From: Candidatus Amesbacteria bacterium | GTDB lineage: Bacteria; Patescibacteriota; Microgenomatia; CAZETR01; Amesbacteraceae | Assembly (NCBI GenBank): GCA_027371535.1 | Contig: DAHXMV010000006.1 | Span: 1-55,322 of the forward strand | Direction of reading: 5' to 3' | DNA length: 55,322 nucleotides | In this document: in pieces, positions 1-55,322 of the stretch | Numbering within the stretch: the stretch's first letter is position 1 | Layout: every line of letters starts with the position of its first letter | Notes under the pieces: generated by a model | What the model saw: only the letters and a program-made list of their open reading frames with translations | Database searches by the model: none | What the model was told of the DNA's origin: nothing | Program-made: the position numbers and the translations under genes

Positions 1-599
1 CCGGAGGAGTGGGAGCCACGGGCTGCACTGTCACCAACTCAAACGGCAACCTGGCCTGTACCGGGACTATCACCAGCAACGGGATTGCTTTAAACCAATA
101 CTGGTCAAAGAGCGGCAATACGTTATCACCCATTAATCCCACCGACGGGGTGACCTTAAACGGTTTGTTAACTGCCACAGCCGGAGCCACCTTAACCGGA
201 ACCACGGCCATCAATACTACCGGAACGGCCAGTACCAGTATCGGCAATTCCACCGGTACCTTAGCTTTGACCTCATCCGGCTTAAACGTATCGACTGCCG
301 GAGTCATGTCCGGAATCACCGGCTATACCCAGACTTCCGGCAACTTTGCCCTGACTTCCACCGGCTTAAACGTGACCACCGGCGGAGCCCTGACCGGCGT
401 GGCTTCCATGGATACAATTACGACTGATGCCACCCACCTGACTTTTGCCGGCGGCGGAACTCTGGCTGCCACCAGCTCAACCCTGAATCTGCAGGGAGAC
501 GGAACTGTGGATGTGAACATTGCCGGAGGAGTGGGAGCCACGGGCTGCACTGTCACCAACTCAAACGGCAACCTGGCCTGTACCGGGACTATCACCAGC
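1..599 (+). repeat. Exact 77-bp direct repeat (1-77 and 523-599) marking a 522-bp/174-aa intragenic repeat unit
   Basis: ccggaggagtgggagccacgg...gggactatcaccagc is identical at both positions and encodes GGVGATGCTVTNSNGNLACTGTITS. Confidence 0.95.
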
Positions 600-3500
600 G
601 GTGGTTATACTTTGTCTAACTTCTGGCAAGAAAACAACGGTACAGTTGCTCCTAAAAATATCACTGATGATTTATTAATCGGAGGTACTTCAACATCATC
701 AGCTAAATTTGCTGTAGTTTCAGGTACAGGAAATATAACTGCCGGTGCGGCCTCACTTTCGGGTAACCTGACATTTGTGAATGCGGGAGTGATAGCTACT
801 ACCGCCAGCCAGACCCTGAGTATCGGCGATACCAATACGGGAATTATTAAAATCGGCAACCAGGGATTGGGATATTCGGGAGGCGCAACTGTCAGCGGAA
901 CATTGCATTTAGATGGTGTTTACGGGATTGACGGAGGCGGTTTGTCTGATTGTCAAGCAGGTAACAAAAAGCTGGTCTATGATGCAACAGCACGTAGATT
1001 CAGATGTGATGCAAATGCATCTTTAGTAAGGCCCTTTACTAATACGAGCAATGTAGCTCTGGTCGGAGCCACCGGTACAAATTATTGGCAGTGGATTGGC
1101 CATACTCCCTCTTCTCCTTCAGCGGCTTTGGTAACTTCGACCGATTCAATATTGGTTTCCGGTACGGTAAATTTCCAGAATCTTAGTCAGACGAACAAAA
1201 ACTTGTCTATTGAGTTGTGGGCAAATAACAGTTCTACTTCAACAATTCCTACTTGTGGCGGTACGGGAAACAACTACATAGTGGGTGCAGTTTTGGGTGT
1301 ACTTGCATCTTCTGCAGGTGGTAATTCGGTTATAACCTTCTCATTGGTAGATACGCCAAATTCAGCGAATGTCCAATATACCATCTGTTCTAATTTAAGT
1401 AATCAACAGATAGGAAACATTGTACGTACGGATATTCAGCTGCAGGAAATTACAACCTCCGATTTGGCTGAGATATATCCAACAAACCAGCTGAATATCC
1501 AGGCAGGAGATGTAGTGACTTCAGACCCGACGCTCAAAAACGGAGTAATTAAATCCCAAACTACTGGTGATGCAAACGTGATGGGAATAATTTCTACCAA
1601 ACCGGCCCAGGTGATAGGAGGTGCGGATATTCCCAGTGGCAGCATGGCGACTTTAGTTGCTCTGACCGGCCGGGTTCCGGTAAAGGTGTCCAGCATAAAC
1701 GGACCCATAAATTCAGGTGATGCGATCACCTCCAGTATTATTCCGGGTGTTGGCATAAAACAAATTCAACCGGGTACTATTGTGGGTAAAGTAATAGAGC
1801 CGGTAGCGAATTGGAATTCGGATACATGTAAAAAAGTCAGCAGCCTGAATGAGGCTAATGCCAGATGGCCGATAGATCCCAACGGCGCAAATAACAATCC
1901 GATATGTTTCGCTGTCCCGGCGAATCAGGTGGACAATTTACCGGCTAGTTATACCGATCCGTATGTTTATATAGGAAAAGTGATGGTGATGGCCCAAAAG
2001 CAATTTACTATCCCGGCAGATTTTATAGCAGAAAATTCAGACTTGCATATTTTAGATCAGAATCCAACCGTTGATCCCGATTTATCTCAAATGTCATCGT
2101 ATTCATTAGTCAATGCCGACAACCAAACAGTCACAAATGCCCAATCGTTTTCAGATTTAACAGCCGCTAATGCTAATTTTGGCGAAGTAATTGCAGACTC
2201 GGTCAAGACAAGCCAGATTTCTGCCAAATATTTCAAATTAAACGGCACAACTTTGGTAGCCGACAATAACCTGGCATTAAAAGTTATCAGCAATACAAAA
2301 AACACGCTCTTGGGTATAGATAACTCCGGGAATATGCAACTGGCCGGGAGTTTGGTTACCCAGTCGGGCAACTTTGACGTAACCCAGGATTACGCCGCGT
2401 CTGATTCGGCTTTAGAAAGCGGTGACGTCATGGCTATAGATACTAACAATTCCGGAATGGTGGTAAAAACGGGCCAAGCTTATGATCAAAATATACTGGG
2501 TGTTTATTCAGATAAACCAGGAATTAGGATGTCAGGTCTGAGTAATGATGCGAAAAATAGCATTCCCGTGGCCACCAGCGGAAAACTACCGGTGAAGGTG
2601 TCAGATGTCAACGGTCGGGTAAAAGCCGGGGATTTTCTGACTGCATCGGATATTCCGGGTGTTGCTATGAAGGCCACGCAGCCGGGAGAAGTTTTGGGCA
2701 AGGCTCTGGAAAATATGGTTTGCCCGGCAGATCCGACAACCGACACCTGTACGGTAAAGATAATGGCGGCTGTAAACGTGGCTTTTACCGACCCCAATAA
2801 TAGTCTTGCTGATATAGCCAAAACAACGATTTCAACTGATAAACTTCTACTGGATAAACCGCTGACTATCGGCAGTCAGGAAGTCAATGGATCACTGACC
2901 AACGCTCTGGTAGCCATAAGCGATAGCCTGAACGATACAGCCCAAAGCGTTAGTAATTTACAGACAACCCTGTTTACCTTATCGGAAAAAACAAATGTAT
3001 TGGATAAAAGAGTCAGCAGTTTAGAAACGCAGTCAGCCACAATTTCTTCATTGATTGTAACCAATACAGAGAATACACGAAGCCTGGCGGATCAAGTCAA
3101 AAATCTGATTTCCGGATTGAGCTCCAGAAATACCCAAAATAATCTGATTTCACCGGAAATGATTATGGCTACACAATCAGCAAATATTAATAGTATTTCA
3201 GTTGCATCAGAAGCATCCATTTCCGGGGAATTATCGGCTGACAATGCGGTTGTAACCGATACGTTTAAATCTTTCGGCCGGACATACCTGTTTGACACCA
3301 CAATTGCCGGTGCCTTTGATATCATGAACACTTTAGATATGACTCAGAATTCAATCAGCGTGACCGGGACTTCGTTATCACCCAGCGGCAACCTGGCTGA
3401 CGGAGTGATGTACTTGCAAAGTGCTGCCGGAGCCAGCCTGATCGATTTGTTTAATGGCCAGGTGACTATCGGCAAAGACGGTACAATTGAAACTAAAGGC

Positions 3501-4106
3501 AACCTCAAACTGGCCGGCAACCTGGATGTGGAAGGGGCCATTACCACCAGCGCCGTTGCCGGTGAAGATCTGAAAGCCAGGGATATACTGTATGTTTCCG
3601 ATACCGGAACGGTGAAGAAAGTTGGTCAGGCCGATTTGGCAGCGGTAAATATCATCGGAATTGCCGCAGCTGATGCAAATACGGGCGAGACGGTACAAGT
3701 TATTATCGGAGGCAAAGTAAAAGGTTATGCGGATTTGGTTCCGGGCAAGAAATACTATGTCGATGTGAACGCCGATCAAATTACGGCTGCGCCGGTAAAT
3801 CCCGAAAAGGCGGTACCCGTAGGAGTGGCTCTGACCGGTGACGAACTGATTATCCAGATGGCCAGGACAGTCAACGATATAACCAATGCCAGCAGCTCGG
3901 CTACCTCTCAAATTATGTCGGTACCGACGGTGACCCCGTCTCCGACATTTGTACCATTGCCGACAGAGACACCGGTACCTACATTGACACCTACCGATAC
4001 ACCGGCGGCAACAAGCTCTGCCACTATTTTTCCCTCTGCAACTCCGGCTCCTACGGGGATAAATCTGGTTGTACCAAATAACCAAATCCTCAGCCCGGTA
4101 AATTAA
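3..4106 (+). CDS. Giant Gly/Thr/Asn-rich repetitive surface/fibre-like protein (5'-partial) with two peptidase G2/IMC-like autoproteolytic chaperone domains, a coiled coil and a Pro/Thr-rich tail
   Basis: Frame is open from the window edge and contains beta-rich GT/N repeats. Two copies of the motif D(L/V)x(E/Q)xY...GDV...GxxSxKP...VAxxGxxPVKVSxxNGxxxxGDxxTxSxxPGVxxK occur (~1450-1800 and ~2375-2710). C-terminal PTVTPSPT repeats. Confidence 0.8.
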   Translation, partial: GGVGATGCTVTNSNGNLACTGTITSNGIALNQYWSKSGNTLSPINPTDGVTLNGLLTATAGATLTGTTAINTTGTASTSIGNSTGTLALTSSGLNVSTAGVMSGITGYTQTSGNFALTSTGLNVTTGGALTGVASMDTITTDATHLTFAGGGTLAATSSTLNLQGDGTVDVNIAGGVGATGCTVTNSNGNLACTGTITSGGYTLSNFWQENNGTVAPKNITDDLLIGGTSTSSAKFAVVSGTGNITAGAASLSGNLTFVNAGVIATTASQTLSIGDTNTGIIKIGNQGLGYSGGATVSGTLHLDGVYGIDGGGLSDCQAGNKKLVYDATARRFRCDANASLVRPFTNTSNVALVGATGTNYWQWIGHTPSSPSAALVTSTDSILVSGTVNFQNLSQTNKNLSIELWANNSSTSTIPTCGGTGNNYIVGAVLGVLASSAGGNSVITFSLVDTPNSANVQYTICSNLSNQQIGNIVRTDIQLQEITTSDLAEIYPTNQLNIQAGDVVTSDPTLKNGVIKSQTTGDANVMGIISTKPAQVIGGADIPSGSMATLVALTGRVPVKVSSINGPINSGDAITSSIIPGVGIKQIQPGTIVGKVIEPVANWNSDTCKKVSSLNEANARWPIDPNGANNNPICFAVPANQVDNLPASYTDPYVYIGKVMVMAQKQFTIPADFIAENSDLHILDQNPTVDPDLSQMSSYSLVNADNQTVTNAQSFSDLTAANANFGEVIADSVKTSQISAKYFKLNGTTLVADNNLALKVISNTKNTLLGIDNSGNMQLAGSLVTQSGNFDVTQDYAASDSALESGDVMAIDTNNSGMVVKTGQAYDQNILGVYSDKPGIRMSGLSNDAKNSIPVATSGKLPVKVSDVNGRVKAGDFLTASDIPGVAMKATQPGEVLGKALENMVCPADPTTDTCTVKIMAAVNVAFTDPNNSLADIAKTTISTDKLLLDKPLTIGSQEVNGSLTNALVAISDSLNDTAQSVSNLQTTLFTLSEKTNVLDKRVSSLETQSATISSLIVTNTENTRSLADQVKNLISGLSSRNTQNNLISPEMIMATQSANINSISVASEASISGELSADNAVVTDTFKSFGRTYLFDTTIAGAFDIMNTLDMTQNSISVTGTSLSPSGNLADGVMYLQSAAGASLIDLFNGQVTIGKDGTIETKGNLKLAGNLDVEGAITTSAVAGEDLKARDILYVSDTGTVKKVGQADLAAVNIIGIAAADANTGETVQVIIGGKVKGYADLVPGKKYYVDVNADQITAAPVNPEKAVPVGVALTGDELIIQMARTVNDITNASSSATSQIMSVPTVTPSPTFVPLPTETPVPTLTPTDTPAATSSATIFPSATPAPTGINLVVPNNQILSPVN

Positions 4107-4397
4107 GAATGGATATTTAAATGGTGATATAGCCCCGGATTAGCAGCTAAGGCAGAAAAGAAAGAAGAAGCTTTTAACAAGATAAAGGAAATAAAAGAGA
4201 CTGATGCTTTACAGACGGACGGAAATATACAAAAGCTGAGATTCGAAGGACATGACAGGGATGAAATAGCCAAAGCCTTCAGGAAAATATTCCCAAAAGC
4301 AATGTTTTATTAAATATCGGGTCAATTCAGCCACGGTCGAATAATCCGGAATTAACCAGTGAGAATTTATAGAAACACTGAGATAAGTCAGAGATCG

Positions 4398-6689
4398 TTA
4401 GGGAGCGGGAGTAGTCTGGAGAACCAAAGGTGTAGGTGTAGGAAGCAGTTTCTTGGTGACTGCGGCGGGAGTTGACACTTCGGGAGGATTATTCATATCA
4501 GCGACGTTGAGTTTGGGTAAATTTGGGTTGGCCAGGGCACTATTGATATTAGAGGCGGAGGTCTGACCGGCACTGGCTGTGTTTTTGGTCTGGGCGTCCA
4601 GTTTAACAGTTAAATCGGCAAGCAAGGCGGAAGCTGTCTTGTAATTGGGATTGGTGGTGTCGGACTGCAACAAGCCCACGGTTTTTTGGGCTGCCAACTG
4701 CGCATTTTTCAGATCACCCTGATCCCTTAAAGCCAGAGCCAGGTTGTAGTAGGCGTTGGCATAATCTGCCTTGATGCTGACGGCGTCGTTAAAGAACCTG
4801 ACAGCCATAGCATAATTTTTGGCCGTATAGTAAATTCCACCGACATTGACCCTCAACACCGGATTTAAAGGATCACGCTGAATTGCCCGGCCGTAAGCGT
4901 CCAGGGAGAATGTAAGGGCATTTTGGGCCACTCCGGTAATGTTCCTGTAGATGGAGGCTAAAACTTCCCAGTCACGGGATGACCGGGGGCTTAAAGCAAC
5001 AGCAGCCTTGCCTTCATTGATGCTCTGGGAGAGTAATGTCTGGATAGTCTGCTTGTCCTTGTCGGAGAGAGTCACCGGTTTATTATTTGAGGCGGCAGAA
5101 TTTCCTGCTGCCAAGGCATTGGCCAGGGCAAAATTAATTTGCGACAAATCCACCCGGTAAAGATCTATATACGGGTTTAATCTCTCAGTCTTTTGGAGGT
5201 ATTGATAAGTCAGATTACCACTTTTATTAACCTGGTTTAGTGCGAGACGGTGGTAAACATCTGCTGCAATGACATTATAAATCTGGAAGGAGAGCAGCAA
5301 GGACCCAGCTAGATAAAGTATGAATACAAATGAAGGAATAATATTAATTTTCTGATCACTGGAGGTAGAAGCATGAATGCCGATTGCCAACTCGGATTCT
5401 TTTTCGCGGATTTGAGGCTGCATCAGCATCAAGGCAGCACCGACCAAAAAACTGATGAAAGTGGATGTCACTGTGCTGGCATGGATAAAGAAAATAAGGA
5501 CTATCACAAAACCACTGAGGCTTAATGAGGAAAGAATCAGCTGTTCGTAGTTTTCCTGGGAATAATTCTTTAGGGAGATGTTTTTGAAACTATTGGAGAG
5601 GATAACATAGCAGAAGTAAACCAGGCCGATAATCCCGAAAAGTCCCAATGTGGCTATAACCTGGAAGAATTCGTTAAAGGCTGTATCAAAGGAATAGTTC
5701 CAAAATAATAAGGAGTTAAATTCGACGGGTTTATAGGCAGTGAAATTAAACAAATAGCTACCGGGCCCGGTACCGATAAAGGGGGCATCGCGGAAGGCAG
5801 AAGCGGAAATTTTCCAGGAAATATCCATGGGGAGCTGGATTTCTTTGGGAAAGCCGGCTTCGATATGCTGGATCACGTTACCGGAAAAAGGTAAAAGGGC
5901 CAGGAAAAGGGTTAAAAGGGAAACCACAGCCGGGATGGCAAAAAAGGTCAGAGTTTTGGGTGTATGGCGGGATTTGGGGAGCAAAATGCTGACCAAATAA
6001 TCAAAACCCAATAATACATAAGTGGGTATTGAACCAATAATTATGATGGTAACTGAAAACAAAACCGATAAAGACATGGCAGCCCAGACTGGCAAAAATT
6101 TATTGGGATTTAGAAGGGAAATCAAAGGGAGGGGCAGCATAATCAGCAAGAAGGCAAGTGTGGAAAACGTAGAACCGGTAGTGGTAAAGTTGACCCCCTG
6201 TGAAAAAGAAAAGGGCAAATTTATGCCGATAAACGATAACAAACTGATGACAGCTACTACAACAGCGCTGCCGTAGAGCACATATAGGAAATTTTTAAGT
6301 TTGGGCAGTGATTTCAGGTTAGAAACTATGACAAAGTATAAAAGGATGTATGTTATCCAGGCGTAAGCTGAACTATGGATGTTTGGAAAGTTACCAAATA
6401 CGGCCGTATATCTGGAAGTACTGAAATAGGTGGAGGCGAGGATCGTTGCCATGGTGATTAATAGCGGCACATCAAGCGGGGTACGGGTATAAGTTATTTT
6501 ACCTTTAGCAACCCAGGACAGGATCCATAAACCGAGTAGCAGAACAGTAGCTATAACCAAAAAAGAAATTTTTGGAAAATCATAATATTCGGTAGTGAAA
6601 TTAACGACCAAAAGAGGAGTAAAAGCAGTGACCAACAGAATGATATATGTAATGATTTTATCTAAATATTCGGAGAAGTTTTGTCTCAT
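4398..6689 (-). CDS. O-antigen ligase (Wzy_C-like) membrane protein with C-terminal TPR repeats
   Basis: About 12 TM segments, PFIGTGPGSY and TAFNEFFQVIATLGLFG ligase-like motifs, TPR-like repeats (AYYNLALALRDQGD). Confidence 0.8.
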   Translation of the reverse strand: MRQNFSEYLDKIITYIILLVTAFTPLLVVNFTTEYYDFPKISFLVIATVLLLGLWILSWVAKGKITYTRTPLDVPLLITMATILASTYFSTSRYTAVFGNFPNIHSSAYAWITYILLYFVIVSNLKSLPKLKNFLYVLYGSAVVVAVISLLSFIGINLPFSFSQGVNFTTTGSTFSTLAFLLIMLPLPLISLLNPNKFLPVWAAMSLSVLFSVTIIIIGSIPTYVLLGFDYLVSILLPKSRHTPKTLTFFAIPAVVSLLTLFLALLPFSGNVIQHIEAGFPKEIQLPMDISWKISASAFRDAPFIGTGPGSYLFNFTAYKPVEFNSLLFWNYSFDTAFNEFFQVIATLGLFGIIGLVYFCYVILSNSFKNISLKNYSQENYEQLILSSLSLSGFVIVLIFFIHASTVTSTFISFLVGAALMLMQPQIREKESELAIGIHASTSSDQKINIIPSFVFILYLAGSLLLSFQIYNVIAADVYHRLALNQVNKSGNLTYQYLQKTERLNPYIDLYRVDLSQINFALANALAAGNSAASNNKPVTLSDKDKQTIQTLLSQSINEGKAAVALSPRSSRDWEVLASIYRNITGVAQNALTFSLDAYGRAIQRDPLNPVLRVNVGGIYYTAKNYAMAVRFFNDAVSIKADYANAYYNLALALRDQGDLKNAQLAAQKTVGLLQSDTTNPNYKTASALLADLTVKLDAQTKNTASAGQTSASNINSALANPNLPKLNVADMNNPPEVSTPAAVTKKLLPTPTPLVLQTTPAP

Positions 6690-6773
6690 ATCAAGTGAAA
6701 AACAATGTATGTAATATAAGAAAATGAAATCCGGTAGTCAATAGGCAATATTTAGGGGTAAAATCAATATAAA

Positions 6774-6845
6774 CGGGGTGTAATTCACCGGTAGAATGCT
6801 CGGTTTGGGACCGAGATGCACAGGGTTCAATTCCCTGCACCCCGA
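6774..6845 (+). tRNA. tRNA-Pro(TGG)
   Basis: Acceptor cggggtg/caccccg, anticodon arm ctcgg-tttggga-ccgag, T arm caggg-ttcaatt-ccctg. CCA not encoded. Confidence 0.95.
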
Positions 6846-6850
6846 CTGAA

Positions 6851-7750
6851 ATGGTTAATCAACAACTGACCGATTATATTCTTCAACAGACGGCTAACGG
6901 CTATTCACATGATGTGATCAGGGACAGGTTGTTGGAAAGCGGCTGGAATGCAGAAGAAATAAATGAAGCTTTTATAAACATTAATCAGGAAGCCAAACCT
7001 GTTTATGAAGCTGCACCGGCAACTGAGACTGTCAAAAAAGATATTATAGAAACTCCCGTACAAAAAACCGGTAGCGGAATAAAACCGGTTGAAAAAAGAC
7101 AAATGAGAAGCCCGAATACTTTGGCTATCCTGATAGTTATTGCAGTGATGGCAGGATTATTGGGGCTGGGAACGCTATTTATATATAGAACGGCAAAAGA
7201 AAATATCATGGGGGAGAAAAATACCGGGCAGAATGTGTTTAATCCCTCCGTAGAAACGAGCGAGCCGGTAGGGAAAACAATAAATAGTCAAGATAAATCA
7301 CTTTATACAAGTATCAATAATGATTTTCATATTCAAAAACCGACCGACTGGGTAATGGATATTAGCAGTAATTCGGGAATACTTGTCAGTTTTAAGAACC
7401 GGACACCAGATGGAGGAGAAGCTGACAGGCTGACAGCCACAATTGATGTAGTCAGGGAAAAAATACCCAACATTACCCTGGAATCATACGTCAGCAAGAG
7501 TAAGGACGTTTTGAAAAGCAGTTTTGATAATATGATTTTTATCAAACAGGATTATGTGAGTATAAATAATAAACCGGGATATTTATTGGAAAGTACCTAT
7601 GACAGGGGGGCCTACCATCTGCATATACTTCAACTGATAGCAGAAAATAACGGTATGGGATATGTAGTAACGGCAACATCACTGGATTCAGTCTGGAGCA
7701 AATACAAAGATTTATTCAGATCAACTTTGTTAAGTTTTGAAACAATTTAA
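6851..7750 (+). CDS. Membrane-anchored PsbP/DcrB-like protein
   Basis: 299 aa with an N-terminal 'LTDYI...GW' helical motif, one TM helix and a C-terminal PsbP-like region (FHIQKPTDW...INNKPGY...SFETI). Confidence 0.6.
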   Translation: MVNQQLTDYILQQTANGYSHDVIRDRLLESGWNAEEINEAFININQEAKPVYEAAPATETVKKDIIETPVQKTGSGIKPVEKRQMRSPNTLAILIVIAVMAGLLGLGTLFIYRTAKENIMGEKNTGQNVFNPSVETSEPVGKTINSQDKSLYTSINNDFHIQKPTDWVMDISSNSGILVSFKNRTPDGGEADRLTATIDVVREKIPNITLESYVSKSKDVLKSSFDNMIFIKQDYVSINNKPGYLLESTYDRGAYHLHILQLIAENNGMGYVVTATSLDSVWSKYKDLFRSTLLSFETI

Positions 7751-7825
7751 AGATTGGTATAATTGATCAGCAAGTTTTGCGGTTAAGCGGGCCGAAGCCC
7801 TAATACCCGCAATATGCGCCAATTT

Positions 7826-7899
7826 GCGGGTATCGCTCAATGGCAGGGCATCAGTTTTCCAAACTGATTACAGGGGTCCGATTCCCCTTACCCGCTCCA
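7826..7899 (+). tRNA. tRNA-Gly(TCC)
   Basis: Acceptor gcgggta/tacccgc followed by t and cca. Anticodon arm tcagt-tttccaa-actga. T arm agggg-tccgatt-cccct has an atypical C55. Confidence 0.92.
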
Positions 7900-7994
7900 A
7901 ATAAAAGGATTAAAATATATTCTTCGATATTTAGAGCTATACTAGACCTCTTTTTCTTTGAATATTTGGTTCGCGCAGCTTTGAGTATGATTCG

Positions 7995-8273
7995 TTAAAC
8001 TGTTCTTTTTACGCCATTAATAGGGTGACATTTTCCGCACATCACCTTTTCTATATCGCTATTATTAATCTTAATCGGAAGATTCCACCCTTTTACAATT
8101 GCCGTGATTTGCGAGGGATTTGGCAAAGGTTTAGTGCAAGTGGCATCATACATTACCCCTTTAAGCAAAATGCCTTTCATAAATGTACAGATTGTCGGAT
8201 TCTGGTCACAGCTTTCTAACGTTGGAGGGAAAGTGGAGTTTGATGTTGGGGTTGTGAACTGCTCTTTGGCCAT
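7995..8273 (-). CDS. Hypothetical Cys-containing protein (92 aa)
   Basis: ATG-started ORF with a TATAAT-like box nearby. No family recognised. Confidence 0.4.
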   Translation of the reverse strand: MAKEQFTTPTSNSTFPPTLESCDQNPTICTFMKGILLKGVMYDATCTKPLPNPSQITAIVKGWNLPIKINNSDIEKVMCGKCHPINGVKRTV

Positions 8274-8471
8274 TTGTGTCTATATTATCAAATAATTTGT
8301 AATATTCAACAAATCTGAAGCAGGTAAAGTTGGAGGCTTTGGTATCTTAGTTGGCCAAGGCCAAATGACAATGAAGTTGAACAAGTTGAAATGCAATCGT
8401 TATGAGCTCGTCAATGCTATTATTTATTAGCTGGTTTAGTTCGCGCGAAATCCGCTTACCCGCTCAAGAAT

Positions 8472-8639
8472 ATGGATTTTCAGAAAATGGTTCAAAGGTC
8501 ATCAGATATCAGAAATAAATATTCCATATTGGAAAAGAAAAAATATGGAAAAGAATGGACTAAATAACAGATAATAGAAGAGGTATTTATAAAATCCACA
8601 AATATACCGGAGGAGCGGATAGCAACAGAAACAGTTTAG
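8472..8639 (+). pseudogene. Truncated MazG-like nucleotide pyrophosphohydrolase remnant
   Basis: Translates MDFQKMVQRSSDIRNKYSILEKKKYGKEWTK*QIIEE..., with an in-frame TAA at 8565-8567. The N-terminus resembles small MazG-like proteins (recalled similarity, not searched). Confidence 0.45.
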
Positions 8640-8821
8640 GGTAAATTCCTGATGACAGATTCTTTCAGGGATTTGAGTTTACCGAGACTGATAGGACGGT
8701 TATGTTTGTGATGGCGGCTGTTTTTGAGTAGCAGCATCTGGAGTTTAACGCCCAGGCGTTTGGCCGTTTTGTGAGAATGGATGTTTTTCTGATTGGTGAC
8801 ACCGGTAGGTCTCTTGGCCAT
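8636..8821 (-). CDS. Small basic hypothetical protein (61 aa)
   Basis: Lys/Arg/His-rich ORF with a -10-like box shortly upstream. Confidence 0.55.
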   Translation of the reverse strand: MAKRPTGVTNQKNIHSHKTAKRLGVKLQMLLLKNSRHHKHNRPISLGKLKSLKESVIRNLP

Positions 8822-8903
8822 TGGCTACAGTATACACTGCAGATAGCCTTTTTGTTACCGGAAACGGGTGTTTTTTAAAGTGGCAACAAAAATAGACCAG
8901 CTG

Positions 8904-9653
8904 TCAAATACCCGGGGTGGCTGACGGAGTAGCGGTTGATGAAGGTACAAGAGTAGTTTTTACGGGGGGCAATTTCTTTTCAATAATTTCAACGGAAAGA
9001 ATTTTTACCGGATTAACCGGTTTGCTGTTTTCCCCGGAAGGACCGGCTTCTACAGGCGCGGTGGCGATTTTATCCACGACATCCAGACCAGCAGTGACGT
9101 GGCCGAATATAACATAATTGGGGGGCAAACCATAATCCTGGTGCATAATAAAAAACTGACTGCCGTTGGTATTCGGACCGGAATTGGCCATGGCTACCGT
9201 ACCACGGGTATAAGAGCCGGAAAACGGTTCGTCGGCAAAGGTATAACCGGGACCCCCGGTACCGTTCCCGCTGGGATCCCCGCCCTGAATCATAAAACCA
9301 CTGATAACGCGGTGAAATATAGTATTGTTATAAAAATTTTTCCTGGCCAGATAAACAAAATTGTTTGCGGTAATCGGGGTATGCATATTGTCAAGAAGGA
9401 TGGAGATTTTTCCCGCCGAAGTGACCAAAACGGCGGTATACTGCGTCTGGGAATTAATAATCATAGTGGGTAAATTTGACGAGGTTGGTGTGGGCATGTT
9501 TGTGGGTGTTCTATAAGACTGAACCGGATTTAAATTATTGGCAATCTGCTGACTGTCGTCCCGCGGACTTTTGGAAGAGATAACGAATATCAGCCCGATG
9601 ATTATACCTGCAAAAATAAATACTGAAAAGATAATCATCCATGAGCGGTGCAT
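8904..9653 (-). CDS. ppiA: Membrane-anchored cyclophilin-type peptidyl-prolyl isomerase
   Basis: FHRVISGFMIQGGDP, VAMANSGPNTNGSQFFI and YVIFGHV motifs, with an N-terminal TM helix. Confidence 0.95.
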   Translation of the reverse strand: MHRSWMIIFSVFIFAGIIIGLIFVISSKSPRDDSQQIANNLNPVQSYRTPTNMPTPTSSNLPTMIINSQTQYTAVLVTSAGKISILLDNMHTPITANNFVYLARKNFYNNTIFHRVISGFMIQGGDPSGNGTGGPGYTFADEPFSGSYTRGTVAMANSGPNTNGSQFFIMHQDYGLPPNYVIFGHVTAGLDVVDKIATAPVEAGPSGENSKPVNPVKILSVEIIEKKLPPVKTTLVPSSTATPSATPGI

Positions 9654-9675
9654 AAGGCCTTTAGTATATCAGATT

Positions 9676-10272
9676 TCAAAAAGAATGGGATTTGTAAAGA
9701 TTGATCTGATTTTGCAGATCGGAAAGCATTGCCCGATCGGGGTTTAGTAATTGATTAACAACCATATCGGAAGGAAAGATATCCTTCAGATCGGATTGAT
9801 AGTTTACGCCTGCCCTGGGAATACGATGGGAGATAATTTGTAATCCGGAATTATTCCAGGTAACCACCAGGGTAAGAGGTACAGAGATGCCCGAGCCGGG
9901 TATGATATTTCCCTGGTTTGAATAATATTCCTGACATATGGCCCAAAGATAAATAACCCGGGGCCGGGAAATACCGGAGTTTAAAATTTTATAAGCGCAA
10001 TAAACCCGGCCCAAATTATGCGTTTTTATACCCAGTGAGGCTACCAAAAAAGAATTTATGGTCTGAGAATCCGCCGTATCCAATTTCAGCGATGGCGTGG
10101 GTGACGGGGTAACCGCGGGAGTGGAAGTGACAGCCGGCATGGTCTGCGAAACCAGTTTGGTGATTTGGGTAGAAGCGAGCTGGGATTTGATAAACGGCAG
10201 GCTTTTATAACCGGCATATCCCGCCAGAACCAAAAGCAGCAGGAAGATTAACAACAGTAAGAACTTCCCCAT
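9676..10272 (-). CDS. Hypothetical exported protein
   Basis: N-terminal hydrophobic helix, P/T linker and a Cys pair. Confidence 0.7.
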   Translation of the reverse strand: MGKFLLLLIFLLLLVLAGYAGYKSLPFIKSQLASTQITKLVSQTMPAVTSTPAVTPSPTPSLKLDTADSQTINSFLVASLGIKTHNLGRVYCAYKILNSGISRPRVIYLWAICQEYYSNQGNIIPGSGISVPLTLVVTWNNSGLQIISHRIPRAGVNYQSDLKDIFPSDMVVNQLLNPDRAMLSDLQNQINLYKSHSF

Positions 10273-10344
10273 ATGATGATATATTTATTATTTTACACCC
10301 CGGGATGATTTAAGTAAAAAATCAAATCGGATATAATGGGGATA

Positions 10345-10911
10345 ATGAAGAAGAAACTGATACTTGCCGGAATAATAATTAGTATAATAGCTGCGGGATG
10401 GATATTAAAAGACAGGTATCTGAAAGTGAGAGTCGCATTGCACAGTAATAAGGCTGGTATATCCATTAAATTTCCCTACGGGTGGCAGATTACCTACCCG
10501 GCAAATACAGACGCCAATCTCTTCCGGATACAGGCGGATGCCAGTTCAAAAGGAGAAATTACCGGTAATATTAAGGAAATTTCAGTGACTCTGAACAAAA
10601 ACAGCGGAGCTGGCCAGTTAATTGCCACCCAAGAGGATTTTGACCGCTATTATATGGTTAAAAATAACGATACGGCCACAGATACCGGAATTATCAAAGT
10701 TCAAAACGAAACGGTGGGCGGAGTTAAAGCAGTCAGACTGGCAGAAATGGATGTTTTTAAAACTTCGTCGGAATACGGTTTTTTCTCGGAAACGGTGTGG
10801 GCCAGAAAAAACAACACCAATTATTATATTAATATGATGGGCAACGGGAGTATAAGCAAAACGGATATCGAAAAATTTGACGAAATTCTGAAGAGCTTTA
10901 AATTTGATTGA
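10345..10911 (+). CDS. Hypothetical exported protein, PsbP-like
   Basis: Signal/TM MKKKLILAGII, GISIKFPYGW motif, ends FDEILKSFKFD. TATAAT at 10332-10337 favours a start at 10345. Confidence 0.7.
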   Translation: MKKKLILAGIIISIIAAGWILKDRYLKVRVALHSNKAGISIKFPYGWQITYPANTDANLFRIQADASSKGEITGNIKEISVTLNKNSGAGQLIATQEDFDRYYMVKNNDTATDTGIIKVQNETVGGVKAVRLAEMDVFKTSSEYGFFSETVWARKNNTNYYINMMGNGSISKTDIEKFDEILKSFKFD

Positions 10912-10917
10912 TTTTTG

Positions 10918-10989
10918 CGCCCCCGGGAGGAATCGGACCTCCATCATCTGTTCCGAAGACAGACACTCTATCCATTGAGCTACGAGGGC
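10918..10989 (-). tRNA. tRNA-Arg(TCG)
   Basis: Reverse complement reads gccctcg-tagctcaatggatagagtg-tctgt-cttcgga-acaga-tgat-ggagg-tccgatt-cctcc-cgggggc-g. Confidence 0.92.
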
Positions 10990-11054
10990 AAACAACATAA
11001 TTTTAACCCAAAATAAGGTAAAATGAATGTGATTTGGTAGGTATTACCAAATAT

Positions 11055-11129
11055 GGTGGGTGTAGCTCAGTTGGTTAGAGCGCCTCGCTGTGGACGAGGA
11101 GGCCGGCGGTTCAAGTCCGCTCACTCACC
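11055..11129 (+). tRNA. tRNA-His(GTG) with encoded G-1
   Basis: g-gtgggtg/cactcac-c acceptor (G-1:C73), anticodon arm cctcg-ctgtgga-cgagg, GGTTCAAGTCC T arm. Confidence 0.96.
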
Positions 11130-11201
11130 CAAGTTTTTCCAGCCTCAAGCAAATATATCAAACAACTGCACCCCAAGACGGGATTAGAAGTATATTGATT
11201 G

Positions 11202-11894
11202 TTATTTAACTCTCTTTGTTACAACCATATCTCTGATTACCATTGTGTCATCCTGCTCTACCATAAACAAAATGATATTTGCGATTTTATCAGTATTCAT
11301 CCACTTTTGATTGTCTCTTAAAGTACCAAATTTTTCGAAAAGCCGGGTTTTCATGCCGCCTGGGTAAAAACCACTAACTTTAATATTACTGCCAGCAAAG
11401 TCATCCTTGAGTGTTTCCGTAAAGCCTCTTAATCCCATTTTGGAAGAGACATAAACTGACTGTTTGGCAACTCCCTTTAAACCGGAAGTGGAAGAAACGT
11501 TTATGATGTGTGCTTCAGGAGAGCTTTTCAGCTTAGGCAATAGGGCTTTAGTGACATAAATTGGACCTTTTAGGTTTACATCTATGACCTTTGATATATC
11601 TTCATACTTGTTCTCGTCTAGCAAACCTTCAAGCCATATGCCTGCATTATTAATTAATACATCAACCCCCCGTATTCCAGAGCAGGCTTTTACAACCTTA
11701 TTAAAATCACTGACATCAGCAGTGTATACGTGAAGCGAATTATTATTTATTTCCTTTTCCATCGCGTTTAACTTTTCCGGGTCTTTGCTTATTACATGCA
11801 CAATCGCTGATTTGGTTAAAAATAGTTTTACCAATGACAATCCTAACCCGTCAGTTCCTCCAGTTATGACAACGTTCTTATTTTTGATGTCCAT
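11202..11894 (-). CDS. Short-chain dehydrogenase/reductase (SDR)
   Basis: TGGTDGLG, NNAG and YVSSK motifs. Confidence 0.93.
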   Translation of the reverse strand: MDIKNKNVVITGGTDGLGLSLVKLFLTKSAIVHVISKDPEKLNAMEKEINNNSLHVYTADVSDFNKVVKACSGIRGVDVLINNAGIWLEGLLDENKYEDISKVIDVNLKGPIYVTKALLPKLKSSPEAHIINVSSTSGLKGVAKQSVYVSSKMGLRGFTETLKDDFAGSNIKVSGFYPGGMKTRLFEKFGTLRDNQKWMNTDKIANIILFMVEQDDTMVIRDMVVTKRVK

Positions 11895-11949
11895 ACTTCG
11901 TTTATTATATCAAAACTTTAATGAGTTCTGACTTGTACCCAAGACGGGA

Positions 11950-12477
11950 TCAGGACTCTTTAACATTTTCATTCATAAATTTCGTAGTTATATACGGCAA
12001 TGCGTCAGTATCGTCTGCTGCTAATCTAATCATGTTTAAATCCGGGCGGTAAAATAGCTCTACCCCATTTACAACCTTTTTTTTCTGAACTTCCACCCTT
12101 AACTTATCAAATTCATATTTATCCAAAACCAAATCAATATCGCCAACCTGAGGCTTGTCCGGGTCCGGTCTTCGTATATATAAATATTTATAGGTAGTTT
12201 CGGGGAAATCTCCCCTTTTATCGTCAATTTTAACCGGCCGGTATAAAAGGTAATATTTCTGATTCCAATTAATATTTATATCGGTCATTTCCTCACGAAG
12301 TTTGGTAAGGAAAGCAAATTCGTCATCAAAATGGGTAAAAATTCCCAAATTGCCGGATGCAGGCAAGTATTTGCCAAAAAATCTATAGCACAGTTTGAAA
12401 CAGGCAAAGTGAACATGCGTAATTGCTTTTATCAACTCTTCATGAGTCCCGATCGGACTAAATCTAAATGACGTCAT
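11950..12477 (-). CDS. Hypothetical protein (175 aa)
   Basis: Overlaps the upstream aldo/keto reductase by 4 bp (ATGA coupling). No family recognised. Confidence 0.7.
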   Translation of the reverse strand: MTSFRFSPIGTHEELIKAITHVHFACFKLCYRFFGKYLPASGNLGIFTHFDDEFAFLTKLREEMTDININWNQKYYLLYRPVKIDDKRGDFPETTYKYLYIRRPDPDKPQVGDIDLVLDKYEFDKLRVEVQKKKVVNGVELFYRPDLNMIRLAADDTDALPYITTKFMNENVKES

Positions 12478-13367
12478 TTTGTTAGTTTAGGCTTTCTGGG
12501 CGGGGAACAGTCACTGAGCAATATTTTAATGGGATAATCCCTGTCCAGTCTTTCCATGTCTTCTTTGCTTAGTTCAAAATCAAAAATTCCGATATCTTCC
12601 AGAATATGTTTTGGGTCAAAGGCTTTAACCAGAGCCGCCACCCCATTTTTTTGAACGAGCCATTTTAAGGCTATCTGGGACTGGCTTTGATGATATTTTT
12701 GAGCCAATTCATCCACAACCACGATTCCGGGTTTTGAAAGCTGTCCAAGCTGTAACGGCCGATATGCCGACAATAATATGTGGTTATGTAAACAATAATC
12801 GTAAACGCCGGAAACCAACGGTTCCCGGATTGCCAAATTAAAATGCATCTCGTTACAGACGATTTTTCCGCCGGTATATTGGTCTATGAATATCAGCTCT
12901 TCCAGCCGGTAATTACTGACACCGATATATTTGGTCAATTTATTATCCAGCAGGTACATTAAACCGTCTGCAACTTCGGAAACGGGAACATCGGGATTAA
13001 CCGCACCTATCATGTATAAATCAAAATAGTCAGTTTGTAGTCTTTCAAGGGATCTTTTAGCTTCGTCAATCAAATCCTGTTTACTTTTGGCGAAATTCTG
13101 ATTAATGGCTTCAGACAAAAACAGACTCTTTCTGGCAAAACTTTTCATGGCCTCCCCTACCAGAATGTGACAATAACCCTCGGCATAATTCTGGGCGGTC
13201 CTAAGCCATCTGAACCCGGAGTTTAAAGCTTTCTCCATGGCCTTTATCTGGCCGGCGTCATCATTTCTCGGATCATGTTTCATCCCCCCGCCAACCATAT
13301 AAGTGCCCAGACCCAATTTGGGAATTGTACCACCCGTTCTTAAATCAATTTCCGGTATTTTACCCAT
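12474..13367 (-). CDS. Aldo/keto reductase
   Basis: IPKLGLGT, SLERLQTDYFDLY, IGVSN and QIALKWL motifs. The usual DTAxxY reads RTAQNY and the conserved His reads G. Confidence 0.88.
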   Translation of the reverse strand: MGKIPEIDLRTGGTIPKLGLGTYMVGGGMKHDPRNDDAGQIKAMEKALNSGFRWLRTAQNYAEGYCHILVGEAMKSFARKSLFLSEAINQNFAKSKQDLIDEAKRSLERLQTDYFDLYMIGAVNPDVPVSEVADGLMYLLDNKLTKYIGVSNYRLEELIFIDQYTGGKIVCNEMHFNLAIREPLVSGVYDYCLHNHILLSAYRPLQLGQLSKPGIVVVDELAQKYHQSQSQIALKWLVQKNGVAALVKAFDPKHILEDIGIFDFELSKEDMERLDRDYPIKILLSDCSPPRKPKLTK

Positions 13368-13515
13368 TTTTTTAATTGTAACATCGAAATACCATAGGGT
13401 TCAAAATGGTAATCCGCCTTTAAAAAGAGTTTCAGTGAATCTCCGGTCTTTGACCCAATAATTACGATTTGGGCTTGAAAATCTCCATAGTACATGATAT
13501 AGAAATATTAAAAAT

Positions 13516-13743
13516 ATGGCGGTTAAACGCGTAAAACCTAAAAAAACCCTGGAAGAAAAACTGGAGGAGGTGCAGTTGGATGCCGCACTGATCCAAAATT
13601 CACGGGCCCAGAAATGGGAAGAAGTCCGCAAACCCTATGAGGATTTTGTCTTCAAGGAGAAAAGAAACGGTTTCGCTTTCGGGTTGGTAATAGGGGCTAT
13701 TTTAACTTTCATCATTTTGCTTTCAATTGCCTCGACACTGTAA
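13516..13743 (+). CDS. Small protein with C-terminal TM helix
   Basis: 75-aa ORF with a charged N-terminus and hydrophobic C-terminus. Confidence 0.65.
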   Translation: MAVKRVKPKKTLEEKLEEVQLDAALIQNSRAQKWEEVRKPYEDFVFKEKRNGFAFGLVIGAILTFIILLSIASTL

Positions 13744-13780
13744 TTTGATAAGGCCGAAGTGATAAAATAGGAACTTGAAC

Positions 13781-15307
13781 ATGAATGACATAGCGGCGAA
13801 TTTTCTATCTACCCTGAGCATGGGTAAAGGCGAAAAGGACAGCAATGAAAATGAAAGCAATGACCCGGTCAGAGTGCTGGCCAAGGCTTATGAAGTTGCC
13901 CGTAATGCCCTGGAATACAGGGCCGACCATCTGGTGAGAAGAGCGGCTATTGAAAGAATTATCAAAAGGCAGATTGTTTTTGAACAGGATACCACCAAAG
14001 TTGCCGAAGCCCTCCTGCAGGAGCTGGAATGGGCGAGATATGTCAGCGGGGCAAAAGAAGAGTCATTGTTGATTGCGGATACAGCTTCGATAATAAGCAA
14101 ATACCGGCATGCGCTGAAAAATTTCGGCGATAATAAGTGGCTTTTGGGGCTGATATCAGCCGAGATCGAGGAAAGGTTAAATCCGACCACGGACTACCAA
14201 AAATTTACTACCTTTGCTTTCAACATAATAAAGTCAAAAATCAGGCTGAACGATATCGATAATCTGGACCTGATTTTATATGTGGTGGTGGATAAGGTTT
14301 TCTCGCAATCCGATAACGAACAGGTTTCTTATCATATTCTGAAGCTGATCCGCGGGCAAACAGAAGATTCCGGGACAGTGACTACGGATAGGCTCCTGGC
14401 GGAGACTTTGAAATATTATAATCTGGCTACGAACAGCCCTACAGCCAACAGACTGGCCGTATTTGTGCGTAAACAAATCGGACCGCTGGTCCTTATCCGG
14501 GATATGTACTTTGCCATTCCGGAGGAATTTGAGAAATTGACGACCGACAGGGATTTATTCAACCAATCGGCGGAAAAAGTTCTGAGGGAACAATTGCACC
14601 GGATGCGCAGCCGCTTAAACCGGGCCACCATCAGGAGCCTGATTTATGTGTTTTTGACCAAAATGCTGTTGATTATCGTGGTGGAAGTCCCGGTAGAAAA
14701 GTTTTTGCGGGGATCCGGAAATATGTTAACGCTATTAATAAATGTGATTTTCCCGGTGGCTTTTATGTGGATACTGACAGCCAGGATCAAACTGCCGGTG
14801 AGAAAAGACCAGGAAACTTTAATCCAGGCCGCCGGGGAAACAATTTTCGGGAACCCGGATGAGGTGCCCGAGGACCAGATACTGGCTACCCTGGACCAGA
14901 AAAGCTCGAAGATCATGCTCTTTATTTATTACCTGTTTTACGGCCTGTTGTTTTTATTAATATTTGCCGGAATAGTGATGCTTTTAACCTGGATCGGTTA
15001 CAGCATTGTGTCCCAGATTATCTTTATCTTCTTTTTATCACTGGTAACCTTTTTTGCTTTCAGAATCAAACAAACAGCCATGGTATATTCTTACCGGCCG
15101 AGGGTAAGATCCAGCTATTCGTTTTCAGAAAACCTGATGCTGCCGATTGTGACCCTGGGAGGAATGCTGTCGCAGGGAGTTTCACGGCTGAATTTTTTGG
15201 TGTTCGTTTTTGATTTTGTCCTCGAGTCGCCGTTTAAAATCATTCTTCACTTTCTGGATAAATGGTTTGCCTTTCTATCGATAAAGAAGGACGAGGTAGT
15301 AGGTTGA
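13781..15307 (+). CDS. Conserved hypothetical membrane protein
   Basis: About 508 aa, with a helical N-domain (YEVARNALEYRADHLVRRAAIERIIKR) and several C-terminal TM helices. Confidence 0.8.
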   Translation: MNDIAANFLSTLSMGKGEKDSNENESNDPVRVLAKAYEVARNALEYRADHLVRRAAIERIIKRQIVFEQDTTKVAEALLQELEWARYVSGAKEESLLIADTASIISKYRHALKNFGDNKWLLGLISAEIEERLNPTTDYQKFTTFAFNIIKSKIRLNDIDNLDLILYVVVDKVFSQSDNEQVSYHILKLIRGQTEDSGTVTTDRLLAETLKYYNLATNSPTANRLAVFVRKQIGPLVLIRDMYFAIPEEFEKLTTDRDLFNQSAEKVLREQLHRMRSRLNRATIRSLIYVFLTKMLLIIVVEVPVEKFLRGSGNMLTLLINVIFPVAFMWILTARIKLPVRKDQETLIQAAGETIFGNPDEVPEDQILATLDQKSSKIMLFIYYLFYGLLFLLIFAGIVMLLTWIGYSIVSQIIFIFFLSLVTFFAFRIKQTAMVYSYRPRVRSSYSFSENLMLPIVTLGGMLSQGVSRLNFLVFVFDFVLESPFKIILHFLDKWFAFLSIKKDEVVG

Positions 15308-16007
15308 AATTTTTCCGGGCAAATTCGTGCAATAAACGGCGGACTTCACGGCTATATGCCGGTTTTTTGAAATTAATCCGACCGGTGGTCCATTGAAAAT
15401 AGTTCTTTTTGGTATGGCGGGGCAGCATCCAGTGCTCAAAATAGAATTTACCGACATTAACCAGACGGGGGGACATGGTATGCCAATCAGAAATGGCCCC
15501 GAGGGCCCACCTGAGCCGGGGAATGGACCATTCTTCCAGCCGGTCCAGATCTTTTAAGATTTTAGTTTCGGTATTCCGGGTCGGCAAAAACTGAAACATG
15601 GAATGTTTTCTGATGGAATATTTGACCTTACGAACGAGCTTTTTATCCAAAGAATGATATTTGGTAAGTTTGCCGAAAACCCGCATGGAACCCAAACCTT
15701 CATAAAACTGATGATAAAGCGCCTTGTGGCCGCTGTTTAATACCCGGCCGGATTTCCAGACATCATGCCAGCAGATTGAAAGCAGCAGCAATTCGTAGTT
15801 AATTTTAGACCAGTTTATTTCCCGGCTTTCATCCATAAATTTACCCAGGTTTTTTAATATGCCCAGGACATGCCTGTCATCGTGCATCTGATCACGGCTT
15901 TTGCGCATGATTTTGAGGCCTTCCAGGCAGGAGTGTTTTACCTCGGGGGAAATCCGAATATTGTGGCCGGTTAAAAATGAATTAAAAGTAAATTTCCCCG
16001 GGTTCAT
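15240..16007 (-). CDS. HD-domain phosphohydrolase
   Basis: H(DDRH)...CWHD...HS...DLDRLE metal-binding pattern. Confidence 0.8.
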   Translation of the reverse strand: MNPGKFTFNSFLTGHNIRISPEVKHSCLEGLKIMRKSRDQMHDDRHVLGILKNLGKFMDESREINWSKINYELLLLSICWHDVWKSGRVLNSGHKALYHQFYEGLGSMRVFGKLTKYHSLDKKLVRKVKYSIRKHSMFQFLPTRNTETKILKDLDRLEEWSIPRLRWALGAISDWHTMSPRLVNVGKFYFEHWMLPRHTKKNYFQWTTGRINFKKPAYSREVRRLLHEFARKNFNLLPRPSLSIERQTIYPESEE

Positions 16008-16022
16008 AAAGGAATGATAGGG

Positions 16023-16418
16023 TTATTTTAACTGATCGGAGGAAGAATTGCTGTCGGGCAAAGCAGCCAGATATTGCCTGTCATACGGGGTAATACAGAT
16101 ATTATCACCCATGGCCAGGGTTTTTCCGGAAGATTTTTTTTCATCAATGAGCGGACTGACAGTTTCCAATACCGTAAAGGCGGGCTGGATATCGCTTTTG
16201 ATTTTAAGGGTTTTGACAAGTCCCAGATAGCGGAATTTGGAACCGGGTTTCAAATAAACAAAATCCATAAGTTCCCAGTGGGGTATGACATCAGGGAGCC
16301 GGTGCATAATTGCCACACTGAGAGTATTTATAGTCTGGCAATACTGGCCCGGATACAAATACTTCGGGTAAATTTTAAGTGACAGGCGGTCCCAAATATT
16401 CGGATGATCACTATTCAT
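16023..16418 (-). CDS. Hypothetical protein
   Basis: ORF fills the gap between flanking genes. ATG at 16418 avoids overlap with the divergent gene. Confidence 0.5.
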   Translation of the reverse strand: MNSDHPNIWDRLSLKIYPKYLYPGQYCQTINTLSVAIMHRLPDVIPHWELMDFVYLKPGSKFRYLGLVKTLKIKSDIQPAFTVLETVSPLIDEKKSSGKTLAMGDNICITPYDRQYLAALPDSNSSSDQLK

Positions 16419-16461
16419 TTGAATATTGCAATTATTCTGGATTGAATATAACATGTTAGAC

Positions 16462-17133
16462 ATGGCTGTGAAAAGAATCAGGACCAAAAAAACGGTTTTA
16501 CCAGAACCAATGGAAGTTACGGAAACACCACCGGAAGTTCAAGAAGCTCCCAAAAAGAAAGTCAGCGGGTGGGTGATTGGAGTTATCCTGGCAGTAATAC
16601 TGGTAGGGTTTTTCTGGTACAAAACAAATTCCTGGCCGATTGTGGCGATGGTAGGCATGAGACCGATTACAAGATTTGAAGTAGATCAGGCTTTATTCAA
16701 GCAGGGAGGTAAGACACAGGTTGAAGATATAATTACGCAGACTTTAATTGAAAACGAACTGAAGAAAAATAATATAAACATCAGCAGCGCGGAAGTTGAA
16801 AGTAAAATAAATGATATAAAAGCCCAGCTGGGAAAAACTACCAAGATTGAGGATGTGCTGGCCCAGAGAGGCATGACCATGGATGACTTTAAAAAACAAC
16901 TGGCTTTGCAGATGGGCATAGAACAATTGTTGAAGAATAAAGTGACAGTAACCGACCAGGAAATTGCAGACTATATTACGCAGAATAAACAGTATATGAG
17001 CTCGGCTACCCCAGAAGCCCAGAAAGCCGAAGCGACACAGGCAGTGCAAATGAACAAGCTGCAGACTGAAGTAAATAACTGGATAACCCAGTTAAGGAAT
17101 GCCAGCAAAATCTGGAGAGCTCCGGGGGTTTAA
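16462..17133 (+). CDS. SurA N-terminal domain / PrsA-like foldase (no parvulin core)
   Basis: TM helix followed by IVAMVGMRPITRFEV...ISSAEVE...VTVTDQEIADY...WITQLRNASKI. Confidence 0.8.
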   Translation: MAVKRIRTKKTVLPEPMEVTETPPEVQEAPKKKVSGWVIGVILAVILVGFFWYKTNSWPIVAMVGMRPITRFEVDQALFKQGGKTQVEDIITQTLIENELKKNNINISSAEVESKINDIKAQLGKTTKIEDVLAQRGMTMDDFKKQLALQMGIEQLLKNKVTVTDQEIADYITQNKQYMSSATPEAQKAEATQAVQMNKLQTEVNNWITQLRNASKIWRAPGV

Positions 17134-19298
17134 GACAATTTCAGAGAGTAACGTTCGCGGGAAGAGCGGAGAATTTTGTCAAGATTCTGATTAGATGATT
17201 TGTGCGGAGGCAGAGTGGTAGCCAGAAACGGCGGCGAAACCGCCCCGTCGATGGTCATTTTGACGGCAATCTGGTGTTTTTGCAGGGAAACCAGATTGGC
17301 GGCGGTAAACGCCCCGCCAAATTCGGCTTCCATGACCCGGGCATCTTCGGAGCCCAGGACAAAACAGACGGTGGTGCCGGCGTTGCCGAAAATGGCCTTT
17401 TGGATGGGTTCGGTAATCTGGGCGATATACTGGTTGGCCAGAATCAGGCCGAGCTTAAATTTGCGGGCCTCGGAAAGAATTTTAATAAAGCTTTCGGTGG
17501 CGAAATTCTGAAACTCATCGACGTAGAGGAAAAATTCACGCCGGGCATCTTTTGGCTGGTCCACCCGGTTCATGGCGGCCAGCTGCAGCTTGGTGATAAA
17601 CATGGCACCCAGAAGAGCCGAATTATCCTCCCCCAATTTACCCTGGGACAGGTTGGCAATTAAGATTTTGCCCTGATTTAGAATCTGATCCAGGTCGATG
17701 GATGAAGCCGAATGGGAAATCAGATTATGAATCAGGGGGGAATTGACGAACTGGCCGACTTTATTCAGGATACTGGAAATCTGCTCCGCGCGGGTCTTTT
17801 CGTCCAATTTATCGTATTCGTTTTTCCAGAAGGAAATCAGCTGATCGTTTTTAATCCGGGAATAAATAGTCTTTCTGAATGCGGAATCGGTGAGCATTTT
17901 AATGACATCGGGCAGGGTGGAGCCGGGAATCTGGGTCAGCGTCAATAAAGTATTGCGCAAAATGTATTCCAGACGGGGGCCCCAGGAATGTCCGTAGAGT
18001 TTATGGAAAATGGCCACGATGCCGGAGGTAACCAGCTCCGACTGGTCGGGATTGGCCACTTCCAGAATATTTAAGGAAATGGGGTGCTCCTTGTCCGCCG
18101 GATTGAAATAAACCACATCGTTGATGCGGTGGGAAGGCACATAATTTAACAAGGCTTCGGCGCTGTCGCCATGGGGATCGATGAAGGCTACTCCCCTGCC
18201 CTTTTTAAAATCGTCGACGGCCATATTTTCCAGCAAGGTGGATTTGCCGGTGCCGGACTTACCCAGGATATACATATGTCGTAAGCGGTCTTCGGTTTTA
18301 ATGCCGAAATTGAGCTGCTGGTTGTGAAAGGTGGTATTGGCAAAGAAGTTGATATCACGGTTGGGATCGGGGGCGTTTTCGGCAGGTTTTGTGTAAACCG
18401 GCAGGTTTTCCGGGGCTTCGGAGAAGGAAGCGGAGACGGACCAGGCAACGTTGGGGATTTTGGTGTAGATGCCGGGAAGATGCCAAAGGGATGATAATTC
18501 CATGACATTTAAGACCGTAGGAGGCACCAGGAGGCTTTTGAAGGGTTTACGGCCCATAATACAACCAAGGAGAGTACTTTTATCCCAGGGAAGGATTTGA
18601 GCAGCCTGGAGGCTGTTGCCGTCGGGGCGGTTTAAAACGGAAATAGCTCCCCGCAAGTCGTAAAGCAGGCGCTGACTGGTGGCGGCAAAGTGAATGCTGA
18701 CACCGACTAACGGGTAGGACAATTTGTCTTCGACGATCTTTTTTTGGGGAATGGGCGGGTCTTTGACCAGATGCCCGGCTTCGTCGTAATGCTGGGTGGG
18801 CTGGATATAGGTATAGGCTTTTCTGACAAGGGATCTGGCAGCCGGGGTCAGCACAAACTGGACCAGGATCCGGTCATCAGGACCGGCTTTACTGAGGACG
18901 CCCATCAAGGGCAGCATGGGGTCGACTTCCTTGTAATCGGCATAATCCCTCAACGGATAAAAAGCGGCAAAGGACTGGCGGATGAGCATGGTATACGGCC
19001 TGAAATTCCAGGTGGCCAGATAATCTTTGATTTCGGACATGACTACGTCGGGATAGGTGGCCAGAAGCTGGGACTGGACAAAGGTGGTCAGGTGGTCGGG
19101 AAAGACGATGGCAAAGACGACCTGGCCGTTGACGATACTCACCTCCAGAGAAATATAAACAGGCTCAATGTGGGATAAACGGCCCAAAAAGTCATCGGCT
19201 TTGGTGATTTTGGCCAGGGAGGCGAGAACCTGGGACATCTGTTCGGGGGTGTTGTCCGATTCACGGGGAACCCTCAATGAAAGGACTTTAAGAGCCAT
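17130..19298 (-). CDS. VirD4/TrwB/HerA-like P-loop ATPase (T4SS DNA-binding domain family)
   Basis: RHMYILGKSGTGKS Walker A, FIDPHGD, LYVDEFQNF Walker B, SEARKF...LANQY. Confidence 0.9.
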   Translation of the reverse strand: MALKVLSLRVPRESDNTPEQMSQVLASLAKITKADDFLGRLSHIEPVYISLEVSIVNGQVVFAIVFPDHLTTFVQSQLLATYPDVVMSEIKDYLATWNFRPYTMLIRQSFAAFYPLRDYADYKEVDPMLPLMGVLSKAGPDDRILVQFVLTPAARSLVRKAYTYIQPTQHYDEAGHLVKDPPIPQKKIVEDKLSYPLVGVSIHFAATSQRLLYDLRGAISVLNRPDGNSLQAAQILPWDKSTLLGCIMGRKPFKSLLVPPTVLNVMELSSLWHLPGIYTKIPNVAWSVSASFSEAPENLPVYTKPAENAPDPNRDINFFANTTFHNQQLNFGIKTEDRLRHMYILGKSGTGKSTLLENMAVDDFKKGRGVAFIDPHGDSAEALLNYVPSHRINDVVYFNPADKEHPISLNILEVANPDQSELVTSGIVAIFHKLYGHSWGPRLEYILRNTLLTLTQIPGSTLPDVIKMLTDSAFRKTIYSRIKNDQLISFWKNEYDKLDEKTRAEQISSILNKVGQFVNSPLIHNLISHSASSIDLDQILNQGKILIANLSQGKLGEDNSALLGAMFITKLQLAAMNRVDQPKDARREFFLYVDEFQNFATESFIKILSEARKFKLGLILANQYIAQITEPIQKAIFGNAGTTVCFVLGSEDARVMEAEFGGAFTAANLVSLQKHQIAVKMTIDGAVSPPFLATTLPPHKSSNQNLDKILRSSRERYSLKLS

Positions 19299-19388
19299 AA
19301 TTCTAGTCTAGCATAAAGTATGGGAAATCTGACGGATCCAAATAATATTTACGGCAGGGTGAAGAGAACAGTAATAAGCCTATAACTA

Positions 19389-19419
19389 TTGACATTAGCC
19401 CTATAGTATGATATACATT
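19389..19419 (+). promoter_or_regulatory. Putative sigma70 promoter for the structured-RNA/ORF unit
   Basis: TTGACA at 19389-19394. Candidate -10 boxes are TATACA (19412) or TACATT (19414); the exact -10 is ambiguous. Confidence 0.5.
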
Positions 19420-19424
19420 ATGCA

Positions 19425-19860
19425 GACTTTAAGTTTAACTTCAAAAGCGAAGATATTAACTTAGTAAGTCTTTCTAGTTTTACTAGCACTAAATCTAGCA
19501 CTTTAAAAACAGAGAGAAAAGAGAGTATTCTATTACCTGAAATTTGCGTGGCGTATCGAGTCCCGCCGGCTACGGCTTTTGTCGTTGTGCTAGGCGACAG
19601 GGGCTTTAAATCAATAAGACCGACGGGATTCAATACGTCACGTAAATTTTGGGAGAGAGTTTTTTAGGGATTATTACAATAACCCATCAGGGTTATTGAT
19701 AAATATTGGTAGAAACGGGGACGCGCTTTTTTTATTACCCAGGAGTTCATGCCGGACGGCAATCTTGGATGTCCTAAAACTTATTTAGGGATTGACTGAA
19801 ATCACCATAGTGATTACAGGACCTAGAAAAAGATTAGGAAATAAAAAACGGAGATAAGAA
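19425..19860 (+). ncRNA. Highly structured 5' leader / candidate ncRNA domain
   Basis: 30-bp stem 19540-19569/19620-19649 (3 G-U, 2 C-A), capped by the G-U-rich hairpin 19575-19604. Further hairpins at 19425-19470, 19677-19698, 19739-19768, 19772-19790 and 19800-19815. Confidence 0.6.
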
Positions 19861-19862
19861 AA

Positions 19863-20648
19863 ATGAAGACTAAGAAGTTTGTTTTGTTGATGGCTTTGGT
19901 TATAGCCCTTTCGAGCGCATTTGCCCTCCCAGCGGCTATTAATCATTTGCCAGGTATTGTGCAAACCCCTATCGCCAACGTTATAAACGTTGTCGCAAAC
20001 GCCTGTTCTATGAACTGTACATCTTGGGATGGTACAGCTTCCTGGGGCGCGGGCGATTATCGCATGATGTTGGATGGTAACTCAGTTTGGAGTGGGACGT
20101 TGACAGACAATGAAAAGAAAGAAGGAACGTTCACTTTGAACTGTGGTTGGCACGAATGGTCATGGGAAATGAAGGTAAAGGATAAAGAAGGAAATGAGAA
20201 ATGGGAGAGTAAGGCCGGTGGAAAATTTGAATGCAAGTGCGCGTCAGCTACGCCGACAAACACAATGCCTCCTACCGAGACTTTACCCCCTACCTCAACC
20301 TCTACTACTAAACCTTCCATTACCCCGTCCTTAACAAGCTCACCAACAATCACTTTAACCTTTACTCCAACCTTAACGGTTACTCCATCAATCACCGCTA
20401 CACCTACCAACACAAGCACTGCTACACCAACACTACCTGGACCGACCCCTGTATCTACCACACCTGCGCCCACCACTGTGGTTACTACTGTTGTAGTTCC
20501 TACTACCCCCGTGGTTACCACTCCGGCGCCGACGACTCCTCCACATCCCCGAATCACCCCAAACCCTGGCTCCAGTAATGGTGCAAGTGACCAACCAAAG
20601 AATATATTGGATTGGCTCAGGTTCTTTTGGAACTTGATTTTCGGATAA
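19863..20648 (+). CDS. Secreted protein: signal peptide, small Trp/Cys-rich domain, long Pro/Thr linker, amphipathic C-terminal helix
   Basis: GGAG SD at 19850-19853. MKTKKFVLLMALVIALSSAFA signal, TPT repeats, ends ILDWLRFFWNLIFG. Confidence 0.85.
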   Translation: MKTKKFVLLMALVIALSSAFALPAAINHLPGIVQTPIANVINVVANACSMNCTSWDGTASWGAGDYRMMLDGNSVWSGTLTDNEKKEGTFTLNCGWHEWSWEMKVKDKEGNEKWESKAGGKFECKCASATPTNTMPPTETLPPTSTSTTKPSITPSLTSSPTITLTFTPTLTVTPSITATPTNTSTATPTLPGPTPVSTTPAPTTVVTTVVVPTTPVVTTPAPTTPPHPRITPNPGSSNGASDQPKNILDWLRFFWNLIFG

Positions 20649-20660
20649 AACCTATCTAGA

Positions 20661-20997
20661 CCACGACCGGAGGGCATAACCCTACCTAGCACTTCCCAAA
20701 CGGGAAACTGCCCTCCGGTCTGGATGAATAACTTTCTTTCTCTCCCTACGTGACGCAAGTCATTAGGACGATACCTAGAACTTTTAGGTATTTTGCAGGT
20801 AACATTCGCTGTTATTTTTGCGGATTGCCTGATGTTTTATGGTATTAAGAGGGAGATGTGTGTTTTGTTTTGTGTGTTTTGTTGATTTTGGGATTTTTCT
20901 GGGGAATTAGCTTTTTTTGCAATTATTGATTTTTGATCATTTTTTTAAACCCCCCCAGCCCAATCAGCAACAACCCGCATTACAGCACCATCTCCCT
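20661..20997 (+). ncRNA. Highly structured 3' trailer
   Basis: Perfect 12-bp stem 20665-20676/20709-20720, GCAA-tetraloop hairpin 20745-20767, hairpin 20771-20791, long imperfect hairpin 20850-20997. Confidence 0.55.
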
Positions 20998-21077
20998 AAG
21001 TTTTTTACAGATGAAGTCTGTACTGATGAGGCGGCCCCACTACGCTGAAGCTACGCGGGGTAAACCGAAAAAACTTA
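20997..21077 (+). ncRNA. Type III hammerhead ribozyme candidate
   Basis: Stem III taagtttt(20997-21004)/aaaactta(21070-21077). NUH=UUU at 21003-21005. Stem I tacag(21006-10)/ctgta(21018-22). CUGAUGA core 21023-21029. G10.1-C11.1 closing stem II (21030/21066). GAAA 21067-21070. Confidence 0.75.
21035..21064. repeat. REP-like miniature palindromic element inside hammerhead stem II
   Basis: ccccactacgctgaagctacgcggggtaaa is an imperfect palindrome with two GTAG motifs on the minus strand and resembles 23636-23674. Confidence 0.65.
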
Positions 21078-21168
21078 ACAATAAAGTTAACTTATACAAA
21101 ATATAAATATTTTGTATATCCATGAGTTTTAAAGCAGAACTCATGGCTATAGGTTATAATAAACGACC

Positions 21169-23430
21169 ATGAATAATGTTGAACACGGACAATACCAATA
21201 TTTAAAGCGGCAGGAAAAACTGACCGCGGTTCCGCAGGTCGAGGACAAATACTCTGACGAGGCTAAAAAGGCCTGGATGAGAAAGGCGGCTGCACAACAT
21301 AAACTGGAGATGTTTTCAGATGTAAATGTGGACCCGGACAAAAAGACTGTAAGTGCCGAAGAGATGATGAACGCCACCCTGGAAGGTTTAAAAGAAGCTG
21401 AAATTAAGAGACAACATTCTAATACCGATAAAGGGAAAGCCTATTGGAAGAATGTAGAAAGAGGCCTGAAAATCAAAAAGACATGGCTGGAAAAAAGCAT
21501 GCCCAAGAACCAATTTACTAATGAAGAACTAAGGCAACCTTTAATTGTAGAAACCGAAAAACAAACAGAAACCTTATTACTGCCTAAAAGTATTCCGGAA
21601 CCGATAGCTGAAAATAAACCTGTTTTGACCAGATTCCAGATGTTAGTTAAGGGAATCAGGCAAAAAGGCGACGAAATATTGCAAAAATTAAGAGTAGAAC
21701 CGGATATTGTTGACAGCGATTCTGTATTAGAAAGCTGGAGAGCAAGTGAAATTTCAGAAAAGAAACAAAAGAAAAACATTTTAAAGGAAATTGCTTATGG
21801 TACTGGTATTGTCACTACGATTGCAACTGCGGCATTAGGTATTTATGCGTGGTTAAACAGAAAATCCGCAGTATCTCCAGTTGAGATTGCCAAAGCTTTA
21901 AATACTCCTATACCATTGGAAACAACCATAAATACTCCTGTCCCGGCAAATACGATTACGGTGACCCCTTCTGTGATACCATCTGCCACGGAGACCGTAA
22001 CGCCAAAGCCATCTGTGACTCCCGAGAAGCCCACTAATTCTTATGAAATATCAGTTGACGGTAAAACTATTGATCTGACCAAATCACTAGCTATAGTTTT
22101 TTCCCAGAATCTGTTAAATGCTGCAAGTGTAAAATCTCAGATTCCTATATTTACCCAACCTTTTGTTATCAATACAGAAGCCGATTATTTGAAAGCGCCT
22201 AATACAATGGGGGTGAATGAAAAATCAATAAATACAAACCACTGGAAAGAATATCCGTGGCAGGCTTCCGTGATGAAATCCTTTTACAACAGTGATTTTG
22301 TAATGAGTCTGGAGAGCGGGCATTTAAATCAAACAGTTCCAAAAACAATGAATTCCGATTGGCAGAAAGCCTTTAATGAAACTTTTCCCAAGGCCAGTTT
22401 GGATAAACCGCAAGCATTTGATATGCCGGCCCAGCCTTTGGTTGATCTGGCCAATACACTACCAAACCATATTGAAAGAATATCAGTAAATGGAAAATCG
22501 AGCGATATGACTGTATATGAATTACCAAACCAGCAATTTAAAATACAAGTGGACGGAACTCCGTGGACTATAAAAAGTATGAGAAAAGTAAGTCTGGATG
22601 TGTGGAATCAAACCTGCGGGAATACCGATAAAGGCTGGTATTGTGCGTTGGATCAGGTAAATATTCCGCAACCTGCAGAGACCACAATCACTATTCCCAC
22701 ATGCATGGATTTTAAAAACGGTGAATACGCAAACCGATTAATAGTTGAAATAACTCCGGATAAATCAATAAGTCTCGACAAGTTTGCACCTGAAGTTATA
22801 AATGATCCTATTTTTAATAAAGGAGTGCGTCAGGCAGTGTTAATTAACGGCTACCAATTTACCGGCAATAAAAGTGGCTTTGTAAATTATTTGAAAAGTT
22901 CAAATCTGTTTGATGAATGGGATAAGCTGGTAATAGATAATTTAATTACTAATAATACAAATAATTTTCCTGATGGGAAAATGACCGGTATTCAGTGTGT
23001 AGGTTGGGCCGGATTGAGAACCGGACCAGAAAGCCCGATGTATTTTGGCGGAGATATAAAGGCAGACGGTACTAAAATAAAAGGACCCGGAGAGGCTGTT
23101 CCGGATAGCGTTAAGAAAGCTGCAAATCAAAATTATTTGTACACGGAGACTGAAGGTAACAGAAAATGGATAACGGGAAATGTTGATCTGCACATGGTGA
23201 AAAAGGGAGATGTAATTGTGGAATGGAGCGATGACCCCAATTTTTCAGCCGGTCATATTATCTATGTTGAAAATATTATTTCTGATAGCAAAGGCAATGT
23301 GATGGTAATTTTATCCGAAGCTAATAATAAAAATAATCCCGGTCAGGTGTCTTATTCCGTAATTAGTGGAATTTCGTTAGAAAGTTCCCTGAATAATAAG
23401 AGTTTGGCTTTGGTGACTAATCGTGGATAA
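21169..23430 (+). CDS. Single-pass membrane protein with sortase-like and CHAP-like domains
   Basis: TM near aa 207-228 and a P/T linker. SGH (H385)...TITIPTC (C512)...NRLIV (R523). GIQCVGW (C610)...AGHIIYVE (H696)...LSEAN (E717). Confidence 0.7.
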   Translation: MNNVEHGQYQYLKRQEKLTAVPQVEDKYSDEAKKAWMRKAAAQHKLEMFSDVNVDPDKKTVSAEEMMNATLEGLKEAEIKRQHSNTDKGKAYWKNVERGLKIKKTWLEKSMPKNQFTNEELRQPLIVETEKQTETLLLPKSIPEPIAENKPVLTRFQMLVKGIRQKGDEILQKLRVEPDIVDSDSVLESWRASEISEKKQKKNILKEIAYGTGIVTTIATAALGIYAWLNRKSAVSPVEIAKALNTPIPLETTINTPVPANTITVTPSVIPSATETVTPKPSVTPEKPTNSYEISVDGKTIDLTKSLAIVFSQNLLNAASVKSQIPIFTQPFVINTEADYLKAPNTMGVNEKSINTNHWKEYPWQASVMKSFYNSDFVMSLESGHLNQTVPKTMNSDWQKAFNETFPKASLDKPQAFDMPAQPLVDLANTLPNHIERISVNGKSSDMTVYELPNQQFKIQVDGTPWTIKSMRKVSLDVWNQTCGNTDKGWYCALDQVNIPQPAETTITIPTCMDFKNGEYANRLIVEITPDKSISLDKFAPEVINDPIFNKGVRQAVLINGYQFTGNKSGFVNYLKSSNLFDEWDKLVIDNLITNNTNNFPDGKMTGIQCVGWAGLRTGPESPMYFGGDIKADGTKIKGPGEAVPDSVKKAANQNYLYTETEGNRKWITGNVDLHMVKKGDVIVEWSDDPNFSAGHIIYVENIISDSKGNVMVILSEANNKNNPGQVSYSVISGISLESSLNNKSLALVTNRG

Positions 23431-23464
23431 ATAATTAATTGGGAAGTAAAATTGGAAGTAAATC

Positions 23465-23536
23465 GCCCTTGTAGCTCAATGGACAGAGCAAATCCCTTCT
23501 AAGGATAAGATGGAGGTTCGATTCCCCCCAGGGGCA
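23465..23536 (+). tRNA. tRNA-Arg(TCT)
   Basis: Acceptor gcccttg/caggggc, anticodon arm atcc-cttctaa-ggat, GGTTCGATTCC T arm. Confidence 0.93.
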
Positions 23537-23542
23537 CAGTTA

Positions 23543-23693
23543 TGTAGCTCAATGCGGAGCAATCCCGACTAAGTCGGGAAAGATATCAGAAGATAAATCT
23601 TCCTCTATCCCTCACATAGTTCGTGATGAAGGTTCCCCTCCTTCGTCCCTCTACGCGGGACTACGGCGGGCAAGAATTCCCCCCAGGAGCACA
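23543..23693 (+). pseudogene. Degenerate tRNA-Arg(TCT) copy interrupted by palindromic insertions
   Basis: tgtagctcaatg (23543-54), gatgaaggttc (23625-35) and aattccccccaggagcaca (23675-93) match the adjacent tRNA in order. Inserts at 23563-79 and 23636-74. Confidence 0.8.
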
Positions 23694-23711
23694 AGTTAGG
23701 TGAAGCTAAAA

Positions 23712-24008
23712 CTAGGAAATATTTAAAACTTTTTCTATCCGATCAGTCCGTTTTGTGACCGACATCAGATCATTATCCAGGGAATTGATGATATAGGACA
23801 TATTTTTCTCCAATTTTTGAAGAGATCTTTTTATGGGTGCTAATTCTTTTTGTATGAGTATGGGGACCTCAGCTTGAATGGCATTGTTTACAAGAGGCGG
23901 AACCTGCGTCTGAATGGCATGATTAATCAATGGCGGAACCTGGGTTTGAATAGAATTAGAAATTATATTTGAAATGTCTGATAAGTCAGTTTTTGACAAC
24001 ATTAACAA
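23712..24008 (-). CDS. Small coiled-coil protein with three 12-aa tandem repeats
   Basis: IQTQVPPLINHA/IQTQVPPLVNNA/IQAEVPILIQKE repeats, ends KRTDRIEKVLNI. Confidence 0.7.
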   Translation of the reverse strand: MLMLSKTDLSDISNIISNSIQTQVPPLINHAIQTQVPPLVNNAIQAEVPILIQKELAPIKRSLQKLEKNMSYIINSLDNDLMSVTKRTDRIEKVLNIS

Positions 24009-24057
24009 AACCTAATCCGTGTAAACTTGGCTGTCAATAAGGTAAAATAGGCATGCC

Positions 24058-24129
24058 GGGTTCGTAGCTCAATGGCAGAGCAGCTCCCTCTTAAGGAGAC
24101 GGTTGTGGGTTCGACTCCCACCGGACCCA
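24058..24129 (+). tRNA. tRNA-Lys(CTT)
   Basis: Acceptor gggttcg/cggaccc, anticodon arm ctcc-ctcttaa-ggag, GGTTCGACTCC T arm. Confidence 0.95.
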
Positions 24130-24135
24130 CAGCAT

Positions 24136-24918
24136 ATGCCAGGTATATATTTTGAAACAGATATTGCTAAATCCAGGGAAACTGCGGCTAAACGGCTGGA
24201 AAATGCCGGCGATGTGATTTTGAATAAAGAAGAAGTGGAAGCTAAACTTAAGGATATTCTGGATCAGAATAAAGGCGTAGTTTTCCTGGGTAATCATTAT
24301 CATTATATAAACGGCCCGAAAGACGCGGTGATGATTGCCGGACTGAAAGAGGTCGCCGATCTGAGATTTTATATGCCGGTGACTGACTATTTATTATTGT
24401 TGGCAAGAATCGCCAATTTTGTACTGAATACCCACATTGAAACTTCCGGGATTGTTACACCGGCAATAGCCCGGAGAAAAGGGATTTTGGGTTTGATTTA
24501 CGGTAGGAGGCAAGGCGAGGGGGTCATTAAATATATGCGAAAAACCAGAGAAATATTATCCCCGTTCGGAGATAATAAACCAGGTATTATGGTTGCCTAC
24601 CCTAAATTTAGCAGAGGGGACGGGAAGATGGGACAGCTGGACCCCGAAGAAAAGCAGATGATAGAAGGACTGGCCTCTTCTTTAAAAAATAACAAGCCTT
24701 ATTTCTGGCCTTATGCCTCTATTGCACTGGACAATGATGGAAGAATTATTATCCCCAAGAATATGAAGGAATTCAAAAACTACCGTATTATATATATGTT
24801 CGGAGAACCAATTAATTTTAATGATTTACCGGATATGAAACATAACGGAAGATATGAAGGGACGGCCAAACTGATCCATGAGAAGATTAAACAAAAGCTT
24901 CCGGAAGGCTACAGATAG
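24136..24918 (+). CDS. Divergent PlsC-like acyltransferase-fold protein
   Basis: VVFLGNHYHYING (block I-like), MVAYPKFSR (FPEGTR-like), YMFGEPI. Start moved to the ATG downstream of tRNA-Lys. Confidence 0.55.
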   Translation: MPGIYFETDIAKSRETAAKRLENAGDVILNKEEVEAKLKDILDQNKGVVFLGNHYHYINGPKDAVMIAGLKEVADLRFYMPVTDYLLLLARIANFVLNTHIETSGIVTPAIARRKGILGLIYGRRQGEGVIKYMRKTREILSPFGDNKPGIMVAYPKFSRGDGKMGQLDPEEKQMIEGLASSLKNNKPYFWPYASIALDNDGRIIIPKNMKEFKNYRIIYMFGEPINFNDLPDMKHNGRYEGTAKLIHEKIKQKLPEGYR

Positions 24919-24935
24919 AGTAAAATTAACGGTAT

Positions 24936-25028
24936 TGCGGGGTCGTCTTAGCCGAACGAAGCGAGGCGGAAACGGGAGAGCGTAAGCTCGACCATCATGG
25001 TAGGACCTTAAAATATATCGTCTAATGG
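24936..25028 (+). pseudogene. Degenerate 5'-half copies of tRNA-Gln with palindromic insertion
   Basis: tgcggggtcgtct (24936-48), a 48-bp insert, then atggtaggac (24997-25006). A second fragment tcgtctaatgg lies at 25018-28. Confidence 0.8.
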
Positions 25029-25046
25029 GACGTAAAAATACAGGAC

Positions 25047-25118
25047 TGCGGGGTCGTCTAATGGTAGGACTCCAGACTTTGGATCTGGCTATTCTTGGTT
25101 CGAATCCAAGCCCCGCAG
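25047..25118 (+). tRNA. tRNA-Gln(TTG)
   Basis: Acceptor tgcgggg/ccccgca, anticodon arm ccaga-ctttgga-tctgg, T arm cttgg-ttcgaat-ccaag. Confidence 0.96.
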
Positions 25119-25155
25119 CCGTGTATTTTTACTTAACTGTTCGCTTCACTCACTA

Positions 25156-25294
25156 AGGACTCCAGACTTTGGATATGGCTATTCCAGCTAATATGCGCTC
25201 AGGAGAACGAATCCTAGCCCCGCAGCCGATGAATTGACTTTGCCGTCCCGATGTAGCATCGGGACTAAGGACTCCCGAACGAATCCCAGCCCCG
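25156..25294 (+). pseudogene. Two degenerate 3'-portion copies of tRNA-Gln
   Basis: aggactccagactttggatatggctattc...cgaatcctagccccgcagccg (25156-25228) and aggactcc...cgaatcccagccccg (25268-25294), separated by the palindrome 25245-25265. Confidence 0.8.
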
Positions 25295-25327
25295 GATTCT
25301 GAACGAAAAATATATTATTGATATAAT

Positions 25328-25618
25328 ATGCCGATGAATAGATATAAAGAACATCATGCTATTTATAGTATGGTTTGGGCTTTAAAAATCGGGACTCCCA
25401 TGACCGTAGCTAAGAATTTAATTTCGGAGTGGAATTCCAATCTGAGGGATGGAGAAAAGCCTTATCCTAATTCAAACCGATTTATACTGGCTCTGGGAAT
25501 CTTAATATACAATGTCAGGAATAATATTAAATTTGAGACATTTACCAGCGAGGAGAGTTATTTGTCACCCGATCCCCTGTGTTTTGCATGGGGAGCTTGT
25601 CTGGGGGAAAAATCCTAG
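25328..25618 (+). CDS. Hypothetical protein (96 aa)
   Basis: ORF with a TATAAT box adjacent to the start. No family recognised. Confidence 0.4.
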   Translation: MPMNRYKEHHAIYSMVWALKIGTPMTVAKNLISEWNSNLRDGEKPYPNSNRFILALGILIYNVRNNIKFETFTSEESYLSPDPLCFAWGACLGEKS

Positions 25619-26535
25619 ACTGAGGAAGCAGTTTCAGCCATTGGAGTTGCAGGCGGCGATACGGCAATGGGCGGACCGGTTTTTTTAAGGTGGGCGAGGA
25701 TAAAGTAGCTGTAAATTAAAAGCAGGATGGTTTGAAGAAACGGAAATGAAAGATTAATCCTGGCCAGGGTTAACAGGGAAAAAAGAGTTATGGTAATGGT
25801 GCATAAATGCATACCCAAGCGGAAGCTCTGGGAATAAGTCAGCTGAGGTTTGACTATTTTGGAAAACAGCCATAACGCAAAGGCAAAAAACAGTAGATAT
25901 AACTGGAAGTATGAAGCCGGAATTAACAATAAAAACAGAAATATCCCTGCGATCATGATGGGAACGACATATTTGATATAAGGGGTAATTTTGGAAGTAA
26001 TCCGGGAAACCAAAGCCTGATTGATAACAAAATTCATATTAGATTCAAACGGATAAACCTTCAGTTGCCCCTGCTTGTTTTGAGAGATAAGACTGGTTTT
26101 GGTCAAGAGGGCCGCGGTCTGATAGGATTTGAAATTTTCCGCACTGCCGGAGGCCGTATCGATTACCAAAAGATTCATAATATCACCGGGAGTAGCCGCA
26201 GCCAGGACCTTTTGTGAAAAAGCATCTTCAAGACGGGAAAACGGGATGGCATACGGCTGCCGGACATTGGCGGAAGCCTCTCCGTTTTTAAAATAGATTT
26301 CCAGTTCGGGCGGATATAAAGAGGCAATCTTTTGCGGTAAAACACGGAGAAAAGCGGAAACCGGAGGAACAGCCGATATGGATAATAATGCCGTACCGAT
26401 CAGACTGTAGAATAAGAAAAAGACTAAAAAATATTTAAGAGAGAAGGAAAATTTAGCTTTTAATATTTCGGTATAATATGCCGGAGAAAAAAAGGATTTG
26501 TAAAGGGTAATAAAGAAAGTCCTGAATTTACCCAT
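25615..26535 (-). CDS. DUF1189-like membrane protein
   Basis: SFFSPAYY...SLKYF N-terminus, soluble loop, 3-4 C-terminal TM helices (LTYSQSFRLGMH). Confidence 0.75.
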   Translation of the reverse strand: MGKFRTFFITLYKSFFSPAYYTEILKAKFSFSLKYFLVFFLFYSLIGTALLSISAVPPVSAFLRVLPQKIASLYPPELEIYFKNGEASANVRQPYAIPFSRLEDAFSQKVLAAATPGDIMNLLVIDTASGSAENFKSYQTAALLTKTSLISQNKQGQLKVYPFESNMNFVINQALVSRITSKITPYIKYVVPIMIAGIFLFLLLIPASYFQLYLLFFAFALWLFSKIVKPQLTYSQSFRLGMHLCTITITLFSLLTLARINLSFPFLQTILLLIYSYFILAHLKKTGPPIAVSPPATPMAETASSV

Positions 26536-26603
26536 ATATTAATATTGTGAATTACAAAAGTGCTTGTCAATCAGAACAATTTAGCTTATATTCTAATATG
26601 TTT

Positions 26604-27164
26604 ATGTCTTTACAAACCCAACAGAACCTGGTAAAAGCTTTTACCGGAGAGAGCGCGGCCAGAAATAAATATACCCAGTTTGCCAAAATAGCCAGAAAAG
26701 AAGATCTGGAGTGGGTGGCCAGGGTCTTTGAGGAAACAGCTGAAAATGAAAGAGTGCATGCGGCTGAAGAGTTTGAAATGATTAAAGATGTAGTTAAAAC
26801 CCCGCTGGAAATGGAAATTAAAGCCTTTTCCGGCACTTCCGATAATCTGAAAATGGCGGCCGAAGGAGAAAGATACGAATGGACTTCGATGTACCCGGAT
26901 TTTGAAAAAACAGCGATTGCGGAAAAAGAGCCGGAACCGGCAAGATTATTCGGAAATCTGAAAAAAGTGGAAGAAAAACACGAAGAAAGATACATCATAA
27001 TCGCCAAAAAGCTGGACAGCAAGACTCTTTATTCAGCAGATGCGGAATTGGAATGGAAATGCGTCAACTGCGGATTTATATATAAAGGCAAAGCCCCGCC
27101 GGCAAAATGCCCTGTCTGCCTGAAGCCGTTTACATGGTATATGCCGTTGGGATTGGTGAAATAA
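26604..27164 (+). CDS. rbr: Rubrerythrin
   Basis: AFTGESAARNKY, ENERVHA, EGERYEWTSMY and EEKHEERY diiron motifs, plus C-terminal CVNCG...CPVC. Confidence 0.95.
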   Translation: MSLQTQQNLVKAFTGESAARNKYTQFAKIARKEDLEWVARVFEETAENERVHAAEEFEMIKDVVKTPLEMEIKAFSGTSDNLKMAAEGERYEWTSMYPDFEKTAIAEKEPEPARLFGNLKKVEEKHEERYIIIAKKLDSKTLYSADAELEWKCVNCGFIYKGKAPPAKCPVCLKPFTWYMPLGLVK

Positions 27165-28231
27165 TATTCCGAAATTTTATCCGCAATATACCTGATATCT
27201 GAAGCGGTAATGTGGTGTCCCAGAGGCAGAAATAAGACCGAACGATCCATGCTCCAGGGACAATCCGTAAATTTGAACCAGACAATAATCCCCTGCCTGT
27301 GAAGATGATCGATCAGTTTCTGATCCGGGGAATGGGAAAATACCAAAGGATAAACGTGCATAAATGGAAAATCCGTGGCAGGAATATTTAAACGGGATAC
27401 GGTAGGGAAACGGCAATTCCGGAAGAGAACCCGATCGTATAATTTTATCTGGGCAGATTTTAAACGATACAGGCGTTGATAATTCAGACGGTTTATAAAA
27501 GGCAAAAATATTTTCGGACCGGAATGCGGGAGATTATGGGTACCGATTATGTCGTCGTGTTTTTTTAGTAACCGGGTATGCGAAGCGGATACCAAAGAAC
27601 CCAGGCCCAAAACCATGCCCAGACGAAAGATAATACGAAACGAAGAGAATAGCAGACAGGATTTCAGAGAATAGGATGAAAAAAATGAATTACGGGGCGG
27701 ACAAAAATCCAAAGCAGAGGAATCACCGATCAAACGGCTGCCCGGGAAGGGAGATACTTTTCGTAAACTGTCTATGAAAAAATGGCGGTTATTAATTAAA
27801 TTAACCGCCGGGGGATGTATCAGTTGGTGGACACCATCTTCGATCAATAAACTTTTTTTAGGAAAACTCTGTAACCAGGAGAAATCGGAAAAAAGTCCTG
27901 ATTTGATACCGCAGGCATTAAAAACTATCACTATATCAGGTTCATAAAGCCAGAGATATTTTTTGAATGCCGATGAGTTAATCTGAAAACCGGAATCCAA
28001 AGGATAGTAAATGTATTTTAGGCCGTGCTTTTTCCAATTATCCAGAACATTCGTACAATAAAAATCAGGAACCAAAACAGTCAGGTGTTTTTTGTGAGGA
28101 AATTTATGCCGGATGAGATCCAAAAAAGCATCCTCAAATGATAAGTAATACAGGACCTTTATTTTTCGCGGAATTAAGTCGGGGTGAAGTTTCAAGAATT
28201 TTAACCAGCCGGTCTGATAATAATTGATCAT
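27029..28231 (-). CDS. PLP-dependent aminotransferase-like protein (DegT/DnrJ-type fold)
   Basis: VLVPDFYC, LIEDGVH, DSLRK(PLP Lys)VSPFPG and VLFLPLGHHI motifs. Confidence 0.7.
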   Translation of the reverse strand: MINYYQTGWLKFLKLHPDLIPRKIKVLYYLSFEDAFLDLIRHKFPHKKHLTVLVPDFYCTNVLDNWKKHGLKYIYYPLDSGFQINSSAFKKYLWLYEPDIVIVFNACGIKSGLFSDFSWLQSFPKKSLLIEDGVHQLIHPPAVNLINNRHFFIDSLRKVSPFPGSRLIGDSSALDFCPPRNSFFSSYSLKSCLLFSSFRIIFRLGMVLGLGSLVSASHTRLLKKHDDIIGTHNLPHSGPKIFLPFINRLNYQRLYRLKSAQIKLYDRVLFRNCRFPTVSRLNIPATDFPFMHVYPLVFSHSPDQKLIDHLHRQGIIVWFKFTDCPWSMDRSVLFLPLGHHITASDIRYIADKISEYYFTNPNGIYHVNGFRQTGHFAGGALPLYINPQLTHFHSNSASAE

Positions 28232-28860
28232 GGTTCAATTGCCTGACGGGATTTAAGAAAAGCCAGAGGATCGATCCAGTAGGAGTTTAAAGCCGAAAGT
28301 GAGGGTTCATAGCCTCTGAAATATAAACCGTTTTTGGTATATAAACCCAAATGCAAATGCTGACGTTCACCGCCGGTCTGTGAAGAAAAAGCCCGGCCCA
28401 AATATGCCAAGAGACGGCCCGGAGGAACCCGGGCATGATTCAGTAACTTTACCTGACTCAGGTCCAAATGCCCGTACAGGGCCGTGTAGGGCGCCTGAAA
28501 GAGTTTTTCCAATATCAGACCACCATAACCCTGTACCTGGCCAATAAAAACTATCTCCCCGCCGGAGACGGCATAAACCGGAACCCGGGAATCAATTTCA
28601 CCGGGCAATAATTCAAAATCCGTACCGGCGTGGTACCCCAGATAGTGATTGGGGAAAACAGCATCCTTTCCGATATATGAACCGGCATCAAAATACTGGC
28701 CAAAAGTTTTCAGACTGCTCCTACCCCGGGTATTGATGAGAGGATAATACCAATTGCTGACATACGGAGTGACTGTGGGCAGAATCTTCACCGGAGGCGG
28801 AGCTTTTTGAACATGGGTAAACAGATGCAAAAATACCAAAATGGCCAGAATAAATTTCAT
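28228..28860 (-). CDS. M23 family metallopeptidase
   Basis: HAGTD (HxxxD), YGHL and HLH motifs, with a signal peptide. Confidence 0.92.
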   Translation of the reverse strand: MKFILAILVFLHLFTHVQKAPPPVKILPTVTPYVSNWYYPLINTRGRSSLKTFGQYFDAGSYIGKDAVFPNHYLGYHAGTDFELLPGEIDSRVPVYAVSGGEIVFIGQVQGYGGLILEKLFQAPYTALYGHLDLSQVKLLNHARVPPGRLLAYLGRAFSSQTGGERQHLHLGLYTKNGLYFRGYEPSLSALNSYWIDPLAFLKSRQAIEP

Positions 28861-28881
28861 GGAGATATTATATTAAAAAGC

Positions 28882-29262
28882 CTATTTGGAAGCAGGCAGT
28901 TTACAGCCGGCAAAATCAGCCAGTTTCTGAAGGCTGGTTTCACCATCAAGACGTTCAATGCCGTTTTTTATAAATGTGGGATAACCCTTGACGTTGTTGT
29001 CCGTACATTTTTTTGTTTCAACGGTGCATTCTACGTAATTTACATATTTAAATGAAGCTCCGAATTCAGCCTTGACAGCCTGGCAATGGGGACACCAGTA
29101 AGCACCATACATAATCACATTATTATGGGTCAGACACCTGGAAAAATCATCCAGGCCCGTTACTTTGGGAGTCTGACCGCGGGTAGCCAGAACTACTCCC
29201 CCACCGATCAAAAAGACGGTAATCAAAGTTATAATAACTACTATTTTGGTATTCATAATCAT
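28882..29262 (-). CDS. Membrane-anchored thioredoxin/glutaredoxin-like protein
   Basis: MYGAYWCPHC and VKGYPTF motifs. Confidence 0.88.
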   Translation of the reverse strand: MIMNTKIVVIITLITVFLIGGGVVLATRGQTPKVTGLDDFSRCLTHNNVIMYGAYWCPHCQAVKAEFGASFKYVNYVECTVETKKCTDNNVKGYPTFIKNGIERLDGETSLQKLADFAGCKLPASK

Positions 29263-29795
29263 TCTTTACAGCAATCAACAAGTTTGGTGACTATATCCGA
29301 CATGGACCAGGGAGTATCAGATTTGGATTTGGTATTGATATTGAGCTGATTGTCGGGTATTTTTTTAACATTTTTGGCCGAGATGAGTTTTAAACGCAAT
29401 GCCCAAAACAGTGAATAGACCTGATAGCTCATGGAAAACATCTCCGCAGCTTCTTTGGCTTTTTTCTGCGTCTGCAGCTTGGTGGCCACTTCCATGATCC
29501 GCATGCTGGCGGCCAAGAGGTGTTTGGAAATACACCAGGTTTCCCCTTCGTGACTGTCGATCATTTTACCGAGAAGTTTTTTGCGGATTTCACGGGTCTG
29601 ACTTAGAAGATCCAGGTAAGAATCACTGCCTGTTTTTTGGGATGTAAAAAAGAAATGTTCCTCAAGGCTGATGAGGTTCATGACGGCAATACTCAGATCC
29701 TCTTCAAGAGAGAGATCGAAGTCAGAAGATTTTTTAAGCTCCTCAACCCGGCTTAATAATTTTTGAAAATCAGAATTGTCAGACATAAATTTCAC
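29259..29795 (-). CDS. Conserved hypothetical protein
   Basis: EDLSIAVMNLISLEEH, WCISKHLL, C-terminal DCCKE. Translationally coupled to both neighbours. Confidence 0.75.
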   Translation of the reverse strand: MKFMSDNSDFQKLLSRVEELKKSSDFDLSLEEDLSIAVMNLISLEEHFFFTSQKTGSDSYLDLLSQTREIRKKLLGKMIDSHEGETWCISKHLLAASMRIMEVATKLQTQKKAKEAAEMFSMSYQVYSLFWALRLKLISAKNVKKIPDNQLNINTKSKSDTPWSMSDIVTKLVDCCKE

Positions 29796-30460
29796 AAGAA
29801 GAATATCACAATTCCCAAAATAATCGTAGTCAGAGCATAAAATACGGAGATAAGCTTGGATTTGGATTTTCGCCAGCTGTCAAATTTGGACATGACTTTC
29901 GGACCGGTGGTAAAAATGAGTAAAACTATCAGGGGAGATACGAAAAGAAAGTTATAGTAAATCAGATAAAAAGTACCCTCGATAACGGTGGATTTGTCAT
30001 GCAGCAAACTCAGAATTAATAGATACGGGCCGCCGGTACAGGGAAACTCAAACAAACCGACAAGAATGCCCAGAATAAAGGCGGAGATATATGAAGCCTG
30101 ATAAATAAGTTTTGCTATTTGGGGCTTGATAAACCGGGGAATGACCAGCCTGACGGGAAAATTCGGGATAAAGGCTTCCCCAAGATTTAAGAACCCAAAG
30201 ATAATCAAAATCGTAGCACCTATTTTGGACATGATATGAGGAATGCCGAAGAAAACCAAAGCGCTTAAAATTCCGATTCCGATAGAAATATAAGTTAAAT
30301 ATATACCGAAAATATATAGTCCACCGACGGTCAGAATATGTTTCCGGGCGGAATTTATACTCAGCAGGAAACCGATAGTCAGAAGTAAAACCGAAATGGC
30401 ACAGGGATTTAAACTGTCAAGAAGGGCTGTTCCTGTAACCAGCGGAAGCGATAAAGTCAT
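29792..30460 (-). CDS. CcdA/DsbD-type transmembrane electron transporter
   Basis: DSLNPCA and EFPCTGGPY redox Cys motifs, 6 TM helices. Confidence 0.88.
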   Translation of the reverse strand: MTLSLPLVTGTALLDSLNPCAISVLLLTIGFLLSINSARKHILTVGGLYIFGIYLTYISIGIGILSALVFFGIPHIMSKIGATILIIFGFLNLGEAFIPNFPVRLVIPRFIKPQIAKLIYQASYISAFILGILVGLFEFPCTGGPYLLILSLLHDKSTVIEGTFYLIYYNFLFVSPLIVLLIFTTGPKVMSKFDSWRKSKSKLISVFYALTTIILGIVIFFL

Positions 30461-30481
30461 GGTTAAATAATAAAATAAATA

Positions 30482-31849
30482 TCATTTTTTATAAACAGTG
30501 TAAATCGGCGGATAGAAAAGAAAAACAGCTGGATCTTCCTCAACCAGATATTTCTGAAAGTCCTGATAAATTTTCTGACGGGCATTTTGGTCATAGGTTT
30601 TCCGGCCGTCTTCCAGTAATTTATCTATCCGGGGATTATTCAAATGAGTCAGATTAGTGATGTCCTGCGTGGAATGCCAGAGATTATACTGATCCGGGTC
30701 CAGGGGGATGGCCTGGGCTACCAGGAGGATCTGGAAATTGGAAGGGATATCCGGAGAGACGGAAATTTCAGTTTTTATATTCAGCTTCGACCAATCGTTT
30801 TTGACCTGATCAGCTATATCAAAATAAGAGGGAACGGTGGAAAGTCTGAGAGTAGACGGCAGTTTACCGACTTTTTTAACGAGATCAACGGCTTTCGTCA
30901 GATCATAATCATATTTTTTGATGTCCGGATTGAATGCCCATGAATCGGGATTAATAGGACCTATGGCCCGGTTCGGCCAGCGGGATTTATCGATGGCATA
31001 AGTCAGGGCCAGGCGAAGATTTTTTCCGTCGGCACCGGACAGATACGGGTCCTGGGTGTTAAAAAATACTCCTATATACCGGTTATGCAGAACTTCAGCT
31101 ACGATCTGTGCATCCGGCCAGCTATTCAAATCGGCAGGATCAACCCCGATATCCTCGATTTCATCCAACAAGCCTAATTTGAAAGAAGTCTTGATCTGAG
31201 AGACTGAAGGATAAAAGAAATATTTAAGGATTGGTAGATCAGACTTCATATCAACAGGATATAAATCCATAGTATCAAGCTGGTCACCGTTGGTTTTGAA
31301 ACCGTGGATAGTATAATTACCGGCACCTATAAGTTTTGTTCCGGAAAGAAATCGGGAATTGATGACTTTTAATACCGGATGGGACAGCAGCACCGGCAAC
31401 GGAGAAAAGGCGTCTTTCAAAGCCACGGATATCGTCTGATCATCGGGGTAGGAAAAAACGGCATCGTGAAACTGATATTTGATATCGCGGCTAATTAACC
31501 GGGAGCCGTCCTGCCAATGAAGACCGGGTTTTAAATGAAAAAGAAAAGTTTTACCGTCCGGGGAGATTGACCAGTATGCGGCCAGGCCGGCCGAGGCTGA
31601 TCCGTTGGCATCAATGGCAGTCAGACCAAGGCTGATTTTGAACAATATTGCCGCAGGCAAATCAGAAAGGGTATACCTGCCGATAAGGCCGATATTTTTT
31701 ACGGAATGAAAACGCGGTAAATAAGGTATCAGACGGGGAGTAACCAGAGAAGTGATACCCGAGAGTACCATTCCCAAGACGATAAGCAGAAGGTACTTTG
31801 AGGTAAAAGCGACCAGTAAGCGACTATAAAATCGGATTTTTTTATACAT
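30482..31849 (-). CDS. ABC transporter substrate-binding protein, family 5 (oligopeptide-type)
   Basis: SPDGKTFLFHLKPGLHWQDG, LRLALTYAID and RQKIYQDFQ motifs. Confidence 0.9.
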   Translation of the reverse strand: MYKKIRFYSRLLVAFTSKYLLLIVLGMVLSGITSLVTPRLIPYLPRFHSVKNIGLIGRYTLSDLPAAILFKISLGLTAIDANGSASAGLAAYWSISPDGKTFLFHLKPGLHWQDGSRLISRDIKYQFHDAVFSYPDDQTISVALKDAFSPLPVLLSHPVLKVINSRFLSGTKLIGAGNYTIHGFKTNGDQLDTMDLYPVDMKSDLPILKYFFYPSVSQIKTSFKLGLLDEIEDIGVDPADLNSWPDAQIVAEVLHNRYIGVFFNTQDPYLSGADGKNLRLALTYAIDKSRWPNRAIGPINPDSWAFNPDIKKYDYDLTKAVDLVKKVGKLPSTLRLSTVPSYFDIADQVKNDWSKLNIKTEISVSPDIPSNFQILLVAQAIPLDPDQYNLWHSTQDITNLTHLNNPRIDKLLEDGRKTYDQNARQKIYQDFQKYLVEEDPAVFLFYPPIYTVYKK

Positions 31850-31858
31850 GAAGTTGGA

Positions 31859-32071
31859 TCAGGGCAGGAGCTGGTTGACAACTGAGATGATGACAAACAA
31901 CACCGATAAAAATATTGTGGCACGAAAGACGATAAATTCGACTCCCCTTTTGGAATGATAAGTAGCCTGACCAAAAGTCCGGCCCAATCCGGTCCCCTTG
32001 GCCTGAATCATAATCAGGGCAGAAACGATCACGGCAGTAACAATCTGAATTACAGTGACCAGGTTTTTCAT
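31859..32071 (-). CDS. secG: Preprotein translocase subunit SecG
   Basis: Two TM helices, IQAKGTGLG and KRGVE motifs. Confidence 0.9.
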   Translation of the reverse strand: MKNLVTVIQIVTAVIVSALIMIQAKGTGLGRTFGQATYHSKRGVEFIVFRATIFLSVLFVIISVVNQLLP

Positions 32072-32104
32072 AGCTTTTAATAATTATAGCTTATTTGATA
32101 AATT

Positions 32105-32524
32105 TCAGTCCTGTAAAAGCCAATATAGGCTTTGAAAAACCAAAGTAATAATCAGGGCAGAAACGACAAAAGCCCCAAAAGCGGAAAAATGGATAGAGGG
32201 AATGATCAGATATTGAAGATCAAATCTGGAAGAAACAAAACCGTGAATTTTTATAGTAGGAATAAATAAAGTTGCCAGATATAAGGTGACCAGATTAGCT
32301 ACCCAGCGGAAAAGCCCCATGGTTACCAGGTGAATAGGCAGAAGGAGAAGATTAACAACCGGACGGACAATCAGATTAGCCACAGAAATAAAGAAAGCGG
32401 CCAGAATAAGAGTGGTAAAGCCACCATAAAATATGATAACCCCATTCAGAATCTGAGCTGAGATGTAAATACTGGCCAGATTGACTGCCAATGATCTGAA
32501 AATAAGACGCAGCATATTTATCAA
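32105..32524 (-). CDS. 4-TM 'phage holin family' membrane protein (YvlD-like)
   Basis: NLIVRPVVNLLLLPIHLVTMGLF motif. Confidence 0.8.
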   Translation of the reverse strand: MINMLRLIFRSLAVNLASIYISAQILNGVIIFYGGFTTLILAAFFISVANLIVRPVVNLLLLPIHLVTMGLFRWVANLVTLYLATLFIPTIKIHGFVSSRFDLQYLIIPSIHFSAFGAFVVSALIITLVFQSLYWLLQD

Positions 32525-32539
32525 TTTACTATTTTTGGG

Positions 32540-33844
32540 TCAGGCAGTCAAAGATTTTGAACGGCGGAGATGATGAAGGCGGCGGCTGAAACGATGGGCC
32601 TCGTCTCTTAATTGTTCCAGAAGCATCAGGCCGTGATGATTTGAAGGCAGGCTGATTTCCCGATACCCGTCCCGAACCGGTATAACCAGGTTTTCAAATT
32701 TTTTAGCCAAAGCAATTATGGGAATCTCTGATTCATGATTTATGAAGTAAGTTTTACGAGATAAGACAGACAGTTGAGGTTTGCCCCCATCAAGAACAAT
32801 TAAATCAGGCTTGGGCCAATCAGAGCGTTTTAAACGCCTCTCCAAAACTTCTGCGATCATATCGACATCACTGTCGGTGGGAGCCGATCTGATATTAAAA
32901 TGGCGGTATTGACGATGGGTAAGCTGGCCGTCCAGAGCAACCACCAGACTGCCGGAGGCGGACTGCCCTGCCAAATGGGCGATATCTATCATTTCCATCC
33001 GGTGCAGAACCAGCTGCGGAAAGTAAGGCTTTAAGACAAGATGCAAATTGTTCAGGGCCATTTGGCGGCGATCGGAAATAAGATTGGGATTTTCCAAATA
33101 CTCATCAGGGGTGACAGGGGTTTCTAAAAGACGTGACAATGCATTCATATAATCCCTGTATCGGGCTGCTTTTTCATAATCCAAATCTTTGGAGTAATGA
33201 TCCATGGAGGTTTGAAGCTGGATTTTGACCCGGGTGAAATTACCGCTAAGAAGATTTTTAAGACGGCGGATATTTTGGAGATAGGCTTTTTGAGAATCCG
33301 GATCCGAAGAAATTCCTGGACATGGCTGACAAAGACCCAAATGAGAATAAAAACAGGGTTTTTTAACCGGCCTTTTAGCCTGGCAGTATGAGGCAATATG
33401 GCGCAGATGCAGCAAAATTCTCCGGGGAATCAGATGGTTTAAAAAAGGTCCGGCAACGGCTCCCTTTGCCAGATGATTAATTTCAGGCCTGGGATATGCT
33501 TCCCCGGTAATATGTATATAATACGGAGATTTGTCATCCTTGGCGGCAATATTGAAAAACGGTTTGAATTTTTTAATCAGCCGGCTTTCCAATAAGAGGG
33601 CTTCCAATTCAGAATTGACTTCTATATATTCCAGAGAGGAGATATTGTGGACCAAAAGGGAGGTTTTGGGTCCGAGACCGATGGGAGGCCGGAAGTAAGA
33701 GGATACCCGATTTTTGAGATTTTTAGCCTTACCGATGTAGATGACCTGGCCGGTAGAGTTTTTGAAGATATATACCCCAGGAACGGTGGGTAAGCGCCGC
33801 CAGGCCGAAGAAAGCGAGGGAGAGGACGAAGGTAATGCAGCCAT
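32540..33844 (-). CDS. uvrC: Excinuclease ABC subunit C (short, lacking HhH tail)
   Basis: GIY-YIG (PGVY...IYIGKAKNLKNRVSSYF), UVR domain (LDYEKAARYRD), RNase H-like domain (PDLIVLDGGKPQ, LRDEAHRF). Start uncertain. Confidence 0.92.
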   Translation of the reverse strand: MAALPSSSPSLSSAWRRLPTVPGVYIFKNSTGQVIYIGKAKNLKNRVSSYFRPPIGLGPKTSLLVHNISSLEYIEVNSELEALLLESRLIKKFKPFFNIAAKDDKSPYYIHITGEAYPRPEINHLAKGAVAGPFLNHLIPRRILLHLRHIASYCQAKRPVKKPCFYSHLGLCQPCPGISSDPDSQKAYLQNIRRLKNLLSGNFTRVKIQLQTSMDHYSKDLDYEKAARYRDYMNALSRLLETPVTPDEYLENPNLISDRRQMALNNLHLVLKPYFPQLVLHRMEMIDIAHLAGQSASGSLVVALDGQLTHRQYRHFNIRSAPTDSDVDMIAEVLERRLKRSDWPKPDLIVLDGGKPQLSVLSRKTYFINHESEIPIIALAKKFENLVIPVRDGYREISLPSNHHGLMLLEQLRDEAHRFSRRLHHLRRSKSLTA

Positions 33845-35105
33845 ATATAAAATAAAAAAGGTATCCGGGAAGATTATATGTCACTATGGTTTTTCCTGCG
33901 CTGATCTGAAGATATTTGTCCGAAAAATATTGGGGAAGAGTTATTGAAAATGTCAGAGGGATGCGGACGTATCCCCCGGGTAAAATTACCGGAATGTCCA
34001 CCGAAGGAAATCCGGTATTAATGCCTGCGGATGTGACAGAGACCTGAGGTGAATAAACAGCGTTGATACCATTGTTTTTTATTACCAGAGTTCCCTGATT
34101 GTCATGAAAAGGCCAAATCTGCAAAGGCAAATCTAAAGTGAGAGACAGATTTTCTTTGGGAAGAATATATTTATCCGGGGAAAGAAAAGTTTTAGCGGGC
34201 ATAATCCCCGATGCGGATAATGCGGAACCGGGTAATCCGTATTTAAGCCGGTCGGTGTTTAGCAACAGCCTGGCCTGGCCGGTAATTACGATATTCCCGT
34301 TCGTATGGGCCGGTATGCTATAAACTGCCGCCCAGGTGCCAAAAGCGTCGGGAGATACCTGTAAAGGGGGCGGTGAGAAAGAAGACAATAATATTTGCTG
34401 GCCCGCCATTTCGGTGGGTAACAAAAGGGAAACTTCTGAAGGATCCGGGCCGGAATTTACGGGAAAATACTGCAGAACAAACTTCAGAATCTGTAAATTA
34501 CCGAATAGGACGGAAATCCCCCGGTACATTTCGGGATTATCTGAGAATGTATAAATATAATTATTCTTATCTACCTGCGGATTAATACCCGACGGATCAA
34601 CAGACGAATAGGCCAGCAGGCCAAATTCCCTGGGGGTTACCAGCCTGACTGTATACCTGTTCAGAACGTCCGGATCGACAATTTTGGGAATCGCGATATT
34701 CCAAACATCCTGGTCTTTTATTGCCGGCGAACCGGCATGGGAAAGACTGAAGTTCATAGTCTGATCCTTACCGGCGATTACCGTATTGAAAATGACTCTG
34801 ACCAGAGTGTGGCCATTAGACAACTTCTGGGTCTGGATATCCAAAGGTCCGCGGTCATCTTTACCCGAAAGGCGGGCCGGAAGATCCCCCGGAATTTCAT
34901 ATTCGTAATTGGATATCAAATACCGGGATGTCAGGTTGGTAACCGAAAACTGTTCATTTATTTCGGCTTCTCCCCTGGAATTATAGGTATAGGTAATCGA
35001 GAGATCGGTACTGAAATTAACGGCAGCGTGAGCAGGAATTACAAATATAAAATGTAAAATGCAAAATGTACCAATTAAAAAAAGAAATTTTCTGAGCGGG
35101 TTCAC
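33729..35105 (-). CDS. Exported beta-rich protein with C-terminal TM anchor
   Basis: Signal peptide, beta-sandwich-like segments, C-terminal TM. Resembles CPR transglutaminase-associated proteins, but no catalytic TGase motif is visible. Confidence 0.7.
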   Translation of the reverse strand: MNPLRKFLFLIGTFCILHFIFVIPAHAAVNFSTDLSITYTYNSRGEAEINEQFSVTNLTSRYLISNYEYEIPGDLPARLSGKDDRGPLDIQTQKLSNGHTLVRVIFNTVIAGKDQTMNFSLSHAGSPAIKDQDVWNIAIPKIVDPDVLNRYTVRLVTPREFGLLAYSSVDPSGINPQVDKNNYIYTFSDNPEMYRGISVLFGNLQILKFVLQYFPVNSGPDPSEVSLLLPTEMAGQQILLSSFSPPPLQVSPDAFGTWAAVYSIPAHTNGNIVITGQARLLLNTDRLKYGLPGSALSASGIMPAKTFLSPDKYILPKENLSLTLDLPLQIWPFHDNQGTLVIKNNGINAVYSPQVSVTSAGINTGFPSVDIPVILPGGYVRIPLTFSITLPQYFSDKYLQISAGKTIVTYNLPGYLFYFIYGCITFVLSLAFFGLAALTHRSWGIYLQKLYRPGHLHR

Positions 35106-35114
35106 TGCTCCATT

Positions 35115-37961
35115 TTACTTTAAATAGAAACCGGTGGGAGAATCTTTTATAGCGGCAATCTGAGCGGGAGGACCGCAGCCGATCACCCGGCCGCCATTAT
35201 CCCCTCCTTCAGGGCCCAGTTCGATTATCCAATCCGCGTTTTTAATGACGTCCAAATTATGTTCAATGACGACAACCGTATTGCCGGATGAAACAAGCCG
35301 TTTAAGGACGTTCAACAGTTTTTCCAAATCGGCAAAATGCAAACCCGACGTGGGTTCATCAAGAATATAAAAGGTTTTTCCCGTCGACCGCTTGCTAAGT
35401 TCCGTAGCCAATTTAACCCGCTGGGCTTCGCCGCCCGACAGGCTGGGAGCTGGCTGGCCAAGGTGCATATAACCCAGCCCCACGTCACTTAATGTCTGCA
35501 GTTTTTCCATGGCCACGGGAATAGATTTGAAAAATTCCAGGGATTCTTCCACAGTCAGATTTAAGACATCGGCGATATTTTTACCTTTGTAGTGGACTTC
35601 CAGGGTTTCAGAATTATAACGGGTACCTTTACAGACCTCGCAATTGACATAGACATCGGCCAGGAACTGCATTTCTATCTTTATTTGGCCTTCACCCTGG
35701 CAATTTTCGCAGCGGCCACCACGGATATTAAAGGAAAACCTCCCCGGTTTGTAACCCCTGACCCGGGCTTCCGGAGTCAGGGAAAATAAGTCCCTGATGG
35801 CGGTAAAAAGCCCGGTATAAGTAGCCGGATTTGAACGAGGGGTCCGGCCGATGGGCGACTGGTCTACCAATATGACCCGATTTAGATTTTCCATCCCGGT
35901 GAGAGCTTCATAAGCTCCGGGTTTTTCCCTGTGTTCGGGGTTAAAATTTCTCGACAGAGCATGATAAATAATATCTATTAAAAGGGTGGATTTACCGGAA
36001 CCGGAGACTCCGGCGATGACAATAAATTTTCCCAGGGGGAAATCTACGGAAATATTTTTCAGATTGTGGGCAGCCGCTTTTTTAACGGAAAGATATTTGT
36101 TATTTAACGACGTCTGAAATCCGCTTTTGGCGATCTGAATGTTCTTTTTGTCAGACAGGTACAGGCCGGTCAGAGAATCCGGATTTTTCAGAATCTCCTG
36201 CGGTTTCCCCTCGGCTACCACCCGGCCTCCATGATCGCCGGCTCCGGGACCAAAATCCAGAATATAATCGGAAGACAGCATCATATCCCGATCGTGTTCA
36301 ACCACAATAACGGTATTCCCCAAATCCCGAAGCCGTTTGAGAGTGGATATCAGACGGTCATTATCCCGCTGATGCAAACCGATGGAAGGTTCATCAAGGA
36401 CATAAAGGACTCCGGACAGCCCTGACCCAATCTGGCTGGCAAGACGTATACGCTGGGACTCCCCACCGGCCAAGGTGACAGCCGAACGATCCAAAGTCAG
36501 GTAATCAAGACCTACGGATTTGAGAAAGTTGAGGCGGTTTAAAATTTCTTTTAATATAGGGGTGGCAATTATATTTTCGCGGTCACTTAAATTGCCCAAA
36601 GATGAGAAATAATTCACTGCGTCGACAATGGACCATGAAGTAATATCCATAATGGATTTGGACTCAATAGTGACACTTAAGGCCTCCGGTTTAAGCCGTT
36701 TTCCAAGGCAGTCGGGACATATTTCGGAGCGCATGTATTTTTCTATTTCCATCCTGATAAATTCCGAATCGGTTTGTTTGTAGCGTCTTTCCAGATTGGG
36801 AATGATACCCTCAAAAGACCCAACCTCACCCCCATCATTTTTGTTCCCATACAATAAAGTATGTTTTTGATCTTTGGTTAATTCGCCAATGGGGACGCGG
36901 ATGGGTACAAATCCGGCCACTTTCTGGGCAAACCAGGAATCATAAGCAAAGGTATTGGCATAGGGCAGAATCCCGCCTTCCGATATAGTCAGACGGGGAT
37001 TTAATATCAATTGTTCATCGATTTTTAATAAACTGCCCAGCCCCGTACATGTAGGACAGGCGCCCTGGGGGGAATTAAAGGAAAATAACCGGGGTTCAAT
37101 ATCACCAATAGCAAGATTGTCGACCGGACAGGCAAATTTTTCAGAAAATAGCCGGTCTTCCAAATTTTGCGGTTTGGAAGGCAGATCAAAAGATTTATCT
37201 TTAACTTCCGAAAGAATCATCAAGCCTTCGGACAATTTGGTGGCACTTTCCACCCCGTCAAACAGCCTGGTACGGAGAGGATTGCGATCTTCCTGAAAAG
37301 TTTTTTTGTCCACTATAATCCGGTCGACAACAACATCTATGGAATGTTTATTGTTTTTTAACAGGAGAATGTCTTCATCGAGGCCGATAATGCGGTGATC
37401 GACACGGACCTGGGTAAAACCTTTTTGCCTCAGAGACGTAAATAATTCCGTATATTCGCCCTTTCTTTCACGAATGATGGGGGATAGCAATAAAAAGCGA
37501 TAATTTTTGGAAGTTTTTAAAGCTTCCTCTGCCCCGGACAGTATCTGATCCACTATCTGCTGAACGGAAAATTGGGCAATTTCCCGGCCACATATCGGAC
37601 AATGAGGGTGGCCAATGCGTGCAAAAAGCAATCTTAAATAATCGTAAATTTCCGTTACGGTACCCACAGTAGACCGCGGATTGTGGGAAGCAGATTTCTG
37701 GTCTATGGAGATGGCAGGCGACAAACCTTCGATGTGATCAACATCGGGTTTATCCATGACACCCAGAAACTGGCGGGCATAGGAACTTAAAGATTCCACG
37801 TAGCGGCGCTGTCCTTCGGCGTAAATCGTGTCAAAAGCCAGGGAACTTTTACCGGAACCGGATAATCCGGTAAAGACCACCAGTTTATTTTTGGGGATGG
37901 AAACATTGATGTTTTTGAGATTATGTTCCCGTGCCCCGCGGATAATAATCTGATCATTCAT
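35115..37961 (-). CDS. uvrA: Excinuclease ABC subunit A
   Basis: GAREHNLKN, two Walker A motifs ([16 protein letters not shown]), zinc fingers, LSGGEAQR. Confidence 0.99.
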
Positions 37962-37970
37962 AGAACAGCC

Positions 37971-37996
37971 ATCCTTCGTTTCACTCAGGATAAACT
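37971..37996. repeat. REP-like palindromic element in the uvrA leader
   Basis: atccttcgtttcactcaggataaact. Its core ttcgtttcactca matches ttcgcttcactca at 25140-25152. Confidence 0.6.
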
Positions 37997-38005
37997 AAAG
38001 TTTAA

Positions 38006-38034
38006 ATTTTAGGCCAGTTTCGGGTTTTGTTCAA
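38006..38034 (-). promoter_or_regulatory. uvrA sigma70 promoter with overlapping candidate LexA site
   Basis: Minus strand reads TTGAAC-17bp-TAAAAT. Plus strand has TTCGG-N6-TTCAA at 38019-38034. Confidence 0.6.
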
Positions 38035-38053
38035 GAGACGGTAAAAGTCGAAT

Positions 38054-38197
38054 CTACTTCTTTTCCTGCTGACGATGCTGTTTGAGGCAAGGATTTTCAA
38101 CTTGTGGCGGTGGACGGATGGGGATTTTTGGTTTTTCAGGTATTTTATCAGCAATTTTTTTAGGATCGCGCGGACTTTCGATTATGCTTGGAGCCAT
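38054..38197 (-). CDS. Candidate small Pro/Lys-rich protein (47 aa)
   Basis: MAPSIIESPRDPKKIADKIPEKPKIPIRPPPQVENPCLKQHRQQEKK*, co-oriented between uvrB and uvrA. Confidence 0.4.
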   Translation of the reverse strand: MAPSIIESPRDPKKIADKIPEKPKIPIRPPPQVENPCLKQHRQQEKK

Positions 38198-38241
38198 ATT
38201 TCTTATATAAACCTGCCGGGCAACTTAATCAAGTGGAATTT

Positions 38242-40308
38242 TCAGGCTATCTGCTTTATTTCCATAATCCGGTCGCGGATTTTGGCAGCCAATTCAAAGT
38301 CCAACTCCTTGGCAGCTTTATGCATTTGGGTGACCATCATGTTGATCAGCTTCCGGGTATCAAACGGGGTCAGCTGCCGGACTAATTTCATATCCAGATC
38401 AGCCACCGAATCGGACTTGCCCCGGAGAATTTGTCCGGGGTCCAGCTGAACAGGCGACTCCGGCAGAATTTCCACAATCCTGTCCCTCAGGGGTTTGGTA
38501 ATGGAAACGGGAGTAATATGATGGGAAAGATTATATTTGATCTGGATTTCGCGGCGCCTCTGAACTTCTTCAATGGCATTTTTCATGGAATCGGTGAACC
38601 TGTCGGCATACATAATCACCTGACCGTCAATATGCCTGGCCGCCCGGCCCATAGTCTGAATCAGACTGGTTCTGGAGCGTAAAAAACCTTCCTTATCGGC
38701 ATCCAGAATCGCTACCAGGGAAACTTCCGGGAGGTCCAAACCTTCGCGTAACAGATTGATACCCACGATCACATCGTAAGTGCCCGATCTGAGATCGGAA
38801 AGAATATCCAGCCTTTCCAAAGTCACTATTTCAGAATGCAGGTAATGGACGCGGATATCTTTTTCCTGAAGAAATACAGATAAATCTTCAGCCATCCTTT
38901 TGGTGAGAGTGGTCACCAAAACGCGTTGTTTTTTTGCCACCCGGGCGGCAATCTCGCGGATCAAATCATCAATCTGGCCGGCGGTGGGACGGACGGAGAC
39001 ATCCGGATCGACCAAACCGGTCGGCCGGATGAGCTGCTCGACAACATGGGTTTCAGAAAGGGAGATCTCCCAGTCATCCGGAGTAGCGGATGTATATATG
39101 GTATTGCCCATACGGCGCTGAAATTCTTCAAATTTCAGCGGCCGGTTATCCAGGGCGCTGGGGAGGCGGAAACCGAAATCAATCAGGGTTCTTTTCCTGG
39201 CCTGATCGCCGTTATACATACCCCGGATTTGGGGAACGGTGATGTGGGATTCGTCGATAATCAACAAATAGTCTTTAGGAAAATAGTCCATCAGAGAATA
39301 AGGAGCTTCGCCGGGTTTGCGGCCGTCAAAGTAACGGGAATAATTTTCTATGCCGTTGACATAACCCAGTTCCTGAATCATTTCCAGGTCATAATTAACC
39401 CGCTGATTTAATCTGTGGGCTTCCAGGATTTTATTCTGAGAAGTTAATAAACCGACCTGATTTTTCAGATCGCGGCGGATTTGGTCAAAACTGACGGCAT
39501 AGCTGGCCCGGTCCGAGATATAATGCTTGGCCGGAAAGACGGTCAGACTTTTATAAGATCCCGGCGGGGGATGAAGAAGACAGGTATCCGGGGACGGAGA
39601 AAGAATATCTCCGGTGAGGGCGTTTATTTTTTCAAGTTTGGTAACCCGGTCCAGATGATAATGGATCCGGACAGCCGTATCTTCATAAGCCGGGTAGATA
39701 TCGATAATATCGCCCCTGACCCGATAGGTGCCCCGATGAAAGTCATAATCGGACCGGACGTACTGTAAATCATTTAAACGCATGACAATTTGATTGCGGG
39801 TGACTTTTAAGCCCTCGGCCAGTTCCAGTACGGATTTTCCATATTCCACCGGCGAACCCAGATTATAAATGCAGGAAACCGATGCCACGACGATAGTATC
39901 TTTACGGGTCAGCAAATTGGTAGTGGCAGCCAGACGGAGCTTGTCGATTTCGTCGTTGATATCCGTTTCCTTTTCGATGTATGTGTCCGTCTGGGGAATA
40001 TAAGCTTCCGGTTGGTAATAATCGTAATATGAGACAAAATAGGAAACGGCGTTATCAGGAAAATAATCCCTGAATTCCTGATAGAGCTGGGCGGCGAGGG
40101 TTTTGTTATGGGAGATGATCAGAGTGGGTTTTTGGATAGCCTGGATGACATTGGCCATGGTAAATGTTTTACCGGAACCGGTAACCCCAAGTAAAACCTG
40201 ATGCTTTTGGCCGGCTTTTATGCCATCCACAAGTTTGACGATGGCATGCGGCTGATCGCCTGTCGGCTGGTATGATGAAACCAGATGAAAATTATCAGGA
40301 CTTGACAT
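38242..40308 (-). CDS. uvrB: Excinuclease ABC subunit B
   Basis: PTGDQP, LGVTGSGKTF, YFVSYYDYYQPEAY, DESH, C-terminal UVR domain. Confidence 0.99.
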   Translation of the reverse strand: MSSPDNFHLVSSYQPTGDQPHAIVKLVDGIKAGQKHQVLLGVTGSGKTFTMANVIQAIQKPTLIISHNKTLAAQLYQEFRDYFPDNAVSYFVSYYDYYQPEAYIPQTDTYIEKETDINDEIDKLRLAATTNLLTRKDTIVVASVSCIYNLGSPVEYGKSVLELAEGLKVTRNQIVMRLNDLQYVRSDYDFHRGTYRVRGDIIDIYPAYEDTAVRIHYHLDRVTKLEKINALTGDILSPSPDTCLLHPPPGSYKSLTVFPAKHYISDRASYAVSFDQIRRDLKNQVGLLTSQNKILEAHRLNQRVNYDLEMIQELGYVNGIENYSRYFDGRKPGEAPYSLMDYFPKDYLLIIDESHITVPQIRGMYNGDQARKRTLIDFGFRLPSALDNRPLKFEEFQRRMGNTIYTSATPDDWEISLSETHVVEQLIRPTGLVDPDVSVRPTAGQIDDLIREIAARVAKKQRVLVTTLTKRMAEDLSVFLQEKDIRVHYLHSEIVTLERLDILSDLRSGTYDVIVGINLLREGLDLPEVSLVAILDADKEGFLRSRTSLIQTMGRAARHIDGQVIMYADRFTDSMKNAIEEVQRRREIQIKYNLSHHITPVSITKPLRDRIVEILPESPVQLDPGQILRGKSDSVADLDMKLVRQLTPFDTRKLINMMVTQMHKAAKELDFELAAKIRDRIMEIKQIA

Positions 40309-40331
40309 TTGGGTATTATTCGGGTTAGATT
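40302..40331 (+). promoter_or_regulatory. lexA promoter with candidate operator
   Basis: TTGACA(40302-07)-18bp-TAGATT(40326-31), ATG 6 nt later. TTTGG-N6-TTCGG (40308-40323) lies in the spacer. Confidence 0.6.
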
Positions 40332-40337
40332 ATAACT

Positions 40338-40979
40338 ATGCCGGTAACGCTGTACAACAGGCAAAGACAGATTTTGGATTTTATCTCCCAGTACATCCAG
40401 GCCAATGGTTATTCCCCCACCCTGCAGGAAATTGCCAGAGCTCTGGGAGTAAGTTCGCTGGCCACAGTCCATGAACACCTGCAGGCAATGGAAAAAAAAG
40501 GCATCATTAAAAAGTATGAAGGCTCAGTAAGGGGAATAGAAATTCTGGATAAAAAAACGGCTCAAAGAAGCCAAAGCGAGACGGCTATTGAACTGCCGGT
40601 ATTGGGGTTTATTGCCGCCGGCCAGCCAATCGAACCGTACACTGATCCAAATGCCACTTACGGGGTTCCGCCGTCGATGATAAATACCAAAAAACGCTGT
40701 TTCGTCCTCCAGGTAAAAGGTGATTCGATGATTGAGGCGGGTATTTATGATAAGGATTATGTGGTTATAGAGCAGACGGAAACGGCCAATAACGGGGATG
40801 TGGTGGTCGCCCTGCTGGATAACGGATTTGCGACCTTAAAAAGATTTTTTAAGGAAGCCACCAGGGTGAGGCTGGAGCCGGCCAATTCAACCATGTCCCC
40901 GATCTTTGTGTCGGGAGACAAAGTCAGAATTCAGGGAAGGTGTGTGGGAGTGATCAGAAAATTCGGATACAGCAACTAA
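40338..40979 (+). CDS. lexA: SOS repressor LexA
   Basis: wHTH (SPTLQEIA...SLATVHEHL), IAAG cleavage site, GDSM Ser, TLKRF Lys. Confidence 0.97.
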   Translation: MPVTLYNRQRQILDFISQYIQANGYSPTLQEIARALGVSSLATVHEHLQAMEKKGIIKKYEGSVRGIEILDKKTAQRSQSETAIELPVLGFIAAGQPIEPYTDPNATYGVPPSMINTKKRCFVLQVKGDSMIEAGIYDKDYVVIEQTETANNGDVVVALLDNGFATLKRFFKEATRVRLEPANSTMSPIFVSGDKVRIQGRCVGVIRKFGYSN

Positions 40980-40984
40980 AATAT

Positions 40985-41623
40985 TTAAGGAGATTTCCGG
41001 TGCTGCCTGACCGATTCCAAAATTGCCGGAATAACTGAAATTATGATTATGACAAGGATAACCAAGGAAAAATTATGCTTGACGAAAGACACATTGCCGA
41101 AAAAGTAACCCAGAAAAGTAAATAAACCCACCCAGCACAGGCCGCCGGCCAGGTTATAGAAGATAAATTTGCCGTAGTGCATCCTGCCGATGCCAGCGAC
41201 AAAAGGGGCAAAAGTGCGGATAAACGGTACGAAACGGGCCAGAAATATGGTTTTACCGCCGTGCTTTTCAAAAAAGGCGTTGGTTTGGGCAATGTGCTCC
41301 TTTTTAAGGGGAATTTTGGGGTTGGCAATGATTTTTTCACCGAAAAAATGGCCTATCCAATAATTGGCCGTGTCACCCAGGACGGCCGCAGCTGCCAAAA
41401 TGATAAATATTAAAAATGGATTCAAAGAACCAACAGCAGCCAGTGCCCCGGCGGCAAATATCAGACTGTCGCCCGGCAGAAACGGGGTGACAACCAGACC
41501 GGTTTCAATAAAAATAATCAGGAACATGAAAGCGTAGACCAGATAACCATAATGTCCGATTAAATCCGAAAGATGAATATCTATGTGGAGTATAAAATCG
41601 AATAAATACCTTATAATCTGCAT
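40985..41623 (-). CDS. dedA: DedA family membrane protein
   Basis: ETGLVVTPFLPGDSL and ARFVPFIRTFAPFVAG motifs. Confidence 0.96.
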   Translation of the reverse strand: MQIIRYLFDFILHIDIHLSDLIGHYGYLVYAFMFLIIFIETGLVVTPFLPGDSLIFAAGALAAVGSLNPFLIFIILAAAAVLGDTANYWIGHFFGEKIIANPKIPLKKEHIAQTNAFFEKHGGKTIFLARFVPFIRTFAPFVAGIGRMHYGKFIFYNLAGGLCWVGLFTFLGYFFGNVSFVKHNFSLVILVIIIISVIPAILESVRQHRKSP

Positions 41624-42277
41624 ATGGGAAGATTATATGTGGTAGCCACACCGATTGGCAACCTGGAAGATATCACCATCAGGGCGATAAAAACCCTGTT
41701 AACAGTCCCGGTAATTGCCTGCGAAGATACACGCCGGACAGGACAACTTATAAAAATACTGCAAGATAAATTTAATTTTCTAATTGACCTAATTGACCTA
41801 AATCACAAGAAATTTATTTCCGTCAGGGACTGGAATGAGGAAAGGCAGGTAGCGGAAGTCATGCAACTTTTAAAAACCGGGGATGCGGCTTTGGTTTCCG
41901 ATGCCGGCACTCCCCTATTATCAGATCCGGGTTTTAAAATAGTCCGGCAAGCCAGGGAAGAAGGGATTCAGGTGATTCCGGTTCCGGGTCCGTTTGCCGG
42001 TGCGACGGCCGTATCGGCCTCGGGACTGCCGACAAACAAAATAATGTTTTGGGGGTTTTTACCGAAGAAATATGATTTGATTCCGAATTCCACAAATATT
42101 ATTTACGAATCCCCATACAGATCAAATAAGCTGATGGCAGATATCAGGAGCAGATATCCGGATGCCCGGATAGTAATAGGACGCGAATTAACTAAAATTT
42201 ACGAGTATATCGGTCCCGATGACGGCAAGACATCCAAGGGGGAAATAACAATATTAGTTTATTTACCCCAGGTGTGA
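41624..42277 (+). CDS. rsmI: 16S rRNA C1402 2'-O-methyltransferase RsmI
   Basis: LYVVATPIGNLEDIT, LVSDAGTPLLSDPG, YESPYR and RELTKIYE motifs. Confidence 0.95.
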   Translation: MGRLYVVATPIGNLEDITIRAIKTLLTVPVIACEDTRRTGQLIKILQDKFNFLIDLIDLNHKKFISVRDWNEERQVAEVMQLLKTGDAALVSDAGTPLLSDPGFKIVRQAREEGIQVIPVPGPFAGATAVSASGLPTNKIMFWGFLPKKYDLIPNSTNIIYESPYRSNKLMADIRSRYPDARIVIGRELTKIYEYIGPDDGKTSKGEITILVYLPQV

Positions 42278-43915
42278 GGTGAGAAGAAGATTCCGCCCGT
42301 TCATAGAAAGCGGCAGGGGGATTTGCATGATGGAAAGGAGAGTGGGAGAAATATCGGCGGAAATTCCCTGGGGGATCTGCTGGCCGGTCTGGTAATCATT
42401 ACCGACGATGATAAACGGGACCGGATTGGCGTTGTGTTCGGTATCCACTTCATGAGTGGACATATTGATCATTTCCTCGGCATTTCCGTGGTCGGCCGTG
42501 ATGACCAACACCCCGCCGACTTCCAGGAGAACCGGATAGACCTGGCCAATACAGGTATCGACCACTTCCACGGCTTTAATTGCCGCCTGAAGATTACCGG
42601 TATGGGCAACCATATCCGGATTGGCATAATTGATGACGATAAAATCATATCTCCCTGACCGGATTTCGGAAATCAGACGGGGGGTGGTTTCGAAAGCCGA
42701 CATTTCAGGCTTTTTGTCATAGGTGGACACTTTGGGGGAAGGGATGATAATCCGGGTTTCATGGGGAAAAGGATCTTCCCTGAGACCATTAAAATAATAG
42801 GTGACAAACCTTTCTTTTTCCGATTCTGCCATACGAAGCTGCATCAAACCCTGATCGGAGATTACCTTACCGATGGGTGTTTCCACCCCCAGCGGAGGAA
42901 AGGCGATGTGAACCGGGAGATTTTTTTCATATTCGGTCATGGTAACGAAAAATAAATCGGGAATTTTAACGCCCCTGGTAAAGGGTTTCTGTTTACTTAT
43001 CTGATTGGCATCAATTTCGTGTTTTTTCGTAAATTCAATAGCGTAGGGATCGAAACCAATTATATTGGCCGTATTTTTAAAGTCGTCCAGGGTAAAAGCC
43101 TTGGTTAATTCTCGGGGGCGATCGATTCGAAAATTAACAAACACTACAGAATCTCCAGCTTTTACGACTGCGGTTGGCTGACTTGAATTGCCGGTAATGA
43201 CAGTCGGTTCCACGAATTCATCGGTATGCCCGGCGGCATATGACTGGGATATGGCAGTATCGATATTCGGAGCCGTCAGACCTGCCCCTTCAGTAAGGCA
43301 GCGATAGGCTTTTTGTATCCGGTCCCAGCGAAAATCCCTGTCCATGGCATAGTATCTGCCCATAACCGTTGCAATCAGACCGACGCCTTCGCGGGACATG
43401 ACAGTTTCCAGCTGATGAATGTAAGTCAAGGAAGATGTAGGCGGACTATCGCGGCCGTCGGTGAAGAGATGTAAAAAAACCTGAGTCAGTTGCTGTTCAT
43501 GACAAAAACGCAGCAGAGCATAAAAATGAGATAGATCAGAATGAACTCCGCCTCCGCCGATCAAACCAAGGATATGGAATTGAGAAGAGTGCTCTTTAAC
43601 ATGCTTGGCGGCCTGAACAAGGGAAAGATTTTGGAAAAAACTGCCGTCGGCAATGGACATGTTTATTCTGGGCAGATCCTGATAGACAATACTGCCAGCA
43701 CCAATATTCAGATGTCCGGTTTCGGTATTTCCCGGTTCACGCTTGGGCAAACCCACAGATTCACCATGGGCTATCAGCTGGGTATGAACATATTTTTGCC
43801 AGAGGTAAGACATTACCGGAGTTTTGGCCAGGGTAATGGCATTACCGGGACCCGGAGGAGCTATCCCCCATCCGTCTAAAATTGCCAATACTACCGGTTT
43901 TGGTCTGACTGACAT
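42263..43915 (-). CDS. gpmI: 2,3-BPG-independent phosphoglycerate mutase
   Basis: ILDGWG, GNTETGH, TDGRD, NPDMVAHTG and TADHGNAE motifs. Confidence 0.97.
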   Translation of the reverse strand: MSVRPKPVVLAILDGWGIAPPGPGNAITLAKTPVMSYLWQKYVHTQLIAHGESVGLPKREPGNTETGHLNIGAGSIVYQDLPRINMSIADGSFFQNLSLVQAAKHVKEHSSQFHILGLIGGGGVHSDLSHFYALLRFCHEQQLTQVFLHLFTDGRDSPPTSSLTYIHQLETVMSREGVGLIATVMGRYYAMDRDFRWDRIQKAYRCLTEGAGLTAPNIDTAISQSYAAGHTDEFVEPTVITGNSSQPTAVVKAGDSVVFVNFRIDRPRELTKAFTLDDFKNTANIIGFDPYAIEFTKKHEIDANQISKQKPFTRGVKIPDLFFVTMTEYEKNLPVHIAFPPLGVETPIGKVISDQGLMQLRMAESEKERFVTYYFNGLREDPFPHETRIIIPSPKVSTYDKKPEMSAFETTPRLISEIRSGRYDFIVINYANPDMVAHTGNLQAAIKAVEVVDTCIGQVYPVLLEVGGVLVITADHGNAEEMINMSTHEVDTEHNANPVPFIIVGNDYQTGQQIPQGISADISPTLLSIMQIPLPLSMNGRNLLLTSHLG

Positions 43916-43924
43916 ACAGTTTGA

Positions 43925-45181
43925 TCAGACGATACCCAATTCGTTTTCGATAGCCAAAAATCGATTATATTTAACCACTCTTTCACCCCTGGCAGGAGCC
44001 CCGAACTTGGCATAATCAGATCCGACCCCGACGGCAAAATCAGCAATAAAAGTATCGACCGTTTCTCCCGAACGATGAGACACATTAATTTTCCAATTAG
44101 CTGCCCTGGCCTGCTTGACCACGGCTATAGTTTCGGAAACCGTGCCAATCTGATTGGGTTTTATAATTATCCCATTACAGCTTTTCTCATTGATGGCTTT
44201 GACCACACGGTCTTTATTGGTAACCAATAAATCGTCACCGACTATGGTGGTGTTGGCACCCAATTCCTGAGTGAGATTAGACCAATTTTTCCAATCATCT
44301 TCGGTTAAAGGGTCTTCCAGCAACCGGAGGTGATATTGGCTGTTTAAATCTCTGAGGTAGTCAATAAAATCCCCGGCGTCCATGGGACTTGAACGGTCTT
44401 TGATGGTGTATTTACCATCATTAAAAAAAGAATTGGCAGCGACGTCCAATCCCAGTTCCACGTCCACAGTCGGTTTTTTATGGCATTCTGTAATCGATTC
44501 AACCAGGATTTCCAGAGCATCGAGATTGGTAAACAAATTCGGGGCAAACCCACCCTCGTCACCGACGCTGTGAATGGCCCCGCGGCGGGACAGTAATTTT
44601 TTGATCGTCTGATAGATCTCCACTCCGGTTTCCAGCATGGAAGCAAATGTACCTTTCCGGGAAGGCATGACATGAAATTCCTGGAAATCCAAATTGCCGG
44701 CACCATGTTTTCCGCCATTGATCATATTAAACACCGGTATAGGTATGAACAGTTTATTTTTATTGTCTGACAGCATGGCAATATATTTATACAAAGGGAG
44801 TTTCGAAGATAAAGCTAAAGCTTTGGTAAAAGCCATGGAAACCCCAAGGATAGCGTTGGCACCCAGATTGGCTTTGTTGGGCGTACCGTCCAGCCTGATC
44901 AGGAACTGATCCAAATCCAAGGTACTGTTGAAACTCTGCCCGGCAATAGCTTTGTTTATGACATTGTTTACATTTCCGGCAGCTTTCAGCATCCCCTTGC
45001 CAAAATATCTGGTGTTGTCGCCGTCTCTCAACTCGACCGCTTCCGAGGTACCGGTGGAAGTTCCCGAAGGTACGGAAGACATACCAAAACTACCATCTTC
45101 AAGTATGGCAATAACTTCCAGAGTTGGATTGGAACGGGAATCCAATATCTCCCGACCAAATATCCGATTTATTTTCGGCAT
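43925..45181 (-). CDS. eno: Enolase
   Basis: REILDSRSNPT, VGDEGGFAP, IKPNQIG and SHRSGET motifs. Confidence 0.98.
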   Translation of the reverse strand: MPKINRIFGREILDSRSNPTLEVIAILEDGSFGMSSVPSGTSTGTSEAVELRDGDNTRYFGKGMLKAAGNVNNVINKAIAGQSFNSTLDLDQFLIRLDGTPNKANLGANAILGVSMAFTKALALSSKLPLYKYIAMLSDNKNKLFIPIPVFNMINGGKHGAGNLDFQEFHVMPSRKGTFASMLETGVEIYQTIKKLLSRRGAIHSVGDEGGFAPNLFTNLDALEILVESITECHKKPTVDVELGLDVAANSFFNDGKYTIKDRSSPMDAGDFIDYLRDLNSQYHLRLLEDPLTEDDWKNWSNLTQELGANTTIVGDDLLVTNKDRVVKAINEKSCNGIIIKPNQIGTVSETIAVVKQARAANWKINVSHRSGETVDTFIADFAVGVGSDYAKFGAPARGERVVKYNRFLAIENELGIV

Positions 45182-45190
45182 GATTATTTT

Positions 45191-47473
45191 TTATTTTGTA
45201 AATAGTTTTTGTTCACACTGGTAAACAATTTCCCGGGTGCGGCCGATGGCGTCGGGATTGACTGAAATACTTGTTATCCCCCATTTAACCAACATTTCCA
45301 CTAGTTCGGGATACTCCGACGGTGCCTGACCGCAGATGCCGCAGGTGACTCCCTTTTTAGCGCAGGTTTTGACGACTTTTTCCAATGCCCAAAGAACCGC
45401 CGGATTACGTTCATCAAAATTGGGAGCAACCTCACTATTGTCCCGGTCGATACCCAATAAAAGCATAGTCAGATCGTTGCTGCCGATAGATACCCCGTCA
45501 ATACCAACGTCGATAAAGTCGTCTAAAAGGATAACGTTGGCGGGGATTTCACACATCATAAACAGCTTAAACTGGGAGGAACGGTACAAACCACTGGCAG
45601 CTACCAACTTTTTGACCTCAATCATTTCATTGACAGTTGAGACAAAAGGAATCATGAGATTCAAATTTTTGTATCCCATCTGATTTCTGACTTTTTTAAT
45701 AGCTTCCAGTTCCAGATCAAAGACCTCGGGAGTTTTTACATAACGATAGGCTCCCCGAAACCCAAGCATTGGATTGGATTCTTCGGGTTCGTATTTTTCT
45801 CCGCCCTTTAAGGCCCGGTATTCGTTAGTTTTGAAATCAGTAGCCCGGTAAATGATCGGCCGGGGATTAAAAGCCTTGCAAAAGACGGCCAGGTCGGAAG
45901 CAAGTTTATTGATGAATTCATGCTCCTTGTGTTCGGCAATCAGCTTTTTGGGGTGAGTGCCGATACCTGCAATCATAAACTCCGCACGAAGCAAACCAAC
46001 CCCGTCGACATGGCGTTTGGCAATCTCTGCAGCCAATTCTTTTTCTGCCAGATTGACATAGACTTTGGTAGCGGTCTTAAGATTTTTATCCGGTTCGGAT
46101 TTGGCAGGCGGATGGACCTGGGCCGGAGTCATGGGCACCCCGCCCTTGAAAACTTCACCCGTATTGCCGTTGACGGTAATTATCATGCCATCTTTTAAAA
46201 CTTTGGTAGCGGTAGTAGTACCGACAACGCAGGTTACCCCCAATTCGCGGGAGACGATGGCGGCATGAGAAGTGAGGCCGCCGCGATTGGTTACAATTCC
46301 CAGAGATTTTTTCATAGCCGGGACAAAATCCGGTGTAGTCATGTCAGTAACCATTACATCTCCGGATTTAACCTTGTCCAGATGCCTGATGTCATCCACC
46401 ACCCTGACCGGGCCGGTAACAATTCCGGGTGATGCGGGAGCACCGGTGAGAATTTTTTCCAAATTAATTTTAGGTTCTTTTTCGTCGTGTTTGGCAGCTT
46501 CCTGGGCGGTCAGAGTGGTGATAGGGCGAGCCTGGGTGATATAGAGTTTTCCGCCTTCAAAAGCCCATTCGATATCCTGGGGGAAAAAATAATGATGATG
46601 TATCCGTTTGCCGATTTGCGCCAATTCCAGGATTTCCTTATCCGGAAGTTTTTGTTTTTCCTGAAGTTTATGATCAACTTTAACCTGTTTGACGCCTTCT
46701 TTCTGGCGTATTTCCATGACTTCCTGGCGGGAAATATTTTTGACGGTTATTTCCAATCCGGATTTGTTAATTTCATAGTGATCCGGCGTTACCACCCCCT
46801 GGACGATGTAATCCCCCAACCCGAAACCGGCTTCGATCACAAGCTTATTTTTATCCTGGGTAATGGGATCAACGGTAAACATGACTCCGGAGACTTCCGA
46901 CTGGATCTGTTTCTGAACAGGAACGGCGATACCGACTTTGAAATGATCAAAATGCTGCTGTTCCCTGTAAAAAATACTTCTGGCTCCGAACAGCGACATC
47001 CAGCACTCTTTGACCTTTAAAAGAACATTGGCATCACCGCTGATATTCAAATACGATTCCTGTTGACCGGCAAAGGAAGCTTCGGGAAGATCTTCTGCAG
47101 TAGCAGAAGAACGGACAGCCACCGCCAGATGGCGGCCGGTAAGCTGATCTTCGCTTTCCAGCTCGTGATATGCCAAAAATATTTCCCGGCTGATTTCTTC
47201 AGGAATATCTGCCTGTTTTAAAAATTTTTCAATCTGGGCAGAAGCTTTGTTTAGCTGATCCGAATCCTGCAAATCATAACCGGACAGAATCCGGTGAATA
47301 TGGGGACGCAATTTATTGGCCTCAAGAAAATGAAAATAAGCCGATGATAAAACCACAAATCCGGGAGGTACGGGAATCTGGGCCTGAGTCAGTTCACCCA
47401 AATTGGCCCCCTTTCCTCCGGCAATGGGGATATCCTCTTTGGATAATTCTTTAAACCATTTGACGAATTTCAT
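45191..47473 (-). CDS. ppsA: Phosphoenolpyruvate synthase
   Basis: GGKGANLGE, AVRSSATAEDL, GGLTSHAAIVSRE and SIGSNDLT motifs. Confidence 0.96.
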   Translation of the reverse strand: MKFVKWFKELSKEDIPIAGGKGANLGELTQAQIPVPPGFVVLSSAYFHFLEANKLRPHIHRILSGYDLQDSDQLNKASAQIEKFLKQADIPEEISREIFLAYHELESEDQLTGRHLAVAVRSSATAEDLPEASFAGQQESYLNISGDANVLLKVKECWMSLFGARSIFYREQQHFDHFKVGIAVPVQKQIQSEVSGVMFTVDPITQDKNKLVIEAGFGLGDYIVQGVVTPDHYEINKSGLEITVKNISRQEVMEIRQKEGVKQVKVDHKLQEKQKLPDKEILELAQIGKRIHHHYFFPQDIEWAFEGGKLYITQARPITTLTAQEAAKHDEKEPKINLEKILTGAPASPGIVTGPVRVVDDIRHLDKVKSGDVMVTDMTTPDFVPAMKKSLGIVTNRGGLTSHAAIVSRELGVTCVVGTTTATKVLKDGMIITVNGNTGEVFKGGVPMTPAQVHPPAKSEPDKNLKTATKVYVNLAEKELAAEIAKRHVDGVGLLRAEFMIAGIGTHPKKLIAEHKEHEFINKLASDLAVFCKAFNPRPIIYRATDFKTNEYRALKGGEKYEPEESNPMLGFRGAYRYVKTPEVFDLELEAIKKVRNQMGYKNLNLMIPFVSTVNEMIEVKKLVAASGLYRSSQFKLFMMCEIPANVILLDDFIDVGIDGVSIGSNDLTMLLLGIDRDNSEVAPNFDERNPAVLWALEKVVKTCAKKGVTCGICGQAPSEYPELVEMLVKWGITSISVNPDAIGRTREIVYQCEQKLFTK

Positions 47474-47499
47474 ATAGGCAGTATTTAATATTAGTATAC

Positions 47500-48501
47500 C
47501 TACTTTAAACGGTCTTTAAAATAGTCAACCCAGGGTATCGGACCGGGGTCAACATTATTTAACTGAGACAGGGAATAGGATAAAAATCCTCCGGCCTGAA
47601 TCAGTTCAAAAACTTCAAAAACCGGTGAAGGGCCGGAAACCTGAAAATCGGAGAAGCCGATGTGCTGTTTGGTTAAAACGTCTTTGGTAACAGGATATCT
47701 TTTTTGCAATTCGGGATGGTAATGCCGGGATTCAAAGAAAACAAAATGCAAATTCTGCGGGTTGGCAGCAGGAAAGGCCAGACCTTCCATCAAATGATGG
47801 TTCAGTTCCGGAAGATCAAAAGCGACACAAAAGTTTTTGGCCGTTTCGTTAATCTGATTTTTCAGGCAGTGGACGGCCCCTTTTAAATGTTCGCTGGAAA
47901 CCAAGACCGGAATTTTCCCGGTTAATGCCTGTGCCAACCGGTTACCAGCCTCAGGTTGCTGGCGGCTTTTTAAATATTTGGGCAAGTCATTAAAATCCGG
48001 AGGAGAACTCATTAATTTACCCATGACCAAAAGCCTTATGATGGCGGTTAAACTATACCCCAAACCCATACGGGGCTGGCCGGAAGGATTATTTACCGGT
48101 TTAAAAATATAACCCGGTAAATTCAGATCTGTAGCTTTTTGGGCTAATTTACCGCCGCCGGTTAAAATGAAGATCCGGGCTTGCCTTTTGATAGCCTCTT
48201 CCAGAGAAAATAAGGTTTCCGCGGTATTGCCCGAATAACTGGAAATAATAACCAGGGAGTCGTGGTTAACAAAGTTGGGCAGATAATATTCGGTGGAAAC
48301 GGTGACCGGATAATTCAATGCCTGTCTTTCCAAATAATTTAATACCCGTCCGCCCAGAGCCGAACCACCCATTCCGGAGACGACGATGTTTTTAATATCT
48401 GAAAAAACAGGGAGGTTAAGGGAATTATCCATATCAGTAATCACCTGCGCACACTGGTCAGGAAAAGCTTTTGCGGATGGCAAGATGTTCAGAGTATCCA
48501 C
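47500..48501 (-). CDS. Bifunctional phosphoglucose/phosphomannose isomerase (SIS fold)
   Basis: SGMGGSALGG, SYSGNTAET, QPRMG, NETAK and PELNHH motifs. GTG start at 48501 assumed. Confidence 0.9.
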   Translation of the reverse strand: MDTLNILPSAKAFPDQCAQVITDMDNSLNLPVFSDIKNIVVSGMGGSALGGRVLNYLERQALNYPVTVSTEYYLPNFVNHDSLVIISSYSGNTAETLFSLEEAIKRQARIFILTGGGKLAQKATDLNLPGYIFKPVNNPSGQPRMGLGYSLTAIIRLLVMGKLMSSPPDFNDLPKYLKSRQQPEAGNRLAQALTGKIPVLVSSEHLKGAVHCLKNQINETAKNFCVAFDLPELNHHLMEGLAFPAANPQNLHFVFFESRHYHPELQKRYPVTKDVLTKQHIGFSDFQVSGPSPVFEVFELIQAGGFLSYSLSQLNNVDPGPIPWVDYFKDRLK

Positions 48502-48511
48502 AAGAAATATC

Positions 48512-49162
48512 CTAAAGCTTTGATACCCAAAGTTCAAGCGCAAAGCCCAAATTAAAAGGCGATGCCGAAGTTTTCTGACGGTAATCGATATCCAGAAGCC
48601 CCAGATATGAGGTTTTTAAAATATCCAGAGAAAAATCAGCTGACTGCCGTGCAAGTTTGGCAGATTGCCAGGACGGAAAATTACCCTTCCCCAGTTTAAA
48701 CAGCAAAAGTTTTCTGATCTGGCCGACCGTAAGGGCAAAAATCTGTTCCGGTGCGGTGTATTGCAGGGATTTTGCCAAAGATTCCCGGGAAAAACTATCT
48801 AAAAACTGGTAAACATATTTGGGTAAATCAAAAACCCTGGACACTGGTGAAGAAAATGATTTAATGTGTAAAGAGACATTTTTTGATTCCCATATATAAA
48901 TTTCACAATCCTGATGAGTTACCAGGTAATCAAGAATAAGTTTTTTTTCCCGACCGGGACGGGATGAAAAGAAATTTTCTATAAATACGGCAGGAGTTTC
49001 TTGAAAAAGAGACATGGTTTGAAGAGACAGGAGAAGGTCGGTTAAAGTCAGTTTACCGCCGTCCAGAGCAATAATCTGACGGCCCAGGGATATGGTCTTG
49101 GTTCTGGTTTCAATAAAGTAATTACGGGAGGCAATCTGATCGTCACCGTGAATAACGATCAT
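48512..49162 (-). CDS. holA: Short DNA polymerase III delta subunit-like protein
   Basis: MIVIHGDD, QTMSLF and LLDIDYRQKTS motifs. Only 216 aa. Confidence 0.65.
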   Translation of the reverse strand: MIVIHGDDQIASRNYFIETRTKTISLGRQIIALDGGKLTLTDLLLSLQTMSLFQETPAVFIENFFSSRPGREKKLILDYLVTHQDCEIYIWESKNVSLHIKSFSSPVSRVFDLPKYVYQFLDSFSRESLAKSLQYTAPEQIFALTVGQIRKLLLFKLGKGNFPSWQSAKLARQSADFSLDILKTSYLGLLDIDYRQKTSASPFNLGFALELWVSKL

Positions 49163-49554
49163 ATTTCGTATGATTTCGTGGTAAGTAAATTAAAAAGCTG
49201 ATCAACCCGGTCATGATAATGGCGGAAAGTGCGGTAACGGCCGCTGCGATGAGGGGCCAGACTGCCGGAAAATGTTTTAGGAATATGCAACAATTCATGA
49301 ATCAGGGTTTTTTCCTGCTGGGGCAGTGACTGGCGGTCGAATTTTTCAGAGATGACTTCAATACAATAACCAGGAGGAATATTTAATGCCAGCTGCCAGA
49401 TTTTGGGCAAGGACCAGATACGGGCGATGGCCAGGGACGAGGAACCCAGGCTTTTAAAACAATATATATTATCCCGGCGAATATTTTTCATGTCCAATGC
49501 CGTGATCAAAAAACTGATACGACGTTTAATTTCAGGAGAAGAAACCCATTTCAT
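49159..49554 (-). CDS. Putative zinc metallopeptidase
   Basis: LIHELLHIP (HExxH) and ARIWSLP motifs. Confidence 0.8.
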   Translation of the reverse strand: MKWVSSPEIKRRISFLITALDMKNIRRDNIYCFKSLGSSSLAIARIWSLPKIWQLALNIPPGYCIEVISEKFDRQSLPQQEKTLIHELLHIPKTFSGSLAPHRSGRYRTFRHYHDRVDQLFNLLTTKSYEI

Positions 49555-49555
49555 A

Positions 49556-51025
49556 TCAGGGGGAGTTTAACACAACCGCATCACCGATTTTAACCCCGTG
49601 CCGGGATATATAACCGGCATTGACTTCCAAAACATTATCTACAGGATACACCGAAGATAAGGTTTCAGGTTTATCAGATATATCTTTCGGCGGAGGAATA
49701 TTTTCGGATAAATTAACTACCCGGTGGTTATTAATCCAGATGAAATCCAGGGGGAAATTCATATCTTTCATCCAGAAATACTGAACCGAAGATACGGGAA
49801 ATTCAAATAGCATGCCGGAATTTTGAGAAAGGGATTTACGATAAGAAAGACCCCGTTCACGGGCGGGTTCATTATCGGCAATTTCAACTGTGACACTGTT
49901 TTCCCCAACGGTTAAAATCGGAGAAGAGGGAAAGAAAAAATGACTGAGTTTGTTGATAAAGTTTTCATTCTGCGGCGGTGACTGCGAAGAGGCGGTAGCT
50001 GACTCGGCAGGTATGAAGTTTTGATTTAAGGGATTTAAAAGCGGCGAGCCGGAAATTTTAGCCAGATTAAAGATTTCCTGATATGAGTTTTTGGGCTTAT
50101 GATTTATATCCGTTAATGAAAATGGCATAAAATTTCCCGCACCGGCAAACAAAACAAACGGTGTGATCGCCACAATATTCTTATCAAGCCAAACCTGATT
50201 AAAGGCAATTTTATAAAAATCGTTTTGACCGATATATCCTGTTTCAGTAATAAAGACGGGTTTAGGGCTATAACCCAAAGAAGTTAATAGGTTAACTTCA
50301 TAGCGGTAACTGGAAATTCCGAAGCGACCGGGGGATAGGGGGGAAGACAAAAAACCGGGATTGGGATAAGCATGAACTGCCAGTCCATCAATGGCACTGT
50401 ACCAACCGGGTACCAGACGGCTCATTTGGCGATAAAACAATAATGCATCCATGGAGGTGGGACTATTCGGAGAGGACATATCCAGCCCGGCACTTAATAT
50501 AAAAAAATCATCCGAACGGGATTTAAATATATCCCTGGCCTGTATCAATATTGAGGCATAATCTCCCGGAGAGACCGATCCTCCCCATTCCGTGGCATGA
50601 TTGGGTTCGTTAAATATGACCAGATAGCGGTTTTTGGTCGGCCAGGGCATATCGTTTAGGAAATTTGCAAAATCCACCAGGTCATAGCTGTCCGGTTCCA
50701 CCCAGGTATCACCGTTGATATAAGTGGCTAATCTGATTATCGGAATGAGATGTTTTTGGCCGGCAGTGATAAAAAAACGCTGCCACTTTGGGCGGTCCAA
50801 ATCATCACTTCTTAAGGGAATGGTAACATAACCCCAATTTCCGCCGTGACTGTTTACCAAATCCGATGCATTAAATATTTCATCGGGTTGAAATATGTGT
50901 ACCCCGACACGGTTATTGGGAACGTTTAAAGGATCAACAATGGCTTTAACGGGTGAAATTACAAATGACAAATTACATATTGCAAATAAAAACCAATATA
51001 AAAACAACAATTTAACAAGCCGCAT
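49556..51025 (-). CDS. Clan GH-A-like glycoside hydrolase fused to DUF192
   Basis: FNEPN acid/base, VHAYP, ITETG nucleophile. C-terminal ERGLSYR...GMLF...FWMKDMNFPLD...VLEVNAG. Confidence 0.85.
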   Translation of the reverse strand: MRLVKLLFLYWFLFAICNLSFVISPVKAIVDPLNVPNNRVGVHIFQPDEIFNASDLVNSHGGNWGYVTIPLRSDDLDRPKWQRFFITAGQKHLIPIIRLATYINGDTWVEPDSYDLVDFANFLNDMPWPTKNRYLVIFNEPNHATEWGGSVSPGDYASILIQARDIFKSRSDDFFILSAGLDMSSPNSPTSMDALLFYRQMSRLVPGWYSAIDGLAVHAYPNPGFLSSPLSPGRFGISSYRYEVNLLTSLGYSPKPVFITETGYIGQNDFYKIAFNQVWLDKNIVAITPFVLFAGAGNFMPFSLTDINHKPKNSYQEIFNLAKISGSPLLNPLNQNFIPAESATASSQSPPQNENFINKLSHFFFPSSPILTVGENSVTVEIADNEPARERGLSYRKSLSQNSGMLFEFPVSSVQYFWMKDMNFPLDFIWINNHRVVNLSENIPPPKDISDKPETLSSVYPVDNVLEVNAGYISRHGVKIGDAVVLNSP

Positions 51026-51049
51026 AAGAAGATTATAAATTTTTTGAAA

Positions 51050-51583
51050 TTACTTTTTGACGGAAGAGCGACGGACATGGCAGATCGCCAAAGCCAGAGC
51101 GTCAGCCGCATCGTCAAAATGAGTTTTGTTTTGCTTTTTATTGCGGGTTTTGCCATCGCGCAATTCATTTAACTTATTGCCCCTGATCCCCAACATTTTT
51201 TTGACAGACATTTTCATCAGGGTTTTATCGGCTTTTCCGGAACCACCCACATACAGTTTTACCTGCATCGGAGTGTAATCTATCACCGGGACATGATGGC
51301 GGTGGATGGCCAGTTTTATCACTCCGATAGCCTGACCGACGGAAATCGCCGTCAGGGCATTGGTAGCGAAAAAGAGCCTTTCTATAGCTACGACTTCCGG
51401 CGAATAGCGTTCCAGTATTTCAGAAACGCCATCATAGATCAGTTCCAAGCGCTGTCCGTGAGAAAGATCTTTGGAAGTACTTACCAAACCAAAATCGATT
51501 AAGGTATAGCGGTCATTTCCCAGGGAATCAATAACTCCGTAACCGGTTGTAGCCGTCCCCGGATCAATGCCTAAAATTTTCAT
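51050..51583 (-). CDS. ruvC: Holliday junction resolvase RuvC
   Basis: ILGIDPG, VAIERLFF, GSGKADK and DDAADALALA motifs. Confidence 0.97.
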   Translation of the reverse strand: MKILGIDPGTATTGYGVIDSLGNDRYTLIDFGLVSTSKDLSHGQRLELIYDGVSEILERYSPEVVAIERLFFATNALTAISVGQAIGVIKLAIHRHHVPVIDYTPMQVKLYVGGSGKADKTLMKMSVKKMLGIRGNKLNELRDGKTRNKKQNKTHFDDAADALALAICHVRRSSVKK

Positions 51584-51611
51584 ATGACAGGTTTATAATC
51601 CTTAGCAGGAA

Positions 51612-52370
51612 ATGAAATATATTATTTTAACAATCTCTATCATTGTAGCAGGTATTTTTGTTTACCAGAATTTAAAAGTAGTTACCCCGAAGGTTATATC
51701 GGATAAAATTGCAGAGACACCAACCGCAGTACCTGTTAAGACAATCACGTTTAACGAAGTGACCCGGGGATACAGCCTTGTAAATAATATAAACCCTTCC
51801 AAACTGAGGCTGGTCCCAAATTTCGGTTCCCGGATCCCCAGCCGGAAACTAATGGCGGATAATAACTGTACTTATGGCATAAACGGAGGATTTTATGATG
51901 ATAAAAACCGGCCAATCGGTTTATTTAGATATTCCGGAAAAGATATCAGCCCGCTTAAAAAAAGCCAGATTTTCAACGGAATAATCAGCCTTGTTAACGG
52001 AAAACTGAATATTGGGGATAAAGCCCTGACTGATGCACAAACATGGCTGCAAACCGGCCCGATCCTGATAAGCGAACAGAAAACGGAAGGATTGGAAATC
52101 GCAAATGATAAATCAGCCAGAAGAATGGTTTTTGCCAAAAATATATCAGGAAATGCCATGTTTATATCTATTTTTGATCCGGAAACAGAAAAAAGCGGTC
52201 CATTTTTATCCGAAATGCCAGGAATTCTGCAGAAAATATCCCTGAAGGAGAACCTGGGGATTTCGAATGCCGTCAATCTGGACGGGGGCCGGGCCTCGGC
52301 TTTTTACGGTGAAGATAAAATATTGCCGGAAACAGATACGGTCGGCAGCTGGTGGTGTGTGACAAAATAA
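51612..52370 (+). CDS. Phosphodiester glycosidase (NAGPA/DUF2233) family protein
   Basis: INGGFY, QTGPIL, ARR and AVNLDGG motifs. Confidence 0.85.
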   Translation: MKYIILTISIIVAGIFVYQNLKVVTPKVISDKIAETPTAVPVKTITFNEVTRGYSLVNNINPSKLRLVPNFGSRIPSRKLMADNNCTYGINGGFYDDKNRPIGLFRYSGKDISPLKKSQIFNGIISLVNGKLNIGDKALTDAQTWLQTGPILISEQKTEGLEIANDKSARRMVFAKNISGNAMFISIFDPETEKSGPFLSEMPGILQKISLKENLGISNAVNLDGGRASAFYGEDKILPETDTVGSWWCVTK

Positions 52371-52406
52371 TTTAAAATTTAATGTTTTATATGTACAATT
52401 AACGGA

Positions 52407-53489
52407 ATGGCCAGATTAACTTACGAAGAACTGATTGACAAACATCTGCAGATTTTAAAAAGCCTGGAATACCAGACCGGGTTATTTGCAGCTTCAAAAA
52501 AGGGAACCGGTGAAGGTTACGACAAATCATGGCTGAGGGACAATTTTTACGAGACGCTGGCATTCGAAGTTATCGGCGACTGGAAAACGGTGGAAAATAC
52601 CTACCGGGCGATTCTGGAAATATTTTTGCGATACGAAGACAAAATCGACTGGGCAATAAACCATAAACCCCAGGCTCCGTTTCAGTATATCCATGCCAGA
52701 TTCCACCCCGAAACTTTTGATGAATTCTGGGAGGAATGGGGCAACAAACAGAATGACGCCATCGGCTGTATCCTGTTCCGTCTGGGGGAACTGGAAATTA
52801 ATCAGAAAAGATCGATTTTAAAAACCCCGGATCACATCAGAATCGTGAATAAGCTGGTGAAATACCTGCAGTCCATTGAATACTGGCACGACCGGGATTC
52901 AGGTATGTGGGAGGAGGGGGAAGAGATGCGTTCATCATCAGTGGGAGCATGTGTGGCCGGCCTGAAATCCATATCCAGAATACCGGATATAGAAGTACCC
53001 AGGGTATTGATCCGGGAAGGAGAGAAAACCCTGAATGAATTATTACCCAGGGAATCGGTAGGCCGATTTGTGGATCTGGCCCTGCTGTCCCTGATTTGGC
53101 CCTATGAGGTGGTTACAGAAGAACAAAGAAACAGGATTCTGGAAAATGTTGAATACCATTTGCTGCGCGAACGCGGTGTCATCAGATATAAAAATGACCG
53201 TTATTTTAATAAAAACCCGGACGGATACAGCGAAGAAGCCGAATGGACTTTCGGACTGTCATGGCTGGCGATCATCTATCAGAAAAACGGCAACCAGAAA
53301 AAAGCTGAAGAACTATTAAAAAACCTGATTGCCGAAGACACTCCCCATGGACTCCCGGAATTATATTTTTCCAATTCACCCGACTACAATGAAAATACCC
53401 CTCTGGGGTGGAGCGAATCTTTGTTTATAGTGGCTTTATACGAAATGAACATGAGAATGGAAGAGGATGAAAATAAAGTAAACGCATGA
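52407..53489 (+). CDS. Glycoside hydrolase family 15-like (glucoamylase/phosphorylase-kinase-like) protein
   Basis: SWLRDN, KQND, DSGMWEE, LPELY and PLGWS motifs. Confidence 0.9.
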   Translation: MARLTYEELIDKHLQILKSLEYQTGLFAASKKGTGEGYDKSWLRDNFYETLAFEVIGDWKTVENTYRAILEIFLRYEDKIDWAINHKPQAPFQYIHARFHPETFDEFWEEWGNKQNDAIGCILFRLGELEINQKRSILKTPDHIRIVNKLVKYLQSIEYWHDRDSGMWEEGEEMRSSSVGACVAGLKSISRIPDIEVPRVLIREGEKTLNELLPRESVGRFVDLALLSLIWPYEVVTEEQRNRILENVEYHLLRERGVIRYKNDRYFNKNPDGYSEEAEWTFGLSWLAIIYQKNGNQKKAEELLKNLIAEDTPHGLPELYFSNSPDYNENTPLGWSESLFIVALYEMNMRMEEDENKVNA

Positions 53490-53498
53490 TTATAAGAG

Positions 53499-53963
53499 CT
53501 ACCTGAAGACTGAAAACCACAAGTTCCTGTCTACCAAACAAATGGTCAGGAAGATGATTAGAGCCACCAAGGCGAATATTAAAGAAGTGATTATCATATT
53601 GGTAAACGTGCCTAAAAACAGTTCACCTATGTCATCTTTAAGTGTCATTCCCCAGTGATTACGGCCCACGTACACCAGATAATCCATTAAGATATAAAAA
53701 ATCATCATCAAGTACTGATAATTTGCAGACAGATTTATACCTGCAAATAATAGCGATGTCTCCAAACACCAGACCGAACCTTTCAGAAAAACCAGGAAAA
53801 GCCAGGCAAGAAACGATAATTCCACAATAAACAATACGCCGCTAAAAATACCAGAGAAAAACGATTTCTTACGACCATTAAAAAAGTCGTACCTGAATAG
53901 TCGCCAGACAATCGGGAAAATTACTATCAAAACATCCAGTCCGGTAATACTGACCGCCTGCAT
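53499..53963 (-). CDS. Hypothetical membrane protein
   Basis: 154 aa with 4 hydrophobic segments. Confidence 0.6.
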   Translation of the reverse strand: MQAVSITGLDVLIVIFPIVWRLFRYDFFNGRKKSFFSGIFSGVLFIVELSFLAWLFLVFLKGSVWCLETSLLFAGINLSANYQYLMMIFYILMDYLVYVGRNHWGMTLKDDIGELFLGTFTNMIITSLIFALVALIIFLTICLVDRNLWFSVFR

Positions 53964-54218
53964 ATATACCTTAAATTATCTTATCAAATTTTTTATTTAT
54001 TTTATAAATGTCATCTTTCTTTTAATTCATTAATATCAGTAGTCTTAACAATTTGTAGTAAAGGGACTACGATTATTACTTTTTAGACTTATCCTTGCAC
54101 TATATCTCTGATTTATTCCTATCTCTTAAATATCCTTATTTATAAATAGTGAGCAAGAATTTAACATTTTTAAAAGCCGTTATTTTCAAAATTATGAAAG
54201 AATACTATATTATTTTGA

Positions 54219-54695
54219 GTGAACGATATATACCTTAAATACGGTTACATAATGCTTCCGGTTGATTTAAAGCTGTTTCCTGAAATAGAAATTAACAATA
54301 TAAAATTCTTTAGTAAAAGCAATTATCATGTCAGCCTAGTAAATCTTTGTGATTATTCCGAAGCGCAACAGGAAAAAATTTTTGAGTATGCGCAGATATT
54401 TACGAGGGATTACCCGATTAAAATTAAAGAATTAACACACACTTTCAGATTAGTAACCGAAAATGATCAACGATCGATCATAGTTCTGGTTGAAATGTCG
54501 GGATTAAATCAATTAATTTCTTCCATAAACAAGCATTTCGATTATGAATTTGCATATCCTCCGACCCATATCACTCTTTACACCCCAAAAGGCCAATTCG
54601 GTATTGGAATCGATACCCAAGAAAGATATCAGCAACTAACGCAGGTGATTGATTCCCAAAAAACCAAGAAACTTATAAATTCTTTTTTGAAATAA
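54219..54695 (+). CDS. 2H phosphoesterase superfamily protein
   Basis: Two Hx(S/T)x motifs, YHVSL and THITL. Confidence 0.75.
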   Translation: MNDIYLKYGYIMLPVDLKLFPEIEINNIKFFSKSNYHVSLVNLCDYSEAQQEKIFEYAQIFTRDYPIKIKELTHTFRLVTENDQRSIIVLVEMSGLNQLISSINKHFDYEFAYPPTHITLYTPKGQFGIGIDTQERYQQLTQVIDSQKTKKLINSFLK

Positions 54696-54832
54696 TAAAA
54701 ACCGGTGAGACAGAATTTAGTAAGTTCATATACTGTTGGTAATATCTTGAGAGAATATTATCTAATTTTTGAAGAGTTATTTAACTTATTGGTTGATAGT
54801 AATATAAAGGGGTATATTTTATTAAACAATTT

Positions 54833-55162
54833 ATGTTTCAAAAATTAAAAAACTTTCCTTCCACATATACAGTATTAATAGTTTTTGGGTTATATGCCAT
54901 CACGTCACTTATTCAATTTTATTCTCCTTGTGATACGGTACTTTGCTCAAATTTTACAACGACAACAACTAATTTGATAATGCTCTTATTTAGCCGACTT
55001 TTAATCATATGGGGAGCCACATTCGCTTTATTGAAGGTTATAATTAAAAATGAGGAAAAAAGAAGGATAATACGTAATGTCTCTATGTTTTTATTCGGTT
55101 TTTATTTTTGTATAATACTTTTCTTCAAAATAATACCATCGACACTAAATCTATTTTTTTAG
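54833..55162 (+). CDS. Hypothetical membrane protein
   Basis: 109 aa, three hydrophobic helices, AT-rich. Confidence 0.55.
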   Translation: MFQKLKNFPSTYTVLIVFGLYAITSLIQFYSPCDTVLCSNFTTTTTNLIMLLFSRLLIIWGATFALLKVIIKNEEKRRIIRNVSMFLFGFYFCIILFFKIIPSTLNLFF

Positions 55163-55322
55163 TGAGCCATTTGTCCCGCAGGCGGAACCCTACCTCGAGA
55201 GCATGATTGAAATTTCATCTAAGTTGAAGGAATTAGGTTTCAGTTTGTCAAGTATCCCTTTTGGTGTACACACCTTCTAAGAACGCTGATTGTAAATGTG
55301 CTTGAATTGGATCGGTGACATT

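What the first reader, a model, noticed from the sequence alone, without database searches (positions are those of the whole stretch)
19425..21080. ~1.65-kb structured RNA unit whose 5' leader and 3' trailer appear to pair across a secreted-protein ORF and which ends in a ribozyme
Seen: in a gene-dense genome with mostly leaderless genes, the 261-aa ORF has ~440 nt of leader and ~430 nt of trailer, both nearly tiled with hairpins. G-U pairs favour the + strand. The leader's 30-bp stem (19540-19649) is bracketed by segments complementary to the trailer ~1.1-1.3 kb away: TTACCTG 19533-39 with CAGGTAA 20796-802, and GGGAGAGA 19651-58 with TCTCTCCC 20739-46. These two helices nest and would form a multi-way junction with hairpins 20745-67 and 20771-91 (C20745-46 is shared between two helices). 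An alternative long helix 19512-30/20726-44 also exists. A hammerhead follows at 20997. I cannot match the unit to RNase P, tmRNA, SRP, 6S or group I/II introns. Inference: an undescribed large ncRNA or ORF-containing RNA element (regulated, stabilised or mobile mRNA) with a ribozyme-defined 3' end.
Basis: partly seen in the sequence, partly recalled or inferred. Interest (0 to 1): 0.88.

Follow-up and report, generated by a model that had tools for sequence, protein, structure and literature searches.

The report
Ribozyme-ended, end-paired surface-protein mRNA
In a tiny uncultured bacterium, the gene for a variable secreted protein sits in a conserved, heavily folded RNA whose front and back ends pair across the gene and whose tail ends in a self-cutting hammerhead ribozyme, which gives a testable role for bacterial hammerheads.

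Summary
There is no transcript evidence.

- **Folding:** both flanks of ORF 19863-20648 fold far better than shuffles (z -7.6 and -11.1), and the + strand folds better than the - strand.
- **Hammerhead:** 20997-21077 is a type III hammerhead. It scores only 20.7 bits on Rfam (below the cut-off). At the same position, 10 of 10 homologous units in Candidatus Amesbacteria relatives carry a hammerhead with an invariant core and compensatory changes in all three stems.
- **Shared anatomy of each unit:**
  - a divergent TraG/VirD4-like gene and a conserved leader motif (TCTAGCACnTTAAAAA);
  - a different secreted Thr/Pro-rich ORF;
  - a long hairpin closing 0-4 nt before the hammerhead.
- **Long-range helix:**
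  - Whole-transcript folds recover the homologous helix in 7 of 8 units, always starting 14-16 nt after the motif.
  - Its sequence differs between units.
- **Rejected helices:** the two bracketing 7- and 8-nt helices are at chance level and are not in the predicted fold.

Best reading: an exonuclease-protected, end-paired mRNA whose 3' end is set by the ribozyme.

The parts
17130..19298 (-). Divergently oriented TraG/VirD4-like ATPase gene (722 aa). It is the syntenic anchor of the unit.
   Evidence: Pfam TrwB_AAD_bind E 3.3e-7 and DUF87 E 2.5e-7. It is 67-77% identical to the neighbour gene of three homologous units.
19389..19417 (+). Sigma-70-like promoter (TTGACA, 17 nt, TATACA). The inferred start is near 19425.
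   Evidence: Read from the sequence. A TTGAC[AT]-N16-18-TAnnnT match lies 68-132 nt before the motif in 7 of 9 units by regex; the window's site misses the regex by one base. The start site is inferred.
19483..19511 (+). Two CTAGCAC copies and the conserved leader motif TCTAGCACnTTAAAAA.
   Evidence: The motif is found in 9 of 10 units and is unique in the 1.02-Mb genome. All 4 CTAGCAC sites of the 55-kb window lie inside the unit.
19512..19530 (+). LS: the 5' strand of the kilobase-spanning closing helix.
   Evidence: It pairs with 20726-20744 (18 bp, one bulge, one G-U) in the whole-transcript MFE. The homologous helix starts +14/+16 from the motif in 7 of 8 folded units.
19536..19653 (+). 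Leader long hairpin (34 + 13 pairs) with GUGCUAG (19587-19593) in its apical loop.
   Evidence: In the consensus fold of 5 units, 22 of 38 predicted pairs show a change on both sides, and several pairs are conserved as G-U.
19654..19862 (+). Rest of the leader: further local hairpins, and a Shine-Dalgarno-like GGAGA at 19850-19854.
19863..20648 (+). Cargo ORF of 261 aa: signal-peptide-like N-terminus, Cys-containing domain, Thr/Pro-rich tail.
   Evidence: No Pfam family. In-family matches fall only on the Thr/Pro-rich part. Cargo ORFs of the other units are mostly unrelated.
20661..20723 (+). G+C-rich hairpin just after the stop codon, with CTAGCAC (20686-20692) in its loop and no U-tract after it.
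   Evidence: No + strand terminator-like site in 19000-21500.
20726..20744 (+). TS: the 3' strand of the closing helix (pyrimidine tract).
   Evidence: The homologous tract lies 50-126 nt after the stop codon in the other units.
20745..20846 (+). Two local hairpin domains of the trailer (20745-20767 and 20770-20846).
20850..20997 (+). Long hairpin with G-U pairs, closing directly against the hammerhead.
   Evidence: 146-nt domain with 51 pairs, -52.1 kcal/mol, 0-nt gap to stem III. A hairpin of 40-197 nt ends 0-4 nt before the hammerhead in 10 of 10 units.
20997..21077 (+). Type III hammerhead ribozyme. The predicted cut is after U21005.
   Evidence: RF00008 gives 20.7 bits, E 0.039, the only hit in the genome. 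My own model R1 gives 26.7 bits, E 1.5e-6. Core and stems were parsed. Covariation across 17 distinct relatives is shown.
21035..21060 (+). 26-nt mini-hairpin forming the outer part of hammerhead stem II. It is a copy of a dispersed element.
   Evidence: Similar copies lie in 7 of 28 genomes of the order, several inside coding genes. The same element, with a compensatory change, sits in stem II of the unit in L069/L095.
21169..23430 (+). Downstream gene (753 aa, no Pfam family), 91 nt after the hammerhead.
   Evidence: In other units the next start codon lies about 2-191 nt after the hammerhead.

Best explanation
The region encodes one conserved, highly structured mRNA for a fast-evolving secreted or membrane-anchored Thr/Pro-rich protein. 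It lies next to a TraG/VirD4-like gene in Candidatus Amesbacteria (candidate phyla radiation).

**Shown by sequence and comparison**
- (1) A long leader carries a conserved motif, followed at once by a purine-rich strand (LS, 19512-19530).
- (2) A conserved long hairpin follows LS.
- (3) The ORF differs from unit to unit.
- (4) A hairpin follows the stop codon, then a pyrimidine strand (TS, 20726-20744) complementary to LS.
- (5) More hairpins follow, ending in a long hairpin that abuts a type III hammerhead.

**Inferred mechanism**
- Transcription starts near 19425 and runs through the trailer without a terminator.
- TS pairs with LS. This closes the leader hairpin, ORF and post-stop hairpin into a loop of about 1.2 kb. 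Translation need not open the helix, because both strands lie outside the ORF.
- The hammerhead cuts after U21005. The mRNA then ends 8-9 nt beyond a 146-nt hairpin and carries a 2',3'-cyclic phosphate.
- Paired ends, a terminal hairpin and a blocked 3' end would protect the message from exonucleases. They would also uncouple its fate from whatever lies downstream.
- The closing helix could also be an RNase III processing stalk, like those that flank rRNAs. The genome has an RNase III gene.
For: **Folding**
- Both flanks fold far better than shuffles, and the + strand folds better than the - strand.

**Synteny and shared anatomy**
- 10 distinct units share the anatomy: the window, L058, L059, L060, L062, L063, L064, L069, L092 and L093.

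**Hammerhead**
- The core is invariant, and stems I and III are fully paired in 10 of 10 units with different sequences.
- In the model-based alignment of 17 distinct sequences, 96.2% of cells are paired and 17 of 22 pairs show changes on both sides.
- 0 of 500 shuffles reach this, and slid controls give 32-49% paired.

**Terminal hairpin**
- A long hairpin ends 0-4 nt before stem III in 10 of 10 units.

**Closing helix**
- Whole-transcript MFE predicts it in 7 of 8 units. It always starts +14/+16 from the motif, with TS 50-126 nt after the stop, and has 13-23 pairs.
- Its sequence differs between units.
- The longest Watson-Crick helix between LS and its own trailer averages 9.0 nt, against 7.15 +/- 1.16 for trailers of other units (permutation p 0.0002).
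- 16 of 18 chimeric transcripts pair fewer LS bases than the cognate (mean 8.6 against 17.0).
- The helices hold 109 Watson-Crick pairs, 7 G-U pairs and no A-C pair.
- Window-only test: -20.2 kcal/mol against -13.8 +/- 2.1.

**Other support**
- Leader hairpin covariation.
- No + strand terminator-like site in 19000-21500.
- RNase III gene present.
- The downstream context varies: a next ORF at 2-191 nt, a tRNA, or a terminator-like hairpin with a T-run. The upstream hairpin is constant. This points to a role at the upstream RNA's 3' end.
Against: - **No RNA data.** No listed RNA run holds the stretch. The transcript, its ends and the cleavage are all inferred.
- **Weak window hammerhead.** It is the weakest of the set: 20.7 bits against the Rfam cut-off of 48.5. 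It has U at the cleavage position and a 2-bp base of stem II followed by an internal loop and a 26-nt insert, so it could be slow or dead.
- **Limits of folding.** MFE folds of 1.5-3 kb RNAs are unreliable in general.
- **Low-complexity strands.** LS and TS are purine and pyrimidine tracts, so non-cognate pairs also bind. With G-U allowed, the cognate advantage is only p 0.06.
  - Two chimeras paired as well as the cognate.
  - The energy matrices are noisy (p 0.004-0.007).
- **One unit lacks the helix.** L060 does not show it in the MFE.
- **Few, related units.** They are not independent.
- **Not covered by model R1.** L063 lacks the leader motif and was missed by model R1.
- **Untested steps.** The stabilising effect and RNase III cleavage are untested.
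Confidence: 0.7

Rival explanations
1. The flanks are ordinary long UTRs with independent local hairpins. The hammerhead is real, but the LS/TS complementarity is a by-product of shared purine- and pyrimidine-rich tracts and has no function.
For: - Non-cognate LS/trailer pairs also give strong duplexes.
- With G-U allowed, the cognate advantage is weak (p 0.06).
- 12 of 18 chimeras still pair 7 or more LS bases.
- L060 lacks the helix in its MFE.
Against: - The variable parts of LS and TS change together, for example a 10-11-nt perfect complement of different sequence in L058, L059, L062, L064 and L069.
- The helix starts at the same homologous base in 7 of 8 units.
- 0 of 244 natural window chunks bind the window's LS as well as its own trailer does.
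Confidence: 0.1
2. LS and TS are DNA-level inverted repeats. They could be the ends of an invertible segment (phase-variable surface protein) or the terminal repeats of a mobile cassette, not an RNA helix.
For: - Inverted repeats of 13-23 bp flank a variable surface-protein gene.
- The pairs are overwhelmingly Watson-Crick: 109 of 116.
- Cargo ORFs differ between units.
Against: - The repeat sequence is not conserved, only its complementarity is. Sites recognised by recombinases or transposases are normally conserved in sequence.
- There are 7 G-U pairs and no A-C pair.
- All 10 distinct units, and their near-identical duplicates from other assemblies, have the ORF in the same orientation.
- None of the 10 neighbouring proteins scanned has a recombinase family.
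- The unit is single-copy.
- Inside the segment, the leader hairpin keeps strand-specific G-U pairs.
- No joint was seen in the one DNA run laid, but that run is kept as contigs and cannot show rare variants.
Confidence: 0.08
3. The hammerhead works for the downstream gene. It acts as an intercistronic insulator that gives the next mRNA a defined, structured 5'-OH end. The upstream architecture is unrelated to it.
For: - In several units the next start codon follows the hammerhead closely: about 2 nt in L063, 8 nt in L092, and about 27 and 37 nt in L059 and L093.
- Hammerheads elsewhere in the class also sit between co-directional genes, with a start codon soon after.
- Processing of polycistronic transcripts has been proposed for bacterial hammerheads (PMC3088659 and PMC6765202, passages read).
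Against: - The downstream context is not constant. In the window the next gene is 91 nt away behind two hairpins and a TATAAT box. In L062 a tRNA follows. In L060 a hairpin with a T-run follows directly.
- The abutting upstream hairpin is present in 10 of 10 units.
- The two roles do not exclude each other.
Confidence: 0.09
4. The unit is a large non-coding or circular, viroid- or retrozyme-like RNA, and the ORF is incidental.
For: The RNA is extensively structured, it carries a hammerhead, and its ends are brought together by a helix.
Against: - There is only one hammerhead per unit, so no second cut would free a 5'-OH end.
- No RtcB ligase gene was found in a genome that is 90% complete.
- 9 of the 10 units have a complete ORF with a hydrophobic N-terminus. 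7 of those 9 end in a hydrophobic stretch with a basic tail; the window's, L060's and L063's do not. The L064 ORF is interrupted by a masked stretch.
- The unit is single-copy and chromosomal at a fixed syntenic site.
Confidence: 0.03

Closest known systems
Type III hammerhead ribozymes flanking genes in bacterial and prophage transcription units (Perreault et al. 2011, PMC3088659; passages read)
   Same: Same catalytic core and three-stem fold. Intergenic position between co-directional genes. A proposed role in cutting long transcripts into gene-length mRNAs.
   Different: - Here the ribozyme is fixed to a long hairpin that ends 0-4 nt upstream.
- It sits at the end of a conserved 300-500-nt structured trailer that pairs with the leader.
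- It lies in candidate-phyla-radiation chromosomes next to a TraG-like gene, not in a recognisable prophage.
- All relatives score below Rfam's cut-off in the family search.
Leader-trailer processing stalks of bacterial rRNA operons, cut by RNase III (recalled, not from a call)
   Same: A helix formed by sequences flanking a kilobase-long functional RNA. It is kept by covariation and encloses the whole product.
   Different: It encloses a protein-coding ORF, not an rRNA. The helix is 13-23 bp. RNase III cleavage is untested; only the gene's presence was shown.
5'UTR-3'UTR pairing in bacterial mRNAs such as Staphylococcus aureus icaR (recalled)
   Same: A pyrimidine-rich 3'UTR tract pairs with a purine-rich 5'UTR tract of the same mRNA.
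   Different: In icaR the 3'UTR masks the ribosome-binding site. Here LS lies about 330 nt upstream of the start codon and the Shine-Dalgarno sequence is not part of the conserved helix, so closure rather than translational masking is the likelier effect.
RiboJ-type synthetic insulators: a hammerhead plus a hairpin placed between parts (recalled)
   Same: A self-cleaving hammerhead is combined with an adjacent hairpin to give a defined RNA end, independent of the neighbouring sequence.
   Different: The natural case has the hairpin on the 5' side of the cut, protecting the upstream RNA's 3' end. RiboJ's hairpin is downstream and serves the downstream gene.
Retrozymes and viroid-like circular RNAs with hammerheads (PMC4918200; search listing and abstract start only)
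   Same: Type III hammerhead, structured RNA, and ends brought together.
   Different: These need two ribozyme cuts and a ligase. This unit has one ribozyme, RtcB was not found, there are no repeats, it is single-copy, and it carries a secreted-protein ORF.

Membership tests
Hammerhead ribozyme, type III (Rfam RF00008) | Conserved core CUGAnGA ... GAAA | tested here: met
   CTGATGA at 21023-21029 and GAAA at 21067-21070. The core is invariant in 10 of 10 homologous units.
Hammerhead ribozyme, type III (Rfam RF00008) | Three helices around the core, with stem III open and stems I and II closed by loops | tested here: met
   Stem III 8 bp and stem I 6 bp, each fully paired. Stem II has 2 bp, then an internal loop, then a 26-nt hairpin. 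The MFE of the trailer draws the same fold.
Hammerhead ribozyme, type III (Rfam RF00008) | A15.1-U16.1 pair, G10.1-C11.1 pair, and a cleavage-site base that is not G | tested here: met
   A21070-U21004, G21030-C21066, and U21005 at position 17 (the numbering convention is recalled). Position 17 is U in 5 units and C in 5 units.
Hammerhead ribozyme, type III (Rfam RF00008) | Score at or above Rfam's gathering threshold (48.5 bits) | tested here: not met
   20.7 bits, E 0.039 for the genome. Orthologous relatives score 23-40 bits, also below the cut-off. One genome of the class reaches 49.2 bits.
Hammerhead ribozyme, type III (Rfam RF00008) | Stems maintained by compensatory changes among relatives | tested here: met
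   96.2% of cells paired, 17 of 22 pairs with changes on both sides, 0 of 500 shuffles as high, slid controls 32-49%. The alignment was fitted to the model, which leans towards the structure.
Hammerhead ribozyme, type III (Rfam RF00008) | Self-cleavage | not testable with these tools
   Needs in vitro transcription or RNA end mapping.
Leader-trailer closing helix (rRNA-type processing stalk) | Complementary strands on both sides of the enclosed RNA, kept by covariation | tested here: met
Leader-trailer closing helix (rRNA-type processing stalk) | Cleavage by RNase III | not testable with these tools
   Only the presence of an RNase III gene was shown (G000:C38, 114.5 bits).
Invertible DNA segment (inverton) | Both orientations present in a population, and a site-specific recombinase | tested here: inconclusive
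   Only one orientation is seen in all 10 units and their duplicates. No recombinase family among 10 neighbouring proteins. The only DNA run available is kept as contigs.
Any described RNA family of Rfam 15 (RNase P, tmRNA, SRP, 6S, introns, large ncRNAs) | Match at the family's gathering score | tested here: not met
   Only 7 tRNAs in the window. In 19250-21250 there are four sub-threshold matches, the best being RUF4 at 27.8 against 55 bits.
Hammerhead-bounded circular RNA (retrozyme or viroid-like) | Two ribozyme cuts or tandem units, and an RNA ligase | tested here: not met
   One hammerhead per unit. RtcB was not found in a genome that is 90% complete.

The most novel reading that the evidence does not exclude
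Amesbacteria may use a dedicated, modular RNA 'expression cassette'.
- Conserved 5' and 3' modules pair across interchangeable surface-protein ORFs to form a processing stalk.
- RNase III cuts the stalk and a hammerhead cuts the tail. The result is an end-paired, pseudo-circular mRNA with a hairpin and a cyclic-phosphate terminus.
- The unit-specific CUAGCAC/GUGCUAG motifs would be read by a partner RNA-binding protein or by loop-loop contacts.

This would be the first natural case in which the job of a bacterial hammerhead, building a stable mRNA 3' end, is defined by its fixed structural partners.
Probability: 0.3. Interest if true: 0.85.

Novelty: new variant of a known kind. Interest (0 to 1): 0.75.

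Why it matters
The biological role of most genome-encoded bacterial hammerheads is still open. A 2019 review says a function "remains elusive" for the majority of the newly found genome-encoded ribozymes, and that more work is needed for the bacterial ones (PMC6765202, passages read).

Here the ribozyme has fixed partners:
- a long hairpin that ends 0-4 nt before it in 10 of 10 units;
- a trailer that pairs with the leader across a kilobase.

This turns a vague idea ("processing") into specific predictions. The predicted 3' end lies at 21005 with a cyclic phosphate. The stabilising helix can be tested by compensatory mutation. There may also be an RNase III stalk around an mRNA.

It would also be an example of conserved mRNA architecture in candidate-phyla-radiation bacteria, whose RNA biology is almost unstudied. 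My three full-text searches found no paper linking hammerheads with these lineages.

The design could also be copied as a natural template for stable bacterial mRNAs.

Tried and rejected
- **Rfam.** Nothing but tRNAs at gathering score. At E up to 10 there are four weak matches (RUF4, MIR395, NPPA-AS1_3, VR-RNA), judged noise.
- **Repeat or mobile element.** Leader and trailer are single-copy in the genome. A DNA search of 27 family genomes found only short pieces.
They are at chance level and absent from the MFE. I did not find conserved equivalents by eye in the homologues, but I made no formal test.
- **Alignment-based folding of the hammerheads with MAFFT.** This failed with 0 predicted pairs, because stem II varies in length. 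I replaced it with a manual parse and a covariance model.
- **RNAduplex with long strands.** It was too permissive. A windowed version is still noisy.
- **Circular RNA.** RtcB was not found.
- **Expression.** No RNA holder is listed. The two RNA runs of the same study hold none of the stretch. The DNA run, possibly the source, is kept as contigs and shows no joints.
- **Cargo homology.** Only L058, L059 and L093 share a roughly 93-aa domain. In-family matches to the window ORF fall only on the Thr/Pro-rich part.
- **More distant TraG-like loci.** The 17 such loci searched (38-61% identical) gave no R1 hit at E up to 1. Only 13 of them have 2 kb or more upstream.
- **My first idea about the hammerhead.** I first thought it might be a chance motif built around the dispersed 26-nt element. 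I dropped this.
- **Closed or unseen sources.**
  - Supplements of PMC3088659, which list hammerhead hits, could not be seen and might already hold metagenomic relatives.
Full report
**1. What is in the window**

The window is contig C40 of a 1.02-Mb, 43-contig genome. Record titles of its closest relatives read Candidatus Amesbacteria or Microgenomates in 5 of 7 cases. The other two carry a 'Gammaproteobacteria' label that looks wrong for genomes of this size and gene content.

Between a TraG/VirD4-like gene on the minus strand (17130-19298; Pfam TrwB_AAD_bind and DUF87) and a 753-aa gene (21169-23430, no Pfam family) lie 1.87 kb. This stretch holds a single ORF, 19863-20648. The ORF has a signal-peptide-like start and a Thr/Pro-rich tail, and no Pfam family.

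**2. Check of the observation**

Folding:
- The leader (19425-19862) folds at z -7.6 on the + strand and -5.1 on the - strand.
- The trailer (20649-21168) folds at z -11.1 and -6.1.
- The flanks are therefore tiled with hairpins beyond chance, and the + strand is favoured.

Known families: Rfam finds only tRNAs in the window, and nothing credible in the unit.

Complementary segments:
- All named segments are at the stated coordinates.
- Perfect complementary 7-mers and 8-mers between leader and trailer are expected 17 and 4 times by chance.
- The two bracketing helices are used in local hairpins in the whole-transcript fold.
- The 'alternative' helix 19512-30/20726-44 is exceptional. It scores -20.2 kcal/mol against -13.8 +/- 2.1 for shuffled trailers, and 0 of 244 natural chunks of the window reach it.

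**3. The hammerhead**
- By hand, 20997-21077 has every defining feature of a type III hammerhead.
- Rfam's model gives only 20.7 bits (cut-off 48.5). It is the single hit in the genome, at E 0.039.
- The comparison settles it. 9 of 27 genomes of the family have RF00008 hits at E up to 1. The best reach 40 bits with E about 1e-7, and 3 of 14 control genomes ring.
- The hit in G002 lies in a locus homologous to the window.
- A model built from four relatives scores the window at 26.7 bits, E 1.5e-6 in 369 kb.
- On the resulting alignment, 96.2% of cells pair and 17 of 22 pairs show changes on both sides. No shuffle reaches this.

**4. A conserved unit with variable cargo**

I used the TraG-like protein as an anchor and collected 7 genome loci and 36 metagenome loci. 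Ten distinct loci with enough upstream sequence all carry the same unit on the strand opposite the anchor. Each unit has these elements:
- a sigma-70-like promoter (7 of 9 by regex);
- the motif TCTAGCACnTTAAAAA (9 of 10);
- a purine strand, LS;
- usually a long hairpin with GUGCUAG in its apical loop;
- one ORF of 220-660 aa. All 9 complete ORFs have a hydrophobic N-terminus, and 7 of the 9 have a hydrophobic C-terminus. Only three of the nine share a detectable domain.
- a trailer of 286-520 nt;
- a long hairpin closing 0-4 nt before the hammerhead (10 of 10);
- the hammerhead itself.

The 17 more distant TraG-like loci gave no hammerhead hit.

**5. The long-range helix**

- I folded whole predicted transcripts, from 70 nt before the motif to the ribozyme cut. 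7 of 8 units gave a helix between LS and a pyrimidine tract, TS.
  - The helix starts +14/+16 from the motif.
  - TS lies 50-126 nt after the stop codon.
  - The helix has 13-23 pairs.
- Its base (GAGA with UCUC) is shared. The rest differs between units and stays complementary.
- The longest Watson-Crick helix is 9.0 nt on average with the cognate trailer, against 7.15 with others (p 0.0002).
- 16 of 18 chimeras pair fewer LS bases than the cognate.
- The helices hold 109 Watson-Crick and 7 G-U pairs.

Results against this reading:
- The energy matrices are noisy.
- With G-U allowed, the p value is 0.06.
- L060 lacks the helix in its MFE.
- The units are few and related.

**6. Mechanism**

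Shown: the anatomy and its conservation.

Inferred:
- Transcription starts near 19425.
- It reads through the trailer. No + strand terminator-like site was found in 19000-21500.
- TS closes on LS outside the translated region.
- Self-cleavage after U21005 leaves a 146-nt hairpin, 8-9 nt and a cyclic phosphate at the 3' end.

What follows the hammerhead varies: a next ORF 2-191 nt away, a tRNA, or in L060 a hairpin with a T-run. The abutting upstream hairpin never varies. I therefore assign the ribozyme's role to the upstream RNA's 3' end. A role in freeing the downstream message is not excluded. RNase III is encoded and could cut the stalk. RtcB was not found, which argues against circles.

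**7. Rivals**
- *DNA inverted repeats (inversion or mobile cassette).* These would need conserved sites, both orientations or a recombinase. None was seen, but the data cannot exclude rare inversion.
- *Incidental complementarity.* This is made unlikely by the fixed position of the helix and the cognate advantage.
- *A large ncRNA or circular RNA.* This does not fit the ORFs, the single ribozyme, or the single-copy syntenic site.

**8. Comparison with what is known**
- Bacterial hammerheads flanking genes, with a proposed role in processing long transcripts, are in print (PMC3088659, passages).
- Their function is still called open (PMC6765202, passages).
- Ribozymes next to start codons that aid translation are reported for RNA viruses (PMC13725137, abstract).
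- Three searches found no paper that links hammerheads with the candidate phyla radiation, Patescibacteria or Microgenomates.
- In the class, RF00008 hits at E up to 0.001 occur in 11 of 151 sampled genomes, one of them unpublished (G093). They lie between co-directional genes, and in at least four of the eight loci folded a stable hairpin ends close upstream.
- The new part is the fixed pairing of a hammerhead with a terminal hairpin, and a covarying kilobase-range closing helix around a variable ORF.

**9. Verdict**

The finding is real and, in its main claim, right. It is a new variant of known kinds (a gene-flanking hammerhead; a leader-trailer stalk). It has a clear, testable mechanism, and no transcript data yet.

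Noticed in passing
window 21035-21060; L024-L034 (genomes G009, G013, G015, G016, G019, G022): A 24-26-nt G+C-rich mini-hairpin (CCCCACTnCGC-4 nt-GCTnCGYGGGG) is dispersed in 7 of 28 genomes of the order, with 12 copies in all. The outer two bases of its 4-nt loop covary. Several copies lie inside what read by eye as coding genes (DnaX-, UvrD/PcrA- and GlyA-like frames), apparently in frame. This recalls Rickettsia palindromic elements (recalled). Two hammerheads (the window and L069/L095) carry it in stem II, followed by TAAA.
   Followed up: partly
L018/L024 (G009:C7 about 8950-9160): One copy of the mini-hairpin lies in what looks by eye like a T-box leader (GGTGGTACC box, GTC specifier-like loop) upstream of an aminoacyl-tRNA-synthetase-like ORF. 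This was not tested with a model.
   Followed up: no
window 19483-19489, 19495-19501, 19587-19593 (-), 20686-20692: All four CTAGCAC sites of the 55-kb window lie in the unit. The leader hairpin's apical loop (GUGCUAGG) is complementary to the 5' motif and to the loop of the post-stop hairpin. Homologous units keep at least one CTAGCAC and one GTGCTAG, sometimes downstream of the hammerhead. The sequence is invariant, so pairing cannot be told apart from a protein-binding site.
   Followed up: partly
L054 (G025:C4 1166-1221, 4804-4859, 8265-8317, minus strand): Three type III hammerheads lie about 3.5 kb apart, all in one direction, each between co-directional genes of an unrelated membrane-protein cluster. 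This is a natural case of a ribozyme-punctuated operon in the same family.
   Followed up: partly
window 48879-48974 (+): A weak hammerhead-like match: 17 bits with my model at E 0.01, and stems of 4, 3 and 5 bp by my descriptor. It is probably chance.
   Followed up: no
window 21097-21121 and 21123-21150: A 25-nt near-perfect palindrome (12-bp arms around one central base) and a 9-bp hairpin lie between the hammerhead and the next gene. A TATAAT box ends 6 nt before the ATG at 21169. This may be an operator or a 5' stabiliser of a leaderless-type downstream message.
   Followed up: no
L060 226-240 region (= G022:C39) just after the hammerhead: In this unit the hammerhead is followed at once by a G+C-rich hairpin with a T-run, which looks like an intrinsic terminator. 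The ribozyme would then trim off the terminator.
   Followed up: no
window 6774-25118: Seven tRNA genes lie within 18 kb, three of them just downstream of the 753-aa gene (23465, 24058, 25047).
   Followed up: no

Follow-up and report, generated by a model that had tools for sequence, protein, structure and literature searches.

Organization of the locus

The window, by which we mean the whole stretch of 55,322 nucleotides that was analysed, belongs to a Candidatus Amesbacteria-like genome of about 1 Mb. Between a divergent ATPase gene beside the unit and a downstream gene for a 753-aa protein, itself followed by tRNAs, lies a 261-aa ORF with unusually long flanks, the intergenic stretches measuring 564 nt upstream and 520 nt downstream. 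The features of this unit, all on the forward (+) strand, are as follows.

19389-19417, + strand: promoter read from the sequence, with -35 TTGACA at 19389-94, a 17-nt spacer and an extended -10 TGA-TATACA at 19409-17
19425-19470, + strand: hairpin P1, with which the predicted transcript begins at its 5' end (helices 19425-29/19466-70, 19430-35/19458-63, 19439-42/19449-52)
19483-19501, + strand: two CUAGCAC boxes (19483-89 and 19495-501)
19511-19530, + strand: purine tract plus variable bases, the candidate 5' strand of a long-range helix, from the inverted repeat and the helix alignment
19536-19653, + strand: long hairpin P2, with the apical hexaloop GUGCUA at 19587-92
19654-19849, + strand: remaining leader hairpins (19659-64/19711-16, 19677-85/19690-98, 19739-44/19763-68, 19772-77/19834-39)
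19863-20648, + strand: ORF of 261 aa, the cargo, with a signal-peptide-like N-terminus and a Thr/Pro-rich linker
20661-20723, + strand: hairpin T1 just past the stop codon, with perfect 12-bp arms (20665-76/20709-20)
20726-20747, + strand: pyrimidine tract plus variable bases, the candidate 3' strand of the long-range helix
20745-20846, + strand: two local trailer hairpins (20745-67 and 20770-846)
20850-20997, + strand: long hairpin, its 5' arm rich in G/U and its 3' arm in C/A; its last base is the first of hammerhead stem III
20997-21077, + strand: type III hammerhead (stem III 20997-21004/21070-77, U17 at 21005, stem I 21006-12/21016-22, core CUGAUGA 21023-29, stem II from G21030 to C21066, GAAA 21067-70)
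21035-21060, + strand: 26-nt hairpin insert in hammerhead stem II

Transcription is predicted to start at about 19424-19426, and the promoter arrangement TTGACA-N17-TG-n-TATnnT recurs in related units, equally far upstream of the box. GGAG at 19850-53 is likely the ribosome-binding site of the ORF. The 261-aa protein matched no Pfam family and a protein search with it returned only itself, while the 753-aa downstream protein had no relative among species-representative genomes in a pattern and tblastn search. The unit is single-copy in its own genome, where the box also occurs once, as CTAGCACNTTAAAAA. The RtcB ligase was not found in this genome, which is 90% complete, and enzymatic circularisation was dropped for that reason. 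Among the sequencing runs listed for the stretch none is an RNA run, and the stretch was not found in two metatranscriptome runs from the same study as the DNA run that contains it.

In agreement with the sequence-only reading, no known family accounts for the unit: when the 55-kb window was scanned with Rfam 15, only tRNAs reached the gathering score and no family did so within the unit, and over 19250-21250 at E values up to 10 there were four matches only, all at chance level. RNase P, tmRNA, SRP, 6S, group I/II introns, GOLLD, ROOL, OLE and HEARO, as represented in Rfam 15, were unmatched.

Hammerhead ribozyme at the 3' end

A ribozyme-defined 3' end had been proposed from the letters of this DNA, and the hammerhead core and stems I and III are present there, with stems that covary between relatives. 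The topology is that of type III, in which stems I and II are closed by loops and stem III is open. In the window, stem I has 7 bp, stem III has 8 bp, and stem II has only two pairs beside the core, then an internal loop and the extended hairpin. Cleavage is predicted between 21005 and 21006, at the triplet UUU. The core bases C3-U-G-A-N-G-A9 and G12-A-A14 are invariant in 12/12 units, as are the pairs G10.1-C11.1 and A15.1-U16.1 and a non-G base at position 17, and the sequences of stems I, II and III vary.

The Rfam model RF00008 scored the window at 20.7 bits (E = 0.017) when 106 nt were searched, below its gathering cut-off of 48.5, and did not match it when 2 kb or the whole window were scanned; 20 related loci all stayed under the cut-off, with tRNAs as the sole families at gathering score there, and simpler relatives gave sub-threshold matches of 40.3, 34 and 31.5 bits. 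The low score arises because the 33-nt insert in stem II costs most of it. A covariance model built from six relatives, with the window left out, found 20997-21078 with 37.7 bits and E = 8.5e-10 in 150 kb. In an alignment of 26 hammerheads, pairing is found in 92.7% of 508 cells vs 63.3% in shuffles (reached by 0/500), and both-sided change occurs in 20/22 model pairs (slid controls, 33-47%). On this comparative evidence we regard the hammerhead at 20997-21077 as real. The 26-nt hairpin in stem II recurs elsewhere in other genomes of the family, and it is also found in stem II of the L073/L100 hammerhead.

Folding of the leader and the trailer

The long structured unit on the + strand that the sequence-only reading had proposed is borne out by folding energies. 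The leader (19425-19862, 438 nt) folds at -137.5 kcal/mol (z = -7.64 against shuffles) on the + strand and at -110.4 (z = -5.11) on the - strand, and the trailer (20649-21080) at -150.1 (z = -7.39) and -131.2 (z = -4.26), respectively; therefore, the structure is real and + strand-favoured. Across the units, the + strand folds better than the - strand in 12/12 leaders, by a mean of -24.9 kcal/mol per 300 nt, and in 10/12 trailers (mean -14.3), a preference that speaks for a function in RNA and not in DNA.

At the 5' end, a hairpin begins at nucleotide 1-2 of the predicted transcript in 11/12 units, with differing sequences. The box is present in 12/12 units, as CUGGCAC in L041, and seven of them have two copies, counting one CUAGCAU copy in L039. 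The purine tract keeps the same offset from the box in most units. P2 is the 30-bp stem of the sequence-only reading and is built of the helices 19536-56/19633-53, 19558-65/19624-31 and 19574-86/19593-605. Its GUGCUA loop (19587-92) together with G19593 is the complement of the CUAGCAC box. A long hairpin with a GUGCUA or GUGCCA apical loop was counted in 11 modules across the units, its length ranging from 72 to 156 nt; L041, in which CUGGCAC boxes are matched by a GUGCCAG loop, is the sole compensatory case for the box-loop pair. The remaining leader hairpins are poorly conserved between units.

The trailer part before the hammerhead is 349 nt long and folded. The apical part of T1 reads CCUAGCAC (20685-92) and is complementary to the P2 loop (8-nt match to 19587-94); a box within T1 was seen in the window unit only, and a stable hairpin straight after the stop codon is visible in most other units, whose trailers were read by eye and not scored. 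For the long trailer hairpin, which is rich in G-U pairs, the 175-nt fold that contains it has 59 pairs, 6 of them G-U, at -57.4 on the + strand vs -42.0 on the - strand, and the consensus hairpin with the two closest units has 41 pairs, 10 with double change. For seven long trailer hairpins aligned with MAFFT, RNAalifold predicted 0 pairs, the sequences being too diverged to align.

Recurrence of the architecture around unrelated cargo

The sequence-only reading asked whether leader and trailer occur together around different cargo ORFs, and indeed they do so: 12 distinct units were counted among related Candidatus Amesbacteria genomes and metagenome contigs. The order of parts is promoter, 5' hairpin, CUAGCAC box, purine tract, long GUGCUA-loop hairpin and secreted-protein ORF, followed by 3' hairpin, pyrimidine tract, long hairpin and type III hammerhead. 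Orthologs of the ATPase gene, at 58-78% identity, are present in 11 related genomes, and in 8 of these we found the same order, promoter, box, long hairpin, secreted ORF, trailer of 260-550 nt and hammerhead; of the remaining three genomes, one runs out of contig after promoter and box, another has too short a contig, and the third is without the unit. Metagenome contigs supplied three more distinct units. Since L043/L044 and L040/L073 have helix sequences in common, the set amounts to about eight independent versions and not twelve.

A DNA search of the family with the whole unit recovered short pieces only, from the box region and the stem II hairpin. Behind the L043 hammerhead there is a second unit with its own helix of 6 + 10 bp in the same relative places, and in the relative G025 three hammerheads flank blocks of membrane-protein genes. 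In some relatives the unit is placed between two hammerheads. A GUGCUAG hairpin lies behind the hammerhead in some relatives. In five metagenome copies of four units, the arrangement was collinear with that in the genomes throughout.

The cargo proteins are mostly unrelated to one another. They look extracellular, judging from signal peptides, C-terminal membrane anchors and, in one, a PKD domain, and the cargo is a fast-evolving secreted or surface protein; such proteins are probably central to encounters between epibiont and host. The ORFs being real and open, with signal peptides and the PKD domain, the earlier idea of a large noncoding RNA is not sustained. A related idea, in which all 1.65 kb form one large RNA, structured or mobile and retroelement-like or circular, with the ORF as a mere passenger, draws on the conserved folded ends, the exchangeable ORFs and the type III hammerhead, all of which recall viroid-like and retrozyme RNAs, and on the relatives with two hammerheads, where an RNA with ligatable ends would be released. 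However, the window unit carries a single hammerhead and owes its 5' end to a promoter, it is single-copy and sits in conserved chromosomal synteny, beside the same ATPase gene in 8/11 related genomes, and no transposase, integrase, reverse transcriptase or recombinase was found when the 45 window proteins were scanned against Pfam. Moreover, the failure to find RtcB in the 90%-complete genome and the lack of any match to Rfam large-RNA or intron families point the same way, and we consider a mobile RNA very improbable.

Complementarity between leader and trailer

Two nested helices had been highlighted by the sequence-only reading as the basis of a multi-way junction around P2, namely TTACCTG 19533-39 with CAGGTAA 20796-802, and GGGAGAGA 19651-58 with TCTCTCCC 20739-46. 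The complementary strings are there, but they are unexceptional: they are 2 of 23 maximal perfect leader-trailer matches of at least 7 nt, and no counterpart was seen in the other 11 units, read by eye and unscored. In the local minimum-energy folds the strands of both helices lie in or adjoin local hairpins (19536-56 is the base of P2, and 20792-98/20818-24 with 20799-804/20810-15 forms a local hairpin), which argues against the junction, and the hairpin 20771-91 assigned to it is absent from the minimum-energy fold. It is the helix named there as an alternative, 19512-30/20726-44, that has conserved positions and cognate-specific complementarity.

This inverted repeat is 74% complementary, and the duplex of 19511-30 with 20726-47 is worth about -20 to -22 kcal/mol. 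Leader and trailer of the window share 37 complementary 7-mers vs 17.5 +/- 5.4 in dinucleotide shuffles of the trailer, with 0/300 shuffles reaching 37. RNAduplex on whole leaders and trailers gave meaningless full-length 'duplexes', as did permissive local alignment, and their place was taken by local scores under stricter settings, by the longest perfect matches and by folds of the joined sequences. When the 87 nt past the box were compared with the first 220 nt of the trailer, the longest perfect complement averaged 9.4 nt for cognate vs 7.5 (sd 1.1) for non-cognate pairs (cognate sum reached in 0/200,000 permutations), and 9 nt was reached by 10/12 cognate pairs vs 18% of non-cognate ones. 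Co-folding of leader and trailer gained -12.6 kcal/mol for cognate vs -7.9 for non-cognate pairs (0/200,000 permutations), and two looser tests of cognate pairing gave p = 0.003 and 0.007 only. These permutation tests treat the units as independent, and since the units are related, independence is overstated.

Helix energies range from -20.7 to -31.3 kcal/mol in 11/12 units; at -10.5 kcal/mol the helix of L041 does not convince, and that of L039 is weak. With the ribosome-binding region as partner, the same tract yields -7.6 to -16.7 kcal/mol, and a role of the pyrimidine tract as an icaR-like anti-Shine-Dalgarno was rejected, its pairing there being much weaker than with the upstream tract. 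The position of the helix relative to the box and T1 is kept across units, and the paired bases that flank the tracts differ between them. From these comparisons the complementary UTR segments appear to have been kept through evolution, with the helix weak or absent in 2/12 units.

Leader and trailer might nevertheless be independent UTR modules that never touch: the leader could, for instance, stabilise or regulate from the 5' side, and the trailer could serve processing and stability on the 3' side. Their complementarity would then be a by-product of two separately conserved low-complexity tracts and common descent. The helix is mostly purine tract with pyrimidine tract, which pair promiscuously with almost any partner, so that non-cognate scores are high; local alternatives exist, such as 19516-23/19726-33 for the purine tract in the isolated leader fold; L041 and L039 do without a good helix, and the kinship of the units inflates the permutation tests. 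Against such independence, cognate pairs exceed non-cognate ones by four different measures, the matches reach into non-tract bases, which vary between units, the place of the helix is constant relative to the box and T1, and a helix is found again in the extra unit behind the L043 hammerhead. We hold separate modules to be unlikely.

The second explanation concerns DNA. The tracts could serve as inverted repeats for a recombinase that turns round the segment from P2 through the ORF to T1, switching the surface protein on and off by phase variation, with the hammerhead and local hairpins serving separately. Sites maintained by recombination would likewise stay complementary while drifting, and when transitions are scored alike, 10 G-U stand against 13 A-C pairs in the helices, so that the long-range helix alone says nothing on RNA vs DNA. 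Variable surface proteins are a classic target of phase variation, and the cargo is of that kind; as in invertons, short inverted repeats surround a segment that governs a variable surface protein. Unlike invertons, however, no recombinase was found nearby and the 45 window proteins include no recombinase, integrase or transposase (a distant one is possible), no second orientation was seen, and the segment lies within a strand-biased folded RNA. The variable part of the repeat changes from one related genome to the next, which does not fit a conserved recombinase, since that would require its site to stay the same, and the repeats are bulged and perfect over 9-11 nt at most. The metagenome copies are collinear, and the one DNA run containing the stretch yielded no alternative joint, in contigs only, which drop rare variants. 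Inversion therefore seems rather improbable to us.

Proposed model

We read the unit as a structured mRNA whose 3' end would be cut by the ribozyme and whose UTRs would be clamped together, and not as a noncoding RNA or mobile element, with a probability of about 0.6. The comparison of units shows the ribozyme motif, the modular architecture, the + strand fold preference and the cognate-specific leader-trailer complementarity. In the cell, the hammerhead would cut itself at 21005/21006, leaving an mRNA that ends in the long hairpin and a tail of about 8 nt with a 2',3'-cyclic phosphate, and the downstream RNA with the 753-aa gene and the tRNAs would begin with a 5'-hydroxyl and most of the ribozyme. 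We infer that in the RNA 19511-30 would pair with 20726-47, so that the coding region is looped and clamped between P2 and T1, and the GUGCUA loop of P2 could pair with the box. The purpose would probably be to shield an abundant surface-protein mRNA at both ends from exonucleases and endonucleases and to uncouple it from the downstream genes.

Further, we put forward a tentative extension that we think doubtful. The fixed leader and trailer modules, namely box, GUGCUA-loop hairpin, purine-pyrimidine clamp, long 3' hairpin and hammerhead, may form a reusable RNA cassette. Any surface-protein gene placed at the locus would thereby yield an mRNA that is closed non-covalently and terminated by a ribozyme. 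With the 5' end drawn close to the ribozyme by the clamp and by contacts between box and loop, the cutting, stability or translation of the message could be switched together, and hammerheads with RNase P might cut long transcripts into units as a general mode of surface-protein expression in these tiny cells.

If the model holds, it predicts cleavage at 21005/21006, contact of 19511-30 with 20726-47, and effects on mRNA half-life. To our knowledge, the role of bacterial hammerheads is still largely open, and our literature search found no paper linking hammerheads or ribozymes to the candidate phyla radiation, Patescibacteria or Microgenomates. The fixed place of the ribozyme in a conserved chromosomal single-gene architecture would give a bacterial hammerhead a concrete and testable job, and it would appear that bacteria of the candidate phyla radiation, for all their minimal genomes, surround their fastest-evolving surface proteins with elaborate control at the level of RNA.

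Comparison with known systems

Type III hammerheads are described as flanking genes in bacterial and prophage transcripts, and the passages of the 2011 survey on these cases go no further than suggesting that long phage transcripts are divided by them into gene-length mRNAs (Perreault et al. 2011, PMC3088659). The hammerhead here resembles those described there in its core, its three-stem fold and its position between genes on one strand, where cleavage would likewise yield gene-length mRNAs. Unlike them, it is chromosomal, in a lineage of the candidate phyla radiation and with no recognisable prophage; it is a single hammerhead tied to fixed leader and trailer modules, with a 26-nt insert in stem II, and it abuts a long hairpin, so that cleavage would leave a terminator-like 3' end.

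In the Bacillus subtilis hbs mRNA, a 14-bp pairing of the 5' UTR with the 3' UTR has been linked to ribonuclease protection (Braun et al. 2017, PMC5737220), and the unit has a candidate long-range helix of similar size between the UTRs of one highly structured mRNA. As far as the account of hbs in that paper goes, hbs has a normal terminator, no ribozyme and a pairing over an RNase Y site, a kind of site not known from the unit, whereas for the unit the evidence is comparative.

In Staphylococcus aureus icaR, a pyrimidine-rich motif of the 3' UTR pairs with a purine-rich sequence of the 5' UTR (Ruiz de los Mozos et al. 2013, PMC3868564), and the unit likewise has a pyrimidine-rich 3' UTR segment complementary to a purine-rich 5' UTR segment of the same mRNA. 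The icaR target, as that paper presents it, is the Shine-Dalgarno sequence, where pairing blocks translation and invites RNase III; in contrast, some 330 nt would separate the partner here from the start codon downstream of it, and the tract has only a weak match in the ribosome-binding region.

Setting of the unit and its recurrence around different ORFs

The unit at 19425-21080 consists of a leader (19425-19862), a cargo ORF and a trailer (20649-21080), and comparison with related loci points to a modular mRNA architecture, conserved within one candidate-phyla-radiation family, that ends in a ribozyme and surrounds hypervariable surface-protein genes. The observation stands and proves more orderly than the sequence-only reading could see. 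The cargo ORF is the sole ORF between the divergent gene and the 753-aa gene, and no convincing ORF was found in the 564 nt 5' and 520 nt 3' of it.

Protein and tRNA genes around the unit
17130-19298, - strand: divergent ATPase gene with a DUF87/HerA central domain and a coupling-protein (TrwB/TraG) ATPase domain (type IV secretion)
19863-20648, + strand: cargo ORF, 261 aa, signal-peptide-like start, Thr/Pro-rich middle
21169-23430, + strand: downstream gene, 753 aa
23465-23536, 24058-24129, 25047-25118, + strand (that of the 753-aa gene): tRNA genes after the 753-aa gene

The first tRNA gene starts 35 nt past the stop codon of the 753-aa gene, tRNAs also lie downstream of the units in eight related loci (L037, L040, L041, L042, L061, L065, L073, L100), and the whole region may be a single long transcript, processed by the hammerhead and RNase P. 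The genome (1.02 Mb, 90% complete, 43 contigs of which the window is number 40) carries the unit once. Glycolysis genes, UvrABC, LexA and RuvC mark the window as ordinary chromosome, and a scan of 45 window proteins turned up no transposase, integrase or reverse transcriptase, so that nothing suggests the mobile element once proposed.

Orthologs of the ATPase gene (58-78% identity) occur in 11 family genomes. We compared the DNA upstream of each, and 8 of the 11 loci keep the same module order.

Shared module order
Upstream part: TTGACA-N17-TGnTATnnT promoter; hairpin at the predicted 5' end; box CUAGCAC with UUAAAAAGAGAG-like purines; long hairpin
Downstream part: signal-peptide ORF; trailer of 260-550 nt; hammerhead

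Of the remaining loci, one shows promoter and box before its contig breaks off, another lies on a contig of insufficient length, and in the third genome the neighbourhood differs. Metagenome contigs were scanned by pattern, and 12 of the 65 resulting loci have both promoter and box; from these came three new distinct units and another five copies of units already known. Whether leaders and trailers co-occur around different cargo ORFs was a question raised by the sequence-only reading, and they do so across 12 distinct units, whose cargo proteins have at most one short stretch in common; Pfam gave no match for eight of these proteins, a PKD domain for one and weak sub-threshold matches for three. 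In L039 and L094, copies of one unit, identity is 99.5-100% for the leader and the trailer end but 93%, with indels, for the ORF, which therefore evolves faster than its flanks. L073 and L100 (one unit from different samples) have different numbers of a 54-nt repeat within the ORF. The unit is not a new class of large ncRNA, one of the options first offered, but a conserved modular mRNA architecture around protein genes.

Hammerhead ribozyme

The defining bases of a hammerhead are all present in the window.

Hammerhead elements
20997-21004/21070-77, + strand: stem III (sequence parse)
21005, + strand: position 17, U
21006-12/21016-22, + strand: stem I (sequence parse)
21023-29 (CUGAUGA) and 21067-70 (GAAA), + strand: core, with stem II closed by G-C

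With 106 nt searched alone, the Rfam type III model gave 20.7 bits at 20998-21076 (cut-off 48.5), a low score that is due to a 33-nt insert in stem II and on which alone the call would be weak; simpler relatives scored 40.3, 34 and 31.5 bits. We consider the comparative evidence decisive for the predicted ribozyme: all 12 distinct units have a hammerhead in the same place, with an invariant core, an N-U-H triplet and differing stem sequences. Moreover, a covariance model from six relatives, the window left out, matched 20997-21078 (37.7 bits, E = 8.5e-10 in 150 kb), and the hammerhead read from the sequence was borne out by both comparisons. In 26 aligned hammerheads, 92.7% of cells pair versus 63.3% in shuffles, 20 of 22 pairs have changes on both sides, and sliding the partners lowers pairing to 33-47%; this alignment was fitted to the model and leans towards structure, while the hand parse of the 12 units is independent. 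Of 28 genomes from the order, 12 gave hammerheads with the family model, a scan that misses the window's genome and the hammerhead-bearing genome G006; of 151 genomes sampled from the class, 13 did.

In the related genome G025, locus L140 (contig 4, - strand) has three hammerheads (oriented ~1709, 5168, 8806) around blocks of about three membrane/secreted-protein genes, downstream of a secretion-ATPase paralog (33% identity) and without the CUAGCAC box; it is a plainer 'ribozyme-punctuated operon' in the same family of genomes. Separately, we observed a 26-nt hairpin (consensus CCCYAC-UWCGCURAAGCUWCG-YRGGG, often with UAAA after it) in hammerhead stem II of the window (21035-21060) and of L073/L100. 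It has one copy in the window's own genome and recurs at unrelated sites in four other family genomes (L003 ~1500-1528; L005 ~1501-1532; L008 ~1509-1530; L009 ~1501-1526 on the - strand and 1781-1799), once inside another conserved-looking stem and twice beside tRNA genes, and has the look of a small module, structural or protein-binding, or else of a mobile hairpin.

Leader and trailer modules

The dense structure and + strand preference noted from the sequence are real: the leader folds at -137.5 kcal/mol on the + strand (z = -7.64) and -110.4 on the - strand (z = -5.11), the trailer at -150.1 (z = -7.39) and -131.2 kcal/mol (z = -4.26), and across units the + strand beats the - strand in 12/12 leaders and 10/12 trailers. 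In agreement with the earlier failure to place the unit in a known RNA family, tRNA was the sole Rfam family at cut-off in the window, and a permissive scan of 19250-21250 gave matches at chance level only.

Leader and trailer elements
19536-19653, + strand: long leader hairpin P2, the 30-bp stem of the sequence-only reading
20661-20723, + strand: T1, stable hairpin after the stop codon
20726-47, + strand: pyrimidine tract after T1, then local hairpins
20850-20997, + strand: long hairpin, 5' arm G/U-rich, 3' arm C/A-rich

Eleven of the 12 units have a hairpin that begins with the first or second nucleotide of the predicted transcript, and the box is found in all 12, with two copies in seven. 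The apical hexaloop of P2, GUGCUA, with the G that follows, is the exact complement of the box, and 11 modules have a long hairpin capped by this loop. L041, with CUGGCAC in both boxes and GUGCCAG in the loop, provides one compensatory event; in L040, L042, L043, L044, L073 and further loci the GUGCUA-loop hairpin stands directly behind the hammerhead, not in the leader. A contact between box and loop is likely, on thin covariation; a DNA-binding protein that recognises these 7 bp in both orientations would be just as good an explanation but for their constant hairpin-loop setting. The top of T1 in the window bears an extra CCUAGCAC, complementary to the P2 loop.

Long hairpins whose apical loop is GUGCUAG(C) and whose 3' strand is a conserved GGGCUUC were also observed in L042 (oriented ~2205-2290), L040, L043, L044, L073, L141 and L142, ~30-300 nt past the hammerhead; those of L042 and L073 are directly followed by tRNA genes and have no ORF of their own. 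The L042 leader (oriented ~480-560) and L003 (~1480-1580), from different genomes, have in common the two stem sides GGACCAGUCAUC...GCCUUUGGCGA, between which the 26-nt hairpin sits in L003; Rfam gave no match in either locus, and this may be a further unannotated small RNA motif.

The long trailer hairpin ends on the first base of hammerhead stem III, so that the cleaved upstream RNA would terminate in this hairpin plus ~8 nt, resembling an intrinsic-terminator product. A long hairpin adjoins the ribozyme in 10 of 12 units (L043 and L044 have several shorter hairpins instead), and a 41-pair consensus is common to the three closest units. In the window, the 5' arm of the long trailer hairpin (20844-20886) resembles the ORF start at 19863-19891 (77% over 26 nt, 93% over 15 nt) and opens with a GGAG-like sequence, as though from a degenerate gene start.

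Probable pairing between leader and trailer

Leader and trailer of the window are, in total, about twice as complementary as expected from shuffles. The two helices first stressed (19533-39/20796-802 and 19651-58/20739-46) exist as strings but are 2 of 23 perfect matches of at least 7 nt and compete with local hairpins, and by eye, unscored, no counterparts were seen in other units. The recurrent helix is the one offered as an alternative. Its 5' strand (19511-30) is the conserved purine tract with the bases that follow, and its 3' strand (20726-47) the pyrimidine tract with those that precede it; in most units these two sites are complementary, and the tract-flanking sequences differ. Between cognate pairs (leader and trailer from one unit) and non-cognate pairs (from different units), the longest perfect complement was 9.4 versus 7.5 nt and the folding-energy gain on joining -12.6 versus -7.9 kcal/mol (0/200,000 permutations each), complements of at least 9 nt occurred in 10 of 12 versus 18%, and two looser scores gave p = 0.003 and 0.007; the tracts are low-complexity, and the units, being related, provide about eight independent helix versions. 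Eleven of 12 units have helix energies between -20.7 and -31.3 kcal/mol, far better than those of the tract with the ribosome-binding region; L041 is without the helix and that of L039 is weak. Right behind the L043 hammerhead starts a second unit, which again has a helix of its own in corresponding positions.

With transitions scored alike, the helices contain 10 G-U and 13 A-C, and since G-U is not in excess, the two strands could conceivably be inverted repeats acting in DNA. Against this reading, no recombinase was found among the 45 window proteins scanned, the repeat sequence is not conserved, five metagenome copies are collinear, and the one DNA run (contigs only) showed no alternative joint. 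We therefore prefer pairing in RNA.

Proposed mechanism and related systems

The comparative results above are established; by analogy with known systems, we infer the start, cleavage in the cell, RNA pairing and a stabilising role. Transcription would start near 19425, and the nascent RNA would fold into the 5' hairpin (P1, 19425-19470), the box-P2 module and other hairpins. Once ORF and trailer are transcribed, the hammerhead would fold and cut at 21005/21006, giving a surface-protein mRNA whose ends are a 5' hairpin and a 3' hairpin plus cyclic-phosphate tail and whose UTRs are joined by a clamp of 15-20 bp. The downstream RNA, with a 5'-hydroxyl and most of the ribozyme, would extend through the 753-aa gene to the tRNA genes from 23465, where RNase P would make a further cut. 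We give this mechanism as a whole a probability of about 0.6. The unit relates to two known kinds, gene-flanking hammerheads and UTR-UTR pairing; the analogues are hammerheads flanking genes, as outlined in PMC3088659, the hbs 5'/3' UTR helix, as outlined in PMC5737220, and icaR (outlined in PMC3868564).

Follow-up and report, generated by a model that had tools for sequence, protein, structure and literature searches.

By its homologues, covariation and synteny, the segment at 20997-21077 on the forward strand of the window (the whole stretch of DNA analysed, 55,322 nt) is a genuine type III hammerhead, as the original prediction had claimed. Its stem II ends in a hairpin which, by sequence comparison, is a copy of a dispersed 26-nt element. 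Our whole explanation, in which the hammerhead would cleave itself, would tolerate the element in stem II and would still be active in this copy, is one that we hold to be reasonably probable.

Layout, fold and standing of the motif

The core elements in type III order, the 8-bp stem III, the UUU triplet, stem I and the 2-bp stem II were all found where the original prediction had placed them. The features of the locus were as follows.

17130-19298, reverse strand: 722-aa P-loop ATPase with HerA / TrwB-type domains (Pfam), the syntenic anchor
19863-20648, forward strand: upstream co-directional ORF, 261 aa, with a hydrophobic N-terminus and rich in Thr/Pro
20947-20996, forward strand: C-rich, G-poor leader immediately 5' of the motif, from the seven-locus alignment
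20997-21004, forward strand: 5' strand of stem III, 8 bp with 21070-21077; Rfam and our own models aligned it likewise
21004, forward strand: U16.1, the end of the stem III 5' strand
21005, forward strand: H17 (U21005); scissile bond predicted at 21005/21006 from the alignments
21006-21022, forward strand: stem I hairpin, 6 bp (21006-21011 with 21017-21022), UACAGA / UCUGUA, loop UGAAG
21023-21029, forward strand: core CUGAUGA (C3-A9)
21030-21034, forward strand: 5' side of stem II (G10.1, G10.2), then CGG of the internal loop
21035-21060, forward strand: 26-nt imperfect palindrome at the tip of stem II, the copy of the dispersed mini-element
21061-21066, forward strand: UAAA, one of the usual 3' flanks of the element, then the CC of stem II
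21067-21077, forward strand: core GAA (G12-A14) at 21067-21069, then the 3' strand of stem III from A15.1 at 21070
21169-23430, forward strand: 753-aa co-directional ORF downstream, its start 92 nt past the ribozyme
23465-25120, forward strand: downstream cluster of tRNA-Arg(TCT), tRNA-Lys(CTT) and tRNA-Gln(TTG)

The invariant hammerhead core (C3 U4 G5 A6 N7 G8 A9 with G12 A13 A14) was present and aligned to the model core. The other positions that a hammerhead requires were also as expected: A15.1-U16.1 was A21070-U21004, G10.1-C11.1 was G21030-C21066, and H17 was not G, the cleavage triplet being UUU with U16.1 at 21004 and H17 at 21005. Stem II had two proximal pairs (G21030-C21066 and G21031-C21065), separated from the 26-nt hairpin by an internal loop, CGG / UAAA. 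The minimum-energy fold of the 81 nt contained all three stems (-20.6 kcal/mol, z -1.85) in the type III topology, with stems I and II capped by loops and stem III open; 9 of 200 shuffles folded as well. In the 81-nt ensemble the pairing probability of stem II was 0.41, and the six U and six A residues allowed stem III to reach across H17 and N1.1 (probabilities 0.85 and 0.45). In longer contexts, stems II and III were predicted with probabilities of 0-0.4, in part through pairing of the C-rich leader with the G-run in the insert; the folding answers were unstable there and are not relied on.

When aligned to the Rfam model RF00008 (Hammerhead_3), the motif spanned all 54 model positions from end to end, with E-values of 0.017 in a 106-nt scan and 0.039 in the genome search. 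However, its score of 20.7 bits was below the gathering score of 48.5, so the expectation that a hammerhead model would recognize the motif held for the alignment and failed for the threshold. A scan of the whole window at Rfam gathering scores returned seven tRNAs and nothing else. The hammerhead was not among the matches of a permissive Rfam scan of 351 nt but was recovered in the 106-nt scan and the genome search, indicating that the 351-nt miss was a filter effect.

A score under the Rfam threshold would suit a chance match of the descriptor in an A/T-rich spacer with an inverted repeat, as would the runs of U and A that give stem III cheaply and the many windows scanned, among which rare matches are expected somewhere. 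A relaxed descriptor did yield a second match in the window, at 48879-48973, and 17 matches genome-wide. However, the motif was the sole long-stem match (7/2/8 pairs, G-U allowed) in the 1.02-Mb genome, and across 60 block-wise dinucleotide shuffles of the genome no match reached stems of 6/2/6 pairs and two reached 5/2/5. A model built independently from 31 relatives, with the window excluded, scored the window at 44.6 bits (E 2.3e-11), against 14.5 bits for the second-best match in the genome, and compensatory changes were found in syntenic orthologues. A chance origin is, in our judgement, very improbable. The second match at 48879-48973 (stems 4/3/5), considered as another hammerhead, went unreported at E<=10 by the 31-relative model and was taken as chance.

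Relatives, covariation and genomic setting

Of the 27 family genomes, 9 had matches to RF00008 at E<=1, with a top score of 40 bits. Nine matches scored 23-40 bits and none of the 27 genomes reached 48.5, indicating that RF00008 annotation based on the threshold would miss the entire subfamily. Of 151 class genomes sampled, 20 matched our first own model at E<=0.01, a count that includes this genome and G015, G013 and G006, whose copies trained the model. The subfamily was present in all seven sampled genomes of one family. Strong family matches were all intergenic, with co-directional ORFs on either side; weak model matches inside ORFs (L043-L045) were excluded from this reading of context. 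Several relatives (G020, G003, G137, G079) carried two to five hammerhead copies 1-3.5 kb apart.

The proposed pairing was retained across the relatives, in sequences gathered with a structure-aware model and hence biased towards pairing: in the set of 11, 92.8% of cells were paired (64.7% when shuffled, 33-44% when slid) and 11 of 14 pairs changed on both sides, and in the set of 31, 91.3% were paired, as against 26-45% after sliding, with 13 of the 14 pairs altered on either side. CUGAUGAG and CGAAA were identical in all 11 rows of the first alignment. In the larger family alignment CUGAUGAG was kept by most members, a few having CUGACGA, CUGAAGA or UUGAUGA, while CGAAA was kept in nearly all members of both. 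Among 30 distinct relatives, A15.1-U16.1 was U-A in 28 and G10.1-C11.1 was G-C in 28. H17 was U, C or A across the family. The UUU triplet, which the original prediction had described as weaker than GUC, is no oddity, as it also occurred in two other family members.

The two proximal pairs of stem II were unique among 35 distinct family sequences; stem II was also long in ten other members, each of which had 4-5 proximal pairs. A metagenome scan for stem I and the core returned 34 places on 31 contigs, of which about 26 were complete hammerheads by eye. The stem I of the motif recurred in the G020 copies and in many of the metagenome hammerheads, mostly with the loop UGUGUA. Two patterns occurred in the relatives: a UGUGUA-type loop I combined with GAAA or AAAA as loop II, and a short loop I combined with a long, bulged stem II. 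The loops of this copy (loop I UGAAG, loop II replaced) matched neither pattern. The loop-loop contact of the relatives, of the kind that hammerheads need to cleave fast, has probably been lost here, judging from the alignments, because loop I departs from UGUGUA and loop II is replaced. An insert-free orthologue was not found among the 34 metagenome places, none of which carried the flank of this locus.

The ATPase gene and the tRNA cluster bracketed the hammerhead in four other genera (G016, G015, G006, G013), with ATPase orthologues 64-77% identical, so that the hammerhead is conserved at the same chromosomal position. The tRNA-Arg/Lys/Gln cluster also followed the hammerhead in both G016 and G006; in G015, tRNA-Lys and tRNA-Gln were called and the tRNA-Arg stretch was matched by DNA only. 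The 3' end of the leader, CACCATCTCC, was also present in the G016 orthologue, whose hammerhead had this flank in common and a different but compensated stem I. The seven-locus alignment showed a shared TTTGCAATTA about 80 nt upstream. The 753-aa ORF had weak similarity (23% across 180 aa, E 6e-4) to the ORF that follows the hammerhead in G016, and no family was found for either flanking ORF (261 aa and 753 aa) in Pfam and PHROG searches. In a DNA search of 40 relatives, nothing matched apart from the tRNA-Arg stretch and the 28-nt element. Counts from a promoter and terminator scan of 20400-21400 were not above those of shuffles.

A single partner gene for the hammerhead was considered and rejected, as the neighbors in relatives were diverse (GT2, QueA, GT1, ATP-grasp, PAP2, SPFH). 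A general link between hammerheads and tRNAs was rejected likewise; tRNAs were within 1.5 kb only at the syntenic locus of this family.

The 26-nt element in stem II

The palindromic insert in stem II was present as predicted, in the form of a 26-nt hairpin. However, its supposed kinship with inserts in nearby tRNA remnants did not survive genome-wide searches for the element, which found nothing in those remnants. One intact copy of the 26-mer was found in this genome by a search with up to 6 substitutions, an nhmmer profile and blastn-short; a possible decayed copy lay at 78109-78142 of contig C38. By eye, the stretch at 23645-23675 of the window loosely resembled the element, with indels needed.

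Beyond this genome, the 26-mer at <=3 mismatches was found in 27 of 401 class genomes, at unrelated loci and with one to three copies per genome, and the reversed control gave none. Among genome contigs, at least 119 stretches contained it. Over 28 nt, the copy in stem II agreed exactly with a copy from another genus. In 20 aligned copies, 13 of the 26 positions were invariant and 8 more varied in only one or two copies, and mismatches were conserved in place of a perfect stem. The element comprised the 26-nt core and about 4 nt of 3' flank, for which CAAG, CAGG, CAAA and TAAA predominated among 82 copies.

The hosts of the element were both RNAs and proteins. The RNA hosts were a hairpin of RNase P RNA, a group I intron and a T-box-like leader; the element formed the RNase P RNA hairpin that adjoins the conserved GAGGAAAGUCC and a peripheral hairpin in the group I intron. 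Its presence in RNase P RNA and a group I intron, which have to function, indicates that it is tolerated at the helix tips of such RNAs. Long open reading frames held 33 of the 82 copies. At 8 of the 20 loci the element lay in frames of 283-642 aa, 7 of which belonged to Pfam housekeeping families, and the ORF hosts were SHMT, L3, YebC, LeuRS, UvrD, an S1 protein and a sugar dehydratase. When the eight host genes were compared with their orthologues in this genome, four showed a gap exactly at the element (7, 12, 14 and 17 aa), one showed no gap, one alignment started only within or after the element, and two genes had no match. The idea of a miniature mobile element in stem II was thus borne out in substance, by the 26-mer at unrelated loci and by these orthologues without it. 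Among hammerheads, this one alone was a host (20 loci read by eye and 79 further loci scanned).

The label REP-like did not fit. REP / BIME sequences have many extragenic copies per genome and a cognate Y1 (RAYT) transposase, and the 26-nt element resembles them as a short, G+C-ended imperfect palindrome of 20-40 nt. However, it is non-repetitive here and is not confined to extragenic DNA, with many of its copies elsewhere lying in genes. The Y1 transposase family PF01797 had no match in this genome (90.5% complete), while the control search was positive in 6 of 14 known genomes.

A closer likeness was found in the palindromic elements of Rickettsia, which, according to a review (PMC10969869), lie inside unrelated housekeeping genes with the frame kept and also in RNA genes; the 26-nt element likewise showed frame-keeping insertion in unrelated conserved genes. 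Those elements are described there as about 100-150 bp long with tens of copies per genome, whereas the 26-nt element has 26-30 nt and one to few copies. Unlike them, as far as that description goes, it has a superphylum-sized spread with almost no change in sequence. Nothing relevant emerged from a literature search on palindromic elements of candidate phyla radiation bacteria.

We tentatively propose that CCCCACTWCGCTRAAGCTWCGCGGGG with a CARG/TAAA tail may be an undescribed, near-invariant mobile module that has spread across the candidate phyla radiation. Its sites would be RNA helix tips (hammerhead, RNase P RNA, group I intron, T-box-like leader) and protein surface loops, mostly in sense orientation. 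Under this proposal, invariance over such distances would point to dedicated, conserved machinery that copies or recognizes the element or to a function at the RNA level, and on the hammerhead the element might serve as a switch or handle. A hint of hairpin-loop targeting was seen in the number of cross-flank pairs (6.67, as against 5.35 in re-paired controls, p 0.015), although the energy difference was not significant.

The stem II hairpin might instead be a selected module, for example a protein-binding one, which several structured RNAs have recruited and which makes cleavage conditional. Such recruitment would fit the near-invariance of the 26-mer across very distant lineages, with half of its positions fixed, the mismatches that it keeps and its place at helix tips in RNase P RNA, the group I intron, the T-box-like leader and this ribozyme. 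However, the copies in long open frames are unlikely to act as RNA modules, the element occurred in only this hammerhead, and no partner protein is known. We consider a selected module improbable.

Predicted activity, known systems and significance

We infer from the sequence the transcription of the motif, its cleavage, the rate and the purpose of the cut. Among sequencing runs, no RNA run was found to cover the locus; one DNA run contained the stretch and may be its source, and an RNA run from the same study gave no match. Within a longer transcript, the hammerhead would fold as a three-stem junction and would cut itself between U21005 and U21006. The upstream RNA would be freed with a 2',3'-cyclic phosphate, and the downstream RNA, with the 753-aa ORF and possibly the tRNAs, would keep a 5'-hydroxyl followed by the stem I hairpin. 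The role of the ribozyme would be to separate transcripts, detaching the message of the 261-aa ORF from the unit downstream, or to remove a leader of roughly 60-80 nt; a spacing of 105 nt in G006 suggests that the tRNA cluster may share the primary transcript. One 26-nt hairpin element would have been acquired at the tip of stem II. In this model the copy is probably slower than its relatives, because only two proximal stem II pairs remain and both loops are off consensus.

The same features could mean that the motif is a hammerhead by descent that no longer works, the insertion of the element and the changed loop I having crippled its folding or tertiary contact and the core being intact only through recency. 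The proximal stem II has no equal in the family, both loops differ from the consensus of the complete metagenome hammerheads (26 of 34 places, by eye), and the stems predicted in longer transcripts are unstable. The RF00008 score is also lower than those of the nine other full-length intergenic family matches, with a few partial or doubtful matches lower still, and identity over 28 nt with the copy of another genus fits a young insertion. However, the invariant core, G10.1-C11.1, A15.1-U16.1 and both long stems are all intact, and RNase P RNA and the group I intron tolerate the element. According to Perreault et al. (2011, PMC3088659), a 2-bp stem II is frequent among natural hammerheads, which are active with it. 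That this copy is crippled seems to us a serious but rather unlikely outcome. The tolerance of the element at peripheral helix tips of functional RNAs leads us to favor the reading in which this copy would still cleave.

Relative to RF00008, the topology and the invariant core are the same and stems I and III covary in homologues; this copy differs by its two proximal stem II pairs and the foreign 26-nt hairpin. RiboJ-type insulators, engineered from a plant satellite RNA hammerhead, strip upstream RNA and leave a 5'-OH hairpin. Our working model is similar, with a hammerhead in a 5' leader that would remove the upstream RNA as its putative natural role.

The significance of these findings is ranked here in ascending order. 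A sub-threshold hammerhead subfamily appears to be common in a large, poorly known bacterial group, where standard annotation misses it. The conserved position of this copy before an ORF and a tRNA cluster provides a definite setting in which the function of bacterial hammerheads can be studied, leader removal or transcript separation, for example. The insertion element, which also lies within essential genes across the group, ranks highest: the ribozyme is a natural insertion experiment, in which an assay with and without the element would measure its cost to the host RNA, and the element, if it is as it seems, would be an unusually small, conserved mobile sequence with no known engine.

No relevant paper emerged from a literature search on hammerheads of the candidate phyla radiation, Patescibacteria or Microgenomates, and the supplements of PMC3088659 may list related metagenome hammerheads. 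In that study (Perreault et al., 2011), tandem bacterial hammerheads cleave polycistronic RNA in vitro, and the hammerheads of prophage regions are likewise intergenic and co-directional, with neighbors of varying identity and multi-copy relatives. In contrast to what is described there, the block around this copy is syntenic in five genera and is not a recognizable prophage. A megablast search of 19800-23600 against phage and plasmid collections gave no match. Duplications of tRNA ends near the locus hint at past integrations.

Hammerhead motif and its relatives

All elements of a type III hammerhead occurred in order at 20997-21077, as the original prediction had held. The sequence read TAAGTTTT, T, TACAGA-TGAAG-TCTGTA, CTGATGA, GG-CGG, a 26-nt hairpin, TAAA-CC, GAA and AAAACTTA. 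The minimum-energy fold of these 81 nt contained exactly the three expected helices (stems I, II and III), and six U and six A let stem III lengthen across H17 and N1.1.

Parts of the hammerhead
20997-21077 (+): type III hammerhead
Stem III: 8 bp, last pair U21004-A21070
H17: U21005
Stem I: 6 bp with a 5-nt loop
Core strands: CUGAUGA and GAA, both present
Stem II, first pairs: G21030-C21066 and G21031-C21065
21035-21060 (+): 26-nt hairpin inserted in stem II

When the genome (~1 Mb in 43 contigs; 1.02 Mb scanned) was searched with our own descriptor (strict core, G-U pairs permitted), three matches were obtained, and long stems (7/2/8) were present only in the one at 20997-21077. Across sixty block-wise dinucleotide shuffles, the mean was 1.6 matches per shuffled genome; stems of 5/2/5 were reached by two matches in all and 6/2/6 by none. 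The Rfam Hammerhead_3 model (RF00008), the type of search proposed originally, aligned end to end over all 54 model positions with a 33-nt insertion within stem II, but reached just 20.7 bits, well below the gathering score of 48.5 (E = 0.017 over the 106 nt searched and 0.039 over the whole genome). The match was absent from a 351-nt Rfam scan owing to filters and was recovered in the 106-nt and genome searches. Because such a scan reads many windows, the case would remain open on the descriptor and Rfam evidence alone. A second descriptor match at 48879-48973 (+; stems 4/3/5, triplet UUU) was weak, went unreported by the family model and was taken as chance; a minus-strand ORF overlapped this region.

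RF00008 matched at E ≤ 1 in 9 of 27 genomes of the same family, with nine matches at 23-40 bits and none over the Rfam threshold. In an 11-sequence alignment from the family, CUGAUGAG, CGAAA and U16.1 were invariant. All family sequences were collected by means of structure-aware models, and the following figures are biased toward pairing on that account: in stems I and III, 92.8% of cells were paired in the 11 sequences (64.7% in column shuffles, 33-44% with the partner slid), with double changes on both sides in 11 of 14 pairs, and 91.3% were paired in a wider set of 31 sequences with the window left out (26-45% slid), with double changes in 13 of 14 pairs. With a first family model, built from the 11 sequences, 20 of the 151 class genomes sampled had a match at E ≤ 0.01, a count that includes the window's own genome and three other training genomes; in one family, 7 of 7 genomes were positive. 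The second model, built from the 31 sequences on an alignment produced with the first model, scored the window at 44.6 bits (E = 2.3e-11), and the next match in the genome reached 14.5 bits. A chance match would suit the low Rfam score; set against the relatives, it is very improbable. By sequence comparison, the relatives settle the hammerhead identity of 20997-21077, and the type III assignment is borne out by the core and stems as read, the relatives, the covariation and the synteny. This copy is a member of a subfamily that is conserved and under-annotated. A literature search found no paper on hammerheads in this bacterial group.

Gene neighbourhood and the predicted cut

In genomes of four other genera (G016, G015, G006 and G013), a hammerhead lay in the same block as in the window, bounded on one side by a 64-77% identical orthologue of the 722-aa ATPase and on the other by the tRNA-Arg/Lys/Gln cluster, and in three of the four it was oriented toward the tRNAs, as in the window. 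The G016 copy had the upstream flank CACCATCTCC in common with the window, but its stem I was different and fully compensated. This context argues independently for homology of the hammerheads. Upstream of the ribozyme, the orthologues also had in common a leader rich in C and poor in G, and a TTTGCAATTA motif.

Neighbours of the ribozyme in the window
Upstream ORF, 261 aa: ends 349 nt before the ribozyme; hydrophobic N-terminus, Thr/Pro-rich
21169-23430 (+): downstream ORF, 753 aa, same strand as the ribozyme, starting 92 nt past it
After the 753-aa ORF, same strand: three tRNAs

All strong family matches were intergenic, with a co-directional ORF ending 40-500 nt upstream and a second co-directional ORF starting -1 to ~200 nt after the hammerhead, often just 8-30 nt. 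The adjoining genes varied by locus (GT2, QueA, GT1, ATP-grasp, PAP2, SPFH), and several genomes held 2-5 copies spaced 1-3.5 kb apart. This arrangement is the same as that of the bacterial hammerheads in passages of PMC3088659, where the cutting of long transcripts into gene-length pieces is described. The predicted cut would free the downstream RNA from whatever precedes it and give it a 5'-OH, followed by the stem I hairpin; we infer release of the downstream RNA as the role of cleavage. The original proposal, in which the ribozyme forms the upstream unit's 3' end, describes the identical cut viewed from the other side.

In one family (f25; loci L032, L049, L054 and L038), the gene beginning 8-13 nt past the hammerhead was conserved and encoded a family 2 glycosyltransferase of 289 aa. 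At these loci stem III had a 3' strand ending in GGAA, which for that reason could hold a ribosome-binding site that cleavage might unmask.

Two palindromes lay within 21093-21151, past the ribozyme and ahead of the 753-aa ORF's start codon: one was TATACAAAATAT..ATATTTTGTATA, and the other had arms at 21115-21128 and 21138-21151. The 753-aa protein matched no family; by eye it had a single hydrophobic segment and, toward the C-terminus, a Cys...His pattern, which we take to be reminiscent of a CHAP-type cell-wall hydrolase. Partial duplicates followed the intact tRNA-Arg gene (3' end at 23676-23693, within 23540-23693) and the intact tRNA-Gln gene (3' end at 25208-25228 and 25280-25300, anticodon region at 25156-25184, within 25150-25300). 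Their appearance suggests scars left by integration events at the two tRNA genes.

Activity of this copy

Position H17 was U, C or A across the family, with a UUU triplet in two further members, and ten other members had a long stem II with an inner hairpin past a 4-5-bp proximal helix. Judged against these relatives, neither the triplet nor the long stem II as such is exceptional. What was exceptional was that just two proximal stem II pairs were left and that loop I was UGAAG; elsewhere the same stem I usually carried UGUGUA opposite a GAAA or AAAA loop II. With this loop I and a different loop II setting, the relatives' loop-loop contact is therefore probably out of reach. Stem II helices of 2 bp are common in natural hammerheads, which still cleave, according to passages of Perreault et al. 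(2011; PMC3088659). We moderately favor an active, probably slower, ribozyme. The altered loops and shortened helix would also fit a recently crippled copy, a reading that the natural 2-bp helices make tentative.

Copies and sites of the stem II hairpin

The 26-mer was present once in the genome, as the sole match at ≤6 substitutions; an nhmmer profile and blastn-short added just one possible decayed copy (contig C38, 78109-78142, 79% over 34 nt, E = 0.003). With a single intact copy, the element is not repetitive here. None of these searches recovered it in the nearby tRNA remnants, so the supposed kinship with inserts there found no support.

Across other genomes the element is dispersed. 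At ≤3 mismatches it occurred in 27 of 401 class genomes (31 places; reversed control pattern, 0), and a degenerate pattern matched genome contigs in at least 119 stretches, with titles covering many candidate-phyla-radiation groups. A 28-nt identical copy in another genus lay ahead of a T-box-like leader (26.7 bits), which belonged to an aminoacyl-tRNA synthetase-like gene. One genome had the element in its RNase P RNA, as the hairpin immediately 5' of the conserved GAGGAAAGUCC; a second had it in a group I intron (84.7 bits), again as a hairpin, at the periphery; and in two genomes it adjoined a tRNA 3' end. Eight of the first 20 loci were within open frames of 283-642 aa, all in sense orientation, and Pfam named seven (SHMT, UvrD helicase, ribosomal protein L3, YebC, a GDP-mannose-dehydratase-type enzyme, an S1-domain protein and leucyl-tRNA synthetase). 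Compared with orthologues in the window's genome, four of the eight showed a 7-17-residue gap exactly at the element, one had no gap, one gave an alignment that began inside or past the element, and two had no match. Among the matches listed, 82 copies were distinct: 49 were outside long frames and 33 within them (25 sense, 8 antisense), a sense-strand bias. The sites were unrelated to one another; single cases suggest a preference for hairpin tips, with weak support overall. Among the matches listed, no second hammerhead with the element was found in 20 loci (flanks read by eye) and 79 further loci scanned, and we consider selection of the hairpin as a module of the ribozyme unlikely.

Rickettsia palindromic elements are the nearest known analogues and also enter genes in frame, but are ~150 bp long and numerous, according to passages of PMC10969869. 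REP elements match in size, but are repetitive, extragenic and linked to Y1 transposases, and a search of the window's genome gave no Y1 transposase. The insert is a real foreign hairpin from a widely dispersed family; the REP-like or miniature mobile element predicted originally stands as a dispersed foreign hairpin, but not as a REP, having one copy here and many in genes elsewhere. A literature search found no paper describing an element of this kind in these bacteria.

The T-box-like leader (L011, 2037-2161, contig C7 of genome G005) scored below threshold and had the element at its 5' end; by eye, the ORF after it resembled a class I aminoacyl-tRNA synthetase. In locus L070 (1191-1544, minus strand; RNase P RNA, 59.8 bits) the element was the first hairpin, and a second element-like stretch (CCUUCGCUAAAGCUACGGCGAGG) lay close to the 3' end. 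The UvrD orthologue of the window's genome (contig C22, ~90247-90300) had no gap at the other genome's element site and carried a vaguely similar peptide there. Over many candidate-phyla-radiation groups (L055-L074, L113-L191) the element was almost invariant, in RNA genes, leaders and in frame within housekeeping genes, with a CARG/TAAA 3' tail. In several unrelated genomes (L117, L120, L122, L155) the motif GCTCGCAATGA recurred immediately 5' of the element or close to it, a hint that other small repeats travel together with the element.
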